NCBI GenBank assembly: GCA_020639135.1
Contig: JACKHE010000005.1
Coordinates: forward strand, 124,531 to 188,530
Direction of reading: 5' to 3'
Length of the DNA stretch: 64,000 bases
Origin: Phycisphaeraceae bacterium
Lineage (GTDB): Bacteria; Planctomycetota; Phycisphaerae; Phycisphaerales; UBA1924
In this document: piece after piece, positions 1-64,000 of the stretch
How positions within the stretch are numbered: position 1 is the first letter of the stretch
How the letters are laid out: every line of letters begins with the position of its first letter
Made by a program: the position numbers and the translations under genes
Notes under the pieces: model-generated
The model's database searches: none
What the model saw: the letters and a program-made list of their open reading frames with translations, nothing else
Told to the model about the DNA's origin: nothing

Positions 1-279
1 AGCGCCGCTCAGATTCTCCGCGCGTTCCGTTCTGCACATATTCACGTTGGAATATGAGTGCCGGATGTTCAAATCCTTTTGCCTCGGGCTCGGTCTCGTG
101 CCCGCTGCGCCTGTCACCATTCCGCAATGCACCCACTTGATGGCGGCCGCTTTAGAGATCACAGCGCCGTCGTAGTTGTATGCCTCGGAGATCACCATCA
201 CCAACTCATCTACGTACTTCTTTGGCGATTCTGGGCATGGATCACGGCGAATTGCCACAGTGCTCGAACAATTTATCAT
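1..279 (-). CDS. hypothetical protein, N-terminal part (gene runs off the left edge)
   Basis: Minus-strand frame stays open from ATG (279-277) to nt 1 (MINCSSTVAIRRDPCPESPKKYVDELVMVISEAYNYDGAVISKAAAIKW...). AAGGAGG (286-280) directly abuts the ATG, which is unusually short spacing. No domain recognised. Absent from the ORF track because it has no stop in the window. Confidence 0.3.
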   Translation of the reverse strand, partial: MINCSSTVAIRRDPCPESPKKYVDELVMVISEAYNYDGAVISKAAAIKWVHCGMVTGAAGTRPSPRQKDLNIRHSYSNVNMCRTERAENLSGA

Positions 280-573
280 CCTCCTTGCCTACGAAGACAT
301 CAATACAATTGAGCGCACTCCCCAGGGCCCAATCCTCCAGTCAACCATGAGCACTGCAACATATTGAGAGAGACTGCATACGCAACTTGCGACGATCGGT
401 CCATTTGCGGCATTTGCCGCGTCCTCACAAGCGACTCAGGAAGCCCATACTGGGGCGCCGAGGAATGGACGGGTCAGTTGGAAATGTGCATTGCGCAGCA
501 GGTCGGCGGACTGTGTGGACTCGTAAAGCATACCATGCACACGAATTGAAACACTGACCAAGAGGAGAACGAG

Positions 574-1719
574 ATGGCTTCACTCGCGGAGCACTTGTCA
601 CGAATTGAGCCGGACCAATGGCGTTTGTCTCATGAGTTCTCACAATGCGTTAAGTCGGCGAACGAAGAGCTCTTCAGATGTCACGACACCAGGGCAGCCG
701 AACACGTGTTGAACCTCTGGCTGTCAGCACACCAACCTTGTCTTTTTGGCCGCTCCGCCGCTCGACAAGGGCTCCTCAGTCATTGTGTGCTGTTCGAGTC
801 GGACCTTAACCAGCCGGACGAGCATATCCGGCAAGTGATTCAGACGGCACGAACCGAGTGGACGCGACGAGGTTTCAGAGGTGAACGTAGCGGGTTCATC
901 ATTACCGCAGTGTCGCGCCGCCTTGCCTATGCCGCGCCTGGCCCAGCACTCAAGGCTCTGGCTCAGCGCCTGTGTTCGTTGTACCTGCTTGATGACATTG
1001 AGTGTGACCGCGTCTACCTTGACGATCTATTCTTGCAAGCGCCGGCACTTTCGGGCAGAGTCTGGCGTTGGCGTGCAGGCGTGAACTACTTTGCTACAAA
1101 TGGCGACGGTCGGTGGTGGCAGGATCACCGGATCCCTGGAGGCATCGCGTTCTCCATTAATTCGGTCGGTCACATGGCTCGGTCCGGCGCAGTTTCAAGG
1201 TTGCTAAAGGAAGGTGCGGCTACTTTGGGCATGAATCCCACGGACCTTCCACCCGCGCCCATCGATACTCTCGACAAGGCGCTGCTGATCGCCATGCAGA
1301 CCATCGCGGGAGCGTCAGACGCGGTATCGGGTAAAGCCACCTCACTGCGTCCGCTCGTTTCTGGAGCGCCAGAGTCACACCGCTGCCCTGCACACTTTCC
1401 TTCCAAGCTGCAAGCATTTGACAAGTGTGAATATGATGGCTTCTACCACACGGACTACACCATACCTTCGGAGTACTTCCTCCCCGAGGTTGAAAGACCG
1501 GCTCATGTGCGGCAATGGAACCTTGATTTCACATATCTTGCTGATGCGGGCGTCGATAATCCTGCAGGGGTTACCATGGGCACGGGGCAGATTCTGAGGG
1601 GCACCGACTGCTGCGGATCATATCAGCAAGCCAAGCGTGAGCGCTCCATGGGACAACTTGTCAGCCTGGCAAATGAGCCGAGGCTTGATGGAATTATCGG
1701 CACAGAGCCTACCGCTTAG
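574..1719 (+). CDS. hypothetical protein
   Basis: 381-aa ORF with GGAG at 564-567, six nt before the ATG, and protein-like composition. HQPCLFGRSAARQG and GIAFSINSVGHMARSG weakly resemble YqcI/YcgG-family motifs, but I do not trust this. Confidence 0.6.
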   Translation: MASLAEHLSRIEPDQWRLSHEFSQCVKSANEELFRCHDTRAAEHVLNLWLSAHQPCLFGRSAARQGLLSHCVLFESDLNQPDEHIRQVIQTARTEWTRRGFRGERSGFIITAVSRRLAYAAPGPALKALAQRLCSLYLLDDIECDRVYLDDLFLQAPALSGRVWRWRAGVNYFATNGDGRWWQDHRIPGGIAFSINSVGHMARSGAVSRLLKEGAATLGMNPTDLPPAPIDTLDKALLIAMQTIAGASDAVSGKATSLRPLVSGAPESHRCPAHFPSKLQAFDKCEYDGFYHTDYTIPSEYFLPEVERPAHVRQWNLDFTYLADAGVDNPAGVTMGTGQILRGTDCCGSYQQAKRERSMGQLVSLANEPRLDGIIGTEPTA

Positions 1720-2187
1720 GGCAAACACCGAGGAGATAATCAAGTCAAGTACCGAGGATGTGACAGAACACCCGCATCGGTAACCGCCTGAGGTTTGTGC
1801 CACGTTTCATCAGGCATCGTATCGACATAGTCAGTCGACTGGACACACAATACCAGGACACCGTGCGTTCTGGGCTTCGGCACAGGCAGCACTCGAGATC
1901 CCATGGGGCTAGTGGCTATCCGTAAACCTTATGAATCCCGAGAAAAATGAGCACAATACCGGGTTTACGGATAGCTTCTGGCGTGGGGCCGCGTGCGGCC
2001 TTCTGCCCGAGGTCATCCGGGTACAATGGGTGCGGTGCCAAGGGATGAGTATGTCACGAGACGGTATTCGATCTACACGCATTCGGATACACTTGTATCC
2101 CATGGGGGCAATTTACAGCGGTCGGCCAGATCACGGCGCCATGTTCAAATTGCCGAATTCGATTCTCGGTCACTTGGAGGACACACA

Positions 2188-2997
2188 ATGGCGGGCAGCG
2201 GGGAGCATTGGCAAGAGCACGAGACTTCTCTCAAATCAGTCGATGGCTTGGTGCTTGACGCACGTCTCATTGAAGTAAAGCACTCTGTCACGTCCGTTCT
2301 TCTGGTGCACGGCTTCGGCGTCGATCTGCATGAAGAGGGCACTTTCGACGTACTAGCCACCCGCCTCGCCGAGGCCAAGGTCTCCGTCGCACGCTTTTCC
2401 TTCCGCGGCCATGGAAAGAGTGCCGGCACACAGGAGGGAATGACAATCTCTGGTGAGCGACTCGACTTGACAGCCGCGTACAACTGGATGACACGTCGAT
2501 TATCGCCGCCCTACGCCATTCTTGCCGCGAGCTTCGGCGCGGTTTCGACTCTGCTTCAACTTCGTTCCATCCACAGTAAGCCCGCACGCCTTGTGCTGTG
2601 GAACCCAGTCCTGGACTTGGACGCGGTCTTCGTGGCACCTACCACTGTCTGGGGCAAGAAGAACTTTGGCAAGAGCGCGCTGGCAAAGGCCACATCTCAG
2701 GGCTACTCCATCGTCGATGGCTCCATTCGCGTTGGCCAGGTGTTTCTGGAAGAAACGGCGCTGTACTCTGGCAATCTTGGCGTCTTGGCTTTGTCGTCTG
2801 TACCGACGCTAGTGCTTCATGGTACCGACGACTCATACGTGCCCATTGCATCGTCCCGACAAGTGGCAGACATGCCCAACGTGCGGCTTGTTGAGATTCG
2901 TGATTCTGACCATGGGTTTCCAGATACCGCAAGCGAGGAAACAGCCATTACGGAGGCTGTACGCTGGCTCACCACGACTGCTCCGGATGCTCCATGA
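2188..2997 (+). CDS. alpha/beta-fold hydrolase
   Basis: The ORF track gives 1993-2997; I prefer ATG 2188 (GGAGG at 2176-2180). VLLVHGFGVD, nucleophile-elbow-like LAASFGA, LVLHGTDDSYVP and SDHGF fit the alpha/beta-hydrolase layout. Confidence 0.75.
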   Translation: MAGSGEHWQEHETSLKSVDGLVLDARLIEVKHSVTSVLLVHGFGVDLHEEGTFDVLATRLAEAKVSVARFSFRGHGKSAGTQEGMTISGERLDLTAAYNWMTRRLSPPYAILAASFGAVSTLLQLRSIHSKPARLVLWNPVLDLDAVFVAPTTVWGKKNFGKSALAKATSQGYSIVDGSIRVGQVFLEETALYSGNLGVLALSSVPTLVLHGTDDSYVPIASSRQVADMPNVRLVEIRDSDHGFPDTASEETAITEAVRWLTTTAPDAP

Positions 2998-3653
2998 TGC
3001 AATCGCAAGAAAGAGCCTTGGTAAAGATCGATTCCACCTGTGTCTGCGGAGGGGCCCTCGAAATCGGTGTGCCCTCTGAGGAGTCCATACGTAAGGCCAG
3101 TTCTCAACCGCTGGCAGACGTGAACATCGCAGCTAGGTGCATTGTCAAGAACTTTGTCACCATCCACGAAGGGGTCACGCTAGGGGAAGATGCGATCGTT
3201 GAGGACTACTGCCGCATCGGTGCAAACACGCGAGTTGGCGCCCGATCACGACTTGTCCATCGCGCGTATATATGCGACGACGTGGTCATCGGACAAGAGT
3301 GCCGCATCGCCGGCTTCGTCTGCGACGACAGTCAAATCGAAAGCAATTGCACAGTGATGGGGACGTTGGTACATGACTACAATCAGCCACACCGAGACTG
3401 GTGGGATGTCACCGAGCCGGCCCCCTTAGTGCGTCACCACTCGATTGTCGCGATGTCTTCGACAGTAGTTGGCAGCGTTGTCATTGGGCCGTACGCTTAT
3501 GTAGCCGCCGGCGCCCTCATAACACGCGACGTCCCGTCCTGGCACGTCGCGATCGGACGCAACGAATACGTGCACTGGAACAACTGGAAGGGCGCTCCAC
3601 TACGGGAACTCTTTGCTCACTGGCATTCGTATGAGAGTGGAGCCGGCGCATGA
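2994..3653 (+). CDS. hexapeptide-repeat (left-handed beta-helix) acyl/acetyltransferase
   Basis: ATGA overlap with the upstream stop. Repeated [LIV]-G-x4 turns: VTLGEDAIVEDYCRIGANTRVGARSRLV, VVIGQECRIAGFV, VVIGPYAYVAAGALI. Confidence 0.75.
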   Translation: MMQSQERALVKIDSTCVCGGALEIGVPSEESIRKASSQPLADVNIAARCIVKNFVTIHEGVTLGEDAIVEDYCRIGANTRVGARSRLVHRAYICDDVVIGQECRIAGFVCDDSQIESNCTVMGTLVHDYNQPHRDWWDVTEPAPLVRHHSIVAMSSTVVGSVVIGPYAYVAAGALITRDVPSWHVAIGRNEYVHWNNWKGAPLRELFAHWHSYESGAGA

Positions 3654-4882
3654 CATCTGGTAGTCAACTCAATGTGTTTATGGCATATCAGTTCCGCTCT
3701 TCCAAACTTGGCAAGATAGACCGAGAGTATGCGCTGGCACAGGCAGTGTCAGAAGTCAACAAGTCGCTCCGGGAGGAAGGGTCACATGACGTCGTGTCAT
3801 GGAATGCACTGGAGTTGGAAAGCTGGCACTCAGTTGGAGCGCAAGTTCTTAGCGGCATAAGAGAGAGTGCAGTATTCATCGCGGATATTTCAGAACTAAA
3901 CGCCAACGTGTTGCTTGAACTTGGGTATGCGATCGGCCTGTGCCAGGGTTCCAATTGTGTCACAGTTCACGTGCTCGCGCACGAGTCTCTCGATACTAGA
4001 AGCATCCCATCAGATCTTCTGGGCGGTTATGTTATCACTTACTCGGAGCAGAGCTTTCAGGCAGTCGTCACACGAGTACTCAGAGACTCTGCCGTTCGGC
4101 TTGCCGAGGGGCTGACCGCGCGTGCCGCTAATTCGAGCTGGCGCGAGCTGTGGGGAATCTCGTCAGATCATGCGGTCGATGTCATATGCTCTGAGATACC
4201 CGACGGGACCCGTCCTGACTTCGCACACTATGAGCACCCGAACTTCCTTCGCTACGCGAAATTTGCCGACTTGGACTCGCTTTTCCTCGTCCATGAGATC
4301 CTGGCCTCAGAGTTTCAACATACTCGAGTGCGCGACTACGGGGCCACTGAGTCAATTGCTCAACACGACAGTGGCATCCTTGTTGGTGGTGCCGCTTGGA
4401 ACGCAAGAGTTGAGCGTATTCAGCGTTGCTTGCCATTTGAGTTTATGGATGCCGAGAATCCAGAGACCGATTCGTTGCAAGTCCGAGCTGACGGTTCCAC
4501 GTGGCTCTTCGAGAGCACGTTCGCATCCTCCGGCATACCTGAGACTGACTACTATGTATTCGCCAAGTTTCGGCCGGATGGGCACAGCCGCTTGTTGTTG
4601 TTCGGCGGTGGGTTGACGCACGGCGTGCTCGGTGGAATCAAGACACTTGCACATGTGTCTCCCGGTCCGACCAATGCCTTATATCTCAGCAAGTGGTTTG
4701 GCGCCGCCGCAGACTTGGTGGTAGTTGGTTGCGTTGCCCATCGCGACGGCTATCTCAAGGCTCAAGACTTCAGGGTTTCACCACCGTGCCTAGTATTGCG
4801 GCGATCCGAGCCGGATTCTGAGTTCCATGTAGTCGAGTCCGCTTGCATCTGCAAGGTGCAGCATCAAAGGCCGTGTGAGTAA
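3650..4882 (+). CDS. protein with N-terminal nucleoside 2-deoxyribosyltransferase/TIR-like Rossmannoid domain and unknown C-terminal domain
   Basis: ATGA overlap with the upstream stop. N-terminal ~150 aa: NVFMAYQF...ESAVFIADISELNANVLLELGYAIGL. This resembles the D-x-S...N/D-x-G-x-x-x-E-x-G-Y-A signature of deoxyribosyltransferase-like domains. The C-terminal ~250 aa are not recognised. Confidence 0.6.
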   Translation: MTSGSQLNVFMAYQFRSSKLGKIDREYALAQAVSEVNKSLREEGSHDVVSWNALELESWHSVGAQVLSGIRESAVFIADISELNANVLLELGYAIGLCQGSNCVTVHVLAHESLDTRSIPSDLLGGYVITYSEQSFQAVVTRVLRDSAVRLAEGLTARAANSSWRELWGISSDHAVDVICSEIPDGTRPDFAHYEHPNFLRYAKFADLDSLFLVHEILASEFQHTRVRDYGATESIAQHDSGILVGGAAWNARVERIQRCLPFEFMDAENPETDSLQVRADGSTWLFESTFASSGIPETDYYVFAKFRPDGHSRLLLFGGGLTHGVLGGIKTLAHVSPGPTNALYLSKWFGAAADLVVVGCVAHRDGYLKAQDFRVSPPCLVLRRSEPDSEFHVVESACICKVQHQRPCE

Positions 4883-4883
4883 T

Positions 4884-5672
4884 ATGGTGACACGGATCAT
4901 TGTTGCGGGGCTCGCTCGGCGGCAGGATCGAAGGCGATTGGTTGAGCAACAGCTGCGCGCCAACAACGTCGCCAACTATGTGTTCGCAGCTGACCTTGAT
5001 CTCACCGTCGACTGGCAAGAGTGGGAACCGGATGATATTCGTCGGCTCACTGCTAGCTGCTATCCTTGGCGTCTGAATGACTCTACAAATCCCTGGTGGA
5101 ATCGCAGTATGACTTTGGGCGAAATCGCCTGCACGCTGACGCACTGGGCCATTTGGAACTATGCGGCCCAGCTGCAGTACACTAGTCTAATTGTGCTCGA
5201 AGATGACGCCATTCTGCTGCATGCGTTCGAAGATCGAGAACGTCTGATACAGAGTCTCTTCTGCTTAGATCCTTATTGGGATCTCTTGTACCTTGGGCGC
5301 GAACGACTCGAACCGGACCGTGATAACTGCGGCGAATTCGTCCGGCCGGGCTTCAGCTATTGCACACATGGGTACGCGCTGTCCCGCAAGGGAATTCAGC
5401 TGTTGCTGAGCACCCCATTAATGACGAGCATTATCCCTGTTGATGAGTTTCTACCAGCCATGTATATGGAACATCCACGTCATGATGTGCGAAGGCGATT
5501 CTCGCCAATTCTCGCTGCTTATGGGCTAAATCGAGATATAGTTGAAGTTAAGGGGTCTGCTCATATGGGTAGTGATACAGAGAATGCCCCGCTAATTGAG
5601 TCGGAACCGCCGTCGATTAGCAAGTCAACTCTGCCAGCACACGATGGGGAGGGTCTACAGAATGCAGAGTAG
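4884..5672 (+). CDS. glycosyltransferase family 25-like
   Basis: The ORF track starts at 4875 (GTG); ATG 4884 lies one nt after the upstream stop. RIIVAGLARRQDRR, MTLGEIACTLTHWAIW, LIVLEDDAILL, LYLGRE and CTHGYALSRKG match the GT25 (LPS/collagen galactosyltransferase-type) pattern. Confidence 0.7.
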   Translation: MVTRIIVAGLARRQDRRRLVEQQLRANNVANYVFAADLDLTVDWQEWEPDDIRRLTASCYPWRLNDSTNPWWNRSMTLGEIACTLTHWAIWNYAAQLQYTSLIVLEDDAILLHAFEDRERLIQSLFCLDPYWDLLYLGRERLEPDRDNCGEFVRPGFSYCTHGYALSRKGIQLLLSTPLMTSIIPVDEFLPAMYMEHPRHDVRRRFSPILAAYGLNRDIVEVKGSAHMGSDTENAPLIESEPPSISKSTLPAHDGEGLQNAE

Positions 5673-6261
5673 CGGAACAGAGAAGTTGGCGGACTGGATA
5701 TGGCTTTGCGAGCTTGCGGATTGCTGCGAGTCCCTTGGTTACACTCAAGGCTACATGGCCGCGGCGGCACACTGTCGTGGGGCGCTCTCCGGGGAGGCTA
5801 TGAGCGGCGTTCTCCGCGCCCCGTTCTCTATGGTGAGGCGCCGCGCAGTTCACCTGACTCGGTTCTTGCCGCGGGACGATGCGGTTGCCAAGCTTGCTGA
5901 GGTACTTGCCGCTGACGAATGTCCGGTCGTTCGTCACGAAGCGGCCTTCTGCCTAGGTACCTTTAGGAATGAGCTCGCGCTAGTCGCTCTTTCGAAGTCC
6001 GCGCTCAGCGATTCGGATGAGCTGGTCCGGCATGAGGCTTCCGAAGCGCTCGGAGACATGGGGCTTGAGGCAGCGAGAGAGACACTTGAGTTGGTACGGA
6101 TGGATAGCTGTGAATCGGTACGGCGAACGGCGGTGATGGCCCTGCAAGAGCTTGATATGCGCTGCATTCAACAATCAAGTGAAGTCATGAAAGCAGCTCG
6201 TATCGAGCCACCACCAGTTAACAATGAGGGTGATCCAGGGCGCTTCGCGGGGGCGAGTTGA
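5662..6261 (+). CDS. HEAT-repeat protein
   Basis: ATG 5662 overlaps the upstream stop by 11 nt. Three HEAT-like repeats: PVVRHEAAFCLGTF, ELVRHEASEALGDMG, ESVRRTAVMALQEL. Confidence 0.7.
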   Translation: MQSSGTEKLADWIWLCELADCCESLGYTQGYMAAAAHCRGALSGEAMSGVLRAPFSMVRRRAVHLTRFLPRDDAVAKLAEVLAADECPVVRHEAAFCLGTFRNELALVALSKSALSDSDELVRHEASEALGDMGLEAARETLELVRMDSCESVRRTAVMALQELDMRCIQQSSEVMKAARIEPPPVNNEGDPGRFAGAS

Positions 6262-6636
6262 TAGGCTGGCTTCTGGACAGGAAGTGGACTCTGCGGTGGG
6301 CACTCAATGGCGCAAGCCTCACCCACAGGCAGTTGACCGGGTGTCATACGAGAGGTATCCTTCTTCAAGCCGCACGTGCACCTATATGGACTGCTCACTT
6401 GACAAACGTGTCTGGCGCATGTCAGAAGACAAATGTCATTGAGACCAAAGGGGATAGCGGCGAGTGCCGACTAACGCACATCCCTTGCTGCGGCCGTCGA
6501 TGCATTCTCCGCGAACTGCCTCTAGCTTCAGTGAGATGTCCGGCCAGTCCGTATTCAAGCGCATGCACGTGCATACAGCGAATGTTCGGCACATCCGACC
6601 AATGCAGGCCGGCTATGCGGCTCTATAGTTCTTGTC

Positions 6637-7644
6637 ATGGTTCGACGAAGAGGTCGTCATCCCCGTGCGCTGCGAGCACCAATCTGGCTCCAGATCCCGT
6701 GCTTCATCATCGAGTTGGTCCCATTGACGGTGCCAATGTTAGTAATGGCCTCGGGTTTTCGGATCGCGGGAGGAATCATGCTGCCCATCGCAGGCTTCAT
6801 GTCACATTGGATCTACTTATCACTGACAAGGCAGACGAGACGAAGGGTTAACCAGACATACATCCGCCGTCGTGCGCGCAAACATGATGGTCCGTTCATT
6901 TTGCTTTGCCGATCGTACGAACAGGGTGGCAGATTCACGACCTCCGTGGATATTCCGAACTACGGTATCACCGACCTGAGGCTCATCGAGGCATTGATCT
7001 ACGACCTGAGTCACAGGAACACTGTCGTTGCTCTTGGGGACCAAGATATTCCGAAAGCCGAGCATCAAGGCCGTGCGTTGTATGTCGCAGAAGTTGCAAA
7101 GTCTAGCGAGAACATCATCGTCAGTGCGACCACCGGCGACACACTCTTAGACTCCGAAAAACTCTGGCAGAGACTGGTGCTCCGTCTCGCGGAATCGTCT
7201 CGTTGCATTGTTGTCGTCCCCGGACGCACGCATGGAGTCATTGAAGAACTCCTCCTTCTGCGGAGTGGCGGGTTCGGACACAAGACCTTTGTTTTTATGT
7301 GGCCCGATACGCATCCCTATACTGCGTTGTGTGCAGATTCCCGCGAGTGGGAGGTAGTGCGGGAAGAAATCTCTGCGAACGGCGTGATGCTCCCGCCACA
7401 CGAGCCCGGAGGTGCCTGGGTTAGACTGAATGACCAAGAGCCAGTGGATAGGGTTGTGTCACCAATTCCGCTGCGAAACGTACTCGAGCCGGTCATCGAG
7501 TGTCTTGCGGAGAGTGGTCGGTGGCTATCCGACGTTACAGAAGTGATCGAAATGTGCGAACTTTGTGCAGATCCGGAAAGATACGGGCATCTCTGGGGCT
7601 ATATGTCCGAGCAGAGAGAGTTCAGCGACCGCATGTGCCGGTAA
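6637..7644 (+). CDS. membrane-anchored protein with Rossmann-like (possibly LOG/SLOG-like) soluble domain
   Basis: Two hydrophobic helices near the N-terminus (IWLQIPCFIIELVPLTVPMLVMA; GGIMLPIAGFMSHWIYLSL). A beta/alpha-patterned domain follows (PFILLCRSYE, TVVALGDQD, CIVVVPGRTHGVIEELLLL, KTFVFMWPD). The resemblance of VPGxxxGxxEE to the LOG/SLOG PGGxGTxxE loop is weak and judged by eye. The start codon is uncertain. Confidence 0.5.
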   Translation: MVRRRGRHPRALRAPIWLQIPCFIIELVPLTVPMLVMASGFRIAGGIMLPIAGFMSHWIYLSLTRQTRRRVNQTYIRRRARKHDGPFILLCRSYEQGGRFTTSVDIPNYGITDLRLIEALIYDLSHRNTVVALGDQDIPKAEHQGRALYVAEVAKSSENIIVSATTGDTLLDSEKLWQRLVLRLAESSRCIVVVPGRTHGVIEELLLLRSGGFGHKTFVFMWPDTHPYTALCADSREWEVVREEISANGVMLPPHEPGGAWVRLNDQEPVDRVVSPIPLRNVLEPVIECLAESGRWLSDVTEVIEMCELCADPERYGHLWGYMSEQREFSDRMCR

Positions 7645-7930
7645 GTCAGGCCTTTTCAAACCGAGCTGACACAGACACGTCGATCTCCCGGGCAAGGTGC
7701 TCTGTTGATGTCAGTTCGGCCCCTATCTACGCGTGATGTTCATCGCAAGTGCGGCATTGTGACCAATTTACGGTCAGGATGAATATGGGCTTCTCAGCAG
7801 GCGCCATCGGCAGCCCAGTCGCAATGATCGGGTCGAGCCATGCATCCCGAAGAGCAGGGCGATGCTCCGAGTAACAGAATCTACTCTGAACGGTACACAG
7901 ACGTTGAAATGCGGAATACCCTAAAATCGA

Positions 7931-8500
7931 TTGTCGGTCGGATGGAGCTGCACCGTGACAGATTGTAAAGAAACCGCCCACGGTGATGGAACGGCGAAGG
8001 ACTTTGTCTTCATTAGCCACTCTCGCAGGGATCGGGCGTTTGTCGATCGCCTTGTCCGAGTCCTTCGGAGAGGCGGGATCGCGACCTGGCCAGATACCAA
8101 CGAGCTAGCCCCAGGAGAGAATTGGCATTTGGCTATTGAGGCAGGCATTCGCCAGTCTGCGGCCTTTCTATTTATGGCCAGTGCCGAATCGATCAACTCA
8201 CAGTGGATCTCGACAGAACTCAAGGCCGTTTTCGGGAAGGGCACCTGCGTTATTCCAGTAGTGCTCGATAACGAAGGTAAGCATGGCCTTCCTTCCTTCC
8301 TTCCTTCCTTCCTTCGCGATTGTGAATGGGTCGAATTCCGGACCGGTACGAGGCGGCTTTTGACCAACTCCTCAGGGCTCTCCTGCCGCTTCGCGCCGAG
8401 TCTGCGGTCAAACCAAGAGCCGGTCAAGCCAAAGGCTACGAGTTCCTCAGCTATGCTGAGCATGATGCTCCATTCGTGGATAGACTCAAGGAGTTCCTGA
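7931..8500 (+). CDS. TIR-domain protein (first TIR of an apparently frame-broken tandem-TIR gene)
   Basis: KDFVFISHSRRDRAFVDRLVRVLRRGGIATWPD...IRQSAAFLFMASAESINSQWISTELKAV...CVIPVVLD is a canonical bacterial TIR layout. The likely start is GTG 7955 (GGAG at 7944-7947) rather than TTG 7931. The last 52 codons (8342-8497) are low-complexity and overlap the next ORF. Confidence 0.8.
   Translation: MSVGWSCTVTDCKETAHGDGTAKDFVFISHSRRDRAFVDRLVRVLRRGGIATWPDTNELAPGENWHLAIEAGIRQSAAFLFMASAESINSQWISTELKAVFGKGTCVIPVVLDNEGKHGLPSFLPSFLRDCEWVEFRTGTRRLLTNSSGLSCRFAPSLRSNQEPVKPKATSSSAMLSMMLHSWIDSRSS
8287..8314. repeat. perfect tetranucleotide microsatellite (CCTT)7 inside the TIR coding sequence
   Basis: Direct reading: ccttccttccttccttccttccttcctt. 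It is translated LPSFLPSFL in the current frame. Confidence 0.95.
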
Positions 8501-8817
8501 AGCAGCGCAACAACGGGTACTGGGACTATCGTGAGAGCGATCGAAATTACCATGCAGAATTTTACCTCGAACTCGAATCTGTCATTCAGGAAGCTGCGGC
8601 GGTGCTATCCCTTTTATCACCTTGGTGGAAGCAAGCGCCCACGGCATTCAAGGAGTACTACTTTGCCATTGAGGTCGGGGTCCCCGTGTTCCTGCTGCGA
8701 GTCCGGAATCCCGGGCCCACGTTTGCTGTCGCAGGGATGCCATACATCAATATCTCGACAGATTACCATCTAGGTTTCAGGCAACTCGACAGAGAGTTGT
8801 TGAGAAATGGCCTTTAA
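8326..8817 (+). CDS. TIR-domain protein (second TIR of the frame-broken tandem-TIR gene)
   Basis: YEFLSYAEHDAPFVDRLKEFLKQRNNGYWDYRESD...IQEAAAVLSLLSPWWKQAPTAFKEYYFAIEVGVPVFLLRV is a second TIR domain. It overlaps the previous ORF by 175 nt in another frame. The N-terminal DRYEAAFDQLLRAL reads like the linker that should follow TIR 1. Confidence 0.75.
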   Translation: MGRIPDRYEAAFDQLLRALLPLRAESAVKPRAGQAKGYEFLSYAEHDAPFVDRLKEFLKQRNNGYWDYRESDRNYHAEFYLELESVIQEAAAVLSLLSPWWKQAPTAFKEYYFAIEVGVPVFLLRVRNPGPTFAVAGMPYINISTDYHLGFRQLDRELLRNGL

Positions 8818-8865
8818 TCATGTGGCGGTCACCGGGCGACTGCCGGACTCAACAAAGGAGAGAGC

Positions 8866-9237
8866 ATGGCTGAAAGGAAAGTAATATTCGTCGCGTTTGC
8901 GATTGAAGACGAGCGGCAGAGGGATCTCCTGAAGGGGCAGTCTCTTAATACGGCGTCGCCGTTTGAGTACACCGACATGTCCGTCAAAGAGCCATACAGC
9001 TCTGAATGGAAGGAGCGTGTCCGCACCCGAATTCGTCGCTCGGATGGAATAATCGCATTGGTGAGTAAGAACTCACTTACATCCAGCGGGCAGAAATGGG
9101 AGATCGCGGTCGCCAGCGAGGAAGGAAAACGCGTCCTCGGCATCTGGGCATACGCCGATGACAGGACCAACCTCCTAGGTGTCAGAACTGTAGCGTGGAC
9201 CTGGAACGCCATTGGGGACTTTATTGACAGCTTTTGA
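8866..9237 (+). CDS. ThsB/DUF1863-type TIR-like protein
   Basis: GGAG at 8857-8860, ATG at 8866. KVIFVAFAIEDERQRDLLKGQ...FEYTDMSVKEPYSSEWKERVRTRIRRSDGIIALVSKNSLTSSGQKWEIAVASEEGKRVLGIW matches the ThsB TIR-like pattern as I remember it. Confidence 0.75.
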   Translation: MAERKVIFVAFAIEDERQRDLLKGQSLNTASPFEYTDMSVKEPYSSEWKERVRTRIRRSDGIIALVSKNSLTSSGQKWEIAVASEEGKRVLGIWAYADDRTNLLGVRTVAWTWNAIGDFIDSF

Positions 9238-9249
9238 CAAGGTGGTGTC

Positions 9250-10224
9250 ATGCGCATCGCACTCATTGTCGGTATTGATTACTACGAACACGGTGGGGCA
9301 CTGTATGGCTGCGTGGATGATGCGCACGTTGTTAAGGCGGTTTTGGATCGTCATGGCGACGGGGCGGTCAATTTTGATTGCAAGCTCCTCACTGGAACAG
9401 GTCCGAATGATCGGGTCAATCGCAATGCCCTCAAGGATCACGTTGAAGAGTTATTCAAGGCACCGGCCGAGATTGCGCTGTTCTATTTTGCTGGACACGG
9501 CCATATTGAGGCGACCGGCGGCTATCTGCTGGCAACAGACTCACAACGCGGGGACGAGGGTCTCTCTCTTTCCGAGGTGCTGACGTTGGCAAATGCGTCG
9601 CCCGCACGTAATAAAGTTGTTGTGCTCGACAGCTGTCACTCTGGGATTGCTGGGAACCCTCCTTCATCCGGCAACCTCGCTGCGCTGTCTGAGGGAATGA
9701 CGGTGCTTACAGCATCGACGGCTGACCAATACGCTACGGAAGAGCATGGAAATGGAATCTTCACGACACTGCTGGTGGATGCTCTGCAGGGTGGGGCTGC
9801 CAATCTCACAGGTGACATAACTCCCGGTAGCGTGTACGCGCACGTAGATCAATCTCTCGGCGCGTGGGAGCAGCGACCGGTATTCAAAACAAACGTGCGG
9901 CAGTTCGTCTCCCTGCGGAAGGTTCCTCCGCCAATCGAGTTGGACGCGCTGCGCCAGATCATCGAGTTCTTTCCCGGACCAGGGGCAGAGTTCCAACTCG
10001 ATCCCACATTTGAACCTGAGTCAAAGGGTCGAGATTCTGACATGCCGCCTCCTGATCCCGAGAACACGCAAAGGTTTGCGGTGCTGCAACGCTATAACCG
10101 GCTGAACCTGGTCGTGCCGGTGGGGGCACCCCATATGTGGCACGCCGCGATGGAGAGCAAGACTTGCAAGCTGACAGTCCTTGGTGAGCACTACCGCCGC
10201 CTTGTGGAGCGGCAGCGAATTTAG
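9250..10224 (+). CDS. caspase-like (peptidase C14 / metacaspase-fold) protease with unknown C-terminal domain
   Basis: ATG lies 12 nt after the upstream stop. [12 protein letters not shown], His context FYFAGHGH and Cys context [10 protein letters not shown] are present. About 150 aa at the C-terminus are unassigned. Confidence 0.85.
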
Positions 10225-10253
10225 GGCGGTATCTGACTGCCAACGACCGATGA

Positions 10254-10469
10254 TTCCATTGTCCGAATCGTCTGGAGCATTCTCCGCGAGCGATCTTCAT
10301 ACTGAGAGTAGATTCCGCGTTTCCAGACTCCAAAGTCCGACTTGGACGACAAAGAGTTCAACCGGAGTTCCGTCACCCCGGGCAGAAGGTCGGGCGGCAT
10401 TGGCGTTTCCACAAGGCCGCGATCGACGATTGGCTGAATGCAGGCGGATGTCCGGGACGCGGTCTGTGA
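10254..10469 (+). pseudogene. relic of an excisionase-family (MerR-like) HTH gene
   Basis: The frame is open over 10254-10466 but contains no ATG/GTG/TTG. It ends ...QKVGRHWRFHKAAIDDWLNAGG..*, the signature C-terminus of excisionase-type HTH proteins. The N-terminal half is degenerate. Confidence 0.4.
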
Positions 10470-10579
10470 TGCCAAGACGGCAAAGTCACTCTACAAGGGG
10501 CCCCTGGCGAACAACTACGGCGAATGATTCCGGCTATTGGGTGGCTTGGTCGAGGTCACACCGCTGTCGGGCCGATAGA

Positions 10580-11596
10580 ATGGGGACGCATATGGCTACT
10601 TCCCCAGAACAAATCCGATTGCTGGTCGATTCGTTCGCCGAGCGCGATGATGAACGCTTCCGTACGGTCGCACTTGACATCGCAGCCGCAGCGGCAAGGG
10701 CGGGGGATCAAAAGCTCGCAAAATCTGTCCGGGCCATGGTTGATCGATCTCGAAGATCCGCGCTGCCATCGGTCGGTCCGAAGGCCGTGCCGATATCTCG
10801 TCCGGAGGGCGAGCTAGCGTCGCTGTTGACGGTTTCATATCCGAAGACTCGGTTCGTTGACATGGTCTTACCTGCCAAGTCGAAGGCCATCCTGGAACGG
10901 ATGCTCGAAGAGAACCGGTCGGCCACTACGCTACGGGCTCATGGATTCGAGCCGAGGAGAAGAGTTCTACTCGCGGGCCCTCCAGGCTGTGGCAAGACCA
11001 TGACTGCACGAGCAATCGCTGGGGAGACTGGATTGCCGCTTCTCGTGGTCCAGTTTCATGCCCTAATCACCAAGTACATGGGCGAGACGGGCGCGAAGCT
11101 CCATGCCATCTTTGAGTCAATGTCATCGACCAGAGGGGTCTACCTCTTTGACGAGTTCGACGTTGTCGGTACGAGCCGATCAGCGAGCAACGATGTTGGT
11201 GAAGCCCGACGAGTGGTCAACTCTTTTCTCCAACTGCTCGAACATGACGACTCAGAGAGCATCGTCATCGCAGCCACCAACATGGCAGGCACGCTCGATG
11301 AGGCGTTATTTCGGCGATTTGATGACATCGTCCAGTTCGGCAAGCCGAGTGGCGCTGAAGTTCGGAAACTTGTCGAGAACAGGCTTGCGGCCTTCGCTCC
11401 TCTGAAACTTCGCTGGACTGATATCTCAACAACCGCCAGGGGCTTAAGCCATGCCGAGGTTGTAAAGGCCTGCGAGGATGCTGCCAAGGCAGTGGTGCTG
11501 GGACACAAATCTGTGGTGACAACGGCCCAGATTGTCAGCGCTCTCAAGGCTCGAAGGCGCCCCTCGGCTCGGGCGAACCGCTCCCGAACGACGTAG
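10580..11596 (+). CDS. AAA+ ATPase (IetA-like)
   Basis: The ORF track starts at 10181; ATG 10580 or 10592 is preferred. Walker A LLAGPPGCGKT, Walker B VYLFDEFD and IVIAATN...LDEALFRRFD form a classic AAA+ module behind a ~130-aa helical N-domain. Confidence 0.85.
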   Translation: MGTHMATSPEQIRLLVDSFAERDDERFRTVALDIAAAAARAGDQKLAKSVRAMVDRSRRSALPSVGPKAVPISRPEGELASLLTVSYPKTRFVDMVLPAKSKAILERMLEENRSATTLRAHGFEPRRRVLLAGPPGCGKTMTARAIAGETGLPLLVVQFHALITKYMGETGAKLHAIFESMSSTRGVYLFDEFDVVGTSRSASNDVGEARRVVNSFLQLLEHDDSESIVIAATNMAGTLDEALFRRFDDIVQFGKPSGAEVRKLVENRLAAFAPLKLRWTDISTTARGLSHAEVVKACEDAAKAVVLGHKSVVTTAQIVSALKARRRPSARANRSRTT

Positions 11597-11605
11597 CATG
11601 ATTGC

Positions 11606-14092
11606 ATGTCGCAGCTCCCGCATCTGCAACTGATTGGTGGAGTCAGCGGAGTTCCGTATACCCGCCCCAAGTCCGGCTTCGGCGAATTCCAGACTCCTCC
11701 GAGAGATCGGATTGGACACGCTCGCTCATTACGGCAGAGCCTTCAATCTGCTCTTGCTCAAGGGCAAGCGGAGATCGAAGCACAACCTACGCCCGACGCA
11801 GTCACTGGATTGCAGTTCGTGATCGAGAGCCATGCGGGATATGACCTGCGACTTGAGAGCCTTGAGAATCGTCGGAAGGGCATCAAGCTACTTCACGTTA
11901 GTCAAGATGGCGATGTCCAACGGGCCGTAATCTTCGTTCCGCGGACAGCGTACGGTACTCTGTCGGATCGGATCGACGAATACGAAACTCGTGTCAGAGA
12001 CTCAGGCAATCCTTGGCATGCCCCTCTAATCGAGAGCATCGAGCGGATTCGGTTAGCAATTGCGGAGGATCTATGGTCTGACCCTACGCCATTCCCCGCT
12101 GATGAAGGTGCACTTTGGTGGGAGGCCTGGATTCCGCTTGATGGTAAAGAACCGGCTGTCATTCATGGCGAGTTGATCGAGTTGGCGGTGAGCCTTGGGA
12201 TCGGGATCGGTCGGCGTTGGCTCACGTTCTCAGAGCGGCTCGTCACCCTCGTCAAGGCACGCCCTTCGGATTGGGCTCGATCGCGTCAGTTGCTCGAAAC
12301 AGTGGCGGAACTACGAGCCCCCGTCGAGCCTGCTGCCCCGTATCTCAATCTATCGCCGATTGAGCAGGCTGCGTGGATCAATAACCTCAGAGCGAGGATT
12401 CGGATTGCTCATCCCAATGCTCCTGCCGTTTGCTTGCTCGATACCGGAGTGGATCGAGGACATCCGCTCCTCGAAGATTCGCTTCTGGAAGCCGATTGGC
12501 AAGCCGTCGATAGCGATTGGGGATCTGCGGACAATGCTGAGCAAGAGGGGCACGGTCCACATGGAACGTTGATGGCAGGGACGGCACTCTTTGGCGATCT
12601 AGGCGAGCGGCTTCGAGAATTTGGCACCCTCAGCTTGAGCCATCGTCTTGAGTCCATCCGAATTCTGCCGAGGCGGGGCAACAACGATCCTGAGCTTTAC
12701 GGAGACATCACGCAGCAGGCGGTCTCTCTCGCTGAAGTAGCTGCCCCCGCTCGCCGCAGAGCCGTATGCCTCGCCGTCACCGCTAAGGACACATCTGGTC
12801 AAGGCGCCCCCAGTTCGTGGTCTGCTGCCGTTGACCAGTTGGCATATGGCGACGGGGCGTTAACTCGGATGGTTCTCGTATCGGCAGGGAACATTCGGGA
12901 GTACACAAACGGGTACGCCTACCCACAGTCGAACCTCGATGCAGCGGGAATACTCGACGATCCCGCTCAAGCGTCGAACGCACTGGTCGTCGGAGCATTC
13001 ACTCAACGAACGCAGCTATCGCCAGATTACGCTGGATGGCGTGCAATCGCTCCCGCAGGCGGCCTCGCTCCCATGAGCCGTACGAGCGCTGCATGGGACC
13101 AAGGTAATCGCTCCCCGTGGCCACTCAAGCCCGACATCGTTTTTGAGGGCGGCAACTTGATCACCGACGCCTCGTCAGCGATCTCTCCATGCGCCGAAAC
13201 AGAACTGCTGACGACATCGGTCGCAACTACCGGCGCGCTCTTCGACACGAACTCTGGAACCAGCGCTGGGGTCGCTCAGGCATCTCGATTAGCCGCCCGA
13301 ATCATGGCGAAGTACCCTTCATTGAGACCCGAGACCATTCGGGCGCTTCTTGTTCACTCCGCCGAATGGACGGACGCGATGCGAGAGCAAGTGCCAGGCA
13401 CGACCAAGGAAGTGGTTCGCCGTCGAGTTCGTACCTTCGGCTATGGTGTTCCGAACGAGTTGCGAGCCATGTCGAGCTTGTCGAACGCCGTCACGCTCGT
13501 ATCCGAATCAGCGATTACGCCGTACACGACCGGCAGCAATGGAGCGAAAGCGAATCAGATGGGGCTTCACGAGTTGCCCTGGCCGAGCGATGCTCTGTAT
13601 GCCCTCGGTGATGTCCAAGTCCGCATGCGGGTCACTTTGTCGTACTTCATCGAGCCCAATCCCGGGCGTCGGGGCCGAATCCCTCGGTCTCGCTACGCAT
13701 CGCATGGTCTCCGATTCGATGTGCTTCGTCCTGGCGAAACGGTCGATGAGTTTCGACAGCGGGTTTCTGCCGCGGAGCGGGACGACCCCGATGCAGACAT
13801 CGACACGACGGGCGAGTCGAGGGACTGGGTCATCGGAGTCAATGGCCGAGCGCGAGGCTCCCTCCAAGCAGATTGGTGGGAGGGCTCAGCCACGCAACTT
13901 GCGGGGAGTCATGCGATTGCCGTCTACCCCGTCACGGGGTGGTGGAAAGAACGGTCCTTCCTCGGCAAGGTCGAATCACCCGCCCGCTACAGCCTCGTCG
14001 TCTCGATCGAGACTCCTCCGGAAGCGATCGATCTGTATGCGCTCCTGACAGCGCAGACAGAGATCCAGGTCGAAGCTGTAGGCAACGCGTAG
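11606..14092 (+). CDS. cytoplasmic subtilisin-like S8 serine peptidase (IetS-like)
   Basis: Starts 9 nt after the ATPase stop. Triad in D-H-S order: CLLDTGVD, GHGPHGTLMAGTA, NSGTSAGVAQASRLAA. No signal peptide; long N- and C-terminal extensions. Confidence 0.85.
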   Translation: MSQLPHLQLIGGVSGVPYTRPKSGFGEFQTPPRDRIGHARSLRQSLQSALAQGQAEIEAQPTPDAVTGLQFVIESHAGYDLRLESLENRRKGIKLLHVSQDGDVQRAVIFVPRTAYGTLSDRIDEYETRVRDSGNPWHAPLIESIERIRLAIAEDLWSDPTPFPADEGALWWEAWIPLDGKEPAVIHGELIELAVSLGIGIGRRWLTFSERLVTLVKARPSDWARSRQLLETVAELRAPVEPAAPYLNLSPIEQAAWINNLRARIRIAHPNAPAVCLLDTGVDRGHPLLEDSLLEADWQAVDSDWGSADNAEQEGHGPHGTLMAGTALFGDLGERLREFGTLSLSHRLESIRILPRRGNNDPELYGDITQQAVSLAEVAAPARRRAVCLAVTAKDTSGQGAPSSWSAAVDQLAYGDGALTRMVLVSAGNIREYTNGYAYPQSNLDAAGILDDPAQASNALVVGAFTQRTQLSPDYAGWRAIAPAGGLAPMSRTSAAWDQGNRSPWPLKPDIVFEGGNLITDASSAISPCAETELLTTSVATTGALFDTNSGTSAGVAQASRLAARIMAKYPSLRPETIRALLVHSAEWTDAMREQVPGTTKEVVRRRVRTFGYGVPNELRAMSSLSNAVTLVSESAITPYTTGSNGAKANQMGLHELPWPSDALYALGDVQVRMRVTLSYFIEPNPGRRGRIPRSRYASHGLRFDVLRPGETVDEFRQRVSAAERDDPDADIDTTGESRDWVIGVNGRARGSLQADWWEGSATQLAGSHAIAVYPVTGWWKERSFLGKVESPARYSLVVSIETPPEAIDLYALLTAQTEIQVEAVGNA

Positions 14093-14262
14093 CTGGCATT
14101 TGAAAGGTCTGCCGAGCTGGTTGTTCCTCAACATGCGTTCTTGGCGCAAAGATGCCGGGCATTCCGATTACTTGAAGCCAATAGGTATCCCGCCGTGACC
14201 TGACCGGAAGGGCTGTTCACGGAAAGGCAATAGCTCGTGGGGCCATGCCGTAGGCAACCTCT

Positions 14263-14288
14263 AGCGTCCACCTGTGGACGCTTTTTTT
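14263..14288 (+). terminator. rho-independent terminator candidate
   Basis: 8-bp perfect stem agcgtcca/tggacgct (14263-14270 and 14275-14282), 4-nt loop cctg, then a T7 run (14282-14288). It lies 170 nt downstream of the S8 gene. Confidence 0.6.
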
Positions 14289-14369
14289 GCATCTTGAGCC
14301 CAAGGGATGCATAAGATCGTTGCTATAGCTGAAATGCATCAATGATACTTATCAGGTGGAAATGTAGCT

Positions 14370-15494
14370 CTAGCAAGTAACTAAAGCCTGCATGACCTTC
14401 TCCGACTCCCCATCATGCAGGTGGTAGTACAAATCGAGGATCGAGGAGCTTGAATGGCCCATCCACGCCATCGCCATGCGGTAGGGGACGCCGGAGTTGG
14501 CGATCATCGAGGCGAAGTGGTGCCTCATCGAGTGGGTTTTCAGGCGGCTGTCAGCTCCGACGGCCCTGGCGGCGGTCTTGATCCTGGCCAGGATCATCCG
14601 GTCGCGCATCGGCGGGAGCATCCAGTCGCCTGAGCGGGGCAGCCCCTCGACAACTGGACGGATCCGAGGATGGATTGGCACTGACCGCTCCTCTTTGTCT
14701 TTAGTTGTCCCGTTGGAGCCGCCGCGACGGATCCGAAAAAATCCCAGCTCACCCTTGTCGAGGAGCACATCCTCCCAGCGGAGGGCCAGCAGCTCGCCAA
14801 CGCGCATCCCGGAATAGGCCAGGACGGCGACAGCTTCGGTGTAGGGGCTGTCTAGGCGCCCAATGATCGCCTCGACCTCCTCGGTGGTCGGGCACGGCTG
14901 CGGGCGAGCCTTGGCCTTGGGTAGTTCGGCCCCCGCGAACTCGTACGTCGGCGTCATCTTCTGCCGCCACGCCCACTTGAAGAGCTGCTTCCAGAGGACC
15001 ATGGCGCTGTAGATGGACTTGGGGCTGTAGGGGGCGCGCTGCTTGTGGCGCTTGGACTCCAGCCACGCCTTGAAGCGGTACAGGTCACGCTCGACAGCGC
15101 GGTCGGCATAGACGAGCATGATGGATTTGCAGAACTGCCGGATCTTCTCCAGCTCGGAACGGTACTTGGCCTGTGACTTGGGCGCGAGGCCCTTGTTCTC
15201 GCAATGCTCGGAGTACTGATCAGCAAGATCGTCGATGGTGATGCGCTCGATACGATCTTGAGCACGACCAGCGTCGAGACGCTGCTGGATTTCATACGCC
15301 TTGCGCTTTGCGGCCTGTTTGTTCCGGGTGCCCAGCCCAACGACGCGGCGCACGCCATCTACATCTGTGAAGCGGGCAGAATAGGCCTGATAGGTGACGG
15401 TCCTCCGCTGCCCGCCCTTGGTCTTGCGGTTAACCGTGCGGCGATAGATGGTGACCTCGGTGCCATCAACCTTCTCAGCATTGGGGTACGCCAT
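14370..15494 (-). CDS. tyrosine recombinase / phage-type integrase
   Basis: C-terminal catalytic region: LAYSGMRVGELLAL, HSMRHHFASM, GHSSSSILDLYYH (R...HxxR...Y pattern). Confidence 0.9.
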   Translation of the reverse strand: MAYPNAEKVDGTEVTIYRRTVNRKTKGGQRRTVTYQAYSARFTDVDGVRRVVGLGTRNKQAAKRKAYEIQQRLDAGRAQDRIERITIDDLADQYSEHCENKGLAPKSQAKYRSELEKIRQFCKSIMLVYADRAVERDLYRFKAWLESKRHKQRAPYSPKSIYSAMVLWKQLFKWAWRQKMTPTYEFAGAELPKAKARPQPCPTTEEVEAIIGRLDSPYTEAVAVLAYSGMRVGELLALRWEDVLLDKGELGFFRIRRGGSNGTTKDKEERSVPIHPRIRPVVEGLPRSGDWMLPPMRDRMILARIKTAARAVGADSRLKTHSMRHHFASMIANSGVPYRMAMAWMGHSSSSILDLYYHLHDGESEKVMQALVTC

Positions 15495-15497
15495 GGG

Positions 15498-15788
15498 TCA
15501 GTCGTCCTCCCTCGTGGAAGGGGCGGAGAACGTACCGCTGCTGCCGGTCGGGCGCAACCGTTTTCGCCTGGATCGACCGCTAAAAAACCACTCCACCAGC
15601 CCATCGCGCCAGAATCTCAGGGGATTCCCTCGTCTAACGGACCTCTTACAACAGCGGTCCTCGCTCACCCAGCGGTAGATCGTGGACTTGGAAACTTGGA
15701 GGAGCGCGGCGGCCTGGTCCGGCGTGAGGATGGGCGGGAAGCGGTCCGCGTCGATGGCCTCTCGGATCTCCTCCCTAGAGAACTTCAT
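15498..15788 (-). CDS. excisionase-family HTH DNA-binding protein
   Basis: An internal ATG at 15788 is preferred over the ORF-track start 15917, whose N-terminus is R/P/S-rich. LTPDQAAALLQVSKSTIYRWVSE is an HTH. The stop lies 3 nt from the integrase ATG. Confidence 0.7.
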   Translation of the reverse strand: MKFSREEIREAIDADRFPPILTPDQAAALLQVSKSTIYRWVSEDRCCKRSVRRGNPLRFWRDGLVEWFFSGRSRRKRLRPTGSSGTFSAPSTREDD

Positions 15789-16050
15789 CGATGATCTCGC
15801 GGGGCTGGGCGCGCCGGGTGTTCGTCCCGATGTGCGGGTTGCACTCTTGGAAGGGTCGCATCGGTGGGGAGGGGTTGACGTCGCCGCGCGTGGCGACCCC
15901 ACCGCCACCACCGTCATTGCCGAGGATCGCGCCCATAACTCCGAGCGCCACTCCGACGACGACAGCGATTGGGAAGAAGCACGAGTTCAGGAAGGCGTCA
16001 AGTGCGCGTTCAGCGTCAAACACCGCGATCATGCTGATCAATTGATTCAT
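15775..16050 (-). CDS. small membrane protein, paralogue A (NPxPPxRxFQ motif family, unknown)
   Basis: GGAGAA six nt before the ATG at 16050. One hydrophobic helix (FFPIAVVVGVALGVMGAIL), then GNDGGGGG, then TRGDVNPSPPMRPFQ. Overlaps the xis start by 14 nt. Confidence 0.55.
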   Translation of the reverse strand: MNQLISMIAVFDAERALDAFLNSCFFPIAVVVGVALGVMGAILGNDGGGGGVATRGDVNPSPPMRPFQECNPHIGTNTRRAQPREIIDEVL

Positions 16051-16110
16051 GGCGAGTTCTCCGTGTTGACAGGGTGATGGGCGTCATCCGTCCGGCTTCT
16101 TGGCGGGTGC

Positions 16111-16323
16111 TCAGGTGTACGGGCTGCCGTATTGGAAAGCCCGCACCGGGGGCATTGGGTTGATGTCGCCGCGGGTGATGCACCCGCCGCCTCCACCGTC
16201 GCCATCGCCGAAGATGAGGGCGAAGACCAAGATGGCGATGAGAATCGCCATGCCGAGCGCACCGGCGCCGGGGTCATACGCGCCGGAACCGATCTGCGCG
16301 AAATACTCCAGGATCGTGATCAT
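16111..16323 (-). CDS. small membrane protein, paralogue B
   Basis: Internal ATG at 16323 with GGAGGA six nt upstream. MITILEYFAQIGSGAYDPGAGALGMAILIAILVFALIFGDGDGGGGGCITRGDINPMPPVRAFQYGSPYT. ATGA overlap with paralogue C. Confidence 0.6.
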   Translation of the reverse strand: MITILEYFAQIGSGAYDPGAGALGMAILIAILVFALIFGDGDGGGGGCITRGDINPMPPVRAFQYGSPYT

Positions 16324-16661
16324 GATGGGTCCTCCTGCGCAATGAGGGATGCGGGTGGGGGGTCGATGAGCAACATCTCGCGAACTGCCCAGCGGCCGGG
16401 GATCTGAGGGCGCGGGTTGACATCGTGGAACGACAGCCGAGCAAGGTTGGGACCAGCGTTCTGGAAGGCGCGCAGCGGCGGCGCCGGATTGAGCTCGCAG
16501 AGCGCAACGGTGGTGTCGGTGGGCTCCGCGATCTCGTCGACGACAGCGGAGCGACGCGCGATGCACAGCAGCACGATCAACGCGATGAACGTGGTCAGAG
16601 TGAACCAGTTGAGGACCACGACAAACGCGGAGTCAGAAGAGTTCTGCGCGAGCATCACCAT
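16320..16661 (-). CDS. small membrane protein, paralogue C
   Basis: Internal ATG at 16661 with GGGGAGG seven nt upstream. Helix FVVVLNWFTLTTFIALIVLLCIA, then CELNPAPPLRAFQ plus a degenerate second copy HDVNPRPQIPGRW. Confidence 0.55.
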   Translation of the reverse strand: MVMLAQNSSDSAFVVVLNWFTLTTFIALIVLLCIARRSAVVDEIAEPTDTTVALCELNPAPPLRAFQNAGPNLARLSFHDVNPRPQIPGRWAVREMLLIDPPPASLIAQEDPS

Positions 16662-16737
16662 CTCAGCGCCTCCCCGTCGTGTGCGGGTCGATCCGGCGTC
16701 GGCTTGAAGAACGCAGCGATCCCGAAGTGGGGACACC

Positions 16738-17691
16738 ATGTCCCCACCAACCAAGAACAACACCCCGCAAGCAGACCTCCGCACCGCCAGCGCCGAATCG
16801 ATGACGTTCATCGAGGACGACAGCGTCGATCTGGTCGTCACCTCGCCGCCCTACTGGAACGCCCGCGCCTACGACGAGTACGAGAAGGGCTCCAAGAGCT
16901 ACAAGAAGCGCAACTACACCAAGGGGTTCGTCTCGTACGACGAGTACCTGGCGCTGATGACGCGGTGTTTCAGCGAGGCGTTCCGCGTGACCAAACCCGG
17001 CGGGATGTGCTGCGTCATCGTCAGCGGCGTGCTCTACAAGAAAAAGCACTACCCGATCCCGGCGGACCTCTCCAAGCGGATGCGCGACATCGGCTGGGAG
17101 CAGCGCGAGGAACTCGTTTGGGATAAAACACACTCGGCCTGCGATCGCTTCGGCACGTTCGCGTTGCACCGGGGGCCGCACTACTTCTACCCCAACATCC
17201 AGACGGAGCGGATCTTGGTGTTCTCCAAGCCGGGGCCAAGCCCGCGCAACACCACCGATCCGGCGACACGTGAGGCATCCAGGCTCCCGCTGACACCGTT
17301 GGCGACGAGAGAGATCGGCAACGACGTCTGGCACGTCGCCGCGTCCAGGCACGGTGAAGTCGATCACCCCGCGCCGTACCCGCAGGACCTGATAGCACGT
17401 CTGATCCTGCTCTACAGCTACAAGGGCGACCTGGTGCTCGATCCGTTCCTCGGCAGCGGCCAGACGATGGTCGTCGCCAACGCGTACGGCAGGAACTTCG
17501 TCGGCGTTGACGTCGAAGAGAACTTCGTCGAGTACGCCAGGTCGCGCATCGGCGAGCCGCTGCGCCTTCGCAACAAGCAGCTCGTCGCGCGGTACGAGCA
17601 CATCGAGGGCGACGCGTTCCTTGATCCGCGCCAGCACGGGCGAGAGGGGCGGGGGACGGTCGACGATCAGGAATGCCGGCGACCACGGTGA
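16738..17691 (+). CDS. DNA methyltransferase (N4-C/N6-A, SPPY type, beta-class motif order)
   Basis: Catalytic DLVVTSPPYWN comes before the AdoMet loop VLDPFLGSGQT. Divergent from the small-gene operon across a 76-nt intergenic region. Confidence 0.85.
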   Translation: MSPPTKNNTPQADLRTASAESMTFIEDDSVDLVVTSPPYWNARAYDEYEKGSKSYKKRNYTKGFVSYDEYLALMTRCFSEAFRVTKPGGMCCVIVSGVLYKKKHYPIPADLSKRMRDIGWEQREELVWDKTHSACDRFGTFALHRGPHYFYPNIQTERILVFSKPGPSPRNTTDPATREASRLPLTPLATREIGNDVWHVAASRHGEVDHPAPYPQDLIARLILLYSYKGDLVLDPFLGSGQTMVVANAYGRNFVGVDVEENFVEYARSRIGEPLRLRNKQLVARYEHIEGDAFLDPRQHGREGRGTVDDQECRRPR

Positions 17692-17839
17692 CGGTGATGG
17701 TGTTTGCATGCGGACAGCATGCGCTGCGCCCGTCGGACGGCTGATCGGATCTTCTGCGCGCTTTAGCTGTCGTGGAAATCCGACCTAGCGTCCGATGACC
17801 GTGGTGTTCAATGACCTCCAGCGAAAGGAGGTCACCCCC

Positions 17840-18352
17840 ATGACCACATCACCATTCGGCGGCGACATCGCCAGCTGCGGCCTGCCGGTCGACATCAGCA
17901 TCCTGACACACTCGATCAACGGCGTCGAGATGCCCGAGCTCAAGGTCGGCGCTATCGGCGTCACGCTGCCCGACGGCAGCGTCCGCGAGCAGCAGCACCG
18001 CGCCCTGGCGATGCTGCGCGACGGCACCATCGTGGACGCGATCCAGGACTCGATCCGGTGCGACTACTGCGCCGCCGAGGTCGCGCACCTTGCGCAGCGC
18101 GAGGGCTTGACGCCCTTCGAGGAGCTTGTGGCGAGCCGGCACCACCGATCCAACATCGCCCGCTCCGTCCTGACGGGCATCCCGCTGTGCTGCCGCCACC
18201 AGGTCCGCTTCACGCTGGGGGGCGGGCGCATCGTCGTGATCTCGCCCAACGAGGAGGCGGCGCTCCGGAAGCAGTGCAACGACCGCAGGTCGCTGATGAT
18301 CGAGGTGCTCTGCGAGTACGTCCCCGACCATGCTCCACGGGCGCTCACCTAA
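17840..18352 (+). CDS. hypothetical Cys-containing protein
   Basis: AGGAGG at 17826-17831, ATG at 17840 (the ORF track starts at 17795). CDYC...CCRH might be a metal site. No family recognised. Confidence 0.5.
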   Translation: MTTSPFGGDIASCGLPVDISILTHSINGVEMPELKVGAIGVTLPDGSVREQQHRALAMLRDGTIVDAIQDSIRCDYCAAEVAHLAQREGLTPFEELVASRHHRSNIARSVLTGIPLCCRHQVRFTLGGGRIVVISPNEEAALRKQCNDRRSLMIEVLCEYVPDHAPRALT

Positions 18353-20297
18353 CCCCTACGGCGGCGGCTACCGCTCGCAGCGATTGCGCCGCGCTGTCGA
18401 GCGCGCCCGTTCTCATGGAACACCGCCGGTCGCCGGGTCGCGCGCGATGCAGCCGTGGCCCGGCGGCTGGCCCCCGATGCCCCACGGCGCTTTCTGTGAT
18501 GGGCCGTGCCTGTTGGGGTTCACCCCGGACGGTCGGCAACTGCGGATCAACGAGGACGACCTGAACGGCCCCGTGACGCTGGTGGTCGGTCCTCCCAGGT
18601 CGGGCAAGACCGTGCTGGCCGAGCGGCTGATGGCGACGGTGGACGCCCTGGGCGGCTTGGTCATCGGCGTGGACACCAAGAACGCCTCCGACCATGAGCC
18701 CGGTCACGGGCTGCCGACGCTGGTCCCCCGGGATCTGGCGCTGGGATTGGAACCGCCGCCGGGCGTTGACGAGGAGGTCTTCCTGGGCCGCTGGATCCGC
18801 CTAATCGAGCAGAGCCTGTACCTGCACTCGGGCAGCCGGTACCTCCTCGAGGAGTGGCGGAAGCTGCGGCTGGCGCTGGCGCCCGGCGAGCGGGTCTGCT
18901 GGCGGGCGGTGCTGGAGGCGTTGGAGCTCAGGCTCGACAAGGCCAAGGGGTGGTCCAAGCAGTCCCAGCACCTCGATTCGGCGGTTAATGCGCTGGGGCG
19001 GCTGTGCCGGTCCACGGAGCTGTTCTCCAGCGTCGTCGGTCTGGACTGGAGAAGACGGTTCTCGCACAGCCACACGATCCTCCTGCGGGGGCAGACGGCC
19101 GAAGCCGCTCGGATTGCCACCTTGATCTATCTGGAGGCCTTCCCGCTGTACGCCACGGCGATGGGGTGGACGGACCGGCGGTTCCGGGGGCTCTTCGTGC
19201 TGGACGACGCTCGCGTCCTCGTCAAGCGGGGTGAGCGGCACGACCACGCCGATGTGGACGCCCTGATCAACTTCGCCGATCTGGCGCACGTCAACGGCGC
19301 CGGGACGATGGTGGTGGTCCAGCATCTCGGGGAGGTGTCGGACGATCTGGTCAGCAGCGCCAACGGCCTGATCCTGTGCGGCCCGGTCAGCGAGCAGGAC
19401 ATCGCCCGCCTGCGGGGGCGGATGCAGCTGACCCCGTTGCAGACCCAGTGGCTGCTGCACCAACCCGTGTTTTACGCGGTGGCGCACTTCAGGCGGCAGG
19501 CGTGGTCCTTCGGCGTTCCGATCCGGCTGGCGCCGCCGTCGCCGACAACACCGGCGGGCTCGTTCGCGGGGGCGGACCGGGAGCGTCGGCGCCGTGCGAT
19601 GTTCGATGGAATGACGCCGAAGCTGTGGGCGCCGGCGCCGATTTCGGCGTCATCGACGGCCACGTCGTCGACGGCATCCACTGAACGAAGCGGCAATGGA
19701 GATCAGGATAGCGATGAGAAGCAAGGGCTTTCCGCGAAGCTGCACCGTCTGTTGACGGAGTTGGCCGATCACCCGCATCTGCTCCAGTCGGAACTGGGCC
19801 AGCGGTGCGGGGTGCGGGGTCGGGAGCTGACGGCGTGCCGGGACGAGTTGCAACAACTCGGGCTGGTCAGGACGCACCGGCTGCTGCGGTACGCGTTGTG
19901 GGAGCTGACACAGAAGGGAGCAGAACGGATCGGGCGGCGGTTCATCCCTCTTGCCGGTCGGGGAAGCCACTCGCACCGATTCATGCAGGCGAGGTGGGCG
20001 GCATGGAAGCGGCGGGCGTGCCCTCGGGTTGAAGTGGAGCACGAGATCCCAGGTGTCGGGCCGGTTGACGGCTACGCCGAAACCGCCGAGGGGGCTGTTG
20101 AGGTCGTCGAGATCGTTCTGAGCGAAGAGACCGTGGACCGGGCTATTGAGAAACTGGTCAAGGTGGATGGGGTTCGGACAATCGTCGTCACTGATCAAGA
20201 CGCTGTGCAGCGGATCCGCAGGCGGGTGGGGGACTTAGCCGGGATCGGGGTGTTGTCGGTGCGGGAGCTAGTGGCTATAGGGCAATGCTCTAGTTAG
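18330..20297 (+). CDS. FtsK/HerA-like P-loop ATPase with wHTH-like and nuclease-like C-terminal regions
   Basis: Walker A VVGPPRSGKT, Walker B LFVLDDA. wHTH-like LHRLLTELADHPHLLQSELGQRCGVRGRELTACRDELQQLGLVRTH. C-terminal E..D..ExE pattern. Start uncertain (18330, 18447 or 18477). Confidence 0.75.
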   Translation: MLHGRSPNPYGGGYRSQRLRRAVERARSHGTPPVAGSRAMQPWPGGWPPMPHGAFCDGPCLLGFTPDGRQLRINEDDLNGPVTLVVGPPRSGKTVLAERLMATVDALGGLVIGVDTKNASDHEPGHGLPTLVPRDLALGLEPPPGVDEEVFLGRWIRLIEQSLYLHSGSRYLLEEWRKLRLALAPGERVCWRAVLEALELRLDKAKGWSKQSQHLDSAVNALGRLCRSTELFSSVVGLDWRRRFSHSHTILLRGQTAEAARIATLIYLEAFPLYATAMGWTDRRFRGLFVLDDARVLVKRGERHDHADVDALINFADLAHVNGAGTMVVVQHLGEVSDDLVSSANGLILCGPVSEQDIARLRGRMQLTPLQTQWLLHQPVFYAVAHFRRQAWSFGVPIRLAPPSPTTPAGSFAGADRERRRRAMFDGMTPKLWAPAPISASSTATSSTASTERSGNGDQDSDEKQGLSAKLHRLLTELADHPHLLQSELGQRCGVRGRELTACRDELQQLGLVRTHRLLRYALWELTQKGAERIGRRFIPLAGRGSHSHRFMQARWAAWKRRACPRVEVEHEIPGVGPVDGYAETAEGAVEVVEIVLSEETVDRAIEKLVKVDGVRTIVVTDQDAVQRIRRRVGDLAGIGVLSVRELVAIGQCSS

Positions 20298-20532
20298 GTA
20301 TGTGCTAACCAAGCCCCATTCGTCCAAAGCCCAATGCAGTTTGTGTCAAGAATGTTTTGGGTGGAGTTTCGAAAGAATCGATTTGATCTGTTTTTGTATT
20401 AAAAATCGATTATTACCAAGCACTAACGGGATGCAGTCAAAATTTGTTTTTGCATGCACTGATGGACAATGCAGCTATTTTCCAGAGGGCATTTTGGTAG
20501 TGTGTGCTGATCGTGCCCGCTCTTCCGTCTTG

Positions 20533-21528
20533 ATGATGAAGATGAACCGGGATGAAGACATGTCAAACAGTAGGATTCATCAAGAGCAGTTCATCGACTT
20601 TGTCAGAGATGCGATCGAGAACCGAAACTTCACGATTCCTGAGGCTGCTGAGCGATGTGGTGTTTCAGATCAAACACTCCGTAATTATTTGCGGTTCGTT
20701 TCATGGCCTGATGCACGTCAATTGGAAATTCTCATCGAGCGGCTGCATCTTCCTACCAGGGCAGCTGCACAGGCATGGCTGTTCGGGCTGATCGAGCGCC
20801 AAGGCGCGACCTACGTTTCCCATTTCGCTCAACTCGATATTGCCGAGCAGGGCATTCCAACTGCACCATCCAAAGCCGAGAAATCCATCAGGGACAATCC
20901 ATGTGATGAACAGACGGATGCGTTTATCGCCGAGATCGCGACACGCATCAGGCGGTATCGCAGAGGAATGACTGCTTGGGATACACCGAAAAAGAGCTTG
21001 AGAGTAAATACCTCTGGCCCTGATGGGCATTGGCTTAGTGTGCCCGGAAACGAGCCGATCGAACACCTCCCGGTTGGCATGCGTCGTGAAGGGCTTGGTT
21101 TTCTTTCGAGTTGGATTCGTGTGCCCGCGGGTTACGGCGCATTCCACAAGCATGTTTCGAATCGCTTTCTCGATTCGGGAACTGAAGTCTTTGTTGTCTT
21201 TAAAGGGAAAGGGCATTTGGTTGTCGAGTCTCCTCTCGAGTCCAAAGACAAAGATGGTGTTGAGGTGTTTGGTTTGACGCCATTTGCATCGGGGCACTAC
21301 GAAGGGTGTTCCGGACATCTTTTTCTTGCGTCAGGTGAATGTGATCTGGTCCTTTTTACCGTTTGTATTCCGGTTCCTCCAGAGCTGGCAAAGGGTAAGC
21401 CATTTGTCACCAATACCGAACACGGAGTGTCAGAGGGCAAGGCATTCAAAATTAATTCTGAATTGCCGGATTTGCCTGATGGATTTGTTGAAGCGGTTCG
21501 CGCGATTAGAGAGACCCCGCATCCCTGA
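20533..21528 (+). CDS. HTH (XRE-like) protein with possible cupin-like C-terminal domain
   Basis: Lies in an AT-rich segment. FTIPEAAERCGVSDQTLRNYL is an HTH. GAFHKHVSNRFLDSGTEVFVVFKGKGHLVV looks like a cupin beta-barrel. The start was chosen at the ATG cluster at 20533; the ORF track starts at 20302. Confidence 0.5.
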   Translation: MMKMNRDEDMSNSRIHQEQFIDFVRDAIENRNFTIPEAAERCGVSDQTLRNYLRFVSWPDARQLEILIERLHLPTRAAAQAWLFGLIERQGATYVSHFAQLDIAEQGIPTAPSKAEKSIRDNPCDEQTDAFIAEIATRIRRYRRGMTAWDTPKKSLRVNTSGPDGHWLSVPGNEPIEHLPVGMRREGLGFLSSWIRVPAGYGAFHKHVSNRFLDSGTEVFVVFKGKGHLVVESPLESKDKDGVEVFGLTPFASGHYEGCSGHLFLASGECDLVLFTVCIPVPPELAKGKPFVTNTEHGVSEGKAFKINSELPDLPDGFVEAVRAIRETPHP

Positions 21529-21554
21529 CCGGATAACGAAAGGAATCTCTTACG

Positions 21555-22163
21555 ATGAATGCAATGCACAACAAAATGAGCAGCGAGACTCCTCGGGATT
21601 CCCCTTCAATGTGCCCTGTTCACATCACCTCGCGAACAGGAGAACTGGTGGGGACATACCGCGATCTTGAGGCCCTGCTGAATACCTTGTCTAGATATGT
21701 CGTAGTCGATTATCCTCGTCGCCGGATTATCGTGCAGGATATCGAGCGGCGGTACGAGAAGACATTGGATGAGATTGCAAAGGAATCGGCAGCATTAAAG
21801 TTGGCGACCGAAAAAATTGGCCACAGTGGACAGCGTCAGATCAGCAAATTAATGGGGCTGGTCGCTCTTAATGCACTCGTGTGCTATCCAATGACACACC
21901 CGTCAATTGCATGGTGTTACGGTTGGACAGGATATGTCGATCTCTACAATATTAAGATCAGGGTGCAAAAAGACATTTCGGCTGTAAACAAGGTGATTGA
22001 CGCATGCCGACCCGGGATGCCATTCTTCCATACCAGGACGACCCCATACTACATCATGTCGCCAGAAGCCGCAGGCGGTTCAAGTGAGGGCGCTGATCGT
22101 GGGTACAGGATTGTCCTTTGCCGACATGCCAGTTCATTCAGCTATGTGAATCATGGCCAATAA
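21555..22163 (+). CDS. hypothetical protein
   Basis: 202-aa ORF in the AT-rich segment, 26 nt after the upstream stop. No domain recognised. Confidence 0.5.
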   Translation: MNAMHNKMSSETPRDSPSMCPVHITSRTGELVGTYRDLEALLNTLSRYVVVDYPRRRIIVQDIERRYEKTLDEIAKESAALKLATEKIGHSGQRQISKLMGLVALNALVCYPMTHPSIAWCYGWTGYVDLYNIKIRVQKDISAVNKVIDACRPGMPFFHTRTTPYYIMSPEAAGGSSEGADRGYRIVLCRHASSFSYVNHGQ

Positions 22164-22942
22164 GGAAGCATAAGCCGGTGTGTGGAAGAGTCTGGTTGGC
22201 TGTCGGACGAAATCCAAGCGCACGCGGCGTTGTATTGCATATGTAGATCTGGATGGATGGCATTATCAATCGGATCGGGATTGATTGCATGGTGCGTTGT
22301 TGAGAATAAGTCATCAAGTATGCGCGAGAATTGGGTTAGGTGCTTTGTGGAGGCCCTCTGAAAGTACCCTTTGGGTTCTGGACACGGCGTAACCGAGTAT
22401 ACTGACGAAGCCCTGTGAAGCAGTCGTCCCGAACGATCAACAGGTAATGCGCCAACCCATCGATAACCGAGTTCTCGTTTGCGAAGCGATACTGCCCAGG
22501 CGCTGCATCCTAAATACCAATCAATCAGCGGCTCTTTATGCTCGCTGGTGATTCGGGATACGATGGAGCTCGGAAGTGCGCCTCTGCGAATTAGGATGTA
22601 ATTCGTCGAGAATTCATGGGGGTATACCATGGATGCTCGGCAACGCGACAACGCATTGGCTAATTCCAATGAATTGCGTTGCCTTAACAACAATGCGGTC
22701 GACATTGGTATGCTTGATACCACATCAAGCAAGGACTCATCATGATGTTCAGAGCATCCACTATTTGTGGCGTCTAGCGCTCGGCAAATATCGTTCAAGA
22801 GATCTTTGGGGGAAAGTACTCTGCGTTCTTGAACCGTCACAATCTGTGTGATGTCGCCATCACACCGCCCCCAAATCGTGCTGCTTGATAATCGCTCCCA
22901 GCCTAGTGATTCCAGTCCATTATGTACCATACGATTGTGCAT
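22151..22942 (-). CDS. hypothetical protein
   Basis: 263-aa ORF in the AT-rich segment, convergent with the previous gene (13-nt 3' overlap). No domain recognised. Confidence 0.5.
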   Translation of the reverse strand: MHNRMVHNGLESLGWERLSSSTIWGRCDGDITQIVTVQERRVLSPKDLLNDICRALDATNSGCSEHHDESLLDVVSSIPMSTALLLRQRNSLELANALSRCRASMVYPHEFSTNYILIRRGALPSSIVSRITSEHKEPLIDWYLGCSAWAVSLRKRELGYRWVGALPVDRSGRLLHRASSVYSVTPCPEPKGYFQRASTKHLTQFSRILDDLFSTTHHAINPDPIDNAIHPDLHMQYNAACAWISSDSQPDSSTHRLMLPYWP

Positions 22943-23057
22943 ATGTCATTGCTTATCAATGTTGCGCACACGAAGAGATGCCTAGCTGGCAATAATTCGA
23001 GATACTCCAGTGGGCGACGAACGAGAATAGCGTGTGCAAAGGCAGTTGAGCAAGCGC

Positions 23058-24872
23058 TTAAACTGGAACATTGGGACACGCAGAGATCCAACGAAGGAAT
23101 CCTGGAGGCGTGAATACTCTGATTCCTGCTTGCCTGCATCTTCTCAGCACAGGCTGCGGTATACCATTGGGCAGCAATGCGTACTTTTCAATTGAAGTGA
23201 GCGAGTTTAGCCGCTGTATGCAATGCATAAAATTTGCAGACCCTGTCTCCACCTCAAGCACGAGTGTGCGACTATCTAGCTCCGCGTGTAGGTCATACCG
23301 GAAATCGTTGTGGATCCATTCAGTGGAGACAGTCCATCCAGAATCTCGCAAGCGATTTGCTACTCGATCTTGCCAATAGGCATGCTGAAGTGACCCGTTA
23401 ATTGGGGTGATGTGGAATTTTCTACCGGCACAGAATACTCTTCCAGAGTTTGTCATTTCAAGTAATACGATCCCGCCCTCGGGCACCTTGATGGGGTAGG
23501 GCTTGATGAGCCCGTCTTCGACAAGGACGTTTTTGAACGAGTTGCCCTTTCGGCGAGCCAATCCGAGGCGGTCATACCGCTTGGCTACACCATCGAATGG
23601 GTATGCCGCGATATCTCTAAGCAGCGCCAGTACTTGCGGGTCGTCGAAAATCCCTCGACCGCCCGAATCAGGCGATTCCACCGTGTACGCCGATTCCAAC
23701 TGAATTTGCCCGTCAATGTGCTCAGAAGTGGCAATTCCGCCCGGTCCGCTCGCCTGTGCGCTGTTCACCTGGGTGGAATCGCTGGTCTCTGCGGCTCTTG
23801 AGAACGGCCCCTGTCGGAACCGTTGCTCGACGAGCCTGTCGGTCATCTGCCCCTTCGGGACAGAGATAAGCGGCGCCTGAAAATGCACGGCCCTTGGCCA
23901 GCGCCCGCTTAATCGGCAGATGCCCTGGCCGATGGGCAGCGCGCTGAGCATCGCGGCGCCCTCTTGGTCGAGGAGGAGGTTCTGTGCTGCGGCCAACAGA
24001 TCGGTGCGGGAGCGCAGCGACATGGAGACGAACCCGTAGCAGTTGGCCATGACGACCTGGCTGAGTGTCGAAGGCGACTGGCTGCAGAGGATCATCCCCA
24101 GGCCGACTTCTCGTGACTGGCGCGCCATGGTTTCGATGATGGACTCGCGGGCTCCAGTGCGGTTTGGGACTAACTCCTGGGCCTCTTCGAGCGCCAGCAC
24201 AAAGCGCAGCCGCTCGCGCTGTGGTTGAGCGAGCAGGGTGTAGTGCAAAGACCGCGCGATCAGATTCGTGATGAATCCGGCGTCTTGTCGGCTCAGCCCG
24301 TCCAACTCCAGCACGGTGTGGTGGTCGAGCAGTTGAGCGACTGCATTGGCGTCTCGCCTGCGGTTCAGCACGATGCCAAGCGGACCGCTCGTCAGGTGGC
24401 CGAGGATACGCTTTGCGGTTTCCGCCCAGGTGGCTGCACGGCCCTTGAGTTTGGCGGAAGTGATCGCTCTCTGGACATCGAGCAGGGTAGGGGCGCGCTT
24501 AGGATTGTTGCACCAGAGCCTCGTCGCCGCGGCGATGATCAGATTAGCGACACCGTCGCCACCCGTATAGGCGCGGTTCACTTCTTCGGCGATTTGTCGA
24601 ATGTGAACGTCAAAGCCGACACCGGGCGGCGGGGCAAGAGGATTGAACGAGAAGGGCGCTCCGATATCACGTCCGAGCGCAAGCACCTGGATGTCCTGCC
24701 CAGTCGGCAACGCAGCAAGATGGCGCGTGCTCCGCTTAAAGTCGGTCACACACCAGGGGATCTGGGCATCCATGAGCTGGACCAGCAGGTGATGGAGCAG
24801 ATTGCTCTTGCCGCTGCCGGTCTGGCCGACGATGACGAGATGGCGGGTCAGTTCTTCGGGAGTCAGCCCCAA
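23058..24872 (-). CDS. FtsK/HerA-like P-loop ATPase-wHTH-nuclease-like protein (paralogue of 18330-20297); 5' end unresolved
   Basis: Walker A IVGQTGSGKS, Walker B FVLALEEAQ. A PPPGV motif is shared with the paralogue. The C-terminus has RYDLHAE...LVLEVETG. The first canonical start (TTG 24872) leaves only 11 aa before the P-loop strand, and the frame stays open and protein-like up to 25136. Confidence 0.8.
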   Translation of the reverse strand: MGLTPEELTRHLVIVGQTGSGKSNLLHHLLVQLMDAQIPWCVTDFKRSTRHLAALPTGQDIQVLALGRDIGAPFSFNPLAPPPGVGFDVHIRQIAEEVNRAYTGGDGVANLIIAAATRLWCNNPKRAPTLLDVQRAITSAKLKGRAATWAETAKRILGHLTSGPLGIVLNRRRDANAVAQLLDHHTVLELDGLSRQDAGFITNLIARSLHYTLLAQPQRERLRFVLALEEAQELVPNRTGARESIIETMARQSREVGLGMILCSQSPSTLSQVVMANCYGFVSMSLRSRTDLLAAAQNLLLDQEGAAMLSALPIGQGICRLSGRWPRAVHFQAPLISVPKGQMTDRLVEQRFRQGPFSRAAETSDSTQVNSAQASGPGGIATSEHIDGQIQLESAYTVESPDSGGRGIFDDPQVLALLRDIAAYPFDGVAKRYDRLGLARRKGNSFKNVLVEDGLIKPYPIKVPEGGIVLLEMTNSGRVFCAGRKFHITPINGSLQHAYWQDRVANRLRDSGWTVSTEWIHNDFRYDLHAELDSRTLVLEVETGSANFMHCIQRLNSLTSIEKYALLPNGIPQPVLRRCRQAGIRVFTPPGFLRWISACPNVPV

Positions 24873-25126
24873 CCAGCCCAGCGTGTGGACGCCATGGCGG
24901 ATCCGCCCCAGGCGGAGCGGGCCATCGGCTTCAGTTCCACTTGGGGGTTCGAGCAGTGTTGTAAACCGCCCAGACGTTTGCCTGCTGAGCAGGTTGGTCA
25001 GGGTCAGGATCTCACGCTGTTCGGTAGGGTCACCAGTCAGGAACGCTGATTCCAGCGCCTGGGCCTTGGCTTCGCCCAGCAGGGGGCGGAGCTGACGGAA
25101 TCGGGAGTGCGTGTTGGGGTTGGCGG

Positions 25127-25576
25127 TCAGCGTCCATCACCCGGCGAGGCGGTTTGTCGAAGAAACTCTTTCAAGAACGCGACGCGCGCGGCGTCCACCG
25201 CAGCATCCCGTGAACTCACGAGCAGCGAGGAGAGGTCCTTCCAGAGCGATAGTCGTTCACCATGTAGCCGGTCTTCGAGGCGTTCGATGCGTGCCTGAAG
25301 GGCGTTTCTCGGCTCGTCTTCGACATAGGGCGGTAAGTTGAGCTGCTGGCGCTTGGCCTCGCATAACTGCTCGGCAAGATCACTGCAACGCGCATCGCTG
25401 ATGCCGATGCGTTGCGCGGCCAGGACTGCAGGTAGTCGCAGCTTGTTCGATGCGGTGACTTGGCGTTGGTGCTGCCAACGATCAACGGTTGATTGGGCCG
25501 GCTCGGCGTAGATGTCGTATGAGGGACTGATGTCACCTCTTGGGAGTAGTCTCATGGAGGTGGGTGGGATGCTCAA
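25127..25576 (-). CDS. hypothetical helical protein (possibly the displaced N-terminus of the downstream ATPase)
   Basis: 149-aa ORF with coiled-coil-like RNALQARIERLEDRLHGERLSLWKDL. Its stop overlaps the open upstream extension of the ATPase frame by 10 nt. Confidence 0.45.
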   Translation of the reverse strand: MSIPPTSMRLLPRGDISPSYDIYAEPAQSTVDRWQHQRQVTASNKLRLPAVLAAQRIGISDARCSDLAEQLCEAKRQQLNLPPYVEDEPRNALQARIERLEDRLHGERLSLWKDLSSLLVSSRDAAVDAARVAFLKEFLRQTASPGDGR

Positions 25577-25624
25577 CCTACATGTATTGCGCTGAATTGA
25601 CCTGCAAAAAATGGTCGATACTGC

Positions 25625-26686
25625 CTAGGAACCAGTCACGAACAGATAGATCAACGCGTTCACAACCCGCATCCCGAACGGTATGGCCGCAAGCAGTCCG
25701 AAGCCGTAAAAGGCAGCACAGAATAAGCGGCTCATGGGGCGGTCCCACGAAGCGCCCTGATACACGATATCCTCTCGTTCCTGGAGCACAGTCCATTCAT
25801 GCCGCGAGCTGTTCGCTACGACATCCGGGCATCGCGACCAGAAGATGGACAACGCGATGGCGATACAGACGAGTCCGAGCAGCATCCAGAAATACTCGAT
25901 GGAAAGATACATCGATGGAAGTGAGAGCGAGTCGCTGCTGAGCACTTGAACGTGTGTGTTCCACCATTGCGACAATGAGGCGAGCAGGACAAGGGCGATG
26001 ACAGTGAACCAGGACAACGTCATCATTCTTGTCGAGCCGATCTTGCTGAGTGTTTCCCAGGGCAGGTAGGGAAATGGCGATTGGAAATGGGCATGTTCCA
26101 TCGCGGTCCTGTTTTTGAACATAGGGCGGGACGGCCCCCAGAGCCCTTTACAGTTGTCGAATCGCATCAGCCGGTAGTGGCAGCCCTCGAACTTTGCGCG
26201 GATGAATTTGCAGTCCTTGAAGCACGCGGTTGAATCGGGTTCGAGCAAGCAGTGGATCGCGGCATCCACAAGCCTGGAGGTGTGTATCGTCGCATCAAGG
26301 TCGCCCCTGCTCACCTCGAACCGCCTGCAAAATTGCGAAGATACCGACACGACACCGGAGCATTCCCGGAACGAGAAGCCTGTCGGCGCGTCCATGGCGC
26401 GGTACTGGAGCTTGAATGCATGGAGGGCGCATTGATCGAATAACCGATGCAGAACCTCACCCGTCGGTAATTCGGGAGCAGAAAACCCCGGTACATGGAA
26501 AATCTCTGCGGTGATGAAATCACAACCGACGAATCGCAGGGAGGACGGCGCTCGCCAGACCGGGCTATCCGACCGGATGGTTCGACTTTCAACCTGGTAT
26601 GACTGGCCTGGTCGAACGGTCTGCTGAATGAGGGACTCTGCTTCCTCGTCAGTAAGTAACGGGCGCTGAGGCTCTGAATCGTCCAT
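25625..26686 (-). CDS. membrane protein with pentapeptide-repeat-like N-terminal domain
   Basis: ATG 26686 is preferred because the ORF-track start 26794 would overlap a divergent ORF. A Cys/Phe-rich repeat-like region (FVGCDFITAEIF...FRECSGVV...FKDCKFIRAKFEGCHYRLMRFDNCKGLW) is followed by 4-5 hydrophobic helices. Confidence 0.5.
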   Translation of the reverse strand: MDDSEPQRPLLTDEEAESLIQQTVRPGQSYQVESRTIRSDSPVWRAPSSLRFVGCDFITAEIFHVPGFSAPELPTGEVLHRLFDQCALHAFKLQYRAMDAPTGFSFRECSGVVSVSSQFCRRFEVSRGDLDATIHTSRLVDAAIHCLLEPDSTACFKDCKFIRAKFEGCHYRLMRFDNCKGLWGPSRPMFKNRTAMEHAHFQSPFPYLPWETLSKIGSTRMMTLSWFTVIALVLLASLSQWWNTHVQVLSSDSLSLPSMYLSIEYFWMLLGLVCIAIALSIFWSRCPDVVANSSRHEWTVLQEREDIVYQGASWDRPMSRLFCAAFYGFGLLAAIPFGMRVVNALIYLFVTGS

Positions 26687-26787
26687 GGCTGAGCCCTTTG
26701 AAATAGATCCTGATTCTTTCGGTTTGACCGGATGAAGTGGGGCAATCGAGCACAATCTTATTATGCCGATTCCGTGAGTGCTGATCC

Positions 26788-27042
26788 ATGACAACCAACC
26801 AGCACTACTCCGATGTGGTCATCGTGGACCTGCTCACCGATCTGATCGCAAGAACTGAGCATGTCAACAGGAGTGCTGAGCGGCTCTCTCGCAGGCGAAT
26901 TCCCCGGGCTGTTGGACTTGATGCCGATGCTTCGGAGCGCCGGATCGCCTCGCTCCTGCTCGATCTACACGGCCTGCACGCCCAACTCGGCGCCGCGATC
27001 GTGGCGATGGAACGCCGGGAGCTCAGGAAACTCCTGCGCTAG
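26788..27042 (+). CDS. hypothetical small protein
   Basis: 84-aa ORF, helical, no motif recognised. Weak call. Confidence 0.3.
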   Translation: MTTNQHYSDVVIVDLLTDLIARTEHVNRSAERLSRRRIPRAVGLDADASERRIASLLLDLHGLHAQLGAAIVAMERRELRKLLR

Positions 27043-27210
27043 CTTCCGATCCACATCGGAACACATCCATGTGGACTCCATGTGCAGTTGATTCTAAAAC
27101 CCCCTCTGCATTCCACAATAATGTGCGGTTTCGTCCCAAGCTCGACACGAATCGGGTGCGGGTCGATCCGCTGCAAGGCAGTTCAATCAACGGGGGGATG
27201 AACAGACGCG

Positions 27211-28236
27211 ATGGCGTCGAGCAACGTGGCGTTCTGGCGAACGCTGGATCTGGGAGGTGTGTACGAGCAGCACTGGCTGGCCGTCGATTCTGTGCTCTAT
27301 CTCCTGTTCTTCACCGGCATCGCCCAGGTCACGCTCGGCAGACGGTTCGAGGGGCGGGGCGGCCAAGCCCTGGTCATCGTTGTCGGCGTGGCGCTGGCGA
27401 TCGGGGCGTCGGCGGCGGCAAGAACGTCGGGCTACCGGCTTGGCGCTTTGGGGCCGATCGCCTGGGCGATCCTGCTGCTAGTGCTGGGCGGTGTTGTCTA
27501 CGAGTTGTTGCGGATGTTCTCAGCGCCCAGGGCGCTTGCGGGCGGGCTGTCGCTGCTGGCGGTCTTCGTGGCGGCGTCCTCGGTGGGCTCGGCGGTGGAG
27601 ACACTGCTCATCGCTCTGGGCATCACCGCCGGTGTGGGCGCGATTGGAGTGCTCGGCGTGGTCTTCGTCATTGGCTGGGCGGTCTGGCGGGCCGGGCCGC
27701 GAGATCATCGATGGTTGCGGGATCCTCACAATCGTGCGCTATCCGACGAATCACACATCGGGCTCGGTGCTCCTGTCGACCTGAGCATTGCAGACGATCG
27801 TCGCAAGACGCTCGAGGTGCTTCGCACTCTCAAGCAGCTCAGGCGGCACTTCGACGACCACCCTCCTGACGCCAGATCCGAACAGATGCTCTTTGAGCTG
27901 GCGGGAGTGAAGCGTCGGGTGGATGAACACTACGAGCGCGTCCTGCAGGACCTGGCCCGGCGGGGCTGGCGGACGACAAGGGATCACTCCAGATTGCCCG
28001 AGCAACTCCGGGCCGTGTTGTTGGCGTGCCGGGAGAACGGCTCGCGGTTCCGAGAGGCGGTCCGAGTTGCGCAGGCAGGGCACGACGCGAACAACCCGGC
28101 GCTCGTCGTCGAGGCCGTGGACCGGTTGATCCGCCTGGAAAAGGAATCGGTTCGGCTCACCGGCACGCTCGGGCACGCGCTGCGAGAACTCGCCGCTTCG
28201 AACCAGTGGGATGATGCCGGTGGTCGGGATCGATGA
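27211..28236 (+). CDS. polytopic membrane protein with C-terminal helical cytoplasmic domain
   Basis: Several hydrophobic helices in the first ~170 aa (VLYLLFFTGIAQV, ALVIVVGVALAIGASAAA, IAWAILLLVLGGVVY, GLSLLAVFVAASSVG, GVGAIGVLGVVFVIGWAVW). A charged helical region follows. Confidence 0.6.
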   Translation: MASSNVAFWRTLDLGGVYEQHWLAVDSVLYLLFFTGIAQVTLGRRFEGRGGQALVIVVGVALAIGASAAARTSGYRLGALGPIAWAILLLVLGGVVYELLRMFSAPRALAGGLSLLAVFVAASSVGSAVETLLIALGITAGVGAIGVLGVVFVIGWAVWRAGPRDHRWLRDPHNRALSDESHIGLGAPVDLSIADDRRKTLEVLRTLKQLRRHFDDHPPDARSEQMLFELAGVKRRVDEHYERVLQDLARRGWRTTRDHSRLPEQLRAVLLACRENGSRFREAVRVAQAGHDANNPALVVEAVDRLIRLEKESVRLTGTLGHALRELAASNQWDDAGGRDR

Positions 28237-28876
28237 GCCCGCGTCGGGCAATCAGCTTCCATTGCGACAACGGATGCTGCTGCTCTTGGGCACCCCGCGG
28301 TGCGCCCGTGAATTGTTCGAGCGGCTGGAGGGCGCATCGCTCAAGGCGGTAGAGACAGCGTTGCAGCGGCTTGCTCGAAATCGATACGTCGAATGCGCGA
28401 CGCCGACGCAACGACAATCCCGGCTCTACCGGCGAACTTTGACGGGTGACCTGTGGATAGTTGAGTTCGCCGATTGTCCACCGAAGCCGGCGAGCGACTA
28501 TCTGAGCCAGAACGATCTGAACACCCGCAGTTGGGTTCAGGCTGGCAAGTACCGGCGTCTGGTGCTGCGAGCGTTGGACAGGCCCATGCGGTCCAAGGAG
28601 AACCGCAAGGCCGCGTTGCAAGAATACGAGCGGATTGGGGCCAACCATGTCCACGCGGTGCTGCGGGATTTTCGGGACCGGGGGATCGCCTACCGCAATA
28701 CACAGGGACAGTGGATCCTGACAAGCCTGGGGCGGCGGTTCAGGGAGATAGAGCTGGACGGCCTACCCGAACGGCCAGGGATCAATGCGCCGCTGTGGAG
28801 CCGCCTGACGGCGCCACAAGAGCAAGGCGAGGCCGACAAGGACCAAGAGGCCGACGAGGAGACGGAGGGTGTGTGA
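28211..28876 (+). CDS. DNA-binding protein with two winged-helix-like segments
   Basis: 26-nt overlap with the upstream gene. RQRMLLLLGTPRCARELFERLEGASLKAVETALQRLARNRYV and YRRLVLRALDRPMRSKE...HVHAVLRDFRDRGIAY. Acidic tail. Confidence 0.55.
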   Translation: MMPVVGIDEPASGNQLPLRQRMLLLLGTPRCARELFERLEGASLKAVETALQRLARNRYVECATPTQRQSRLYRRTLTGDLWIVEFADCPPKPASDYLSQNDLNTRSWVQAGKYRRLVLRALDRPMRSKENRKAALQEYERIGANHVHAVLRDFRDRGIAYRNTQGQWILTSLGRRFREIELDGLPERPGINAPLWSRLTAPQEQGEADKDQEADEETEGV

Positions 28877-28954
28877 ACGGGTCATCGGTGGACTGTACCG
28901 CTGGGCGGGTAGCGAGCGCAACCCCAGACAAACGCCGAGAATATCCAAGGGATT

Positions 28955-30889
28955 TCAGTCTGATTGGTTTTTAGAATTTCTGGACATTGTCTTGGAATCG
29001 ACATTCGACTTACTGCGGTGCGAAGAAGGGCGAATCGTGTTCGGCATGACGACAGGATTATGGGAATCAGGGTCATCGCTTTGTGAGGCCGGATCTCTCC
29101 GCACAGAATCGAATGTTCGAGAAGTAGCACGAGAATATGATAATATGTTATTAATTAATTTTCTGATTAATCTGACGATGCGGCTTAGATCAGAATAGGA
29201 ATGTAGCAATATCGCGCGCATGCGCGTAGATAGGGTTTTTGTATTGGCAAGTCGGCCAAGAAAATATGAAATGATCGATATTGACATTATCACCACGAAA
29301 AACATAGAAGCGGACGGTAACGGGCTCGACCAGATTGTCGCGGATTCTGTTCTTGAATGAACATGAAAAATATCCAACACATGGCTGACGATTGTTACCG
29401 AAACAATACAGCAGGGCATTATCAGTAGCGAGATAATTAGCGCTCGCAGTGGGAACGATCTTGCCTCTCGAGATCGAACGAATAATTGGGCGTCTTTGCT
29501 TAACGCTAAAACCAGAGGTAGCCTTCTGTATTCTACGATTATCGACATGTAAACTAATGAAGAGACGAGACATGTCATGATAGTTGTTCCTGACCAAGAT
29601 AGCGCGGGGACGTCGCCATGTATTGTCGACAAGAGCGATTGAATTAGCACAGTTGACGAACCAGATAGAGCCGCGATTATTAATAACCCATTGATCGCGC
29701 GCCCCAGCAGGTACCATGCGGCCAAGAAATTCGTAGTAGTTGTGTCTATCGCTTCGAGTATAATTTTTATAACAACTCCGGGGAATTTTCTAATTGCAGA
29801 CTCTACAATGCTTGCGACCTCAATGATCCGGGCTGCTGGAGACGAGTTCGAATCGATCGCGATTCGAGAATTGCCGATTTTGGTAGAAAATAATGAATCG
29901 ACAATGCCTCGTCGGCGTCCTCCGGGAGCGTTGGGATGCGGCGCTGCCACAATTGCGATTAACATCGAACACAACAGAGTGATACCTAGTAAAAAAAGCT
30001 TGGCGTCTGTTATCATATCTATATATGATATTACCGAGCTTGGTAGTTCGCCCCAGAAGTGTTCATAGACATCTATTGCAGAGCGCAACAATGTTCGATG
30101 GATCGTTAATTTTGAAAATATGTCAAAGAGAATGCTGGTCGCTATTAGTGACCCAACCAGAGTCAGGACGTATCGGAATCTATTGCTAAAAATGCGCTCG
30201 TTCACATCATGGAGTGCTAGCCAGTGCCAAATCAGCCATGCGCATGAAAGCAACCATGTAATTGGCATTACTAGCGGGATAAAGATTTTTACGAGCTCCA
30301 GTGAACCATTCAACGAATATCCATATAGAAGCAGCGAGGACGTGGCGATAACCCCATAAATAGAAGCGGCCAAGCCCTTGCGATCGCCTGATAGAAGCAT
30401 GGAAGCGCAGCAAATTGCGATTAATGTAGAAGATATGATTGGCCACATGGCATCATAACCAAATAGGTTAAAATACCTGCCAAACAGCATAGATGCTACG
30501 ATAAAAAATGGCGCAAATGTGCGTCGAAATATCGTTGTTAATCGGGCCGGCTTGGAATTCCTGCCTGCATGTTTGATAAAGGTAATTGTATCATGGACTG
30601 TGTTTAGGTCGTTAACTCGGATTTGTAATAATCGATTGCGAGTATTGCCAGCAAGTGTTGATGCAGGATCAGCGGGGTCGATAGAGTCCGGATCTACGAT
30701 CTCGCAATCGATCCCGTTCGGCGCTTTTAACTCGGCCCAAGACAACCAGACTGATATCGGGCCCGCAATATCTTTTCGAGAAATCGCAAGTACGGTCGTG
30801 CCGTCATGTTCCCAAGAAACAAAGTTTGCGCTTGATGTTGTGGCGACGCCAAATTCGGCTTCGAATCGCTCTTTTGTTGCTTCAAGCAT
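28955..30889 (-). CDS. large polytopic membrane protein, unknown family
   Basis: 644-aa ORF in markedly AT-rich DNA. A ~130-aa soluble N-domain is followed by more than 10 hydrophobic helices. Basic/Ser-rich tail. Confidence 0.7.
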   Translation of the reverse strand: MLEATKERFEAEFGVATTSSANFVSWEHDGTTVLAISRKDIAGPISVWLSWAELKAPNGIDCEIVDPDSIDPADPASTLAGNTRNRLLQIRVNDLNTVHDTITFIKHAGRNSKPARLTTIFRRTFAPFFIVASMLFGRYFNLFGYDAMWPIISSTLIAICCASMLLSGDRKGLAASIYGVIATSSLLLYGYSLNGSLELVKIFIPLVMPITWLLSCAWLIWHWLALHDVNERIFSNRFRYVLTLVGSLIATSILFDIFSKLTIHRTLLRSAIDVYEHFWGELPSSVISYIDMITDAKLFLLGITLLCSMLIAIVAAPHPNAPGGRRRGIVDSLFSTKIGNSRIAIDSNSSPAARIIEVASIVESAIRKFPGVVIKIILEAIDTTTTNFLAAWYLLGRAINGLLIIAALSGSSTVLIQSLLSTIHGDVPALSWSGTTIMTCLVSSLVYMSIIVEYRRLPLVLALSKDAQLFVRSREARSFPLRALIISLLIMPCCIVSVTIVSHVLDIFHVHSRTESATIWSSPLPSASMFFVVIMSISIISYFLGRLANTKTLSTRMRAILLHSYSDLSRIVRLIRKLINNILSYSRATSRTFDSVRRDPASQSDDPDSHNPVVMPNTIRPSSHRSKSNVDSKTMSRNSKNQSD

Positions 30890-30962
30890 GCTGATCAGTT
30901 CTCGATGGTTTGGAGGAAATCAAAACATTTATATAATCAGAAATAAAATATAGATACAACCC

Positions 30963-31190
30963 GTGATTCAAACAGACAGAGATGCGAAGAAAAGGTTTCG
31001 TAAAGCAAAAAAGAAGATCGGCGAATTGGAAACTCGAACTCGTCATGTAATGCGTGTATTGGAACAGGTCCGGTGCGGTGGATCGAGTTCGCACGAAGTG
31101 ATTCGAACGCAAAGTGAAGTCGATAGCATTATAAATAAAGATGTAGATGAAACGCTTGGCGACATTAAAAAATTATTAACCAGTGAATAA
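30963..31190 (+). CDS. small charged helical protein (weak)
   Basis: 75-aa ORF with a GTG start, divergent from the 644-aa gene, coiled-coil-like. Confidence 0.3.
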   Translation: MIQTDRDAKKRFRKAKKKIGELETRTRHVMRVLEQVRCGGSSSHEVIRTQSEVDSIINKDVDETLGDIKKLLTSE

Positions 31191-32173
31191 AATAATCCTT
31201 ATTCGAAATGACGACGGGTAAGTGATTGATTGGCGACTGTGTGTTATCTGGCGTGCGAGTGCGGGCGGCATGTAGTTTGAGGGTTGGAGCGATGGACTCT
31301 ACAAGGTACCGTATTTGCGTCGAATTGCGATCTATCCGTGCTCAAAACGTAACTATCTACTGGGCAGGATGTTGCGGCGATGTTGCGGGATTTTATTGGA
31401 GTGCGTTTCACATGCATGCGGCTTCCTGACAGTAGAGCGCGCAGATAATTCTGAATCGTTGTTGATCCATTGGTGATTTGTGGTTTCACTAGATCGTATG
31501 CCATTTCCAAAATTCTCTCATCATGATGGCGCCGTAGCTCTCAGAATCCATGAAAGATGACATCGCGCCACATCGTTCGTCAACGATCCAGAGGCGGGGC
31601 ACCAGATCCACCAAGACAGAAAGCAAATCGATTCGATTTCGTTGGTTGTATTCCTGCATCGCATGAGATGCAGATCGACGGTGTGAACGGATGACAGATA
31701 GGACTCCGCGATGGAGGGCGATAGCCCGTGATGGTCTTTGGAACTAATCGGATAGCAATATGAAATCGGTCATGAGCCAGGGATGAGCGCGTATTCGGAA
31801 GTGATCAAGAACTGCCTCTTCACCGCAGTAAGGAGCAATCGAGCAATAGTAGTAATACTGGCATGCAATTCCTTAAATCGCCACTTCACATCAGAAATGC
31901 CGATTGAATTGCGAGTCATGCATTCTGGCGTCATCGACCACTTAAAGGTGTTGTGCTCGAATTCGTCCGGAGTTAGTGACCGGCGGTGTCACCCCCCCTT
32001 AACCAAGGGACGACCTGACGGAACCTCCACACCGGATTCAATGGCGCGCCAATTTGCCGACACGGAAATTCCGTTACCGGCTGTGGTTGGCAAGCGCACG
32101 AGTCGTATTCAAAAGAATCTCGCTCTTGGGCGATTAAAAAAACCATGGCGTAACTACGAAGTATAGTCGATGG

Positions 32174-33538
32174 CTACTCCCCTTCCCAGACAATGATGAA
32201 TGAGAGGTCGTTGATGTCGATCAATCCGTCGCCGTTGACATCGGCGGATGGGTTATCTTCTGCTGGCGCATCGAAATGGAGGAGAATGAACGCAATATCG
32301 TTGACATCGACGGTTCCGTCGTGATTGGCGTCTGCGGGGCTGAAGCAGCCGTCGAGCACACCATCAGCATCAAGATCCCAATCGAGGCTCCAGATTGCAT
32401 CCTGGCAGAGCCCATCTATCGCAGCCTCGTCGCACCCGTTCCCCACCGAGTTCGTCACGACATCAAAGAATCCAGTGATTGAACCGCTGACGTATTCGCT
32501 GGAGTCTGCGTCGTTGGCGAGGCGGAGCATGAGTTGTGTCGGCTCTTCCAGGCCAGCCTCGGCGTCGTTACCGATCCCGCCAATGCACACGCGAGCATTG
32601 AGGTCGGCGCGGAGCCGGTCAGATTCGATAATGGCGGCTTGTGGGTCGTCGTTGTCCTGCCCGTCGGTGAAGAGCAGAACGAGTTTCGCGGTGGGGGGCC
32701 AACTGCTGTCCAGCAACTCGTACGCGCGCCCGAGGCCGGTGCTGATCGATGTGGCGCCGCCTATCTGTGAGAATCCGTACTGCCCGGAGGTGGGGTTGGG
32801 GGATAAAATACTGAGCGCGGAGCCCAGGTCTTCCAGCGTCGAGAGTTGGGTCATCGCAACGATGTCCTCGGTCACATACTCGGGACCGTCCGGCATCGAC
32901 ACCACGCCGAACTGCAAGACGGCGATCTTCAGCGAGCCGTCGATGGGGATCAGCGTCCTCGGGCCTTCAAGGCACCGCTTGACCGCGTTGATCTGGCACA
33001 CAAAGTCATCGGAAGTGACGCTCGATGATCCGTCGATGATGAAGATGTACTTCCGGAACGGCGAGCCCTCGCATTCATCAGGGATCCCGTTGCTGTTGCA
33101 ATCTGCAGAGACCCATCCGTCCCCGTCAGGATCAGTCGGGTCGAGATCCCACTCGTCCACGACGCCGTTCCGGTTGCAGTCCTGGCACTCGTCTGGAACG
33201 CCGTCGGCGTTCACATCGGGGGCGCCATCGGCGATCTCGCACGAATCGAGGACGCAGTTGCCGTTGCAGTCCAGCGAATAGTCAGCGTTGATCTCGTTGT
33301 AGTCGAGCACCGCGTTGCCGTTGCAATCGACAAACGGGTTGAAGGGGCAATGCCCCTCGAAATCATTCTCGTCTCCGGGGAGTTCGATCGGGCCGCCGTC
33401 ATCGTCATCCGGGAAGGTCACCGGGCCGTTTGGCCCTGCCAGGGCAACCAAGCCGATTGAAGCGGCTATCACTGCTCCAGAGACAATCCGCAAAACAAGG
33501 CCTTGACGTTCGGCGCCAGTGATCTTGTCCAATCTCAT
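32174..33538 (-). CDS. secreted VWA-domain protein with Ca-binding (thrombospondin type 3/dockerin-like) repeats
   Basis: AAGGAGG five nt before the ATG. Signal-anchor GLVLRIVSGAVIAASIGLVALA. Repeats DCNGN..D.N.DG.PDEC. VWA MIDAS start IFIIDGSSS and LVLLFTDGQDND. C-terminal dockerin-like DANHDGTVDVNDI...DVNGDGLIDINDL. Confidence 0.85.
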   Translation of the reverse strand: MRLDKITGAERQGLVLRIVSGAVIAASIGLVALAGPNGPVTFPDDDDGGPIELPGDENDFEGHCPFNPFVDCNGNAVLDYNEINADYSLDCNGNCVLDSCEIADGAPDVNADGVPDECQDCNRNGVVDEWDLDPTDPDGDGWVSADCNSNGIPDECEGSPFRKYIFIIDGSSSVTSDDFVCQINAVKRCLEGPRTLIPIDGSLKIAVLQFGVVSMPDGPEYVTEDIVAMTQLSTLEDLGSALSILSPNPTSGQYGFSQIGGATSISTGLGRAYELLDSSWPPTAKLVLLFTDGQDNDDPQAAIIESDRLRADLNARVCIGGIGNDAEAGLEEPTQLMLRLANDADSSEYVSGSITGFFDVVTNSVGNGCDEAAIDGLCQDAIWSLDWDLDADGVLDGCFSPADANHDGTVDVNDIAFILLHFDAPAEDNPSADVNGDGLIDINDLSFIIVWEGE

Positions 33539-33942
33539 CGCATCCTCCTTGGTTATGAGTGGTCAGGCACTTCGAACATTGCGCATTGACCGGGGCACGC
33601 GTTTGCCGCGAAGCAATTGACCGAGTCCACCACAACGGCAATCTGACGACAGGGTAATCTGTCAAGTGCCGAATGCAATCCTGAAATCGGATGATCTTCT
33701 GATCGAGACGAATCGAAGGAGCATGCTTTTCGGTTGCCGTTTATCACGCTGCTACGAAGCGAGCGACAACGCTTCCGGTCGTGCTCACCAATCTGCAGGT
33801 GTTCATCCCTCACACCCTGGCGACGGCCTCTCGGGACCGCCGCACCGGCTTCATCGAAGCGTCGGTCTGTCGACTCGAAACTTCCGTGACCGGCTGCGGC
33901 TCGCAATCGCCCTGCCCGTCGCGAATTGGCGGGCGGAGGTAG

Positions 33943-34749
33943 ATGAACATGACAGAAGACCAAGTGCTCAAGCTCGGCTACGACGTCGTAGCCACAGCGA
34001 TCTCGGGACCGGTGACGGTCGCCGAATACCGGCATCACCGACTGCGGGTGATAGCCGAGGAGGACGGCTCCGAGAGCTCCGAGCCGTTCGAGGAGGTGCG
34101 GTACCTCCTCTGCCTCGATGCCAACCGCCGCAGGCTCTGGCTTACGCCCGAGGACCGGCGGAGGGTCTTGTGGGCCCTCCAGGAGGTCGGCGGTGAGAAG
34201 CCGATCGAGGAGTTCGACGAGGGGAGGGTTGCTCACTCTCCCTCGGTGAAGGAACGGATCTGGGTGCATCGCCAGGTCGAGTGGCTGGTGTCCACGGGGC
34301 GGATGCCGGATCAGGAGGTGTTCAACGACGACCCGATCGGGTCGTTGCGATCGTTGGGGTTGGGGACGCCGGACAGCGTGCCGCTCCTCAGCCTGCTGAT
34401 CAGCGAGATCCGGCAGGCGCTGGGGCGGTGCGAGCCGCCTGCGCGGCTCCCGGAAGATGATTGCGGGCCATTCGATCCCACAGGGGAGCTCGAGGGCCCG
34501 AGGCCGGGTGTGACCCGGTGGGTGTGCCGGTCGCAAGGACCAGGAGCAGGGACCGGGATCAGAAAGAAAACTCATCCACCGCCCTCTGGGCGGTCGTCTG
34601 ATGGGATTGTGTTGTTGCGGGGCATCGACCTGGCGGCAGCTCCGCCAGCCGCCAGACCTCGCCCAGGGTTGTGGCGCGGCTGCGCCGCGCGGGGTTGCGG
34701 GGCTGGCTGCGCCAGCCCGTGGTGTTGTTGTGGCGGCTTCGCCGCATAA
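33943..34749 (+). CDS. hypothetical protein (3' end doubtful)
   Basis: The first ~190 aa look protein-like (MNMTEDQVLKLGYDVVATAISGPVTVAEYRHHRL...). The last ~70 aa are R/G/A/C-rich and may not be coding. The opposite-strand 487-aa ORF looks like an antisense artefact. Confidence 0.4.
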   Translation: MNMTEDQVLKLGYDVVATAISGPVTVAEYRHHRLRVIAEEDGSESSEPFEEVRYLLCLDANRRRLWLTPEDRRRVLWALQEVGGEKPIEEFDEGRVAHSPSVKERIWVHRQVEWLVSTGRMPDQEVFNDDPIGSLRSLGLGTPDSVPLLSLLISEIRQALGRCEPPARLPEDDCGPFDPTGELEGPRPGVTRWVCRSQGPGAGTGIRKKTHPPPSGRSSDGIVLLRGIDLAAAPPAARPRPGLWRGCAARGCGAGCASPWCCCGGFAA

Positions 34750-34871
34750 AGTGGTGGCTGCAAGCAGCGTGGGGCTCATGCTGAGCGGTTGAGTGTCGGA
34801 TGGGGTGGGGGGGGGAAGCCGTCGGGAACTGACCCGGACATCAATCCGGAACCCACCCGTTCGGGTGATCG

Positions 34872-35234
34872 TCAGTAGTCCCCGGTCATGGATTTGACGA
34901 TGGTCTCGATGTCTCCGGCGGGTTGCTCCTCCCAATGGAGATCGCGGTCCACCTGGATCCCCCGGACATCGATGCCCCGCAGCTCGTCCAGGCCGAAGTA
35001 GCCCCACTCGCCGCATTGAAGGTCGTTGTTGAGCACGGCGAAGCCGAAGAACAGGCGGTTGTTGGGATCGTACTCGGCGGCGTACCAGTCAGAGGACCCG
35101 ATGAAGAAGTGCTCGTAGATGGTCTTCTTCTCCCACGGTGTGCTCTCTGTGGCGTACAGGGGCGGGATGCGTTGCAGCTGCCGGTAGGTCGGTTCGTTCC
35201 ACATGCCAGAGTGGTGACAGCAGGGGTTCATCAA
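34872..35234 (-). CDS. DUF2958-family protein
   Basis: LYATES...IYEHFFIGSSDWYAAEYDPNNRLFFGFAVLNNDLQCGEWGYFGLDELRGI...VDRDLHW matches the DUF2958 pattern typical of plasmids and ICEs. Confidence 0.75.
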   Translation of the reverse strand: MMNPCCHHSGMWNEPTYRQLQRIPPLYATESTPWEKKTIYEHFFIGSSDWYAAEYDPNNRLFFGFAVLNNDLQCGEWGYFGLDELRGIDVRGIQVDRDLHWEEQPAGDIETIVKSMTGDY

Positions 35235-35631
35235 CCTTGAGGCGGATCGGCACTCAGCCGGGGAGTAATCGGATCGATTTCATGGCGGCTCGAAGGACGG
35301 CGCGGTCGTGGTGGTTGGACTTCCCCGGGATCGTGAACACGATCTCGCAGCGCTCGGCGTGGATATCGAGCTTGACGAAAACGCCCGACAGCGATCTGGC
35401 GAGATTGTCGTAGCGGAACGAGCGAGAAGGCTCTTCGGCCCCCCGCGCAAGCCGGGCCGCCGACCGTGAACCCGAGCCCGAGCAGTGTCGTGACGGCGGC
35501 GTTTCGGAAATCCGCCGGGGTGCTGCGGTTTTTATGAACTGGCGGGAGGATGGGAAGTGGGATCGCTTGCGAACACATAGTAAACCTGTTGACGATGACA
35601 TCTTTAAATGTCTTTTGGCTGTGAGAGCGCT

Positions 35632-35787
35632 ATGAGACGCAATTACACCAATATCGCGATCCCCATCGAGGTCGCTCGCGAGATCGACAAGTACATCACC
35701 GATACACGATTCGGCTACAGCTCTCGGGCGCAGTTCGTGCTGGACGCCATCCGCTCCAGGTTCATCGAGTTCCGCTGGGGCAAGTAG
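35632..35787 (+). CDS. ribbon-helix-helix (CopG-like) antitoxin candidate
   Basis: 51-aa ORF below the ORF-track cutoff: MRRNYTNIAIPIEVAREIDKYITDTRFGYSSRAQFVLDAIRSRFIEFRWGK. Beta-strand then two helices with the YSSRAQFV motif. Confidence 0.6.
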   Translation: MRRNYTNIAIPIEVAREIDKYITDTRFGYSSRAQFVLDAIRSRFIEFRWGK

Positions 35788-35825
35788 GCGAAACCTTGAT
35801 AAGCGCGGATCGCCTTGCAGCGAAG

Positions 35826-36188
35826 ATGCCAGGATCAAGGAAGAAGAAACGGCGGGTCTTCGTTCTCGATTGGACGATCTGGGCCGCATACTTCAGGGGG
35901 GAGTGTGACGAGATCGACCGGCTCAAGGACATTCACAGATTGATCACACCGGCGCACGCGCTCGGGCAGGTCGTGTCCTGGCTCAATGACCACGGGAGAT
36001 CATCGGAGCACGAGCAGCGGTTCATCGAGTGCTACTCCGTCATCGCGCCGCTGACGCCGGAGATCACGATCAAGATTCGCGACTGGAATGGTGGATCGAT
36101 CACGAGGCACATCGGGTTGGCGATCGCGAGAGCGAACGGCGGCAGGCTCCTCGTCTTTACGAGGGGGAAGCTCCGAACGCTTCAATAG
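35826..36188 (+). CDS. PIN-like (VapC-like) protein, C-terminal acidic residues not evident
   Basis: An ATG at 35826 gives MPGSRKKKRRVFVLDWTIWAAYFRGE... (PIN beta1 with Asp). The C-terminal HIGLAIARANGGRLLVFTRG resembles the PIN D..A.A...g..l.T.D segment, but with the Asp positions replaced. Confidence 0.5.
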   Translation: MPGSRKKKRRVFVLDWTIWAAYFRGECDEIDRLKDIHRLITPAHALGQVVSWLNDHGRSSEHEQRFIECYSVIAPLTPEITIKIRDWNGGSITRHIGLAIARANGGRLLVFTRGKLRTLQ

Positions 36189-37419
36189 CGGGCGGTGGAG
36201 CTGGCTCTTCTCTCAGATTCAGAGCCGTTGGCTGCGGAGTTTTCTGTGTTCCTGGCAGATCGAATGCGGTCGAGGAAGCATGGGGGAATCCGCTCGGCAG
36301 TGGATGGACAGGGGGCAGGGGTGATGGATGTTGCCGGGCCGCATCTCCACGGAGCGCCAGCGCCGCTTGCTCCGCGAGCACACCGCTGCGGTTGATGTAC
36401 CGCTCCGCCTGAGCGCTGCCCATCGTCCAGCCGAAGCGGGCGCAGAACGGGTAGGGGGTCAATCGCGAGCACCAGAACGTCGCGGACGTGTGCCGGAACT
36501 GGTGGGGGTGGAGCGAGACGCCCAGCACGTACTCGCCGACCTTCTTGAGACGCTTGCAGCAGTTCTTGTAGCCCCAGCAGATGAGCGTGGCCGAGGAGTC
36601 GCGGGTTTCGATACAGCCGTTCTCACAGATCGACCCCCCGTCCGGGTGGAACCGGAGCCACGTCAGCACGCTCTCGGTGGCCATCGGCAGCGCGATGGTC
36701 CTGGCGAACGTCTTGCTCACCCGGATGCGGATAAAGCAGAGCCATTGGTTGTCCTGGTCTTTCTTGAACCAGACGTCGTTCAGCCGGACGTTGAGCAGTT
36801 CCCCGATCCGCATCCCGCCGTCGAAGAGCAGCCAGACCAGCGCCTGGCCCTGCGGGTCGAACATCGCCTCGGCGAGCTTGGGCACGGAAGCGGGGTCGAA
36901 CGCCTTCGGCTCCGTGAGGACGCGGCGGGTGTCGAACCAGGCGGTGAGATCGGCGATCCTGCCGGGGTCGTCGGGGAGGAGCCAGGTGTAGAACTTGCGG
37001 ATGATCTTCTTGAAATCCAGGACGGTCTCGGGGCTGTACCGATCCGATCCTCGGATGCGAGAGAGTTTGCGGATCTCGCCGTCCTCGACGCCGATGATGA
37101 ACCGCTCCATGTCCTGGACTCGCGTCTGTTCGAACGGAACGCGCAGCTCCATCGCGAAGCGGCGGAGGATGGTCAGGAGCTTGCGGCAGCGCGCATGCGA
37201 GAGGCGGCGGACGCTGCCCCTGCGGACGGTCCTGCCAATCCTGGCGTCTCGGATAAAGCGCTCAAGCGTTGCCCGGTTCTCGGGCAGGAGCCGCTCGTCT
37301 CGCTGCAGGCTCTCCAGCTCGCGGCGCAGGTGGGTCTCGTGTCGGTGGATGTCAATCGGTTCATCGATGGTCTTTGGGCTCATGGTGTTCACTCTCCGGA
37401 GGCGCCGCGTCGTTATCAC
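36157..37419 (-). CDS. tyrosine recombinase / integrase
   Basis: FDGGMRIGELLNV, LHPHQFRHTSATFW, GWTMGSAQAERYINRSG (R...HxxR...Y). Pro-rich C-terminal tail. Confidence 0.85.
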   Translation of the reverse strand: MITTRRLRRVNTMSPKTIDEPIDIHRHETHLRRELESLQRDERLLPENRATLERFIRDARIGRTVRRGSVRRLSHARCRKLLTILRRFAMELRVPFEQTRVQDMERFIIGVEDGEIRKLSRIRGSDRYSPETVLDFKKIIRKFYTWLLPDDPGRIADLTAWFDTRRVLTEPKAFDPASVPKLAEAMFDPQGQALVWLLFDGGMRIGELLNVRLNDVWFKKDQDNQWLCFIRIRVSKTFARTIALPMATESVLTWLRFHPDGGSICENGCIETRDSSATLICWGYKNCCKRLKKVGEYVLGVSLHPHQFRHTSATFWCSRLTPYPFCARFGWTMGSAQAERYINRSGVLAEQAALALRGDAARQHPSPLPPVHPLPSGFPHASSTAFDLPGTQKTPQPTALNLREEPAPPPAIEAFGASPS

Positions 37420-37591
37420 GCTTGTGACGGATCGACCGTCGTGCCTGCGGAGTGATTTCAGACGAGCACTACTGCCCAGTGAAACAGCCCCTGCCGGGCT
37501 TTGGCATCGGCGGGTTGGAGCCCGCGGAACCGGATCATGACGACCGAACGCATCTTGGAGCGCCTCGGAGTCGTGGGGTGTGTTTGATCTT

Positions 37592-37679
37592 TATGAAGGT
37601 TGCGCTTACGCGTGCCAGCCCTCCTTGTTCCAATTCGAGACTGCCAGCCTCGATCTGGATCAGTTCTGGATGGGCAGGT
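37592..37679. repeat. imperfect direct repeat, copy 1 (partner at 42334-42425)
   Basis: Exact 16-mer tatgaaggttgcgctt shared with copy 2, followed by roughly 70% identity over ~90 nt by hand alignment. Lies 170 nt upstream of the integrase start. Confidence 0.6.
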
Positions 37680-37711
37680 CATTTCCTTGTGCGAGGTATC
37701 AGCAGGCGCAC

Positions 37712-40120
37712 TCACGGTTCAAACAGTTCCGCGTGATCAAGATACCGCGCCGGTCTTCTCGGATCATCGCTTATTCGCCGCCATGCGCTGCGTTGAAGGG
37801 TGAGCGCCTCGGCTTGGGTGATGCCGAATGCGACTTCTGCTTTTGCAATCTGTTCTTCATTGCGGAATGGGGCAAGAGCGTCCGCCACGTGGTCGGTTGC
37901 GATCCCATTGCCGAGGCGGGCCATTCTGCCCCATACCTTGTCTGCTGCCTCAATATCTTCTGCTTTGGCTCCAATGTTCTTTGCAAACGACGTGAGATAC
38001 CGTTGATGCCAACCTGTTTGGAGCATATCAACATTTACTAGGTTGAATTTTTTTGTGTCTTGGCGGTCATGGGAAAACAGGATCGCGAATTTCATCATCA
38101 GCGTGATGTCGTCGTGCAACACGCCTTCGCGCAAGCGAAGAAGCAGTGCTCGGGCAGGGGCGTATGCGGCCGTCAGTTCACTTGCGGGAACGTTTTCCCC
38201 GTGCATCTTTTTATCGGAAATCTCGAATAGCCGCAGATTGGCAAGTTCTTCCATCGCGGCCATTGACATATGGTCCGACGCATTTGCAAACCAAAGTACG
38301 GCGTGATGATTGAGCATCACCTCATCCCGCTCACGCAAATCAAATGCCCTGAGAATAGCATTGGCCTCGTCCATCTTCGCTTTCGGTTGTTGATCAAGCA
38401 TATATGAGGCATCGAGTATGAGATTGCCAACGGTATTCATGGCCTCTACATTGCCATTGAGCGCGGCTCTGTGGTATAGCATCAAAGCGCGAGCATGAAC
38501 CGCCTTGATCCGTTGCGGATCATCTATATGCTCCGGATCAAACCATTCATCAGCCACTCTCGCGACGTGCACTGCAAGGGCTGGATGCAGCTCGGACCTG
38601 AGCAGACATTCAAGAAGATCGTAATCCACGCCATACTCACCTCCCGGTTGAACAGAACTCGCGGTAATGGTCCAAACTGGCAACCACAGGTATTCCGGTG
38701 CATTGGGATCGAGTCCACTCATCCAATTTTGGATCAACGAAACACGCTCCGTCAACGACGTGAGCCGAAGCAATGCCTCTCGCGCTGCGTCTCGAGGCGT
38801 GATCCACGATGTTGGTCTTGGCTCTCGCGAATGCGGGGCCGACTCCGCTTCAACTCGGAGCACTTCGACTGCCAGTTCCTTCCAGTGCTCAGAGCGAGCG
38901 GGATCGGTGTCTTTGAGCAGCTCATGCAACTCGAGCATCGCTTGCCATTCTCCGGATTCGGCAAGCTGCAACAGCAACGGCAGGCGGGCATCTTCCTCCG
39001 TGAGTACGAGATGACCATCGTCCCGTTCGTCAAGCAAATTGCGGAGCGCTTCCGGATCATTCGCCATGGCGGCGCGTTTCCAAAGTCTGTGTGCGGTTTC
39101 ATCGGTTCCCTCGACCTGTCCGGCGTCGACCGCGCGCGCCACTAAGATCATTGAGTCAACATGGCCGAGTTCGGACGCGGCTAAAACCCATTGAAGTCCC
39201 ACCACGCGATTCATTGGAACGCCGATCCCTCGGACGTATCGGCGAGCGATGTCGGCGACGAACTCGGGGTCGGGTTCGGGGCTGGTCACGGCCCTTGAAA
39301 AGGACGTTAGGAACTCCACGCGATCAGCCGCGATGCCCTTTGCACTCTCGGTGACTCCCAGGCGGTTCAACTGAGCCATGAGTGAGAGGAAGTGTTCGTC
39401 GTCCAGGTAATCGGGGGCAAGTCGTGAGATCGATTCGAAGGCGTAGGCTCCGAGCAGCGGGTCATCACGCAGTACCGCAATTCGACCGGCTACATCCCAA
39501 GCTTCGATCAAGTCCTGATGTGGCACAGCGAGCACAGGAAGCAAGGCGACATATGCCTCTTCGATCAGCTCCGTGCGACTACTCTCAGTTGCTGTGGGGA
39601 CATCAGCGAGGATTGACTTGGCTGTTGCAAGAGCGAGCTTCTGCTCTGCATGTGTCGGCAACCTTGGGAGATCGTTATCCACGGGATCCACGGTTTGCGA
39701 AGAGACGACCGGATCGGATCCCGTTGTCGGTGGACGTGCAAGTCGCTGCCAGAGCTCCTGGATATCGGGATTACTCGCTAGTTCGGGTCGGAGCCGTACC
39801 AACTCCTCAATCGCTATGACACTTATGTCACGCTTTCCGAGTATGTCTGCCGTTTGCGCGATAGCGAACTGAAGTTCGGCGTTTTCGGAGTCCAATGCCG
39901 CAGCGGATACGAGTGTCTCTAGTGCGGCTGCGCTGTCGCCCGCATCCAAGAGTCTTCTCGCCTCATCGAGTGATGCCTGGCTAGCATCCGCTGCCTCGGC
40001 ATTGGTCTGAATAGGCTCATTCTGGGTATTCGCGACCCCCGAATCCTCTCGCTCGGTGCAGCCGGACAGAATGAGAAGGGCCGAAGCCGCGAGTATTGAA
40101 CTGCAGTGCCGGCAAATCAT
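37712..40120 (-). CDS. TPR/Sel1-like repeat lipoprotein
   Basis: Lipobox ALLILSGC. Helical repeat composition throughout. Sel1-like ARRYVRGIGVPMNRVVGLQWVLAASELGH. Confidence 0.75.
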   Translation of the reverse strand: MICRHCSSILAASALLILSGCTEREDSGVANTQNEPIQTNAEAADASQASLDEARRLLDAGDSAAALETLVSAAALDSENAELQFAIAQTADILGKRDISVIAIEELVRLRPELASNPDIQELWQRLARPPTTGSDPVVSSQTVDPVDNDLPRLPTHAEQKLALATAKSILADVPTATESSRTELIEEAYVALLPVLAVPHQDLIEAWDVAGRIAVLRDDPLLGAYAFESISRLAPDYLDDEHFLSLMAQLNRLGVTESAKGIAADRVEFLTSFSRAVTSPEPDPEFVADIARRYVRGIGVPMNRVVGLQWVLAASELGHVDSMILVARAVDAGQVEGTDETAHRLWKRAAMANDPEALRNLLDERDDGHLVLTEEDARLPLLLQLAESGEWQAMLELHELLKDTDPARSEHWKELAVEVLRVEAESAPHSREPRPTSWITPRDAAREALLRLTSLTERVSLIQNWMSGLDPNAPEYLWLPVWTITASSVQPGGEYGVDYDLLECLLRSELHPALAVHVARVADEWFDPEHIDDPQRIKAVHARALMLYHRAALNGNVEAMNTVGNLILDASYMLDQQPKAKMDEANAILRAFDLRERDEVMLNHHAVLWFANASDHMSMAAMEELANLRLFEISDKKMHGENVPASELTAAYAPARALLLRLREGVLHDDITLMMKFAILFSHDRQDTKKFNLVNVDMLQTGWHQRYLTSFAKNIGAKAEDIEAADKVWGRMARLGNGIATDHVADALAPFRNEEQIAKAEVAFGITQAEALTLQRSAWRRISDDPRRPARYLDHAELFEP

Positions 40121-40132
40121 CTCGCCAGGTCC

Positions 40133-41902
40133 TCAATCGCGTTCGAAGATATCTTTGGAGGGCGGAAACTCAGTGAGAACTACGCGCCTGGTTCCGACAT
40201 AGAAAGGGAAGGAACTCAGCCGCACGGGAAAGGCGCTGTCATTCGTAACAAGATCAAGCATATGTTCGCCGGTTTGAGTTGGGAGTTCTTTCAAAATCTG
40301 TGAGCCGGAGGGCGCAATTCCGATCGAGTTCACACGCGATTGTGGCCCTGAGGGTGAACGGGTCAGATCGATCGGGTTGGGAATTCCAAGCGCTTCGCCC
40401 AGAGGTCCGTAAGCGAGAAATAGTGCGAGCTCACCTCGTCCGCCAGACTCGAGTGGATTATGAGGGATGTCGATTTTGCGCATCAATGGAACGACCAGTC
40501 GTTGCTCGGGCTGATCCGCGTCATAAAACATCCACAGCTCCTTCTGAAGCAGGAACGTTAGATCCTCGGCGACGGTCATCTCTGTGATGGATCGTGAATC
40601 GATTATCAGCCTCCAACGTTTGTCAGGTGGGATGCTTTCTTTCGGCCATCCCCGAGGAGGGAACACGCCGTCAAGCGCCCGAGCGTATGCTTCCTGAGTC
40701 GATGGTCCGTCGATGAGGCGGATATTAGAAGAGGACTCGTACTCCAACTGGCTCTCGGGTTTCGGCGGCGCCAGATCGGTCAGGGTTCGCAGCCGAGGCT
40801 TGGCGGGCTCATCGGCCAGCTCTGAGCCGACTCCACGGCTTGCGTTATTCTGGCTCTCCAAGAGTGGGCCGAGGAGCGCGTCAATCATCGATTGAGAAGG
40901 GGCCAATCCGCGCGTCTCGAAAGAACGAACTTCCAGTTCGTCGTCGGTACGCTCCACTATTGGACGATGGTCGGATCTGGAACTGGATGGTTCACTCGAT
41001 GGAATGTCGGGAAGGTCAAGCTTCGGAGGGTGATACACCTGACCGCCGGAACCTGCTTGGTACACAACGTTCGCGCGCCATTCTGCTATTTTCGATTCTA
41101 GAGTCGAGACAAGATTGGTAAGGCGAGCCTGCGTCGCATGTTCTCCAAGGCGGCCGGCCTCGTCTCTTGCCTGCTTGACGTGTGCGAGTATTTGCTCAAG
41201 CTGTTCGATCGATGTGACGTGAAGGAGACGGTCTTCGAGTTGATCCTCGAATTGTTGCCAGGGGCTCGATTCAAATTCGTTCGGGTATTCCTTGTCCACA
41301 TCGATCGTGTTCTCTTCGAACTGATCATGGTATCGATCAGTGTCAAATGGGGAATCATCGGGTGAAACGTGTGTCTGGTTGTCGAGAGGAGCCGGCTCCA
41401 CTGACTCATACAAAGACGCGAGGGTGCTCAGAGATGCGGCAACCCGATACAGCCCTTTGCGCGACGCGGACTGAGCAGACTTTCGAAGTTCAGATGCGGT
41501 CTGTGAGCCAGTACGCGGTGTGGTCCCGTGGCGAATTCGCCCGATCTCATCTTCGATCTGCTTTACGGCTTCTTCCTCTTGTGAAAGCCAGCCAGCGTAG
41601 AGGGCAGCCTTTCGTTTGAGTTCACGGCACGACCAGCTATCGACATTGTCACGTGTTACGCCACCAACAATTCCTGAGGATCGAGAGTCGATCACGGCAA
41701 GCAGCGCATGCCGCGCCGAAAGGCAATCGCGGTCTTCCCTTTCTTTGCGGTCCGGAACTTCGAGAATCGCTCGAAGGTTGACCCGTCCATCAGGAGTCAC
41801 TATAGGTCGGTCGAAGTTCCTCTCGTCTGTTACCTGGCCGCTCGCGATGTGGCCTGAGAGAACAAAGACAATCAACTGCATACAAAGCTTAACTCTGCGC
41901 AT
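40133..41902 (-). CDS. secreted hypothetical protein
   Basis: Signal peptide MRRVKLCMQLIVFVLSGHIASGQ. 589 aa, acidic/helical middle. No family recognised. Its stop lies 12 nt upstream of the next gene's start. Confidence 0.7.
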   Translation of the reverse strand: MRRVKLCMQLIVFVLSGHIASGQVTDERNFDRPIVTPDGRVNLRAILEVPDRKEREDRDCLSARHALLAVIDSRSSGIVGGVTRDNVDSWSCRELKRKAALYAGWLSQEEEAVKQIEDEIGRIRHGTTPRTGSQTASELRKSAQSASRKGLYRVAASLSTLASLYESVEPAPLDNQTHVSPDDSPFDTDRYHDQFEENTIDVDKEYPNEFESSPWQQFEDQLEDRLLHVTSIEQLEQILAHVKQARDEAGRLGEHATQARLTNLVSTLESKIAEWRANVVYQAGSGGQVYHPPKLDLPDIPSSEPSSSRSDHRPIVERTDDELEVRSFETRGLAPSQSMIDALLGPLLESQNNASRGVGSELADEPAKPRLRTLTDLAPPKPESQLEYESSSNIRLIDGPSTQEAYARALDGVFPPRGWPKESIPPDKRWRLIIDSRSITEMTVAEDLTFLLQKELWMFYDADQPEQRLVVPLMRKIDIPHNPLESGGRGELALFLAYGPLGEALGIPNPIDLTRSPSGPQSRVNSIGIAPSGSQILKELPTQTGEHMLDLVTNDSAFPVRLSSFPFYVGTRRVVLTEFPPSKDIFERD

Positions 41903-42333
41903 GGCGCCTCCAGTCCGCTTCTATTGATCATATCAATCAGCATGTCCCGTGGACGAATTCCCGCCTAACGCGGCGTGACCTGAGCCAAGCCGAGTGCCCA
42001 GCAAGACTTGCATCAGGCCATAAATGAACCGGATAGAACCTTGCATGGCGGTAGGATGTGTTCGTCGTCCGCGATCGATTCGAGATCGCTGGCGAGCATT
42101 TTGGTGCTGTCATGGATTTCGACAGGTTCTAGGTGCGGCTCGATAGGGTACAGTCTCCCAAGACAACGCCTCAAATTCGTTGTGACGGCTCGACCGTCAA
42201 CACCTGTGAGTCATTCCTGGAAGTTTCGATCCCTATGGGATCGACGCCCCCGCCGGATAGGCATGCCGATTCGCGATCTCCTGCGGAATCGGTGCGGTGG
42301 TAATCGAAGTGGAACAGGGAACACGATGTTCTA

Positions 42334-42425
42334 TATGAAGGTTGCGCTTCCCCGTTCCAGCCCATATAGTTCGATTCGGCCCCGAGACTGTCGGCTTCGG
42401 AATGGATCGGGTTTGGGTGGCAGGT
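42334..42425. repeat. imperfect direct repeat, copy 2
   Basis: See copy 1. Lies between the 589-aa gene start and the stop of the small Lys-rich ORF. Confidence 0.6.
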
Positions 42426-42443
42426 TGTAGGCTTTCTAGGTTA

Positions 42444-42638
42444 TTACTTCTTCGATTGCTTGGCTGACGAAGTTTTCTTCTTCTTGTCTGGCGCTTGTGT
42501 CAACGCGGATGCAGCCACGCTCCTGACGTTTTTGTTTGGGTCCTTCATCAGCTTTGCCGCCTTCGACGCAACTTTTTTTGAAGTTTGTTCGCCGCTGCTC
42601 TTTGGTGTTGTCTTTCTGCTGGCCTTTTTCTTCGCCAT
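42444..42638 (-). CDS. small lysine-rich basic protein
   Basis: AAGGAA seven nt before the ATG. MAKKKASRKTTPKSSGEQTSKKVASKAAKLMKDPNKNVRSVAASALTQAPDKKKKTSSAKQSKK. Confidence 0.5.
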   Translation of the reverse strand: MAKKKASRKTTPKSSGEQTSKKVASKAAKLMKDPNKNVRSVAASALTQAPDKKKKTSSAKQSKK

Positions 42639-42829
42639 GATGCGTTCCTTTCGGGAGAGCCATGAGTCGGAAGCCCGATGCCCGCTGTGGTTGCATACTA
42701 TCTCCGCTTAGAGCGATTCTAGGCAAGAGAATGCTGAGGATAAAATAATCTTTGTTATGATTGGAATTGTAATCGTTCTTGCACCATTGGATTCTCGATA
42801 TTTCTGCGCCCCCAAAACTTCGATTGCAG

Positions 42830-43270
42830 TCACCATTCCGATCGGTACTGGTAGATCGTCAGCATGCAGGACAACGGCACGGGCACGGAGACACCCTTCC
42901 CGACTGGGACCCGGGCCGTCACCGGGCTCTCGATGCCCGGTCCGGTCCATTTGAGGGAGAGTTCGGAATAGCAGTACAGGTGCAGGCCGTCGAAGCAGTA
43001 GTAGGTCCCGCCGGTGGCCTCCGGCTCGATCAGCGAGATATCCATCCCGGTCTGCCTGAGGCACCCCTTGACGAAGACCGGGGCGTCCTTCGGATCCGCG
43101 GGCACGTCGGGGTCGCCCTCCCACCGGAGGCGGGCCGGTTGGATGTTCATCTCCGTCAGGTGTCGATCAACATGAGTGAACACGAGCTCCCGGAATTCGT
43201 CATCGGTCATCGAGCTGTTCGCCGGCTTGGACGGCATGTTGAACCCAATCACGAGTGAACCATTCGGCAT
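42830..43270 (-). CDS. hypothetical protein
   Basis: Internal ATG at 43270 (GGAG eight nt upstream) is preferred over 43444, which would overlap the kinase 3' end. No family recognised. Confidence 0.5.
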   Translation of the reverse strand: MPNGSLVIGFNMPSKPANSSMTDDEFRELVFTHVDRHLTEMNIQPARLRWEGDPDVPADPKDAPVFVKGCLRQTGMDISLIEPEATGGTYYCFDGLHLYCYSELSLKWTGPGIESPVTARVPVGKGVSVPVPLSCMLTIYQYRSEW

Positions 43271-43409
43271 AATCTCTTCTCCCGGAAAAGACACAGGCAT
43301 GTGTGAATGCACGCGATAGCGGCACAACCGTGTGCCACGCTGTGATCTCGTCCGGAAAAAGCGGCTTTGAGGCCTACCAAAATTGAGGAATCGAAGACCC
43401 TGACGTGTC

Positions 43410-45587
43410 TCAGGGCCTAGCGGATCTGGCGCAACGGAACCCAACCACCGACATCGCCTGGTCTTGCGGCGCCAGAATCATCATATAGAGCGGGGCGTTG
43501 TCGGCTTTGTCTTTCCAACTCCGACCCATGGCGATCTGCTGTCCGGGGAGCTCGATCGCACCGCCGGCGCTCATCTGGACGAACGGAGTGTCAGTCAGTT
43601 CCGCCGCGTTGCCGTAATAATCCAGCCCGCCCTCCGGGGTGATGTCCCTGCCGAACGGGACCTCAGCATTGACGAGGCTGGCGAGGACTGCGGAGCGAAC
43701 CTCCGGAGATCGGAGATCCTGCGTCGTCAAGCCCACGATTGAGACCCCGACATTCGCGGGACGCTCGTCCGTGATGGGCTCGTCCCCCCAGGGGTACAGC
43801 CGCCCCTCGGAACCCCTGGCGGCGCGTTCCCATTCAGGCTTGGTCGGCAGCCGCTTGCCCAGCCACTCCGCGTACGATCGCGCCTCGTCGTACGTCACGC
43901 CCACAACAGGAAGCGAGTCAATCGCGATGTCATAGGGATCTGTCCATATCTGCGGTGGGCTGGCGCCGGTCGCCTCGACGTAGCCACGAAATTCGGCGTT
44001 GGTGACCTCGTGCCTGTCGATCCAGTACGCGGCGAGATCGATAGTTCGATGGCCATGAATCGGGTCTTCGACGAAAGGGTTGCCTACGGTCGCTTCGCCA
44101 GCGGGGATCAGGATCATTCCGCCGGTTGTCGCGGGCGCGGATGCAGGGATCCGAATCGTGGTTGTTTCTCCCGCCTCGATCCGGCGCGTGAACTCCCGCA
44201 GGCCCTCGGGCGTGTCAACGGCGATGCGGTGGAGCCCGGGCTCCAGGCGGAAGGAATGCCTGCCAGATGGAATCAGCTCGGGGTTCTCGAACATCTGTGT
44301 TGCCGGATCGAACGCGCGGTGCTCGATTGCCGAGATCGCGCTCACGGGGGCGATGGTGACGAGCGCAGTCGTCGGCGGCGCGGTGAAGGCCCGCAGCGAG
44401 ACCAGGCTGGAGGCGGCGATCAGGAGCGTGGCGGTGGCGGTCGTAACAACCGGGCGGCGTCGGGCCGCCCACACGCCCCTGCGGGCGAGCGAGGCGCGTC
44501 TCGCCGCAATTGGCTGTCCTCGGAGGAACCGGTCGAGGTCCCCGGCGAACTCGCCGGCGCTCTGGTACCTGCGGGCTGGCTCCCATTCCAGCGCCTTTTG
44601 GCAGATCGCGGCTAGGTCCGCGGCGTGGGGCACCGTGTTCTTCCTGGAGAGGACGCCTAGCTGGGGATTGGCGGGCTGGCGCGGATCACCGTTCTTCGCC
44701 GAGACGCACCAGCGCCGACCCGTGGCGCACTCGTAGAGCACCGCTCCGAGCGAGTACACGTCGGATCTGGCGTCGAGCGGCGATGCGATCAGGCCCTCCT
44801 GCTCGGGGCTCATGTAGCCGCTCGTGCCCGGGACCTCGTGCGTCATTGTCAGGTCATGGCTGTGCTCGACTTTCGCGATCCCGAAGTCGCACAGGTGCGC
44901 CTTTCCGTTGGTGTCGATGAGGATGTTCGAAGGCTTCACATCACGGTGGATCACACCGTTGCGGTGCGCGTAGTCGAGCGCCTGCGCGATGGAGTGAACC
45001 GCACCCAGCGCGGCGTTGATCCGCCGGAGGTCGGGAGCGCCGGTGTAATCGATGCATCCCAGCGCCAGGGCGAGAGTCTCGCCCTCGATGTAGGCCGAGG
45101 CGATGTAGTGCGTCTTCTCCCACCGTCCGAAGCGGTGGACCGGGACGATGTGCGGGTGGTCCAGCTTCGAGACCGTCTGCGCTTCACGTCGGAACCGCTC
45201 GACGCCCGACCCCGATGCCGTGAGGACGGCAGGGAGCACCTTGATCGCGACCATGCGGTGGAGCTCGGTGTCCTCGGCGAGGTACACCAGGCCCATCCCG
45301 CCCGAGCCGATCTTGCGGATGATCTCGAACCCGTCGAAGGGCGCCGCTCCCTGGGACGCGAGATTCGGGAATGTCTCGAGGAACGATTGATCCAGCAACG
45401 GGCAGGGGCGCGATTGGGCGCGAAGCAGCCCGAGCACCTCACGCTGCGCATGCTCCCGCAGTTCCGAGGAGCTCAGCTCCGGTTCCCAGGTCGATTCCGG
45501 GGCCTCACAGAGCCGCTGGAACCATGCCACGATTTGTTCGTTCTCTTGTCGATCCATGCCCGTTCTGCCTTGAATCGGTCTCGACAT
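43410..45587 (-). CDS. Ser/Thr protein kinase fused to FGE-sulfatase (SUMF1-like) domain
   Basis: GSGGMGLVYLAED, AIKVL, HRDVKPSNILID, DFGIAK, then a TM segment (VVTTATATLLIAASSLVSL). C-terminal WIDRHEVTNAEFRGYV...RLYPWG. Start is 45587 or 45557; the ORF-track start 45755 overlaps the sigma gene. Confidence 0.85.
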   Translation of the reverse strand: MSRPIQGRTGMDRQENEQIVAWFQRLCEAPESTWEPELSSSELREHAQREVLGLLRAQSRPCPLLDQSFLETFPNLASQGAAPFDGFEIIRKIGSGGMGLVYLAEDTELHRMVAIKVLPAVLTASGSGVERFRREAQTVSKLDHPHIVPVHRFGRWEKTHYIASAYIEGETLALALGCIDYTGAPDLRRINAALGAVHSIAQALDYAHRNGVIHRDVKPSNILIDTNGKAHLCDFGIAKVEHSHDLTMTHEVPGTSGYMSPEQEGLIASPLDARSDVYSLGAVLYECATGRRWCVSAKNGDPRQPANPQLGVLSRKNTVPHAADLAAICQKALEWEPARRYQSAGEFAGDLDRFLRGQPIAARRASLARRGVWAARRRPVVTTATATLLIAASSLVSLRAFTAPPTTALVTIAPVSAISAIEHRAFDPATQMFENPELIPSGRHSFRLEPGLHRIAVDTPEGLREFTRRIEAGETTTIRIPASAPATTGGMILIPAGEATVGNPFVEDPIHGHRTIDLAAYWIDRHEVTNAEFRGYVEATGASPPQIWTDPYDIAIDSLPVVGVTYDEARSYAEWLGKRLPTKPEWERAARGSEGRLYPWGDEPITDERPANVGVSIVGLTTQDLRSPEVRSAVLASLVNAEVPFGRDITPEGGLDYYGNAAELTDTPFVQMSAGGAIELPGQQIAMGRSWKDKADNAPLYMMILAPQDQAMSVVGFRCARSARP

Positions 45588-45630
45588 CGACCTGCCGTAA
45601 TCCCCGACCGGATTCCGGCGGCCGCGCGCA

Positions 45631-46206
45631 TCACGGAACCCATTCATCGGCGAGTTTTTTCTTGAGCCACGCCGATGCGAAGTCCCAGTCGCGTTGGACG
45701 GTGTTGCGGGAGATCCCCATCGCCTGGGCGATCTGGTCGTTCGACAAGCCGACATAATACCGGAGCTCGACCACCTCGGCCTGCCTCGGGTGCAGCCCCG
45801 CGAGCTGCTCGATGGCCTCGGTCACGAAGATCGCTTGCTCTGACTCCTCGATCGGGATGAGCTCCTCTCGCAGCGGGATCTCGCGGCCCTGCCCGCCACG
45901 TTTTTGAGCCAGGTTGTACCTGGCCCGATCAACGATGACGTTTCGCATCGCGCGGCTCGCGGCGCGGAAGAAGTGCCGCCGGTTCTCCCAGGATGGCGGC
46001 TCGTTGCCGAAGAGCTTCAGGAACGCCTCGTTGACCAGCGCCGTCGGCTGGAGCATGTCCCACGGCGGGATTGTCCGCATCCGGATCGAGGCCATCCGCT
46101 TGAGGTCGTGGTACACCAACTCCACGAGCTGCTCGACGGCGCCGGGTGTCCGGAGTTCGATCTCCCGGAGCAGTTTTGTGACCTCATTGGGGCGGATCTC
46201 GGTCAT
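45631..46206 (-). CDS. ECF-type sigma-70 family factor
   Basis: ATG 46206 is preferred. Region 2: LVELVYHDLKRMASIRMR, ALVNEAFLKL. Region 4: VVELRYYVGLSNDQIAQAMGISRNTVQRDW. Confidence 0.85.
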   Translation of the reverse strand: MTEIRPNEVTKLLREIELRTPGAVEQLVELVYHDLKRMASIRMRTIPPWDMLQPTALVNEAFLKLFGNEPPSWENRRHFFRAASRAMRNVIVDRARYNLAQKRGGQGREIPLREELIPIEESEQAIFVTEAIEQLAGLHPRQAEVVELRYYVGLSNDQIAQAMGISRNTVQRDWDFASAWLKKKLADEWVP

Positions 46207-46404
46207 CACTAGCGATGATTTTAGTGATTCCGTGGGGTTTGGGAAGGGGGAAATCCGGTTGAGGTGTCGGCGGCGTTCCATGACTTGAGGCCGTGAACAG
46301 GGGTGGCTCGGATACGGGAGGACCGATCACGGCGACGTCGGAACGTGAGCCTCCTCGCGCCGCCGGGCAGCGTGAGCTGTCCGGGGGCTTTGCGGTCGAG
46401 ATCT

Positions 46405-46911
46405 ATGACTGATCCCTCATCAGAACAACCCGCCGGTGTCGTGGTCGAACACAAGCAGCCGCCGGTCCGCCAGAGTTTCGCCGAGGGGTTCGCGACAAGG
46501 GTGATCGAGGCAGCGGGCGGGTCGAGCAGGCGGAAGATCGCATCTCTGATCGCGGACCACTTCCAGACCAGCGCCGAGACTGTCCGGCGGTACCTCAACG
46601 GCGATACCCCCAGCGCGGAGTTCATTCTGGCGATCTGCGAGGCGACCGGGACACGCGCCGACTGGCTCCTCTTTGGCAGAGGGGAGCGGACCCCGTCTCA
46701 CGAATACACGCGGGTGCTCCGCGAAGCGGATGCGATCGAACTCGTCGAGGAACTCCTGCGGCGCGTCCGCGAAAAACGAATCGAGCCGGCGGGTGGGGAA
46801 CCGGATGCGTTCCAGCTGGACAACGCGATCGAGATGTTATTCCAGGACAACGAAAAACCGGTCGATCGGGGTTCCGCCGGGGAAGTAATGGACCACGCCG
46901 CCGATGACTGA
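46405..46911 (+). CDS. XRE/Cro-like HTH protein
   Basis: ATG 46405. RRKIASLIADHFQTSAETVRRYLNGDTPSAEFILAICEATGTRADWLLFG. Confidence 0.6.
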   Translation: MTDPSSEQPAGVVVEHKQPPVRQSFAEGFATRVIEAAGGSSRRKIASLIADHFQTSAETVRRYLNGDTPSAEFILAICEATGTRADWLLFGRGERTPSHEYTRVLREADAIELVEELLRRVREKRIEPAGGEPDAFQLDNAIEMLFQDNEKPVDRGSAGEVMDHAADD

Positions 46912-47204
46912 CGGTCTTTCTGTGCGGACGAGCTTTCAAGAATCCTACGGCGTCGTGTTCATAGGCCCCTTGGCCTCCGATCGTCCGGTGAGAAACGCGC
47001 TAGGTGTAGTTGACGACGCGTGGCGCCGGGACGCCGGTGGAATCCCCTGGTTGCTCGTGGCTTGGGAGTTTTCTGGGATCAGCTGGGGCCGGGGGCTGCG
47101 GTTTTTTCGGTTTGTAGGTGGTGGGCCCTGTTCTGCGCGCACCCCGGCGCCGGCGGGCTCGGTGTTGTGGTTCTTGTTTTTGCGGGGTGGGGAAGGGTGA
47201 TCTC

Positions 47205-47942
47205 ATGAAGAAGACTCTGCTGTTCGGGCTGCTCCTGCTGGGTGTCACGGCGTGCGTCGCGGGCGGCTGCGCTTCGAGCAAGCTGCCGGTGTCTGGCGCG
47301 TACCGCTCCAGGGATATCGGGAGAAAGAATCCGATCGAGCCGGTGGCATTTGAGGATGGTGTGCTCGGGATCGCCTACATCCAGGGCGTCACGATCAACC
47401 CGGCGGATCGCGATAACTCACTCGAATACGACGCCGAAAAGGTGGAGGCGGCCGCGAACAAGTACGTGCGGTCCGTGATCGGGGAGAGCGGGTTGCTGCG
47501 CATCACGCAGAACGAGGAGCGGGCGACGCTCGCCGTCATCGCGGACGTCACCCAGATCACCTGGCGCAGCGGGACGCAGGACGACACCGGACTGATCGAC
47601 ATCTTCGACGATACGAAATACGACGAGGAGAACCACCGCAAGGGGAGCTGGATCGAGATCAACATGGAGCTCACGTTCCTGGAGATCCGGACCGGCGACT
47701 TCATCGCCAGCGCTTCAGCGGTCGGCGTGCTGTGTCGTGAGGACGGTGAGTCCGTGCAACGGATCGAGATCTCTGGCGGAGGAATCGGAAGGGGCGGCTC
47801 CAAGTACATCATGACCCCGGTTGACGGCACCGATGTGCCCACCGCGGTCCAGCTGGCGCTCGTCGGGTCCACCGAGCTCTGCCGATCGCAGCTCCTGCGG
47901 CATTTCGGCCAGGACGTCGCGTCCGCCCCGACCGGGGATTGA
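47205..47942 (+). CDS. lipoprotein, unknown function
   Basis: GGAAGGG upstream, ATG 47205. MKKTLLFGLLLLGVTACVAGGC (signal plus lipobox-like Cys). Confidence 0.65.
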   Translation: MKKTLLFGLLLLGVTACVAGGCASSKLPVSGAYRSRDIGRKNPIEPVAFEDGVLGIAYIQGVTINPADRDNSLEYDAEKVEAAANKYVRSVIGESGLLRITQNEERATLAVIADVTQITWRSGTQDDTGLIDIFDDTKYDEENHRKGSWIEINMELTFLEIRTGDFIASASAVGVLCREDGESVQRIEISGGGIGRGGSKYIMTPVDGTDVPTAVQLALVGSTELCRSQLLRHFGQDVASAPTGD

Positions 47943-47968
47943 TCGGTCACGCCGCCACGGATCGTGCC

Positions 47969-49948
47969 ATGTCCAGCGACAACCCCAGAGTCGAGACCAT
48001 TGGGCCGATGCGGCCCGCCGGTTTTCCCGCAGGGGAGCCGCCGCCGTCCGCTGATGATTCGGGTCACGGGGCGAGCGGTGACGCCGGGAAACACAGGGGA
48101 GAATCGTGCCCGTTCTGCCGGCACACGATTTCCAAGGCGGTCTTCAAGCGCCTGTGCAACGAGCACAAGAACGCCACGGAGAAGGGCATAACCGACGAGG
48201 ACCGGATGCTCCGGTTCTACTGGTTGATGGAGACGAAGCAGGACATCATCAGGTGGGTCCGGCTGTCAATCGTCGGGGTCATCGTCGTCCTGATCCTCGC
48301 CGTCGTTTCGGCGTTGCTCCCCGCTTACCTCAGCCTGCTCCGGAGCGACGCGCTCATCGACAATGCGAACGGAAAGATCCTCGAAGCCTCCAAGAAGCTC
48401 TCCGAACTGGACGGGATCCTCCGATCCGACACCGTCGCGCAGTTGCCGGGATTGCTGGACCGGGCGGCCGAGGTGGACCGCACGCTGGAGGAGCTCGAAT
48501 CCAAGCTCGCGGACTCGAGCTCGCGCATCGCGGACCTGAACGAGAGTGCCACAGTCTTCGTGAAGCAGGACATCAAGGGCCTCGAAGACCGGCTCCGGCG
48601 AGAGATCGCGTCCCTCCGATCCGAATTAGCCTCCGGGCCCTCCGCTGGGGGAGTCTCTGTTGCGGCTCGATCGGCGCCAACTCCGGCTCCGGTGCAGCCC
48701 GTATCTGGGGACTCCCGCTTGCCGACCACCGTCTTCGACACCCAGGCGACACTCGAATGGATCCTGCCCGAGGCCTTGGAGGGCGACACTTGTCGCATCG
48801 ACGTCTGGCTGAGCGACCCGGACGGCGGGGCCGAGCCCCAGCCGTTCTACGCGACCGGGACGCGATTCGATCTCAAACGAGCGGATATTGCTGGATTTGC
48901 GCCGGGCCGTCTCTGGTGGCGCGTCACCGCGCTCGGCGAAGGCGGCGCGGAATACCGCGGGCCCGTCGCGTCCTTCGACCTCTACCGCAACGCGCTGGAG
49001 CGGATCCTCTCGCGGGGCGAGATCCGTGTCGGGGTGTCCCCGTCCGATGACGGGCTCTTCGTCCACGAGCAAACTGTCGGCGCGTCGAGCGACTCGACCA
49101 ACGCGCTCTCGGGCTTCGACATCGAGCTGACGCGTTGGGTCGCGGAAGAGCTCCCCTCCCAACTCCGGCGCGAGCTGGAGACGAGCCAGGCGCGGGGGGA
49201 CGACGCGATGCTGGTCGAACGCTTCCTGCGAGAGCACGGCACGATCGGCGTCCGGTACATCCGGCGGGACTGGAACGCGCTCTTCGCCGCGCTGCAATCA
49301 GCCGAAGTGGATTGCATCGCCTCCGGGATCACCGCGACCGACGCGCGCAGGGAGCGGTTCTCAATGGTGTTCACGGCGCCGTATTACACCACTGTCCAGT
49401 GCGCGATCATCCGCAAGGACCGGGCGCCAACGCACTCCAGCGAGCTCGCGGGCAAACGCTTCGCCATCGTCAAGGGCACAACAAGCCACGCCGCCGCGAA
49501 GCTCTACCGGCCCCAGTCCATCGCCCAGCTCGACCGGACGGACCAGGTGCTCAGCGCTGTGGTGCGGGGGGAGGCGGAAGTGGGGTTCGCGGACTACACC
49601 TTCGCCTGGCAGTCGTTGAAGGCGCTCGGCCTCAGCGGCCGCGTGGAGTTGCTTGCGCTCACACCCGAGAGCGCTTCCGATCCTGTCGGCGCGGTCGCGT
49701 TCGAGGAGCCGTACGCCATGGCCGTTCCCGACGTGGACGCCACGCTCCTGGCGGCGATCAACGGGCTGCTCCAGAGCGACGCCGGCCACGAGGCGCTCCG
49801 CCGCATGCGCGCCCGATCCAACCTCCCGTCCGAGGCGCCCGCCGCGCAGATGCCCGCGTGGTCCGCGGCCCTCGGGGCCGCCGGCGCCGCTGGGCTCGAC
49901 GCGGATGCTCCCATCAATACAAGCGCCGCGCCGCGATCGGACCCGTGA
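47969..49948 (+). CDS. membrane-anchored protein with periplasmic solute-binding (SBP family 3) domain
   Basis: TM segment VRLSIVGVIVVLILAVVSALL, then coiled coil. C-terminal GEIRVGVSPSDDGLF...GFDIELTRWVAEEL...DCIASGITATDARRERF..FTAPYY...GKRFAIVKGTT. Confidence 0.7.
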   Translation: MSSDNPRVETIGPMRPAGFPAGEPPPSADDSGHGASGDAGKHRGESCPFCRHTISKAVFKRLCNEHKNATEKGITDEDRMLRFYWLMETKQDIIRWVRLSIVGVIVVLILAVVSALLPAYLSLLRSDALIDNANGKILEASKKLSELDGILRSDTVAQLPGLLDRAAEVDRTLEELESKLADSSSRIADLNESATVFVKQDIKGLEDRLRREIASLRSELASGPSAGGVSVAARSAPTPAPVQPVSGDSRLPTTVFDTQATLEWILPEALEGDTCRIDVWLSDPDGGAEPQPFYATGTRFDLKRADIAGFAPGRLWWRVTALGEGGAEYRGPVASFDLYRNALERILSRGEIRVGVSPSDDGLFVHEQTVGASSDSTNALSGFDIELTRWVAEELPSQLRRELETSQARGDDAMLVERFLREHGTIGVRYIRRDWNALFAALQSAEVDCIASGITATDARRERFSMVFTAPYYTTVQCAIIRKDRAPTHSSELAGKRFAIVKGTTSHAAAKLYRPQSIAQLDRTDQVLSAVVRGEAEVGFADYTFAWQSLKALGLSGRVELLALTPESASDPVGAVAFEEPYAMAVPDVDATLLAAINGLLQSDAGHEALRRMRARSNLPSEAPAAQMPAWSAALGAAGAAGLDADAPINTSAAPRSDP

Positions 49949-50015
49949 TGCGTCCCGACTCCCCGGCGCTGGACCCGTCCATCACCCCGTGATCCGTTGA
50001 AGGAGCTCGCCCGGC

Positions 50016-51278
50016 ATGCCATATCCCACACGAAATCGGAGCAGATCCGGATTCAACACGATCGCCACCCTGTTGTGCGCCGTGGCGTGGCTGTGCAGCG
50101 CGTCCCGCTCGCCCGCGGACGTGATCACGATCTGCACGTTCAACGTCTACAAGCTCGGCGCCGTCGATCCCAAGTACGAAGATCTGGAGTTCGGGGACGG
50201 CGAGGAGATCCCGCAGCGAATCCTCAATCTTGCCGACGTGCTCACGGTCGATCGGTTCGATCTCATCTGCCTGCAAGAGGTCTACGCCGGCGCCCGAGGC
50301 GAGGCGGTCATCGACGACCTCGTCCAGGCCCTCGACACCCGCCACGGCCTTCGGTACCGGTCACTGCTCTCGGAGCACATCGGACGCGGGCTGATGCCAG
50401 AGGCCATCGCGTTCCTCTACGACCCGGCCGTGGTGCGGCCGCTGCCCGTGGGTTCGGCGGGGCAGAAGACGGAGAACATCCCCATCCCAGGCCGGGACCT
50501 CGTCAAGACCGCCTGGGTCGCCGGTGACTTCGACTTCACGCTGGTTGCGGCGCACCTCGCCTGGGGGGATGAGGACGACCGGGACGCGGGGTACCGGCAG
50601 ATCCGGGAGATCCTCACGGACCCGGCTTCGTTCTCGGGGGACCCGGACGTGCTGGTGCTGGGCGACTTCAACCGCTTCGGCAAGGGCTTCAGCTCGGTGG
50701 ACTTCCTCGACCACCACCCGGGCGAGTTCTTCGTGCCCAACATCCAGTTCTTCGACCCGGCGGTGCACGAGCGGAAAACCGTGACCAAGTCGTCGATCAC
50801 CGGCAAGGGCGTGCCTGACGACGACCCCCAGCTGCTCTCGACGACGGTGGCGCCGAACCGCTACGTCTACGACATGGTTCTCTTCACGCCGGACGCGGCC
50901 GAGGAGTACACCGCGGGCTCGGCTCCCGGCTCGCTCGGCGTCGACTTCGGGATCGTCTACTTCGATGAGCCGGGCAGGTTCGGGCACCAGCCGGGCGCAG
51001 ACAGCCTCGGCCACAACGAGCTCAAGGAAGCGTACTCCGATCACCGGCCGCTCTTCATTCGTTTTTTCACCGACACGGGCAACGCCGACGGTGAGACGCC
51101 GACAGTTGCAGCGACCACCGAGTTCGTCGGCACGCAGTCCGGGACCCGGTTCCACCTTCCCGGCTGCCGGACGATCCGAAACAGCGTCATCACCGAGCGC
51201 TGGGCGACGGCCGAGGACGCCCTGGCCGACCGCAGGGCGTGCGGCGTCTGCAAGCCGCTGCAGAACTCCGGCCTGTAA
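50016..51278 (+). CDS. endonuclease/exonuclease/phosphatase (EEP) family protein with Ada-type Zn-binding tail
   Basis: Signal-like N-terminus. ITICTFNVYKL, DLICLQEV, LVAAHLAWG, VLVLGDFNRF, YSDHRPLFIRF. C-terminal FHLPGC...CGVC. Confidence 0.8.
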   Translation: MPYPTRNRSRSGFNTIATLLCAVAWLCSASRSPADVITICTFNVYKLGAVDPKYEDLEFGDGEEIPQRILNLADVLTVDRFDLICLQEVYAGARGEAVIDDLVQALDTRHGLRYRSLLSEHIGRGLMPEAIAFLYDPAVVRPLPVGSAGQKTENIPIPGRDLVKTAWVAGDFDFTLVAAHLAWGDEDDRDAGYRQIREILTDPASFSGDPDVLVLGDFNRFGKGFSSVDFLDHHPGEFFVPNIQFFDPAVHERKTVTKSSITGKGVPDDDPQLLSTTVAPNRYVYDMVLFTPDAAEEYTAGSAPGSLGVDFGIVYFDEPGRFGHQPGADSLGHNELKEAYSDHRPLFIRFFTDTGNADGETPTVAATTEFVGTQSGTRFHLPGCRTIRNSVITERWATAEDALADRRACGVCKPLQNSGL

Positions 51279-51332
51279 CCGAAACCGACGCGCGATCGTC
51301 AGCGCACGGAAGCCCAGGGAGACCCACCGCTG

Positions 51333-52409
51333 GTGAAGAACATCGTGATCTGCTGCGACGGGACGTCCAACGCCCCGCACACGGGCCGGACGAACGTGAT
51401 GAAGCTCTGGCTGATGCTGGAGCGAGACCCGAGCCAGGTCGTGTATTACGACCCGGGCGTGGGCGTGCTCGACAGCCCGTCCCGCCTGACGCGTGTGGGG
51501 CGATGGATCAACCGCACGGCCGACCTCGCCGCGGGGAGCGGGCTCGGGCAGAACGTCATCGAGGCGTACCTCTACCTGGCGCGCGTCTGGGCGCCCGGAG
51601 ACCGGGTGTACCTCTTCGGGTTCAGCCGCGGCGCGTACACCGTACGGGCGCTGGCGGGGATGCTCCGGTTCGTCGGGCTCGCCGACCCGGACGTCCCCAA
51701 CTTCGTCCCGTACCTCTGGCACGTCTACTCCAACACCGGCGGCGTCCCGGCCAGGTTCAAGCGGCGCATCCGCACCGCCTCGCAACTCAAGACCTTCAAC
51801 CGGAAGCCGCGGGTCACGCTCCTCGGCGTCTGGGACACCGTGAGTTCCTGGGGGTGGTACTTCGATTTCAAGACGCTGCCCAACACCGCCAAGTGCCCGA
51901 ACGTCGACCACATCCGCCACGCGGTGGCCATCAACGAGCGCCGGGCCGCGTTCGCGGAGAACCTCTTCGACCCCGGAAAGAACCGCGATCTGCAGGAGGT
52001 GTGGTTCGCGGGCACGCACTGCGATGTGGGGGGCGGGCACCCCGAGCCCGAGAGCGGCCTCTCGAAGATCCCGCTCGTCTGGATGATCGACGAGGCCGTG
52101 TCGCTCGGGCTCCGCGTCGATCCGGTGATGCGGAACAAGCTCCTCGGCGGCGCCAACAGGAAGGGCCGGACACAGTACAGCGCGCCGGACGCGCTGGCGC
52201 CGTTGCACCGCTCGATGAGAGGGCTCTGGCCCCTCCTGGAGTTCCTGCCCCACCGCGTCTGGATCGGCAGCGTCGGAGAACGCGTCTGGCGCCTGCATTG
52301 TTTCAGACGACGGAAGTTCAGGGCCGAGGGCTCGGCCGTGCACCTGAGCGTCGGAGCGCGTCGACGGGGGCTCGGGTACTCGGCGCCGGACATCGCAACT
52401 CGTCTTTGA
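51333..52409 (+). CDS. DUF2235 (Tle1-like alpha/beta hydrolase) family protein
   Basis: GTG start. IVICCDGTSN, VVYYDPGVG, YLFGFSRGAYTVRALAGM, VWFAGTHCDVGGG. Confidence 0.8.
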   Translation: MKNIVICCDGTSNAPHTGRTNVMKLWLMLERDPSQVVYYDPGVGVLDSPSRLTRVGRWINRTADLAAGSGLGQNVIEAYLYLARVWAPGDRVYLFGFSRGAYTVRALAGMLRFVGLADPDVPNFVPYLWHVYSNTGGVPARFKRRIRTASQLKTFNRKPRVTLLGVWDTVSSWGWYFDFKTLPNTAKCPNVDHIRHAVAINERRAAFAENLFDPGKNRDLQEVWFAGTHCDVGGGHPEPESGLSKIPLVWMIDEAVSLGLRVDPVMRNKLLGGANRKGRTQYSAPDALAPLHRSMRGLWPLLEFLPHRVWIGSVGERVWRLHCFRRRKFRAEGSAVHLSVGARRRGLGYSAPDIATRL

Positions 52410-52787
52410 TTCGACCCGCCGACCAGTAATTGCCTGATTGTATATTTGAGGTCAGAGGAAGGGTGCGCGTGCAAGCGACTATTGAGAAGCTCACCTTGAT
52501 GAATCGTTCCGATGACATGGTCCGAGAGTGCCCGGAAACTGTAAAAGACATGAGCGAGTTCTATCAGTGAAGATAGGTCGGCCGATCAATCAAATCCTTC
52601 ATTGCCAACTGGCCGAGATCGGGCAACTCCACTCACACCAGATCAAGAAACTCCGGTGGGTGGTCCGAGGACTCGATTGGAGTTTGAGCCGACATCGGGG
52701 CGTCATGTCGAGATAAGAAAGTCCGAAGTGAATCGATGGTTGAGCAAGTTCTATCTCCCTGTACATCACTGTTGCGAACTTTCAAAA

Positions 52788-53384
52788 TCACGGCTCCAGT
52801 TTCGTCTTCCATAACCGTGCCCATTCTCGCCACTCCGTATCGCCACGCATCGCGATGTCGTCGAGCATCGAGAGGGTCGTTTCGTCTATGCGTCCGCTCC
52901 GGATCTGCAGCCGGGTCTTGCCCTCGATCGCCGGCAGGTGCCCATCGAAGACGGCCAGGGCGGCGTCGTACGCGGAGATCGCTTCGTCGAAGCGACCGGC
53001 GCGTTCGAGGGTCATCGCGAGGTTGACGCGCGGCGCCGGGTGACCCGGCATGAGCTTCCGGGCCCACTCGAACTCGTTGGCGGCCTCGTAGAGCTCGCCT
53101 CGGTCGAGCAGGATGACGCCGAGGTTGTTGTGGGCGGGGCCGTGGTAGAGGTCGGCGGCGAGGCACTCGCGCAGGAGCCGCTCCGCCTCTTCGCGCTCGT
53201 CGGGATCGAGGCGGCGCACCCGGGCGTACAGCTCTCTCGCCAGGACCGGGTCTCGCTGGATCGTTGAATCGAACGAGGAATACGGGCTCCGCGTGCTGTT
53301 CGCGCACCCGGCGATGCCCGCGGCGAGCGCGACTGCAGTTGAAAGGAGCATCATGGCGGTTCGGATCTCGAATCGTCGCTTCAT
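52788..53384 (-). CDS. TPR-repeat lipoprotein (last gene of the T2SS operon)
   Basis: Lipobox LAAGIAGC. TPR-like LYHGPAHNNLGVILLDRGELYEAANEFEWA. Confidence 0.75.
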   Translation of the reverse strand: MKRRFEIRTAMMLLSTAVALAAGIAGCANSTRSPYSSFDSTIQRDPVLARELYARVRRLDPDEREEAERLLRECLAADLYHGPAHNNLGVILLDRGELYEAANEFEWARKLMPGHPAPRVNLAMTLERAGRFDEAISAYDAALAVFDGHLPAIEGKTRLQIRSGRIDETTLSMLDDIAMRGDTEWREWARLWKTKLEP

Positions 53385-53962
53385 GAAGAGGTTTCCTGTG
53401 AACTGACTCTGTTCGTGAGATGGATGCGCTCCAGCGTGATGGACGCGGCATAGTCGTCCGAGGGGGGGTTCGGATCATGGGCGCCCGACCGCTGGGTTCG
53501 CTGGCTTTCGGCCTGCCGGTCGAGCCGGACCGAGCGGATGGTCCAGAGCGGCTCGCTCCGGGTCCACTGGTTGAGCCAACGGGCGAGGTCCGGCGCCCGG
53601 ATCGGCTCGACAGTGATTGCGACGACCTGCTTCGAGAGATCGGCGCCCCGGATCGGCGATGGGGCCTGCGCACTGATTCGCGTCAGGTGGTCGGGGCTGA
53701 CGCCGGTGAGGTGCAGGGTGTTGTGGAGCCTGGCTACGAGGTCGGGCTCGGGGCTGGGGCGGTCGCCCACGGAGGCCTGGCGGCGCAGCAGGTCCTGGAG
53801 ACGGAGCGCGGTGGCCCGGGTCGCCTCCAAGTCATCTTCGGCGCGCTGTGCGGCGTCGATCGCGCGAGCGGATCGACCCGTGGCGACGACCGGCGCCAGC
53901 AAAGCGATGGTCAGCAGCACGGCGAGCGCGGCTCGCAGGTTGGATCGTTGCTGGGGGGTCAT
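53381..53962 (-). CDS. T2SS GspM-like protein
   Basis: Internal ATG at 53962 (ATGA overlap with the upstream gene). Single N-terminal TM segment LAVLLTIALLAPVVA. Called by size and operon position. Confidence 0.55.
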   Translation of the reverse strand: MTPQQRSNLRAALAVLLTIALLAPVVATGRSARAIDAAQRAEDDLEATRATALRLQDLLRRQASVGDRPSPEPDLVARLHNTLHLTGVSPDHLTRISAQAPSPIRGADLSKQVVAITVEPIRAPDLARWLNQWTRSEPLWTIRSVRLDRQAESQRTQRSGAHDPNPPSDDYAASITLERIHLTNRVSSQETSS

Positions 53963-54930
53963 GGCGCGCCCCCGTCGCTGCTCGAGAGGGCGCCGGGGCT
54001 GAACTGGATCGTGAAGCTGTACCCCTGCCGCGCTTTGGACGCCGAAGAGGAGCTCTTCGACCACGAGGGGGAGAACCCGGCCAGACGCAGGCTCACTTTC
54101 TCGAAGTCCTGGGGGTTGCGGACCGCGCCCTGGATCGTGAGCGAGTCCTGCTCCAACTGGATGCGGTCGATTACTGTCGGGACTTCGTCCGGCCATGCGG
54201 CGAGGAGCGCCGTCAGTGTGCCGCCCCGATCCTCCGCGGTGTAAGCAGCGCCGACACTCTCGCGGGTCTTCAGGAGCCTGCGGCGCTCGGCGGCCAGGGC
54301 GAGGCGCGGATCGAGCCCCGGTGGGGGGGTAACGCCGGTGAGCTTGAGTGCGTTCGCGGCAACACTGACGGCCTCGGTTCTGATGAGCTCGGCTCGCGCG
54401 ATCGCCGCGTCCGCTCTGCGGAGATGGCCGGTCGTCAGCAGGGCCGACGTCGTTAGCGCGGTCAGGATCACGGCCGCGGCGGCGATCGTCCGCCGGCGCG
54501 CCCGGCGCGGGCTCTCGAAGGCTCTGGAGCGGAACTCCAGCCGTTGAGCGATGGATGTAGTCCGGTCGCCGATGCCGGTGATCTTGTTGATGAGCGCGGG
54601 TGGCAATCCCCGAGGCCTGACCGATTCGATGTGATCGTTGCCGGACTCGTTGGCGTCAATCCAATCGCTGAGACGCTCCGATTCGGCGCCGCAGGCGATC
54701 CAGCAACCCGCCTCTCCGATCCAAGTAAAGCGGGGTTCGATCTCCTCCAACGGCGCGGGCAGCTGCGGCTCGAATGCGTAACGCAGGGCCTCATCGTTGA
54801 CACGCCTCGGCAGGCCTTCGAGAGCCGCCCAGTAGAGCAGCGACGGATCTACCAGCAGCGTCGCCTTGTCGGAGTTGAGGCCATCAACTCCGGCGGCGTT
54901 GCCCGTGTTGGTGGAAGGAGCGGCGGTCAT
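53959..54930 (-). CDS. T2SS GspL-like assembly protein
   Basis: Cytoplasmic N-domain, central TM segment (IAAAAVILTALTTSALLTTG), periplasmic C-domain. Called by operon position. Confidence 0.5.
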   Translation of the reverse strand: MTAAPSTNTGNAAGVDGLNSDKATLLVDPSLLYWAALEGLPRRVNDEALRYAFEPQLPAPLEEIEPRFTWIGEAGCWIACGAESERLSDWIDANESGNDHIESVRPRGLPPALINKITGIGDRTTSIAQRLEFRSRAFESPRRARRRTIAAAAVILTALTTSALLTTGHLRRADAAIARAELIRTEAVSVAANALKLTGVTPPPGLDPRLALAAERRRLLKTRESVGAAYTAEDRGGTLTALLAAWPDEVPTVIDRIQLEQDSLTIQGAVRNPQDFEKVSLRLAGFSPSWSKSSSSASKARQGYSFTIQFSPGALSSSDGGAP

Positions 54931-55412
54931 GGCGTCAGCTCCAGCCGCGCCTGCCTGCCCGCAACATCGAAGACCGCGGCGCGCTCCTCGATCGCGCTGA
55001 CGATCGGCCCCGAAGGGACCGCTTCACCGGCGGCGGCGGAAAAATACTCGCCGGCGGCGCGGTCGTAGCCGAAAACGCTACGCATGCCGCCGCTCATCGT
55101 GATGGCGATGAGATCAACCTCGAGTTTCGGCGGCGGCGGGGGCGCCGCCGATTCGACAGGGGATGATTCCGGGAAGAGCTCGTCGTTGAGGGAGACGGAG
55201 AGGACTCGGCTAGGGAAAGCCTCGTCGCCCGGAGCGGGTTGGTCCGCTGCGGCCGCCGCGATGAACGGCTGCACGGTGGTAAGATCCTGCGACGGCGGGG
55301 GCTCACTCGGAGCGAATGCCCAGAGCGCCGTGATGGCGACGACGCCCGAGCAGACGACCAGCGTGAATGCCGTCATGATCGAACCCGCGTGGTGCGCTCT
55401 CTTCAGATTCAC
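54927..55412 (-). CDS. membrane-anchored protein in the T2SS operon (GspC/PilP-like position, unassigned)
   Basis: GTG start overlapping the gspK stop. TM segment IMTAFTLVVCSGVVAITALWAF, then a Pro/Ala-rich linker. Confidence 0.45.
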   Translation of the reverse strand: MNLKRAHHAGSIMTAFTLVVCSGVVAITALWAFAPSEPPPSQDLTTVQPFIAAAAADQPAPGDEAFPSRVLSVSLNDELFPESSPVESAAPPPPPKLEVDLIAITMSGGMRSVFGYDRAAGEYFSAAAGEAVPSGPIVSAIEERAAVFDVAGRQARLELTP

Positions 55413-56350
55413 GGGGCGATCCTCCGCGACTCGGTGATCCGCCAGGCGCCGATCGTGTTCTTATCCGCGTTGTAGGCGACGCCGATCGACCCGTCGAGTT
55501 GGTCGGCGGGAAGCCGCTCGGCGACGACCCACCAGCGCAGCCGGACGCCGCGGGATTCGGCCGAGATCATGAACCCGATCGCGCTCGATGATGTCGTCAG
55601 CCGCACTCGTTTCGCGCCGCTTTGTTCATCTCGATCGGGTGTCTGGATCAGGGATCGGGGGATGGGCTCGCCGTCCCTCCGGCGGCGCAGGATCTCGCGC
55701 ACCGCGGCAGGGTCCAGCCCCCGCAGCGCGGCCTGGAGCAGCGGGAGCGGCGCCGTGGCGACGTTCAAGGCGCCGTCGCCGTGCGTGGTGACCCACTCCA
55801 CGAGGACGGCCCGATCGTGTGGGGGCGCCTCGCCGAACCAGCCCGGGAATGCGGCGACGACGTGCGGGGACGCGAGCGAACCGGCGAATGATTCGAGCAG
55901 GGGTCGCAGGTTCTTGAGATCCCCGAACTCCGGAGCCGAGACATGACCAACGCGCAGGCGTTGGATCTCCGATGGCAGACCCAATCCCGCGAACGTGCCG
56001 AGGCGATCGACACGGAGCCTCCCGCTGCAGTCGATCGCATGGACACGGACCATCAAACCGTCCGATTCTGCCTGGAAGACCGGAGCCCACCCCGACGGAT
56101 CATCCTGTGACGCGATCCAGCCGTCCGCGTCCCGGGCGGCCCACTCGAGCAGGGGCGGCGCAAGGTCGTCCACGAGGGAATCGACCTGTCGCAACTGGAG
56201 CATCTGGTTGACCTCTGCCGATCCGTCGAACGCGGCGCGGATGGCGCCGACTGTCAGCGTGGAGACGGTCACCAGGACCAGCAGCGCGATGAGCAGCGCG
56301 ACGCCGCGTCGTGATGCGTTCGAGCGGCTGGTCATCGGACGCGCTCCCAT
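55409..56350 (-). CDS. gspK: T2SS minor pseudopilin GspK
   Basis: RRGVALLIALLVLVTVSTLTVGAI N-terminus without a cleavable prepilin Gly-Phe/Met, ~310 aa. Position follows the I/J pseudopilins. Confidence 0.65.
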   Translation of the reverse strand: MGARPMTSRSNASRRGVALLIALLVLVTVSTLTVGAIRAAFDGSAEVNQMLQLRQVDSLVDDLAPPLLEWAARDADGWIASQDDPSGWAPVFQAESDGLMVRVHAIDCSGRLRVDRLGTFAGLGLPSEIQRLRVGHVSAPEFGDLKNLRPLLESFAGSLASPHVVAAFPGWFGEAPPHDRAVLVEWVTTHGDGALNVATAPLPLLQAALRGLDPAAVREILRRRRDGEPIPRSLIQTPDRDEQSGAKRVRLTTSSSAIGFMISAESRGVRLRWWVVAERLPADQLDGSIGVAYNADKNTIGAWRITESRRIAP

Positions 56351-56880
56351 AGGATCGCTGTCTCGGCGCCATCGATCCGGAGATCGATCCGCAGGGCGGA
56401 CCAGTTCCGTTCCGGTCGTGCTGCGCCTGGCGCCGCGATACGATTCAGGTCAAGCCGTTCGACGCCCCAGGCGATGATGCGCCGTTCGGGTCGCGCGGCG
56501 TCCGTGGTCTGTGTTTCCCGGATCAGCTCCCGGGATTCTGCGTTGACGAACCAGCGGACGCGTTTCCACGCGGCGCCGCCGGGGTCGATCGAATCGGGAG
56601 CGATCATGGACAGCCGTCCCTCCGCGAGATCCGCCTCCACCGTCGCCGGCAGCGCGGCGCCGAGGTCCGACCGGATCCGGTCAGCGACCCGGCTCACGAT
56701 GAGTCGGCGGGTGAACTGTTCTTCGATCCCCGCGCGGGCGCGGGTCGCGGAAGTCAGCCAGGCCGAAGCCGCGGCGGTGAACGCCGAGAGAATGGTCAGC
56801 GCGGCGAGTAACTCGATGAGCGTCAGGCCCCGGCGGGACCCATTGACCAGGTGACGAGTTGGGAGTGCGGGCGGCTTCAT
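56332..56880 (-). CDS. T2SS pseudopilin (GspJ-like)
   Basis: Internal ATG at 56880. Prepilin N-methylation motif RRGLTLIELLAALTILS. Confidence 0.7.
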   Translation of the reverse strand: MKPPALPTRHLVNGSRRGLTLIELLAALTILSAFTAAASAWLTSATRARAGIEEQFTRRLIVSRVADRIRSDLGAALPATVEADLAEGRLSMIAPDSIDPGGAAWKRVRWFVNAESRELIRETQTTDAARPERRIIAWGVERLDLNRIAAPGAARPERNWSALRIDLRIDGAETAILWERVR

Positions 56881-57380
56881 CGCGCTGCTCCACCCCGATC
56901 TCCCTGTCCGAGCGTGATTCCCAGACCCCTGAGCGTCATGACAACGGACGGGCGCCCCTGCCGCGGGTCGTCGAGCGTGATCGTGACCTGTCGCCACCGG
57001 AGTGCGTTCGGATCCGTCGAGGATTGCGGCGCCTGCTGGTTGCTCCGGCGAGCCGAGGGCAGGGCGCCCGCGGGATCTCCCGGCAGATCGCTCACGGTCC
57101 AGATCCGGTCCTGCTCGTCGGTCCATTGCCAGGGGATCGGCGCATCCGAGTCCGAGATCCGGCGCTCACGCCAGCGGTCGTACACGGCGAACGCGTCGAG
57201 CGCGTCCTGGGACTCCCGGATCACGGCTGTTGAGCGCCGGAGCGTCCACATGCCGGCGGTCGTCGCCGAGGAGAGGATCATGAGCGCCGCGAGGAGCTCG
57301 ATGAGCGTCATGCCCCGGCAGCGCCTCGTCCGGCCTGGGATCGTGGCGCGCGCCTTCATCCTCGCGGGCCGGGTGGTCAC
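56877..57380 (-). CDS. T2SS pseudopilin (GspI-like)
   Basis: Prepilin motif CRGMTLIELLAALMILS. An alternative start lies at 57359. Confidence 0.7.
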   Translation of the reverse strand: MTTRPARMKARATIPGRTRRCRGMTLIELLAALMILSSATTAGMWTLRRSTAVIRESQDALDAFAVYDRWRERRISDSDAPIPWQWTDEQDRIWTVSDLPGDPAGALPSARRSNQQAPQSSTDPNALRWRQVTITLDDPRQGRPSVVMTLRGLGITLGQGDRGGAAR

Positions 57381-57889
57381 CGTGAATCCCCTCCGGTGAT
57401 CGCTTGTGTCCGGATCTGCCCGCTGACGCCGAGACGGCGGATGCGGATGTTGTCACCCCTGCGATTCGATAATTCGATCACGCAGTCGATGCTGTCGCCG
57501 CGAGCGCTGATGGCGAACACCTCGATCCTTTGTGAATCCGGCGCCTGGCGCAGTGCGCAGGACCAGCCCGCCGGGAGAGCGCGATCGATGGTGAGTTCGT
57601 CGGCGTCGGCATTCATCCCCGGATTGCCTTGGGGGCGCGCTGTGAGTGTTTCGCCCGCGGTAACGGCGGCGCCACCGGTGCGCTGCGCGAGCAGCCTCGC
57701 CCGTTCGAAGAACTCCGTCGCGGTCGCGACCACCTCTCTCCGCTGGGCCGCGGCCGACATCGGGCCGACCATGCCGATGCTCATCGTCGCGGCGATCCCG
57801 AGGATCACGACGACAGCAAGCGTCTCGATCAGCGTCATCCCCGAGGACGCGGGGCGGCCCAGAACGTGTTGTTCGGATCGAAACGTCAT
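57377..57889 (-). CDS. T2SS pseudopilin (GspH-like)
   Basis: Internal ATG at 57889; the ORF-track N-terminal extension to 58915 is R-rich antisense of gspG/gspF. Prepilin motif SSGMTLIETLAVVVILGI. Confidence 0.7.
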   Translation of the reverse strand: MTFRSEQHVLGRPASSGMTLIETLAVVVILGIAATMSIGMVGPMSAAAQRREVVATATEFFERARLLAQRTGGAAVTAGETLTARPQGNPGMNADADELTIDRALPAGWSCALRQAPDSQRIEVFAISARGDSIDCVIELSNRRGDNIRIRRLGVSGQIRTQAITGGDSR

Positions 57890-58383
57890 GGGGTGGGGTT
57901 TTCCGCGCCGCCTCCCAGCGCATCGCTGGTGATGTCCGCCTCCTCGCCCCCGACGCCGCCGAGCGCCTTGTCGGCGCCGTAGCTCATGACCTGGTAGCTG
58001 CTGTTGGGACCCGGTGTGATGTACACGTAGGGGCTGCCCCAGGGATCGACGAGCTGGTCCGGCTTGAGGAACGGCTCGCTGCGCCCCGGGGGCGCCTCTG
58101 TTAGGACCCGCAGACCCTCGTCCATCGTGGGCAGCGCGCCGGTCTCCAGGGCGTAGGTCTCGATCGCGGAGACGATCGTCGTGACGCCGGTCTTGGCGAG
58201 CTCGTGCTTGGCCCGGCCCACCTGCCCCCTGAAGGAGTACGTCAGCGTTGCGGCGATCAGCCCCAGGATAATGACGACGGCGAGGACCTCGACGAGCGTC
58301 ATGCCCGGACGGGTTCGTGTTGGTGCTCGATGTTGGCTTTGGAGTCGCATCGGGGTTGTTGTTCGCAGTGGGATCCGATCCAT
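57886..58383 (-). CDS. gspG: T2SS major pseudopilin GspG
   Basis: RPGMTLVEVLAVVIILGLIAA. AKHELAKTGVTTIVSAIETYALETGALPT...DPWGSPYVY...YQVMSYGADK is the GspG signature. Start is 58383 or 58350. Confidence 0.85.
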   Translation of the reverse strand: MDRIPLRTTTPMRLQSQHRAPTRTRPGMTLVEVLAVVIILGLIAATLTYSFRGQVGRAKHELAKTGVTTIVSAIETYALETGALPTMDEGLRVLTEAPPGRSEPFLKPDQLVDPWGSPYVYITPGPNSSYQVMSYGADKALGGVGGEEADITSDALGGGAENPTP

Positions 58384-58392
58384 CGTTGATGT

Positions 58393-59651
58393 TTACAGGG
58401 TCTGCGTGACACGGAGCATGGGCAGGATCGCGGCGTACACCACGAACCCGACCATCGCGGCGAGCAGCAGGATGACCGCTGGCTCGAGGATGGTCGTCAA
58501 TCGGTCGATGCGGCGCTCGCTCGATTCCAGGCGGCGGGCGCCGATGGTCCGCAGCGCCGGGGCGAGTTCGCCGGACTCCTCGCCAACGCCGACGACTCGG
58601 CAGAAGACCGGGTCGGCGACACCCCCGGAGGCGAGCGACTCCGAGGCCGAGCGTCCCTCGCGGACAGCTTCCCCGAGCGCGATCAGTTCGTCGCGGATCG
58701 CCCTGTTGCGCACCGTCGGCGCCGTCAGCGTCACCGCATCGCACAGCGGCACGCCGCCCTCCAGCAGCCTGGCCATGAGCGTTGAGGCGCTCCCGAGTTG
58801 GGCGTTCAGTCTCGCGGGCCCGAGGACCGGGATCCGCAACCGGGCCCTGGCGAGCGCCGGCGTTGTCCAGAGCCAGCCCAGCAGCGTGACCAGGGACGCG
58901 GCGGCGATCGTCCACAGCAGCGTGTGATCCCGGAGCGAGTCTCCGACCGCGAGCAGGATCTCGGTGGGCATCGGGAGCTCGACTCCCGCGTCCTGCAGTA
59001 CACCCGCCAGCTGGGGCAGTGTCGTGGTCGTGAGGAACACGACGGCCGCGACGCCGAACACGGAAAGCAGCGTCGGGTACGCCAGCGCCGAGGCGAGGCG
59101 ACCCTGCACCTCCCCCGAACGGGAATGCGCCTCGGCGAGGTCGTTCAGGGCGTTCTCGGCCTGACCAGACTCCGAAGCCGATCGCACGAGCGCCAGATCA
59201 ACCCGGGTGAACCAGTCGGGGCGCGCGGCCATCGCATCGGGGAGCGTGGCGCCGCCGCGGACGCCCTCCGCCAGCTCCCGGCACAGCGTCGAGAGTTGCC
59301 GGCCGCGTTTCGATCGTCCGCCGTGCGTGGCGAGGAGCTCCAGCCCCTGGACGAGCGGCGTCCCGGTGGCGAGCAACGTCGCGAGGCTCTCGAAGAACTC
59401 GATCACCGAATAGCGCCGGCGCGCCGGTGTGTTCCGGAACGGCAGCAGCCCGCGGATGCGATCGACAATGACAGCGGAGCCGGATTCGCCGAGTTCGCGA
59501 ACGGCGCGCTGTGGCGCCGGTGTCACACGCGTCGGAGCAAGCCCCATCTTCCGGAGGGCGGACCGGACCTGCGCCGCGGTGTCCGCGGTGAGTTCGCCCC
59601 GTTGTCGTGCGCCGGTCGATGGCGCGATCGCGATGTAGCGGTACACGGGCA

Positions 59652-59652
<1 letters not shown>
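58393..59652 (-). CDS. gspF: T2SS inner-membrane platform protein GspF
   Basis: Internal ATG at 59652 (1-nt overlap with the gspE stop). Two T2SSF repeats and three TM regions. Confidence 0.9.
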
Positions 59653-61268
<1,616 letters not shown>

Positions 61269-61344
61269 GGGATGGACCTGACCAACGACATACGATCCGG
61301 CGCTGGCCCCGGATCCGCAAGGAAAAAACCCCTCCGCATGACCA

Positions 61345-63567
61345 TCAGTCCAGCCAGATCGGACTCAGGACGGGGAACCCGTCGTCGACACCCGCCTCCG
61401 CCAGATCCCGCTCGCCCAGCAGCCGGAGATCCTCAAAGCCCGGGGCGCGGAGCACCGTCGCCTTGATGATGATGTAGAACCGGGAGATTGTCTCGGATTC
61501 GCTCGTCGTGCTGAACAGCAGGCCGAGGATCGGGATCTCGCCCAGAACCGGGACCCGGGTGGTGGACTCGCCGGTGCGGCGCGTCTCCAAGCCGCCGAGA
61601 ACGACGGCATAGCCGTCGGGGATCGTCACCTCTCCGTCGAAGCTGTTCTGTTGGCTGGGCGGGGGCAGCACGCCGCCGTCGCCGGTGGACGTCGATTCGC
61701 CGGTGAAGGCGCTGAGCTCGACCGAGTACTCGAGGGATAGATGGTCGCCGGCGGTGATGTGGGGCGTCACGCTGACCGTCGTGCCGGCGTCCTCGAAGCC
61801 GCCGAGGCTGGTCGTAGCCACGGTGTCCGAGGCATTCAGGCTGGTGAAGGGGGCCCTGGACACGCCGCGGACGGTCGCGGTGGCGTTGTTGTTGACGAGG
61901 GTTTTCGGCGAGGAGACGGATCGGCCCGCGTTGACCGCTTCGAGCGCCCGCACGACCGCGTTGAAGTCCCCCGGGTTGATGATCGAGCCCGTGAATCCCG
62001 TTCCGCCCGAGATCGCGGTGCCGGCGCCGAGCCCGAAGAGGCTCGCCAGATCGAACGTCGTCTGCCCGCTGACGAACTGCCCGGTGAGCTCCACGCCGAA
62101 GTCCAGGGCGTCGCCCTCGTCGAGCGAAACAAGCGTCAGCTCGATCATGACCTGGGGCTGCCTGCGATCGAGCCGCTCGACGATGGACTCGACCTGCGCC
62201 AGGGTCAGCGGATCGGCGACGACCAAGATGGAGTTCGTCGAGGTGTCCACGCTGATCGTGACCTGCTCGCCGACACCCTCAAGAAGGCCGGAAGCGTCGC
62301 CGGGGGCAGCAGTCTCGGCGCCAGGAGCGGGCGACGCGGGAGGTGACGCCTGTGCGTTGGCTGGTTCTACGACGGGATCGGCTCGCTGGTTGATCTCGAG
62401 CAGCTCCCGGAGCGTCTCGGCGAGCTCCGTGGCGTCGCGGTTGCGGATCTCCAGAGCCAGCAGGGACGTCCCGACCCCGGCCGGGCCTTCGAGAATCTCC
62501 GCGATGAGATCATCGACCAGTTGCTGCTGCGCCTCGGTCGCGGTGACGTAGATCGTGGAGGTGAGCCGGTCGGTGATGATCCTCGGGGTGAAGCTCTCGG
62601 GGGAATCCGACCGGAGCAGGGCCCGCACCGACTCCGCGAGGTCCTCCAGCGGAGCGCCGCCACCCCGGTGCGCCCGGGTGACGAAGCGCTCCGCGACGTC
62701 GAACTGCTCGATGAGCTCCGTGATCCTGGCCATGCGTGACTCCGGCGCCAGGATGAGCACGCCCCGGTCGTCGGGCGTCGGGAGCAGCTGGACACCCGGT
62801 GAGACAGCCCCGGTCGCGGCTCGGGCGAGGGTCGGGTCCGCCACCACCTCGGCGGTGAGCACGAGCTGGACGGACTCGATGACACGATTGGCCGTTGACG
62901 ACTGGAGCGGGATGGTCCTGCGGGTGATCGGATCGGGAGGCGCATCGAGACGGTCGATCAGCTCGAGCGCCCGCTGAACCCGGCCCCGGTAGTCGCTGAT
63001 CAGCATCAGGCCGGTCTCGCCGACCGCCTTGATCTGCCCCGCCTGCGGCGTCAGGAGCGGCTGCAACGCCGAGGAGACCGCCGCCGGTGAAGCGCTCCGG
63101 AGCCCGACGAGGACGGAGACGAAGTTCGATCCGGGAGAATCCGGATGTGATTCCAGTTCGTCACGATCCGTGAACCCCGGCGCCGCGTTGGGGGCTTGAG
63201 TCGCGGGGACGATGCGCAGGATGTCGGAGCCCCGAAGCGACACGATCGCGTAGCCCTGCCCCTCCAGCACGAGCGTGAGCGTGCGCCAGAGATCCCGGTC
63301 GTCGAGGGGCCGGCGGAGGCGGAGTGTCACCGTGCGTTGGGCGAGTTCGCGCTGGGGGTACTCGACCGAGACGCCGAGTCGCGTGCTGATGAGCTCGACC
63401 AGTTGGTCCAGCTTGATGTCGCCGGAGAGGGTGAACGAGATCGGCGCGGTCTCCCTGGAGGTCGGCGGTGGAGCTTGAGCTATCGAGGGAGCGACATCAA
63501 TCAGTAGCGCACCGATGCTTGTGACCACGGCGATCAAAGACGAGATGGCGTCATTGTGTCGGTGCAT
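61345..63567 (-). CDS. gspD: T2SS secretin GspD
   Basis: Signal peptide. N0-N3-type repeats. C-terminal secretin core with VPVLGEIPILGLLFS. Confidence 0.9.
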   Translation of the reverse strand: MHRHNDAISSLIAVVTSIGALLIDVAPSIAQAPPPTSRETAPISFTLSGDIKLDQLVELISTRLGVSVEYPQRELAQRTVTLRLRRPLDDRDLWRTLTLVLEGQGYAIVSLRGSDILRIVPATQAPNAAPGFTDRDELESHPDSPGSNFVSVLVGLRSASPAAVSSALQPLLTPQAGQIKAVGETGLMLISDYRGRVQRALELIDRLDAPPDPITRRTIPLQSSTANRVIESVQLVLTAEVVADPTLARAATGAVSPGVQLLPTPDDRGVLILAPESRMARITELIEQFDVAERFVTRAHRGGGAPLEDLAESVRALLRSDSPESFTPRIITDRLTSTIYVTATEAQQQLVDDLIAEILEGPAGVGTSLLALEIRNRDATELAETLRELLEINQRADPVVEPANAQASPPASPAPGAETAAPGDASGLLEGVGEQVTISVDTSTNSILVVADPLTLAQVESIVERLDRRQPQVMIELTLVSLDEGDALDFGVELTGQFVSGQTTFDLASLFGLGAGTAISGGTGFTGSIINPGDFNAVVRALEAVNAGRSVSSPKTLVNNNATATVRGVSRAPFTSLNASDTVATTSLGGFEDAGTTVSVTPHITAGDHLSLEYSVELSAFTGESTSTGDGGVLPPPSQQNSFDGEVTIPDGYAVVLGGLETRRTGESTTRVPVLGEIPILGLLFSTTSESETISRFYIIIKATVLRAPGFEDLRLLGERDLAEAGVDDGFPVLSPIWLD

Positions 63568-63576
63568 CGTGGTATT

Positions 63577-64000
63577 CTATTCTACATTTTCATCGAGAAG
63601 TGCGTTGGCTTGCGCCTGCCATGCTGCCTTCAACGCAGGAAGATTTGCGGCTAAACGTGTTTCGGCGAGCGCAACTGCCGTGCTGGACCGGGCGGCGTTG
63701 AGGGCCGCGAGTTCGGCATTGGTGCACGTGACACCGCGTCGCTCATTTCGCAGGGCTGCTTCGAGCAAACTCCAGGCCGTATCGTTGAGGTCGAGTACAC
63801 GATACGCGGCAGGGATGGCCCGGTCCTGGTTCTCGGAGACCCGGGCCATCAGGTTGGCGGTTTCGGAGCCGGCGAGCTCTGTGACGACATCCATCACGTT
63901 TTCGTTGATATCATCCTGAACAGATTGCCAGCGGATTTCAGCTTCGACCAGTGCGGCTTCAGCAAAGTCGAGTTTTGCGCGTCGAATTTCAGAAATACCA
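63577..64000 (-). CDS. outer-membrane efflux (TolC-like) protein, C-terminal part (gene runs off the right edge)
   Basis: The minus frame is open from nt 64000 to the stop at 63577. ...SEIRRAKLDFAEAALVEAEIRWQSVQDDINENVMDVVTELAGSETANLMARV...YRVLDLNDTAWSLLEAA is typical of TolC-family helical repeats. Confidence 0.5.
   Translation of the reverse strand, partial: GISEIRRAKLDFAEAALVEAEIRWQSVQDDINENVMDVVTELAGSETANLMARVSENQDRAIPAAYRVLDLNDTAWSLLEAALRNERRGVTCTNAELAALNAARSSTAVALAETRLAANLPALKAAWQAQANALLDENVE

Follow-up and report, generated by a model that had tools for sequence, protein, structure and literature searches.

A probable type IV Thoeris pair beside a frameshifted two-TIR gene in a Phycisphaeraceae genome

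Genes encoding TIR domains directly precede a gene for a caspase-like protease in a 64-kb stretch of DNA from a Phycisphaeraceae MAG (hereafter the window), which raises the question whether this locus is a type IV Thoeris system and whether its additional TIR domains make it a variant. The original prediction had read the locus as a TIR-to-protease abortive-infection module expanded to three TIR-type domains, and had regarded neither the extra TIR gene nor the C-terminal domain of the protease as accounted for by the described two-gene system. Our analysis indicates that the locus very probably consists of an intact type IV Thoeris pair, in which N7-cADPR would by homology activate the protease effector ThsE (nomenclature of Yirmiya et al., 10.64898/2025.12.03.692087), together with an upstream, frameshifted two-TIR accessory gene that is likely to have served as an extra sensor when intact (Table 1).

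Table 1. Features of the locus and its downstream neighbours, with positions in the window.
Feature	Position	Strand	Description
ORF A, disrupted tandem-TIR gene	7931-8500	+	N-terminal TIR_2, candidate catalytic Glu E96
(CCTT)7 repeat	8287-8314	+	Inside first TIR domain, in frame, encodes LPSFLPSFL
ORF B, disrupted tandem-TIR gene	8326-8817	+	C-terminal TIR_2-like domain, homology from 8341
Frameshift site	8339-8345	+	1-nt deletion near 8343, CGG-GAC read as CGGAC; ORF A to ORF B
thsB	8866-9237	+	123-aa ThsB-type TIR, predicted signal synthase of type IV Thoeris
thsE	9250-10224	+	324-aa caspase-like protease effector
Peptidase_C14 domain of ThsE	9250-9891	+	Residues 1-214, His83 and Cys129
Conserved C-terminal domain of ThsE	9892-10224	+	Residues 215-324, presumed N7-cADPR sensor
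IetA	10592-11596		PADLOC E = 1.9e-67; Pfam AAA
IetS	11606-14092		PADLOC E = 3.4e-34; Pfam Peptidase_S8

The ThsB and caspase pair

Both open reading frames of the predicted pair are present and intact on the same strand, with 12 nt between the end of thsB and the start of the caspase gene, and a Shine-Dalgarno-like AAGGAGAG lies upstream of thsB. The assignment of the two products to a ThsB-like TIR and a caspase fold was borne out by Pfam and PADLOC alike: the smaller product matches ThsB_TIR (E = 4e-9; 37.2 bits, with the cut-off at 21.2) and the PADLOC ThsB model (E = 1.8e-7), and the larger one matches Peptidase_C14 above the gathering cut-off (E = 3.8e-16) and the PADLOC caspase model (E = 4.7e-18). 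This arrangement agrees with the type IV detection rule of Rousset et al. (10.1101/2024.10.24.620036), which asks for a TIR_2 or ThsB_TIR gene and, no more than one gene away, a caspase-like gene with homology to PsCaspase. PDB sequence searches with ThsB and with the caspase returned no matches.

The window ThsB is 66% identical to the experimentally validated PsTIR, for which we translated the sequence given by Rousset et al. in Table S2; the two proteins align without gaps over all 123 residues. Its predicted catalytic glutamate, E79 within the motif GQKWEI, occupies the same position in PsTIR, and in an alignment of 45 ThsB sequences both the WEI motif and E79 are conserved to at least 97%, with the window protein departing from the consensus in 1 of 53 conserved columns. 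The caspase carries the expected motifs FYFAGHGH (His83) and LDSCHSG (Cys129), of which GHG and CHSG are near-invariant in an alignment of 81 family members; a cysteine is found at position 129 in 76 of these sequences, and the window caspase is off-consensus in only 1 of 130 conserved columns. The catalytic Glu, His and Cys thus all align with the consensus of their families, in keeping with the original description of intact protease sites. For the characterized pair, PsTIR E79Q abolishes defence, and PsCaspase C129A does so likewise (Rousset et al.).

The caspase belongs to a large family, with 7,661 homologous matches. The best 120 of these are 81-100% identical to the window protein and 324-327 aa long, nearly all of them 324 aa, and their source names cover several phyla; at least 52 plasmids carry a member of the family. 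Over its full length, the window caspase is 61-63% identical to Pseudomonas-type caspases partnered by PsTIR-like ThsB proteins, a comparison made through loci whose ThsB is 92-94% identical to PsTIR and not with PsCaspase itself. The pairing is conserved as well: in 59 of 80 species-representative loci, a thsB-type TIR gene detectable with the window ThsB lies directly upstream of the caspase gene, so that the proposed check of neighbourhood conservation came out in favour of the pair.

Compared with the type IV system of Pseudomonas sp. 1-7, the window shares the order of TIR gene and caspase gene on one strand with a minimal spacer, the length of the TIR protein, the positions of E79, His83 and Cys129, a two-domain effector with a homologous C-terminal domain and the location in a defence island. 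It differs in its host, a member of the Planctomycetota, and in the length of the caspase, for which the Pseudomonas-type proteins have 328 aa. Other Thoeris types fit less well. Neither SIR2 nor a ThsA SLOG domain was found by Pfam and PADLOC in the ten open reading frames spanning 3650-14092, which sets the locus apart from type I, and Pfam detected no SLOG effector nearby; ORF A scored 17.1 bits on Thoeris_type3_ThcB4, far below the cut-off of 220 for type III.

The NCBIfam scan yielded no type IV Thoeris match and only sub-threshold matches to caspase_w_EACC1 and ThcB4. In the former case, the caspase reached 100.1 bits (E = 1.2e-28) against a cut-off of 140 for the EACC1-associated caspase NF047832, and this match spans the protease domain only, indicating a related family below threshold. 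We also considered a CRISPR-associated or CHAT caspase-like protease. This candidate was rejected because the caspase scored 19.8 bits on CHAT, below the Pfam cut-off of 24, and because Pfam and PADLOC found no cas, SAVED or CARF genes among the open reading frames scanned at 3650-14092.

The cassette is located in a low-GC mobile defence island. The GC content of the island is approximately 55%, compared to approximately 68% elsewhere in the window, and genes for an integrase and an HTH_17 protein are found downstream of the cassette; a tRNA scan for an integration site found none in the window. The immediate downstream neighbours are adjacent genes for an AAA+ ATPase and a subtilase that together represent IetAS, a defence system composed of IetA and IetS (Gao et al. 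2020). Since IetA or IetS is never adjacent to the pair in related loci (0 among 80 plus 50 related Thoeris or tandem-TIR loci), we regard IetAS as a separate system and not as part of the Thoeris locus. Likewise, a 335-aa open reading frame at 6637-7644 was dismissed as a system component because neither Pfam nor PADLOC nor NCBIfam gave a match and none of 130 related loci contained a homologue. A scan of positions 7500-10800 for sigma-70 promoters and terminators found nothing, the sigma-70 model being uninformative for a planctomycete.

This context also bears on the reading that the pair is a housekeeping or developmental metacaspase next to an unrelated small nucleoside-binding protein and has no role in defence. 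Such a reading could draw on weak, sub-threshold Pfam matches of the window ThsB to Nuc_deoxyrib_tr and to cpYpsA/SLOG-like families. We nonetheless consider it highly improbable in view of the high identity of the pair to one whose defence function has been validated experimentally, the strict pairing of the two genes across phyla, the frequent carriage on plasmids and the location of the pair in a low-GC island that also contains IetAS and an integrase.

The predicted TIR-to-protease abortive-infection module of the type IV kind is therefore well supported at the sequence level by the identity to PsTIR, the residues E79 and C129 and the conserved pairing. By homology to the Pseudomonas sp. 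1-7 system, phage infection would switch on ThsB, and a dependence on a capsid vertex protein has been described by Chen et al. (2026). Activated ThsB would then convert NAD+ into the cyclic signal N7-cADPR, which would activate ThsE, probably by way of the conserved C-terminal domain of a ThsE dimer. Once active, ThsE would be expected to cleave many cellular proteins after arginine, including EF-Tu, and this proteolysis would stop phage production and sacrifice the infected cell.

The C-terminal domain of ThsE

The original prediction had described an unassigned C-terminal domain of about 150 aa as a candidate ligand sensor that might mark a variant. The stretch of the caspase beyond the Pfam domain is in fact shorter, comprising about 110 aa, and it is not peculiar to the window. 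It is homologous across the caspase family, as is typical of the two-domain layout of type IV Thoeris effectors, and it is 60-63% identical to the corresponding domain of Pseudomonas-type effectors, to which the protease domain is equally similar. Conservation values are the same for both domains (0.74 for the C-terminal and 0.74 for the N-terminal domain). The C-terminal domain is thus, as judged from sequence, part of the described effector ThsE, for which Rousset et al. have proposed it as the N7-cADPR sensor, and is not a variant feature.

Structure prediction was more informative for the separate domain than for the whole protein. The AlphaFold2 model of the full caspase has a mean pLDDT of 51, with the protease domain below 50, from a shallow alignment of sequences with 81-90% identity, and Foldseek gave no significant matches with this poor model. 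The C-terminal domain modelled separately reached a pLDDT of 80, and a Foldseek search against the PDB gave nothing at E <= 0.001, the best matches being weak and MarR/winged-helix-like (TM 0.35-0.47). Because the Foldseek matches are weak, neither a fold nor a nucleotide pocket of the kind that the original prediction had suggested looking for was assigned, and in view of the lack of a significant PDB fold match, the ligand-binding role is put forward here as hypothetical. The constraint on this domain equals that on the protease, which marks residues for mapping the N7-cADPR pocket; invariant C-terminal residues are found in QRPxFKTNV (208-216), HMWHAAM (295-301) and LGEH (311-314).

The disrupted tandem-TIR gene upstream of thsB

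The two further TIR domains predicted upstream of thsB are both present, and the second ends 48 nt before it; the region from 7931 to 8817, however, is not one gene but two overlapping open reading frames in different frames. ORF A matches Pfam TIR_2 with E = 1.3e-23 over residues 26-139, and its homology to relatives stops at approximately 8341 (…EWVEFR), the last ~50 codons forming an out-of-frame tail; the NCBI product over ORF A has 181 aa (P0143) and starts at a GTG at 7955. ORF B matches TIR_2 with E = 2.5e-11, retains W198, D199 and E242 (fusion numbering) and appears among the Logan gene calls as a gene of its own with 163 aa.

Intact tandem-TIR homologues of about 271 aa exist, and they define the family to which both fragments belong: its hallmarks are an N-terminal TIR_2 domain with E96 and a C-terminal TIR-like domain with W198, D199 and E242. 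When nine homologous genes are aligned with it at the DNA level, a single-base gap at ~8343 is found in the window only, and the reconstructed 295-aa fusion of ORF A and ORF B aligns without gaps at the junction (FR|DRYEAAF) with 20 intact homologues. The window copy keeps the domains and invariant residues of the family, in a split open reading frame.

The first TIR domain also contains a (CCTT)7 repeat, which is the sole tetranucleotide repeat of at least 5 units in the 64-kb window and makes the window copy 12 nt (4 aa) longer here than each of the nine homologous genes in the comparison. Phase variation at this repeat was rejected as the cause of the frameshift, as the run is in frame and the shift lies 27 nt downstream. 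Programmed frameshifting was rejected because the frameshift site lacks a slippery heptamer.

Apart from the frameshift, the coding sequence has diverged at otherwise conserved positions. The window copy is off-consensus in 9 of 80 conserved columns; among its ten closest relatives, one deviates in 5 columns and the other nine in 0-2 each. The nine substitutions of the window copy at positions with at least 90% conservation include Y30H, Y195N and D274N/F275I. Together with the 4-aa insertion, these substitutions fit relaxed constraint on the window copy.

An alternative is that the frameshift is an artefact or represents one allele, so that the tandem-TIR protein is made and the locus is a functional three-gene variant. 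This would be consistent with the invariant glutamates E96 and E242 retained in both TIR domains and with a Logan contig of identical sequence that starts exactly at 8287, as this contig break at (CCTT)7 could mean read-level heterogeneity. The same reading could appeal to the intact 271-aa genes that occur in identical order, with short same-strand spacers to thsB, on six other contigs (see below). The identical frameshifted sequence in two assemblies speaks against an artefact, although the MAG and Logan contigs derive from one read set and a systematic sequencing error is therefore possible. Against an allelic switch stands the position of the deletion past the repeat, since a TGA in frame B at 8323-8325 prevents a change in CCTT copy number from restoring the open reading frame; the missing slippery heptamer, the insertion and the nine substitutions likewise count against a functional gene. 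We therefore regard the three-gene variant as unlikely in the window, and the region 7931-8817 is, on sequence grounds, probably a pseudogene, the decayed remnant of a 271-aa accessory gene with two TIR domains that would have been inactivated by the 1-nt frameshift.

The tandem-TIR cassette in other loci

The idea of a three-TIR arrangement is partly upheld outside the window. At least six other metagenomic contigs (L083, L084, L132, L133/134, L137 and L138) show the order tandem TIR, ThsB and caspase with unrelated flanks, L132 being bracketed by IS110 copies; the cassette occupies, for example, 6001-8226 of L132 and 5001-7224 of L083. The tandem TIR and thsB lie on the same strand, separated by short spacers of 48-137 nt. 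As a novelty, however, the claim is weakened by the fact that additional TIRs are already tabulated for type IV, and as a description of the window by the frameshifted, decaying state of its copy.

Table S1 of Rousset et al. lists an 'Additional TIR' for type IV loci, although the entry for Pseudomonas sp. 1-7, in contrast to the window with its disrupted tandem TIR, is 'NA'. With these loci and with type I loci containing multiple thsB genes, the window has in common that more than one divergent TIR gene stands beside a single effector. For type I Thoeris it is established that loci can carry several divergent thsB genes whose phage ranges add up, the extra ThsB making the same signal (Ofir et al., 10.1101/2021.01.06.425286). 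The window differs from both in that its extra gene belongs to a family of 271-aa proteins with two TIR domains each, an architecture of which we found no description in the text of Rousset et al. or Ofir et al. Furthermore, its extra TIR gene lies upstream of thsB, whereas for many of the Pseudomonas loci in Table S1 consecutive gene numbering places the additional TIR beyond the caspase.

By analogy with type I, an intact tandem TIR would most likely act as a second divergent ThsB-type sensor and signal synthase that widens the phage range. It could instead be an autonomous TIR defence gene, such as a self-contained NADase, that travels with the pair and sends no signal to ThsE. Distant homologues (<=47% identity) adjoin unrelated, housekeeping-like genes (aminotransferase, OTCase, BatA/VWA, epimerases), and close members occur with other partners, namely SLATT and DUF4062, TIR_2 and DUF4062, or ThsB and an IS. 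Moreover, the closest relative of the window caspase (L082, 90% identity) has no tandem TIR, and the tandem TIR has diverged more rapidly than ThsB and the caspase (67% identity compared to 85-88%). Faster divergence would also be expected of a sensor, though, and the six independent contigs keep order, strand and short spacing despite their different flanks.

The partner swap to SLATT likewise resembles the modular logic of TIR plus effector in Thoeris systems. In L135 and L136, a tandem-TIR homologue (58% identity) precedes a 152-aa SLATT gene, L135 also having DUF4062 genes, so that the family can pair with another Thoeris-type effector. This recalls type VII Thoeris, in which a TIR and a SLATT effector are combined and the signal is cADPR (Yirmiya et al. 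2025), although the window has no SLATT gene and its effector is the caspase. Taken together, we find an autonomous role rather doubtful and favour that of an additional sensor. Since the tandem TIR is missing from L082 and from all 80 genome-collection loci, and since distant homologues lie next to housekeeping-like genes, a functional tie between the tandem TIR and ThsE can only be inferred.

A more specific proposal would be that a subclass of type IV Thoeris uses the 271-aa protein as a dedicated third component, either as a second sensor and signal synthase in which both TIR domains cooperate or as a protein of TIR fold that modulates the N7-cADPR signal, that (CCTT)n is a hypermutable on/off or variant-generating site, and that the window contains a recently switched-off or decaying allele of a three-component architecture not described before. 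We offer this only tentatively.

The core finding itself adds little, as type IV Thoeris is published, characterized and widespread, and the window copy of the pair is a clear orthologue in a Planctomycetota MAG. The window does, however, illustrate the probable decay of a putative accessory sensor, through frameshift, repeat expansion and substitutions, beside an intact core pair. Finally, the cassette of tandem TIR, ThsB and ThsE provides a clonable test of whether extra TIR genes broaden phage sensing in type IV Thoeris, an effect known from type I.

The ThsB-caspase pair

In type IV Thoeris, a short TIR protein produces N7-cADPR upon infection, which switches on a caspase-like protease that cuts many proteins after arginine, including EF-Tu; for the validated proteins of Pseudomonas sp. 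1-7, defence is abolished by PsTIR E79Q and by PsCaspase C129A (Rousset et al., bioRxiv 10.1101/2024.10.24.620036). Window ThsB and PsTIR (translated from Table S2 of Rousset et al.) are both 123 aa long and align without gaps at 66% identity, with E79 lying in a shared GQKWEI motif. Residue 129 of the window caspase (ThsE) is the Cys of LDSCHSG, a position kept in 76 of 81 family members, and the FYFAGHGH motif was likewise found. PsCaspase itself was compared indirectly. The related loci L067 and L070-L073, Pseudomonas sp. CR3202 among them, carry a ThsB with 92-94% identity to PsTIR, and their 328-aa caspases start with MRKALVVGI, as does PsCaspase; the window caspase shares 61-63% identity with these caspases, equally for residues 1-214 and 215-324. 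Among conserved columns, just one of 130 deviates in the caspase and one of 53 in ThsB, and both window genes look fully functional. Judged by sequence, the core pair is thus canonical type IV Thoeris, and the original prediction of a TIR-to-caspase module was right.

The C-terminal domain of the caspase had been put forward as a novelty, which is not borne out: going by homology, it is part of the published effector, and its conservation equals that of the protease domain (0.74 each, 81-sequence alignment), with near-invariant blocks QRPxFKTNV, HMxxAAM and LTxLGEH. Binding of N7-cADPR by this domain in a dimer has been proposed as a hypothesis (Rousset et al., bioRxiv 10.1101/2024.10.24.620036). 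Modelled by itself with AF2, the domain gave a confident structure (pLDDT 80); its fold was left uncalled, since Foldseek against the PDB gave nothing at E <= 0.001 and weak MarR/winged-helix-like matches. The full-length caspase model was poor and its structural matches meaningless, and PDB sequence searches with caspase and ThsB gave no matches.

The caspase family comprises 7,661 matches, the best 120 of which are 81-100% identical, nearly all exactly 324 aa long, and have source names that include Phycisphaeraceae, Nitrospira, Acidobacteriota, Chloroflexi, Pseudomonas, Aeromonas, Alcaligenes and Lysobacter (by phylum: Planctomycetota, Nitrospirota, Acidobacteriota, Chloroflexota and several Pseudomonadota). 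Such unusually tight conservation among these 120 implies that the gene spread horizontally in recent times, that it is under strong constraint, or both. At least 52 plasmid records carry near-full-length matches, and conjugation is predicted for many of the plasmids that have a match. The pairing was kept in a survey scanning one genome per species: a ThsB homologue lies directly upstream of the caspase in 59 of 80 retrieved caspase loci (tblastn with window ThsB), several of which hold two tandem ThsB-type genes, while loci without a match presumably encode a different TIR type, as in E. coli 328.

A mobile defence island

The gene cluster was recovered with its families, on which PADLOC and Pfam agree, its motifs and its spacers of 48 nt (tandem TIR to thsB) and 12 nt (thsB to caspase), except that the tandem TIR occupies two overlapping frames instead of one ORF. 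The locus is embedded in a mobile defence island. GC content is ~55% over the first ~17 kb (window 1-17700 in all) versus ~68% further on, and this low-GC island, whose left end lies beyond the window, is probably an integrative mobile element with the defence genes as cargo. The window contains no tRNA genes. IetAS, directly downstream of the caspase, never adjoins the pair in related loci.

Further low-GC pockets occur (~50% at 20-23 kb, ~45% at 29-32 kb), and their genes, within 18330-24872 and 28955-30889, may be uncharacterised ones that serve defence or belong to mobile elements, in addition to those above. The 781-aa protein may simply be one of many planctomycete kinases and not a defence gene.

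Features of the thsB-caspase locus and its surroundings (window coordinates)
Feature	Coordinates	Strand	Evidence
Hexapeptide acetyltransferase	2994-3653		Sugar-modifying neighbour of 3650-4882 ORF
410-aa ORF	3650-4882	+	CAP12/Pycsar effector TIR match, sub-threshold (22.3 bits vs cut-off 24.7); PADLOC TIR effector, weak, E = 5e-4
GT25 glycosyltransferase	4875-5672		Sugar-modifying neighbour of 3650-4882 ORF
335-aa ORF	6637-7644		No family match; no homologue in related loci
Tandem TIR, frame A	7931-8500	+	189 aa; Pfam TIR_2, E = 1.3e-23
Tandem TIR, frame B	8326-8817	+	163 aa; other frame, overlaps 7931-8500; Pfam TIR_2, E = 2.5e-11
thsB	8866-9237	+	123 aa; Pfam ThsB_TIR, E = 4.2e-9
Caspase (thsE)	9250-10224	+	324 aa; Pfam Peptidase_C14, residues 1-214, E = 3.8e-16
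IetA AAA+ ATPase	10592-11596	+	PADLOC, E = 1.9e-67
IetS subtilase	11606-14092	+	PADLOC, E = 3.4e-34; completes IetAS
Tyrosine integrase	14370-15494	-	
HTH_17, excisionase-like	~15498-15788	-	
N6_N4 DNA methyltransferase	16738-17691	+	
655-aa ORF	18330-20297		No Pfam match; weak PADLOC mad8 match, E = 1.3e-7
408-aa ORF	20302-21528		No Pfam match
263-aa ORF	22151-22942		No Pfam match
HerA/FtsK-like ATPase	23058-24872	-	PADLOC HerA and mad8 matches, ~1e-15
644-aa ORF	28955-30889		No Pfam match
781-aa protein	43410-45755	-	PADLOC PD-T4-6 Ser/Thr-kinase models, E = 1.4e-71

The tandem-TIR gene of the window, a probable pseudogene

Frame translations place homology in frame A until EWVEFR (~8341), from where it resumes in frame B at DRYEAAF. 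Adding one base fuses both frames into a 295-aa protein with 57 homologues, most of them intact single proteins of ~271 aa with two TIR-type domains. When the DNA was aligned to nine homologous genes, two changes were confined to the window: a single-base deletion at ~8343, which splits the gene, and an in-frame 12-nt insertion from the (CCTT)7 run at 8287-8314, which adds LPSF. This run, lying inside a coding TIR domain, is the sole tetranucleotide repeat of at least 5 units in the 64 kb. Rescue of the frame by the repeat was considered and ruled out, because a TGA at 8323-8325 in frame B leaves it unable to restore the reading frame.

It is possible that the frameshift is a sequencing artefact. 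A second assembly (the Logan contig) is identical base for base, frameshift included, but both assemblies rest on one read set. The Logan contig begins precisely where the CCTT run does (8287), a hint of heterogeneous reads or of faulty assembly at this point. Apart from the frameshift, the window tandem TIR departs from its relatives at 9 of the 80 columns conserved to at least 90% (Y30H, Y195N, L211F, T225V, S236A, S246A, L265F, D274N and F275I), compared to 0-2 such deviations in nine of its ten closest relatives and 5 in the tenth. The window copy is most probably a pseudogene.

The tandem TIR in related loci

With order and strand unchanged, an intact tandem TIR precedes thsB by 50-137 nt in L083, L084, L132 (with IS110 copies on its flanks), L133/134 (a Chloroflexi MAG), L137 and L138. 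The flanks of these cassettes differ in each case, and identity to the window is ~58-68% for the tandem TIR versus 84-88% for ThsB and caspase. However, the closest caspase relative (L082, 90% identical) lacks the tandem TIR, none of the 80 species-representative caspase loci contains it, and close family members were found paired with TIR_2 and DUF4062 (L139) or with ThsB and a transposase (L140), while members at most 47% identical have housekeeping-like neighbours. Therefore, the tandem TIR is a mobile, modular TIR gene; it recurs in a three-gene cassette with one type IV Thoeris subclade, but the pair can do without it.

Other arrangements were also observed. In L135 (3373-11371) and L136, the tandem TIR is followed by a 152-aa SLATT gene and DUF4062 proteins, and the same island also encodes a TIR_2 protein of 470 aa, a CAP12-type TIR and ThsB; this locus, dense in TIR genes, looks like type VII Thoeris with additions. 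In L097 (3411-10283), the pair is type IV-like but more distant (ThsB of 153 aa; caspase of 329 aa, the latter 46% identical), and the tandem TIR comes after, not before, the pair; next is a NACHT/DUF4062 protein of 1507 aa that also has an FGE-sulfatase domain. In L126 (3564-7448), a distant homologue (~31% identical) lies 52 nt before a 975-aa protein with NUDIX, RelA/SpoT (alarmone synthetase-like), prokaryotic LSDAT SLOG and RyR domains, which makes it a candidate effector for sensing a TIR signal, of a type we have not seen described.

The best analogy for the tandem TIR is offered by type I Thoeris loci with multiple thsB genes, in which divergent TIR proteins widen the phage range and supply one effector (Ofir et al., bioRxiv 10.1101/2021.01.06.425286). 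Islands with many ThsB genes have been described (Yirmiya et al., 10.64898/2025.12.03.692087), and an "Additional TIR" column is filled for dozens of systems in Table S1 of Rousset et al. (bioRxiv 10.1101/2024.10.24.620036), so that the extra TIR, broken in the window, does not stand as the novelty it was thought to be; in the text of these papers, no description of a two-TIR-domain accessory was found. Thus, the window locus represents a known system, and the lead worth keeping is the recurring tandem TIR-ThsB-ThsE cassette in its intact relatives.

Follow-up and report, generated by a model that had tools for sequence, protein, structure and literature searches.

The tandem-TIR gene and its neighbours

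Two open reading frames (ORFs) on the forward strand of the window, by which we mean the whole 64-kb stretch of DNA analysed here, each encode a recognisable TIR domain: ORF1 at 7931-8500 (TIR_2 match, 1.3e-23) and ORF2 at 8326-8817 (TIR_2 match, 2.5e-11). As a preliminary description of this DNA had noted, the two overlap by 175 nt in different frames, ORF2 lying in the -1 frame with respect to ORF1. On the evidence of the sequence, 7955-8817 is best read as one gene, predicted to encode a tandem-TIR protein of ~287 aa. Its 5' part (7955-8346, forward strand) runs in the frame of ORF1 from GTG 7955 to a truncated Gly codon, GG 8345-8346, covers betaA to betaE of the first domain (TIR1), and is collinear with 271-aa orthologues as far as ...WVEFRTG. 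The 3' part (8347-8817, forward strand) continues in the -1 frame with helix alphaE of TIR1 (YEAAFDQLLRAL), a linker and the complete second domain (TIR2), which retains the family's invariant W225 and E234 (numbering of the repaired protein), and ends in a stop codon at 8815-8817. The preliminary description took the first ORF from 7931; we place the likely start at GTG 7955, which is preceded by GGAG at 7944-7947 and where the gene call on a contig from the Logan assemblies (L056) also begins, TTG 7931 being the less likely choice. Where the orthologues have their ATG start codon, the window reads ACG. A scan of 7400-10400 found no promoters or terminators.

Immediately downstream, and also on the forward strand, lies a gene for a ThsB-type TIR protein of 123 aa with the residues W78-E79 (8866-9237; ThsB_TIR match, 4.2e-9, and matches to PADLOC ThsB models), which shares 85-87% identity with orthologues of equal length. 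Twelve nucleotides further along the same strand follows a gene for a caspase-like (C14) protease of 324 aa with H83 and C129 (9250-10224; Peptidase_C14 match, 3.8e-16, over residues 1-214), whose C-terminal extension reaches ~110 aa past the C14 match. The motifs read ...GQKW78-E79IAV in the TIR protein and ...VLDS-C129-HSG, with H83 in AGHGH, in the caspase. The caspase has more than 7600 homologues at 81-90% identity across phyla, nearly all of 324 aa among the matches listed, and entries of 324 aa annotated as 'caspase family protein' in Pseudomonas aeruginosa and Pseudomonadota share 81-82% identity with it.

This arrangement resembles type IV Thoeris, a two-gene operon in which a short TIR protein (PF13676/PF08937) adjoins a protease of the caspase-like (C14) type, as described by Rousset et al. 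(bioRxiv 10.1101/2024.10.24.620036; Science 2025). In that system infection prompts the TIR protein to produce N7-cADPR, and this molecule activates a promiscuous, arginine-specific protease; the catalytic residues are E79 of PsTIR (mutated as E79Q) and C129 of PsCaspase (C129A) (bioRxiv 10.1101/2024.10.24.620036). Shared with the window are the adjoining 123-aa ThsB/TIR_2 protein and 324-aa C14 protein with its C-terminal extension, a location within a defence island beside IetA/IetS and an integrase, and the residue numbers E79 and C129, where the agreement is one of motif and numbering, not an alignment with the Ps sequences. In the PDB, neither the caspase nor the short TIR protein has a sequence match, and no NCBIfam model for type IV Thoeris was matched. 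We infer a type IV Thoeris-like pair, in which the 123-aa protein would be the signal-producing TIR and the 324-aa caspase the effector, and hence a putative Thoeris role for the cassette. Unlike type IV Thoeris as described, the window has an additional upstream gene of two fused TIR domains, frameshifted here.

The TIR-caspase pair is also present in L001-L004, L009 and L052-L055, of which L055 is one of the Logan contigs described below. The order tandem-TIR, 123-aa TIR, 324-aa C14 is kept in L001-L004 and L009, with differing flanks, and a two-gene core without the tandem-TIR gene is found at L052 and at the P. aeruginosa loci L053 and L054. Judged by gene order only, the tandem-TIR gene would be the accessory member that opens a mobile cassette of three genes. 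The island, with its integrase, has a GC content of 55%, against 67% in the host core. Several TIR genes for a single effector are likewise found in multi-ThsB Thoeris loci, among them type III Thoeris with its multiple TIR proteins (bioRxiv 10.64898/2025.12.03.692087), and the accessory TIR genes differ from locus to locus: in this clade an upstream tandem-TIR gene, in P. aeruginosa a 159-aa TIR gene downstream. The window's family differs from these loci in that a single ~271-aa chain carries both TIR domains and in that its members are also found away from any caspase; the type III Thoeris model ThcB4 gives a negligible match, at 16 bits where the cut-off is 220.

The 271-aa family is represented at 48 loci among GTDB species-representative genomes, spread over many bacterial phyla and one Methanoregula MAG; in Anaerolineae its members have no caspase alongside and lie within MoxR/DUF58/VWA gene clusters. 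Searched with Foldseek, an AF2 model matched single TIR domains (SPARTA TIR-APAZ, Cat1, PdTIR and AbTir) and no single-chain tandem-TIR analogue, and a literature search on bacterial tandem-TIR proteins found nothing relevant. The family, conserved as it is, appears to be uncharacterised.

A missing base in the TIR1 coding sequence

Alignment with the orthologues places the frame break at 8345-8347 (forward strand), in a Gly codon that lacks its third base, so that T8347 opens the next conserved codon, TAC (Tyr) at 8347-8349. Codons at the junction read CGx xxx GGG/GGA TAC in the orthologues and CGG ACC GG- TAC in the window (compared with L001, L002, L003 and L009). The true junction is FRTG|YEAAF, against an orthologue consensus of ...WVDFRxGYExAL..., and it falls at 8346/8347, 5 nt 3' of G8341, the shared base at which the two frames had at first been thought to meet. 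The deletion site corresponds to the betaE-alphaE loop of TIR1.

The comparison with relatives bears out the earlier proposal of a mutational frameshift in a tandem-TIR gene. All 54 homologous full-length proteins (~271 aa, at most 70% identical) carry the two TIR domains in a single polypeptide, and each of 50 related loci gives a single uninterrupted tblastn HSP over both halves (residues ~25-295). None of these 50 single-gene loci has the arrangement of two separate TIR genes that had been envisaged as an outcome of such a comparison, and the frame of the window copy is disrupted relative to these intact orthologues.

The preliminary description had left room for an assembly error, in which case the Gly codon would be whole in the real genome and the gene a normal one of 287 aa. 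The surroundings of the missing base, a short G/T run (GG|T, in CCGG/ACCGGT) that lies 32 nt from a microsatellite, would suit such an artefact, as would a gene that otherwise appears to be under selection. The Logan contigs (k = 31, k-mers seen at least twice) were reached from searches with the caspase and with a 410-aa ORF. Contigs from SRR12358675 and SRR12358676 are 100% identical, without gaps, to window positions 1-8315 and 8287-16224; a second assembler agrees base for base over 16.2 kb, missing base included, and the break is present in contig L055 with no branch across the site. No further frame break was seen in the domain-verified genes of the window (GspD/E/F, Tle1-like, Pkinase-FGE, IetA/S, caspase and ThsB; ~25 kb), and Pfam scans found no second split domain among ~45 ORFs, many of which have no Pfam match. 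Since the independent Logan assemblies carry the missing base, the assembly-error alternative is disfavoured; the agreement argues against an assembler artefact and for a one-base deletion in the DNA itself, and we hold a sequencing or assembly error to be very unlikely.

The Logan assemblies, which were probably built from the reads behind the window assembly or from sibling sets, exclude an assembler artefact and are compatible with a systematic read error. A literature search for the two run accessions found no paper.

A full-length protein could in principle still be made from this sequence by programmed recoding, in which ribosomes shift by -1 or transcription slips at ~8345. ORF2 does lie in the -1 frame, and a shift right after GGT 8345-8347 would yield the exact consensus FRTGYEAAF. 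Nevertheless, there is no slippery heptamer of the form X XXY YYZ at or near the junction and no homopolymer for transcriptional slippage, the 103 nt downstream fold no better than shuffled sequences (z = -0.65), and the frameshift is used at none of the 50 orthologous loci. We rejected programmed frameshifting for want of a slippery site and of any structure stronger than chance, and recoding in either form is extremely improbable.

The ratio of non-synonymous to synonymous substitution (dN/dS) between the window copy and L001-L003 is 0.17-0.19 overall and 0.15-0.20 for each half (0.15-0.19 for the 3' part), compared with 0.15 among those orthologues. The break is judged to be recent because dN/dS is ~0.18, and an ancient pseudogene was rejected on this value in both halves. 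At 24 of 137 clade-conserved columns the window copy departs from its relatives, against at most 11 in any other member.

Two observations touch on the dating. A dN/dS of 0.18 denotes little decay, and it does not separate a very recent event from a split that still functions. The 24 deviant columns, together with the lost ATG start, could mean an older relaxation or neofunctionalisation instead of a recent break.

What the broken gene would produce can be read from its frames. From GTG 7955, translation would give TIR1 without alphaE, followed by 51 out-of-frame residues; TIR2 is probably not made, because it has no ribosome-binding site of its own. If the two halves were nonetheless functional, the deletion would have left two products that still cooperate, a TIR1 bearing a new tail at its C terminus and a TIR2 initiated on its own, given that TIR domains act through oligomers. 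Purifying selection on both halves would fit such a split, as would the in-frame ATG that ORF2 has 5' of an intact TIR2 (gene calling on the Logan contig recovered ORF2) and the two invariant residues that TIR2 has kept. The dN/dS values, however, mostly record the history before the break, and a single polypeptide is the state at 50 of 50 orthologous loci. Further, ORF1 ends 175 nt past the ATG of ORF2, so that the two would not be coupled, no Shine-Dalgarno motif is present, and TIR1 would be left without alphaE, a helix that in the structural model is part of the fold. We find a functional split improbable.

The CCTT tract and the question of a switch

A perfect, in-frame (CCTT)7 microsatellite occupies 8287-8314 (forward strand) and encodes LPSFLPSFL; both the sequence and TRF agree on this with the preliminary description. 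It is the only tetranucleotide repeat of at least five units in 587 kb (the 64-kb window plus 523 kb of orthologous loci), and TRF found no other simple sequence repeat (SSR) in the window. Its 16-nt core was absent from 100 dinucleotide-preserving shuffles, and by our own estimate ~2e-10 period-4 tracts of 28 nt would be expected by chance in 64 kb.

The tract is peculiar to this lineage. No comparable tract exists in the 50 orthologous loci, where L009 has (CCTT)2 at the homologous LPSFL site, and the resulting 4-aa LPSF insertion is found in the window copy alone when it is set against the 54 homologous proteins. (CCTT)7 has three units more than the inferred ancestral LPSFL, which duplicates the four residues LPSF in helix alphaD of TIR1; in the AF2 model the repeat region (residues 111-119) sits between betaD and betaE. 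Slippage is the origin we infer: on a proto-repeat coding for LPSFL (CTT CCT TCC TTC CTT), replication slippage would have added three units, with the frame kept and LPSF doubled. Expansion of the tract and loss of the single base, which lies outside it, appear to be separate events.

The Logan contigs also bear on the length of the tract. In both runs, contigs end at GG(CCTT)7C and begin at (CCTT)7CGC, the exact tract edges, and the 31-mer specific to the 7-unit allele is missing from both contigs; this is the sole contig break in ~50 kb. Such a topology is as expected for a de Bruijn graph in which a 7-unit allele and an allele of at least 8 units coexist in the reads, and it suggests length heterogeneity, falling short of proof; in the sampled population the tract probably still changes in length. 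The suspicion that the tract is prone to slippage is in this respect plausible. Contig ends of this kind could also arise from library stutter, or where its k-mers collide with those of unrelated (CCTT)n DNA in the metagenome. A search for unit-number polymorphism elsewhere came back empty: a scan of JGI metagenomes with the repaired protein found no sequence of the same species, and among 5.8 billion proteins there was no product of an alternative allele, the best homologue being 69-70% identical.

We then enumerated the products of 3-11 CCTT units. In the sequence as it stands, every one of them is truncated (120-185 aa) and none is full-length; after a 1-nt repair, 4, 7 and 10 units yield the full protein. 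Rescue of the deletion through repeat number is ruled out by this enumeration, the only compensating frame running into TGA 8323-8325. The predicted outcomes for single-unit changes hold: with one unit gained, TIR1 ends at TGA 8323-8325, which abuts ATG 8326, and with one unit lost it ends at TGA 8361-8363. The element TGAATG (8323-8328, forward strand) accordingly comprises the stop met by the 8-unit allele and the first start codon of ORF2. We judge the junction to be an incidental by-product. Its ATG derives from conserved xxA-TGG codons (Q/E-W) that are present in all orthologues, and its TGA from window-specific Cys-Glu codons. There is no Shine-Dalgarno motif in the sequence before ATG 8326.

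These results bear directly on the proposal that the locus is a contingency device toggling the expression of the TIR domains, CCTT slippage reversibly altering expression and so tuning an accessory Thoeris sensor. Seven units would then specify TIR1 with an alternative tail, and eight units a TIR1 stopping at TGA 8323 with a coupled TIR2 from ATG 8326. A perfect 7-unit tetranucleotide repeat within a defence gene, the neat TGA-ATG junction formed by one further unit and the contig breaks at the tract edges all speak for it. Against this, an intact tandem-TIR protein arises from no unit number, the products of the 8-unit allele would lack betaE of TIR1, which by the structural model would probably leave that domain unfolded, and ATG 8326 has no motif for ribosome binding. 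None of the 50 orthologous loci and none of the 54 proteins has the tract, and it is therefore not a conserved regulatory device; the window holds no second SSR, the protein collection no alternative-allele protein, and the contig breaks may themselves stem from collisions or stutter. A working contingency locus is quite unlikely, and as no unit number restores the protein, the tract is not an operating ON/OFF switch while the deletion is present.

Tetranucleotide-repeat phase-variable defence genes are familiar from the Type III and Type I restriction-modification 'phasevarions' of Haemophilus and Neisseria. The window locus is like these in having a 4-nt repeat inside a defence-related coding sequence, where each unit gained or lost shifts the frame, and the ends of the Logan contigs suggest length heterogeneity. 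It differs in having no ON state as sequenced and just 7 units, in a tract that is unique to its lineage and alone in the window, and in a break that lies outside the tract. Of the features expected of an SSR locus, an in-frame coding repeat with a unit length not divisible by 3 is present; unit gain or loss does not switch between functional ON and OFF frames, and the tract is neither kept in orthologues nor one of several such loci.

A variant in which the switch works where the deletion is absent deserves separate mention. The tract would be hypermutable, with 7-unit alleles and alleles of at least 8 units in the two runs, and in cells or ancestors lacking the deletion it would toggle the accessory tandem-TIR sensor of a type IV Thoeris system ON (at 4, 7 or 10 units) and OFF. 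We regard this as unlikely; if true, it would be the first SSR contingency switch in a TIR/Thoeris defence gene, caught shortly after a second mutation had locked it off.

A probable recent pseudogene in a putative defence cassette

Our verdict is that the tandem-TIR gene of the window became a pseudogene recently and carries a microsatellite that is probably unstable but does not work as a phase switch. The account as a whole, of an accessory tandem-TIR gene recently inactivated by a real deletion, with a separate CCTT expansion, in a type IV Thoeris-like cassette, is one that we consider probable. It places the gene with ordinary frameshift pseudogenes of mobile defence islands, in which, likewise, a single base is gained or lost in a gene that the relatives all keep intact; nothing essential sets the window copy apart from these, a nearby lineage-specific coding microsatellite being the only unusual addition.

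For annotation, the 'TIR genes' that overlap here are to be read as a single broken gene in a three-gene type IV Thoeris-like cassette. A coding microsatellite born from an ordinary string of LPSFL codons offers a small, clean example of tract birth, and if the length heterogeneity is real and biological, it would be a rare SSR within a TIR immune gene. The tandem-TIR family is a reasonable target for Thoeris researchers. For the cassette itself, the loss of an accessory sensor gene beside an intact and highly conserved TIR-caspase core would represent the turnover of a defence island.

A broken frame in a tandem-TIR gene

Two overlapping TIR ORFs lie at 7931-8500 (ORF1, 189 aa; Pfam TIR_2, 1.3e-23, profile positions 1-111 of 122) and 8326-8817 (ORF2, 163 aa; TIR_2, 2.5e-11), the second in the -1 frame relative to the first. 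With a period-4 array at 8287-8315 that Tandem Repeats Finder scores as 100% perfect, and with TGA 8323-8325, ATG 8326 and TGA 8361-8363 found by sequence inspection where the preliminary description had placed them, its observation of a CCTT tract and two overlapping TIR ORFs is correct. We joined both frames into one protein and searched it against a 5.8-billion-protein collection. Of 57 matches, 54 were full-length relatives, and the family comprises conserved ~271-aa proteins that align to 92-100% of the joined query, with identities reaching 70%. Among GTDB species-representative genomes, a scan turned up 48 loci, in Thermoanaerobaculia, Chloroflexota (many Anaerolineae), Ignavibacteria, Flavobacteriales, Planctomycetota, Desulfobacterota, Acidobacteriota, Gammaproteobacteria and one Methanoregula MAG. 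A single unbroken HSP spanned both TIR domains in 50/50 related loci (tblastn), bearing out the earlier proposal of a mutational frameshift in a tandem-TIR gene; against these loci, only the window holds a frame-broken copy. Judged by its relatives, the window's pair of ORFs is to be read as one gene, not two.

The homologues share a junction motif, (Q)WVDFRxGYExALxQLL, which the window encodes as EWVEFRTG in the ORF1 frame and YEAAFDQLL in the ORF2 frame. At the codon level, orthologues carry CGx-xxx-GGG/GGA-TAC-GAG where the window has CGG-ACC-GG-TAC-GAG. This comparison places the lesion at 8345-8346, where a Gly codon has lost its third base, 5 nt further downstream than G8341, the meeting point first put forward. 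An AlphaFold2 prediction for the repaired protein (pLDDT 87.7, pTM 0.81) puts the deletion site in the betaE-alphaE loop of TIR1.

We then considered whether the deletion is in the DNA. Logan assembles every SRA run on its own (k=31), using k-mers that occur at least twice. Contig SRR12358675_50903 (37,764 nt) is 100% identical to window 8287-16224 and contig SRR12358676_282851 (12,555 nt) to window 1-8315, both with zero gaps; an independent assembler therefore recovers the break site, TTCCGGACCGGTACGAG, from the reads, and the graph is unbranched there. Pfam scans gave full-length domain matches for GspD/E/F, the Tle1-like phospholipase, kinase-FGE, IetA/IetS, the caspase and the short TIR, with no second split gene among them. 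Given the base-identical Logan contigs and the lack of further split domains, the assembly error offered earlier as an alternative is unlikely. A systematic read error could in principle still account for the missing base. The window's caspase protein is also recorded on two further contigs. Elsewhere, at 23058-25576 (minus strand), the called product of a HerA/FtsK-like ATPase ORF carries a Walker A motif at residues 5-38; the stop-to-stop frame of this ORF reaches 25136 and shares 10 nt with a 149-aa ORF in another frame (25127-25576), so that the two may represent overlapping genes or, alternatively, a second frame break.

Compared with its closest orthologues (L001-L003), the repaired gene has a dN/dS of 0.17-0.19 (TIR1 0.18-0.20; TIR2 0.15-0.19), and among those orthologues the value is 0.15. 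Such low ratios argue that most of the divergence built up under purifying selection before the break, which would then be recent. The tandem-TIR protein is 68-69% identical to these orthologues versus 85-88% for its two cassette neighbours, it departs at 24/137 clade-conserved columns where other members depart at most at 11, and the orthologues' ATG start is ACG in the window, leaving GTG 7955, with GGAG at 7944-7947, to serve as start codon. We regard the low identity, the deviations and the lost ATG as mild signs of unusual evolution. The dN of this gene (7955-8817) is about twice that of its neighbours at 8866-10224 (0.19 vs 0.08-0.09).

Origin and state of the (CCTT)7 tract

In the ORF1 frame the tract reads GG(CCTT)7CGC, followed by GAT TGT GAA TGG, GTC GAA TTC and the junction codons CGG ACC GGT ACG. 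The array is the sole microsatellite that Tandem Repeats Finder detected across the 64-kb window, and its 16-nt core had 0 occurrences in 100 dinucleotide-preserving shuffles. The window protein has G-LPSFLPSFL-R where every homologue has G-LPxFL-R, a 4-aa insertion unique to it. Written as CTT CCT TCC TTC CTT, LPSFL already amounts to ~4 CCTT units, and three more (12 nt, in frame) make (CCTT)7. The tract is missing from all orthologous loci; L009, which also encodes LPSFL, has just (CCTT)2 at the equivalent site, and no other tetranucleotide repeat of at least 5 units occurs in 523 kb of orthologous loci. These comparisons point to a lineage-specific expansion, not a conserved device, in which an LPSFL proto-repeat would have gained three in-frame units by slippage. 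The duplicated residues (111-119) fall in the alphaD region, betaD to betaE, where local pLDDT drops to 82 in the AlphaFold2 model.

The locus had also been proposed to toggle TIR expression as a contingency locus, a reading for which the orthologue comparison gives no support and for which the key test is an ON state. By enumeration, 3-11 CCTT units as sequenced yielded truncated products only (120-185 aa), the 8-unit allele entering the ORF2 frame and stopping immediately at TGA 8323-8325; the tract therefore has no ON state at present. Repairing the Gly codon allowed 4, 7 and 10 units to encode full-length products of 283, 287 and 291 aa. Lacking an ON state in the sequence as it is, the phase-variation reading fails, and a former switch keeps only a low probability. 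The TGA-ATG juxtaposition is incidental; ATG 8326 derives from conserved (Q/E)-W codons (xxA-TGG) present in all orthologues, and TGA 8323-8325 from window-specific Cys-Glu codons. Sequence inspection found no Shine-Dalgarno motif upstream of ATG 8326, whereas the downstream genes do have such motifs (AAAGGAGAGAGC upstream of ATG 8866). Programmed recoding was rejected: the junction lacks an X XXY YYZ slippery heptamer, the 103 nt downstream show no structure beyond chance (fold z = -0.65 vs shuffles), and tblastn found no frameshift use in orthologues across 50 related loci.

Repeat length may vary. The left Logan contig (SRR12358676) ends in GG(CCTT)7C at 8315 (L056:10666) and the right one (SRR12358675) starts with (CCTT)7CGC at 8287 (L055:1), so that one 31-mer, G(CCTT)7CG, separates their terminal k-mers. 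This is the sole 31-mer holding both flanks of a 7-unit tract, and it is absent from both contigs. The break is the only one in ~50 kb of Logan contig and is present in both runs. Reasoning from Logan's k=31 assembly scheme, and not from tool output, a contig in the de Bruijn graph stops at GG(CCTT)7C if this node has two successors (next base G or C) and begins at (CCTT)7CGC if this node has two predecessors (previous base G or T). No break is expected from a pure 7- or pure 8-unit population; if all alleles had at least 9 units, each end should move by one base, and with 6- and 7-unit alleles mixed the break should fall four bases further in. The contig ends thus placed suggest 7-unit alleles mixed in the reads with alleles of at least 8 units, and the microsatellite may be length-unstable. 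Alternatively, library stutter could cause the breaks, as could k-mers shared by chance with unrelated (CCTT)n sequence elsewhere in the metagenome; a biological origin of the heterogeneity is likely but unproven.

A proposed type IV Thoeris-like cassette and its island

Downstream of the tandem-TIR gene lie a 123-aa ThsB-type TIR (8866-9237) and a 324-aa C14 caspase-like protein (9250-10224). L001-L004 and L009 keep this order amid unrelated flanks; L012 and L019 show it rearranged. Among >7600 caspase homologues, the best 120 show 81-100% identity (with the window's own protein ranking first), are nearly all 324 aa long, and come from hosts including Pseudomonas aeruginosa, Aeromonas, Alcaligenes, Lysobacter, Nitrospira, Acidobacteriota and Chloroflexi, a conservation that looks unusually strong for a mobile defence gene. 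Across distant phyla (Pseudomonas aeruginosa, Aeromonas, Alcaligenes, Nitrospira, Acidobacteriota, Chloroflexi) the caspase-like protein keeps 81-90% identity and almost always its length, and a 123-aa TIR always precedes it, as in the window and L052-L054. The closest relative, L052 (90% identity), has this two-gene core without the tandem-TIR gene. In two P. aeruginosa loci a 159-aa TIR_2 gene comes after the pair (L053:4997-5476; L054:4997-5476); this accessory TIR is of another kind, and its position differs from that of the window clade's tandem-TIR gene.

In the window translations, Glu79 of the short TIR and Cys129 of the caspase share residue numbers with the type IV Thoeris mutations PsTIR E79Q and PsCaspase C129A (bioRxiv 10.1101/2024.10.24.620036), a match of numbering, not alignment. 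We therefore read 8866-10224 as a putative type IV Thoeris-like pair. From gene order alone, the tandem-TIR gene would be its accessory extra TIR, analogous to Thoeris loci in which several ThsB genes accompany one effector.

The cassette island is ~55% GC, with GC3 near 0.6, versus 67% and 0.8-0.9 in the host core. Directly after the caspase gene come the anti-phage genes IetA (AAA ATPase) and IetS (S8 subtilase), a complete pair at 10592-14092; a TTG-started ORF (10181-11596) over-extends IetA, whose Logan gene call begins at 10592. A tyrosine integrase (14370-15494, minus), a small HTH_17 gene (~15498-15788, minus) and an N6/N4 DNA methylase (16738-17691) probably mark the island end, and GC climbs from 55% to 64-69% around 14370-17691. 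In the same island, a 410-aa ORF (3650-4882) has a sub-threshold CAP12/Pycsar-effector TIR match (E = 1.4e-4, 22.3 bits vs a cut-off of 24.7) and may encode one more divergent TIR-like protein. The lowest GC of the window (0.46-0.54) is at 28900-32200, another compositionally foreign insert; its 644-aa ORF (28955-30889, minus) had zero Pfam matches. The high-GC host core (47900-63600) carries apparently intact genes for type II secretion (GspF 58393-59730; GspE 59652-61268; secretin 61345-63567), for a Tle1-like phospholipase (51279-52409) and for a Ser/Thr kinase with a fused FGE-sulfatase domain (43410-45755).

Taken together, the feature is real and its explanation ordinary: we infer that the accessory TIR gene of a mobile type IV Thoeris-like cassette has recently suffered a frameshift. 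The broken gene also holds an in-frame coding microsatellite, apparently newly born. Across the family, 13 loci, mostly Anaerolineae (L014, L015, L023, L024, L026, L030, L032-L034, L036, L038, L041, L042), have the tandem-TIR gene immediately after a gene for a large VWA-like membrane protein; in most, MoxR-like AAA, DUF58-like and second large VWA genes lie nearby as part of a conserved cluster (Bat/aerotolerance-like), and none of the 13 has a caspase or other obvious Thoeris effector. With such neighbours and no caspase, the tandem-TIR family may also act outside type IV Thoeris.
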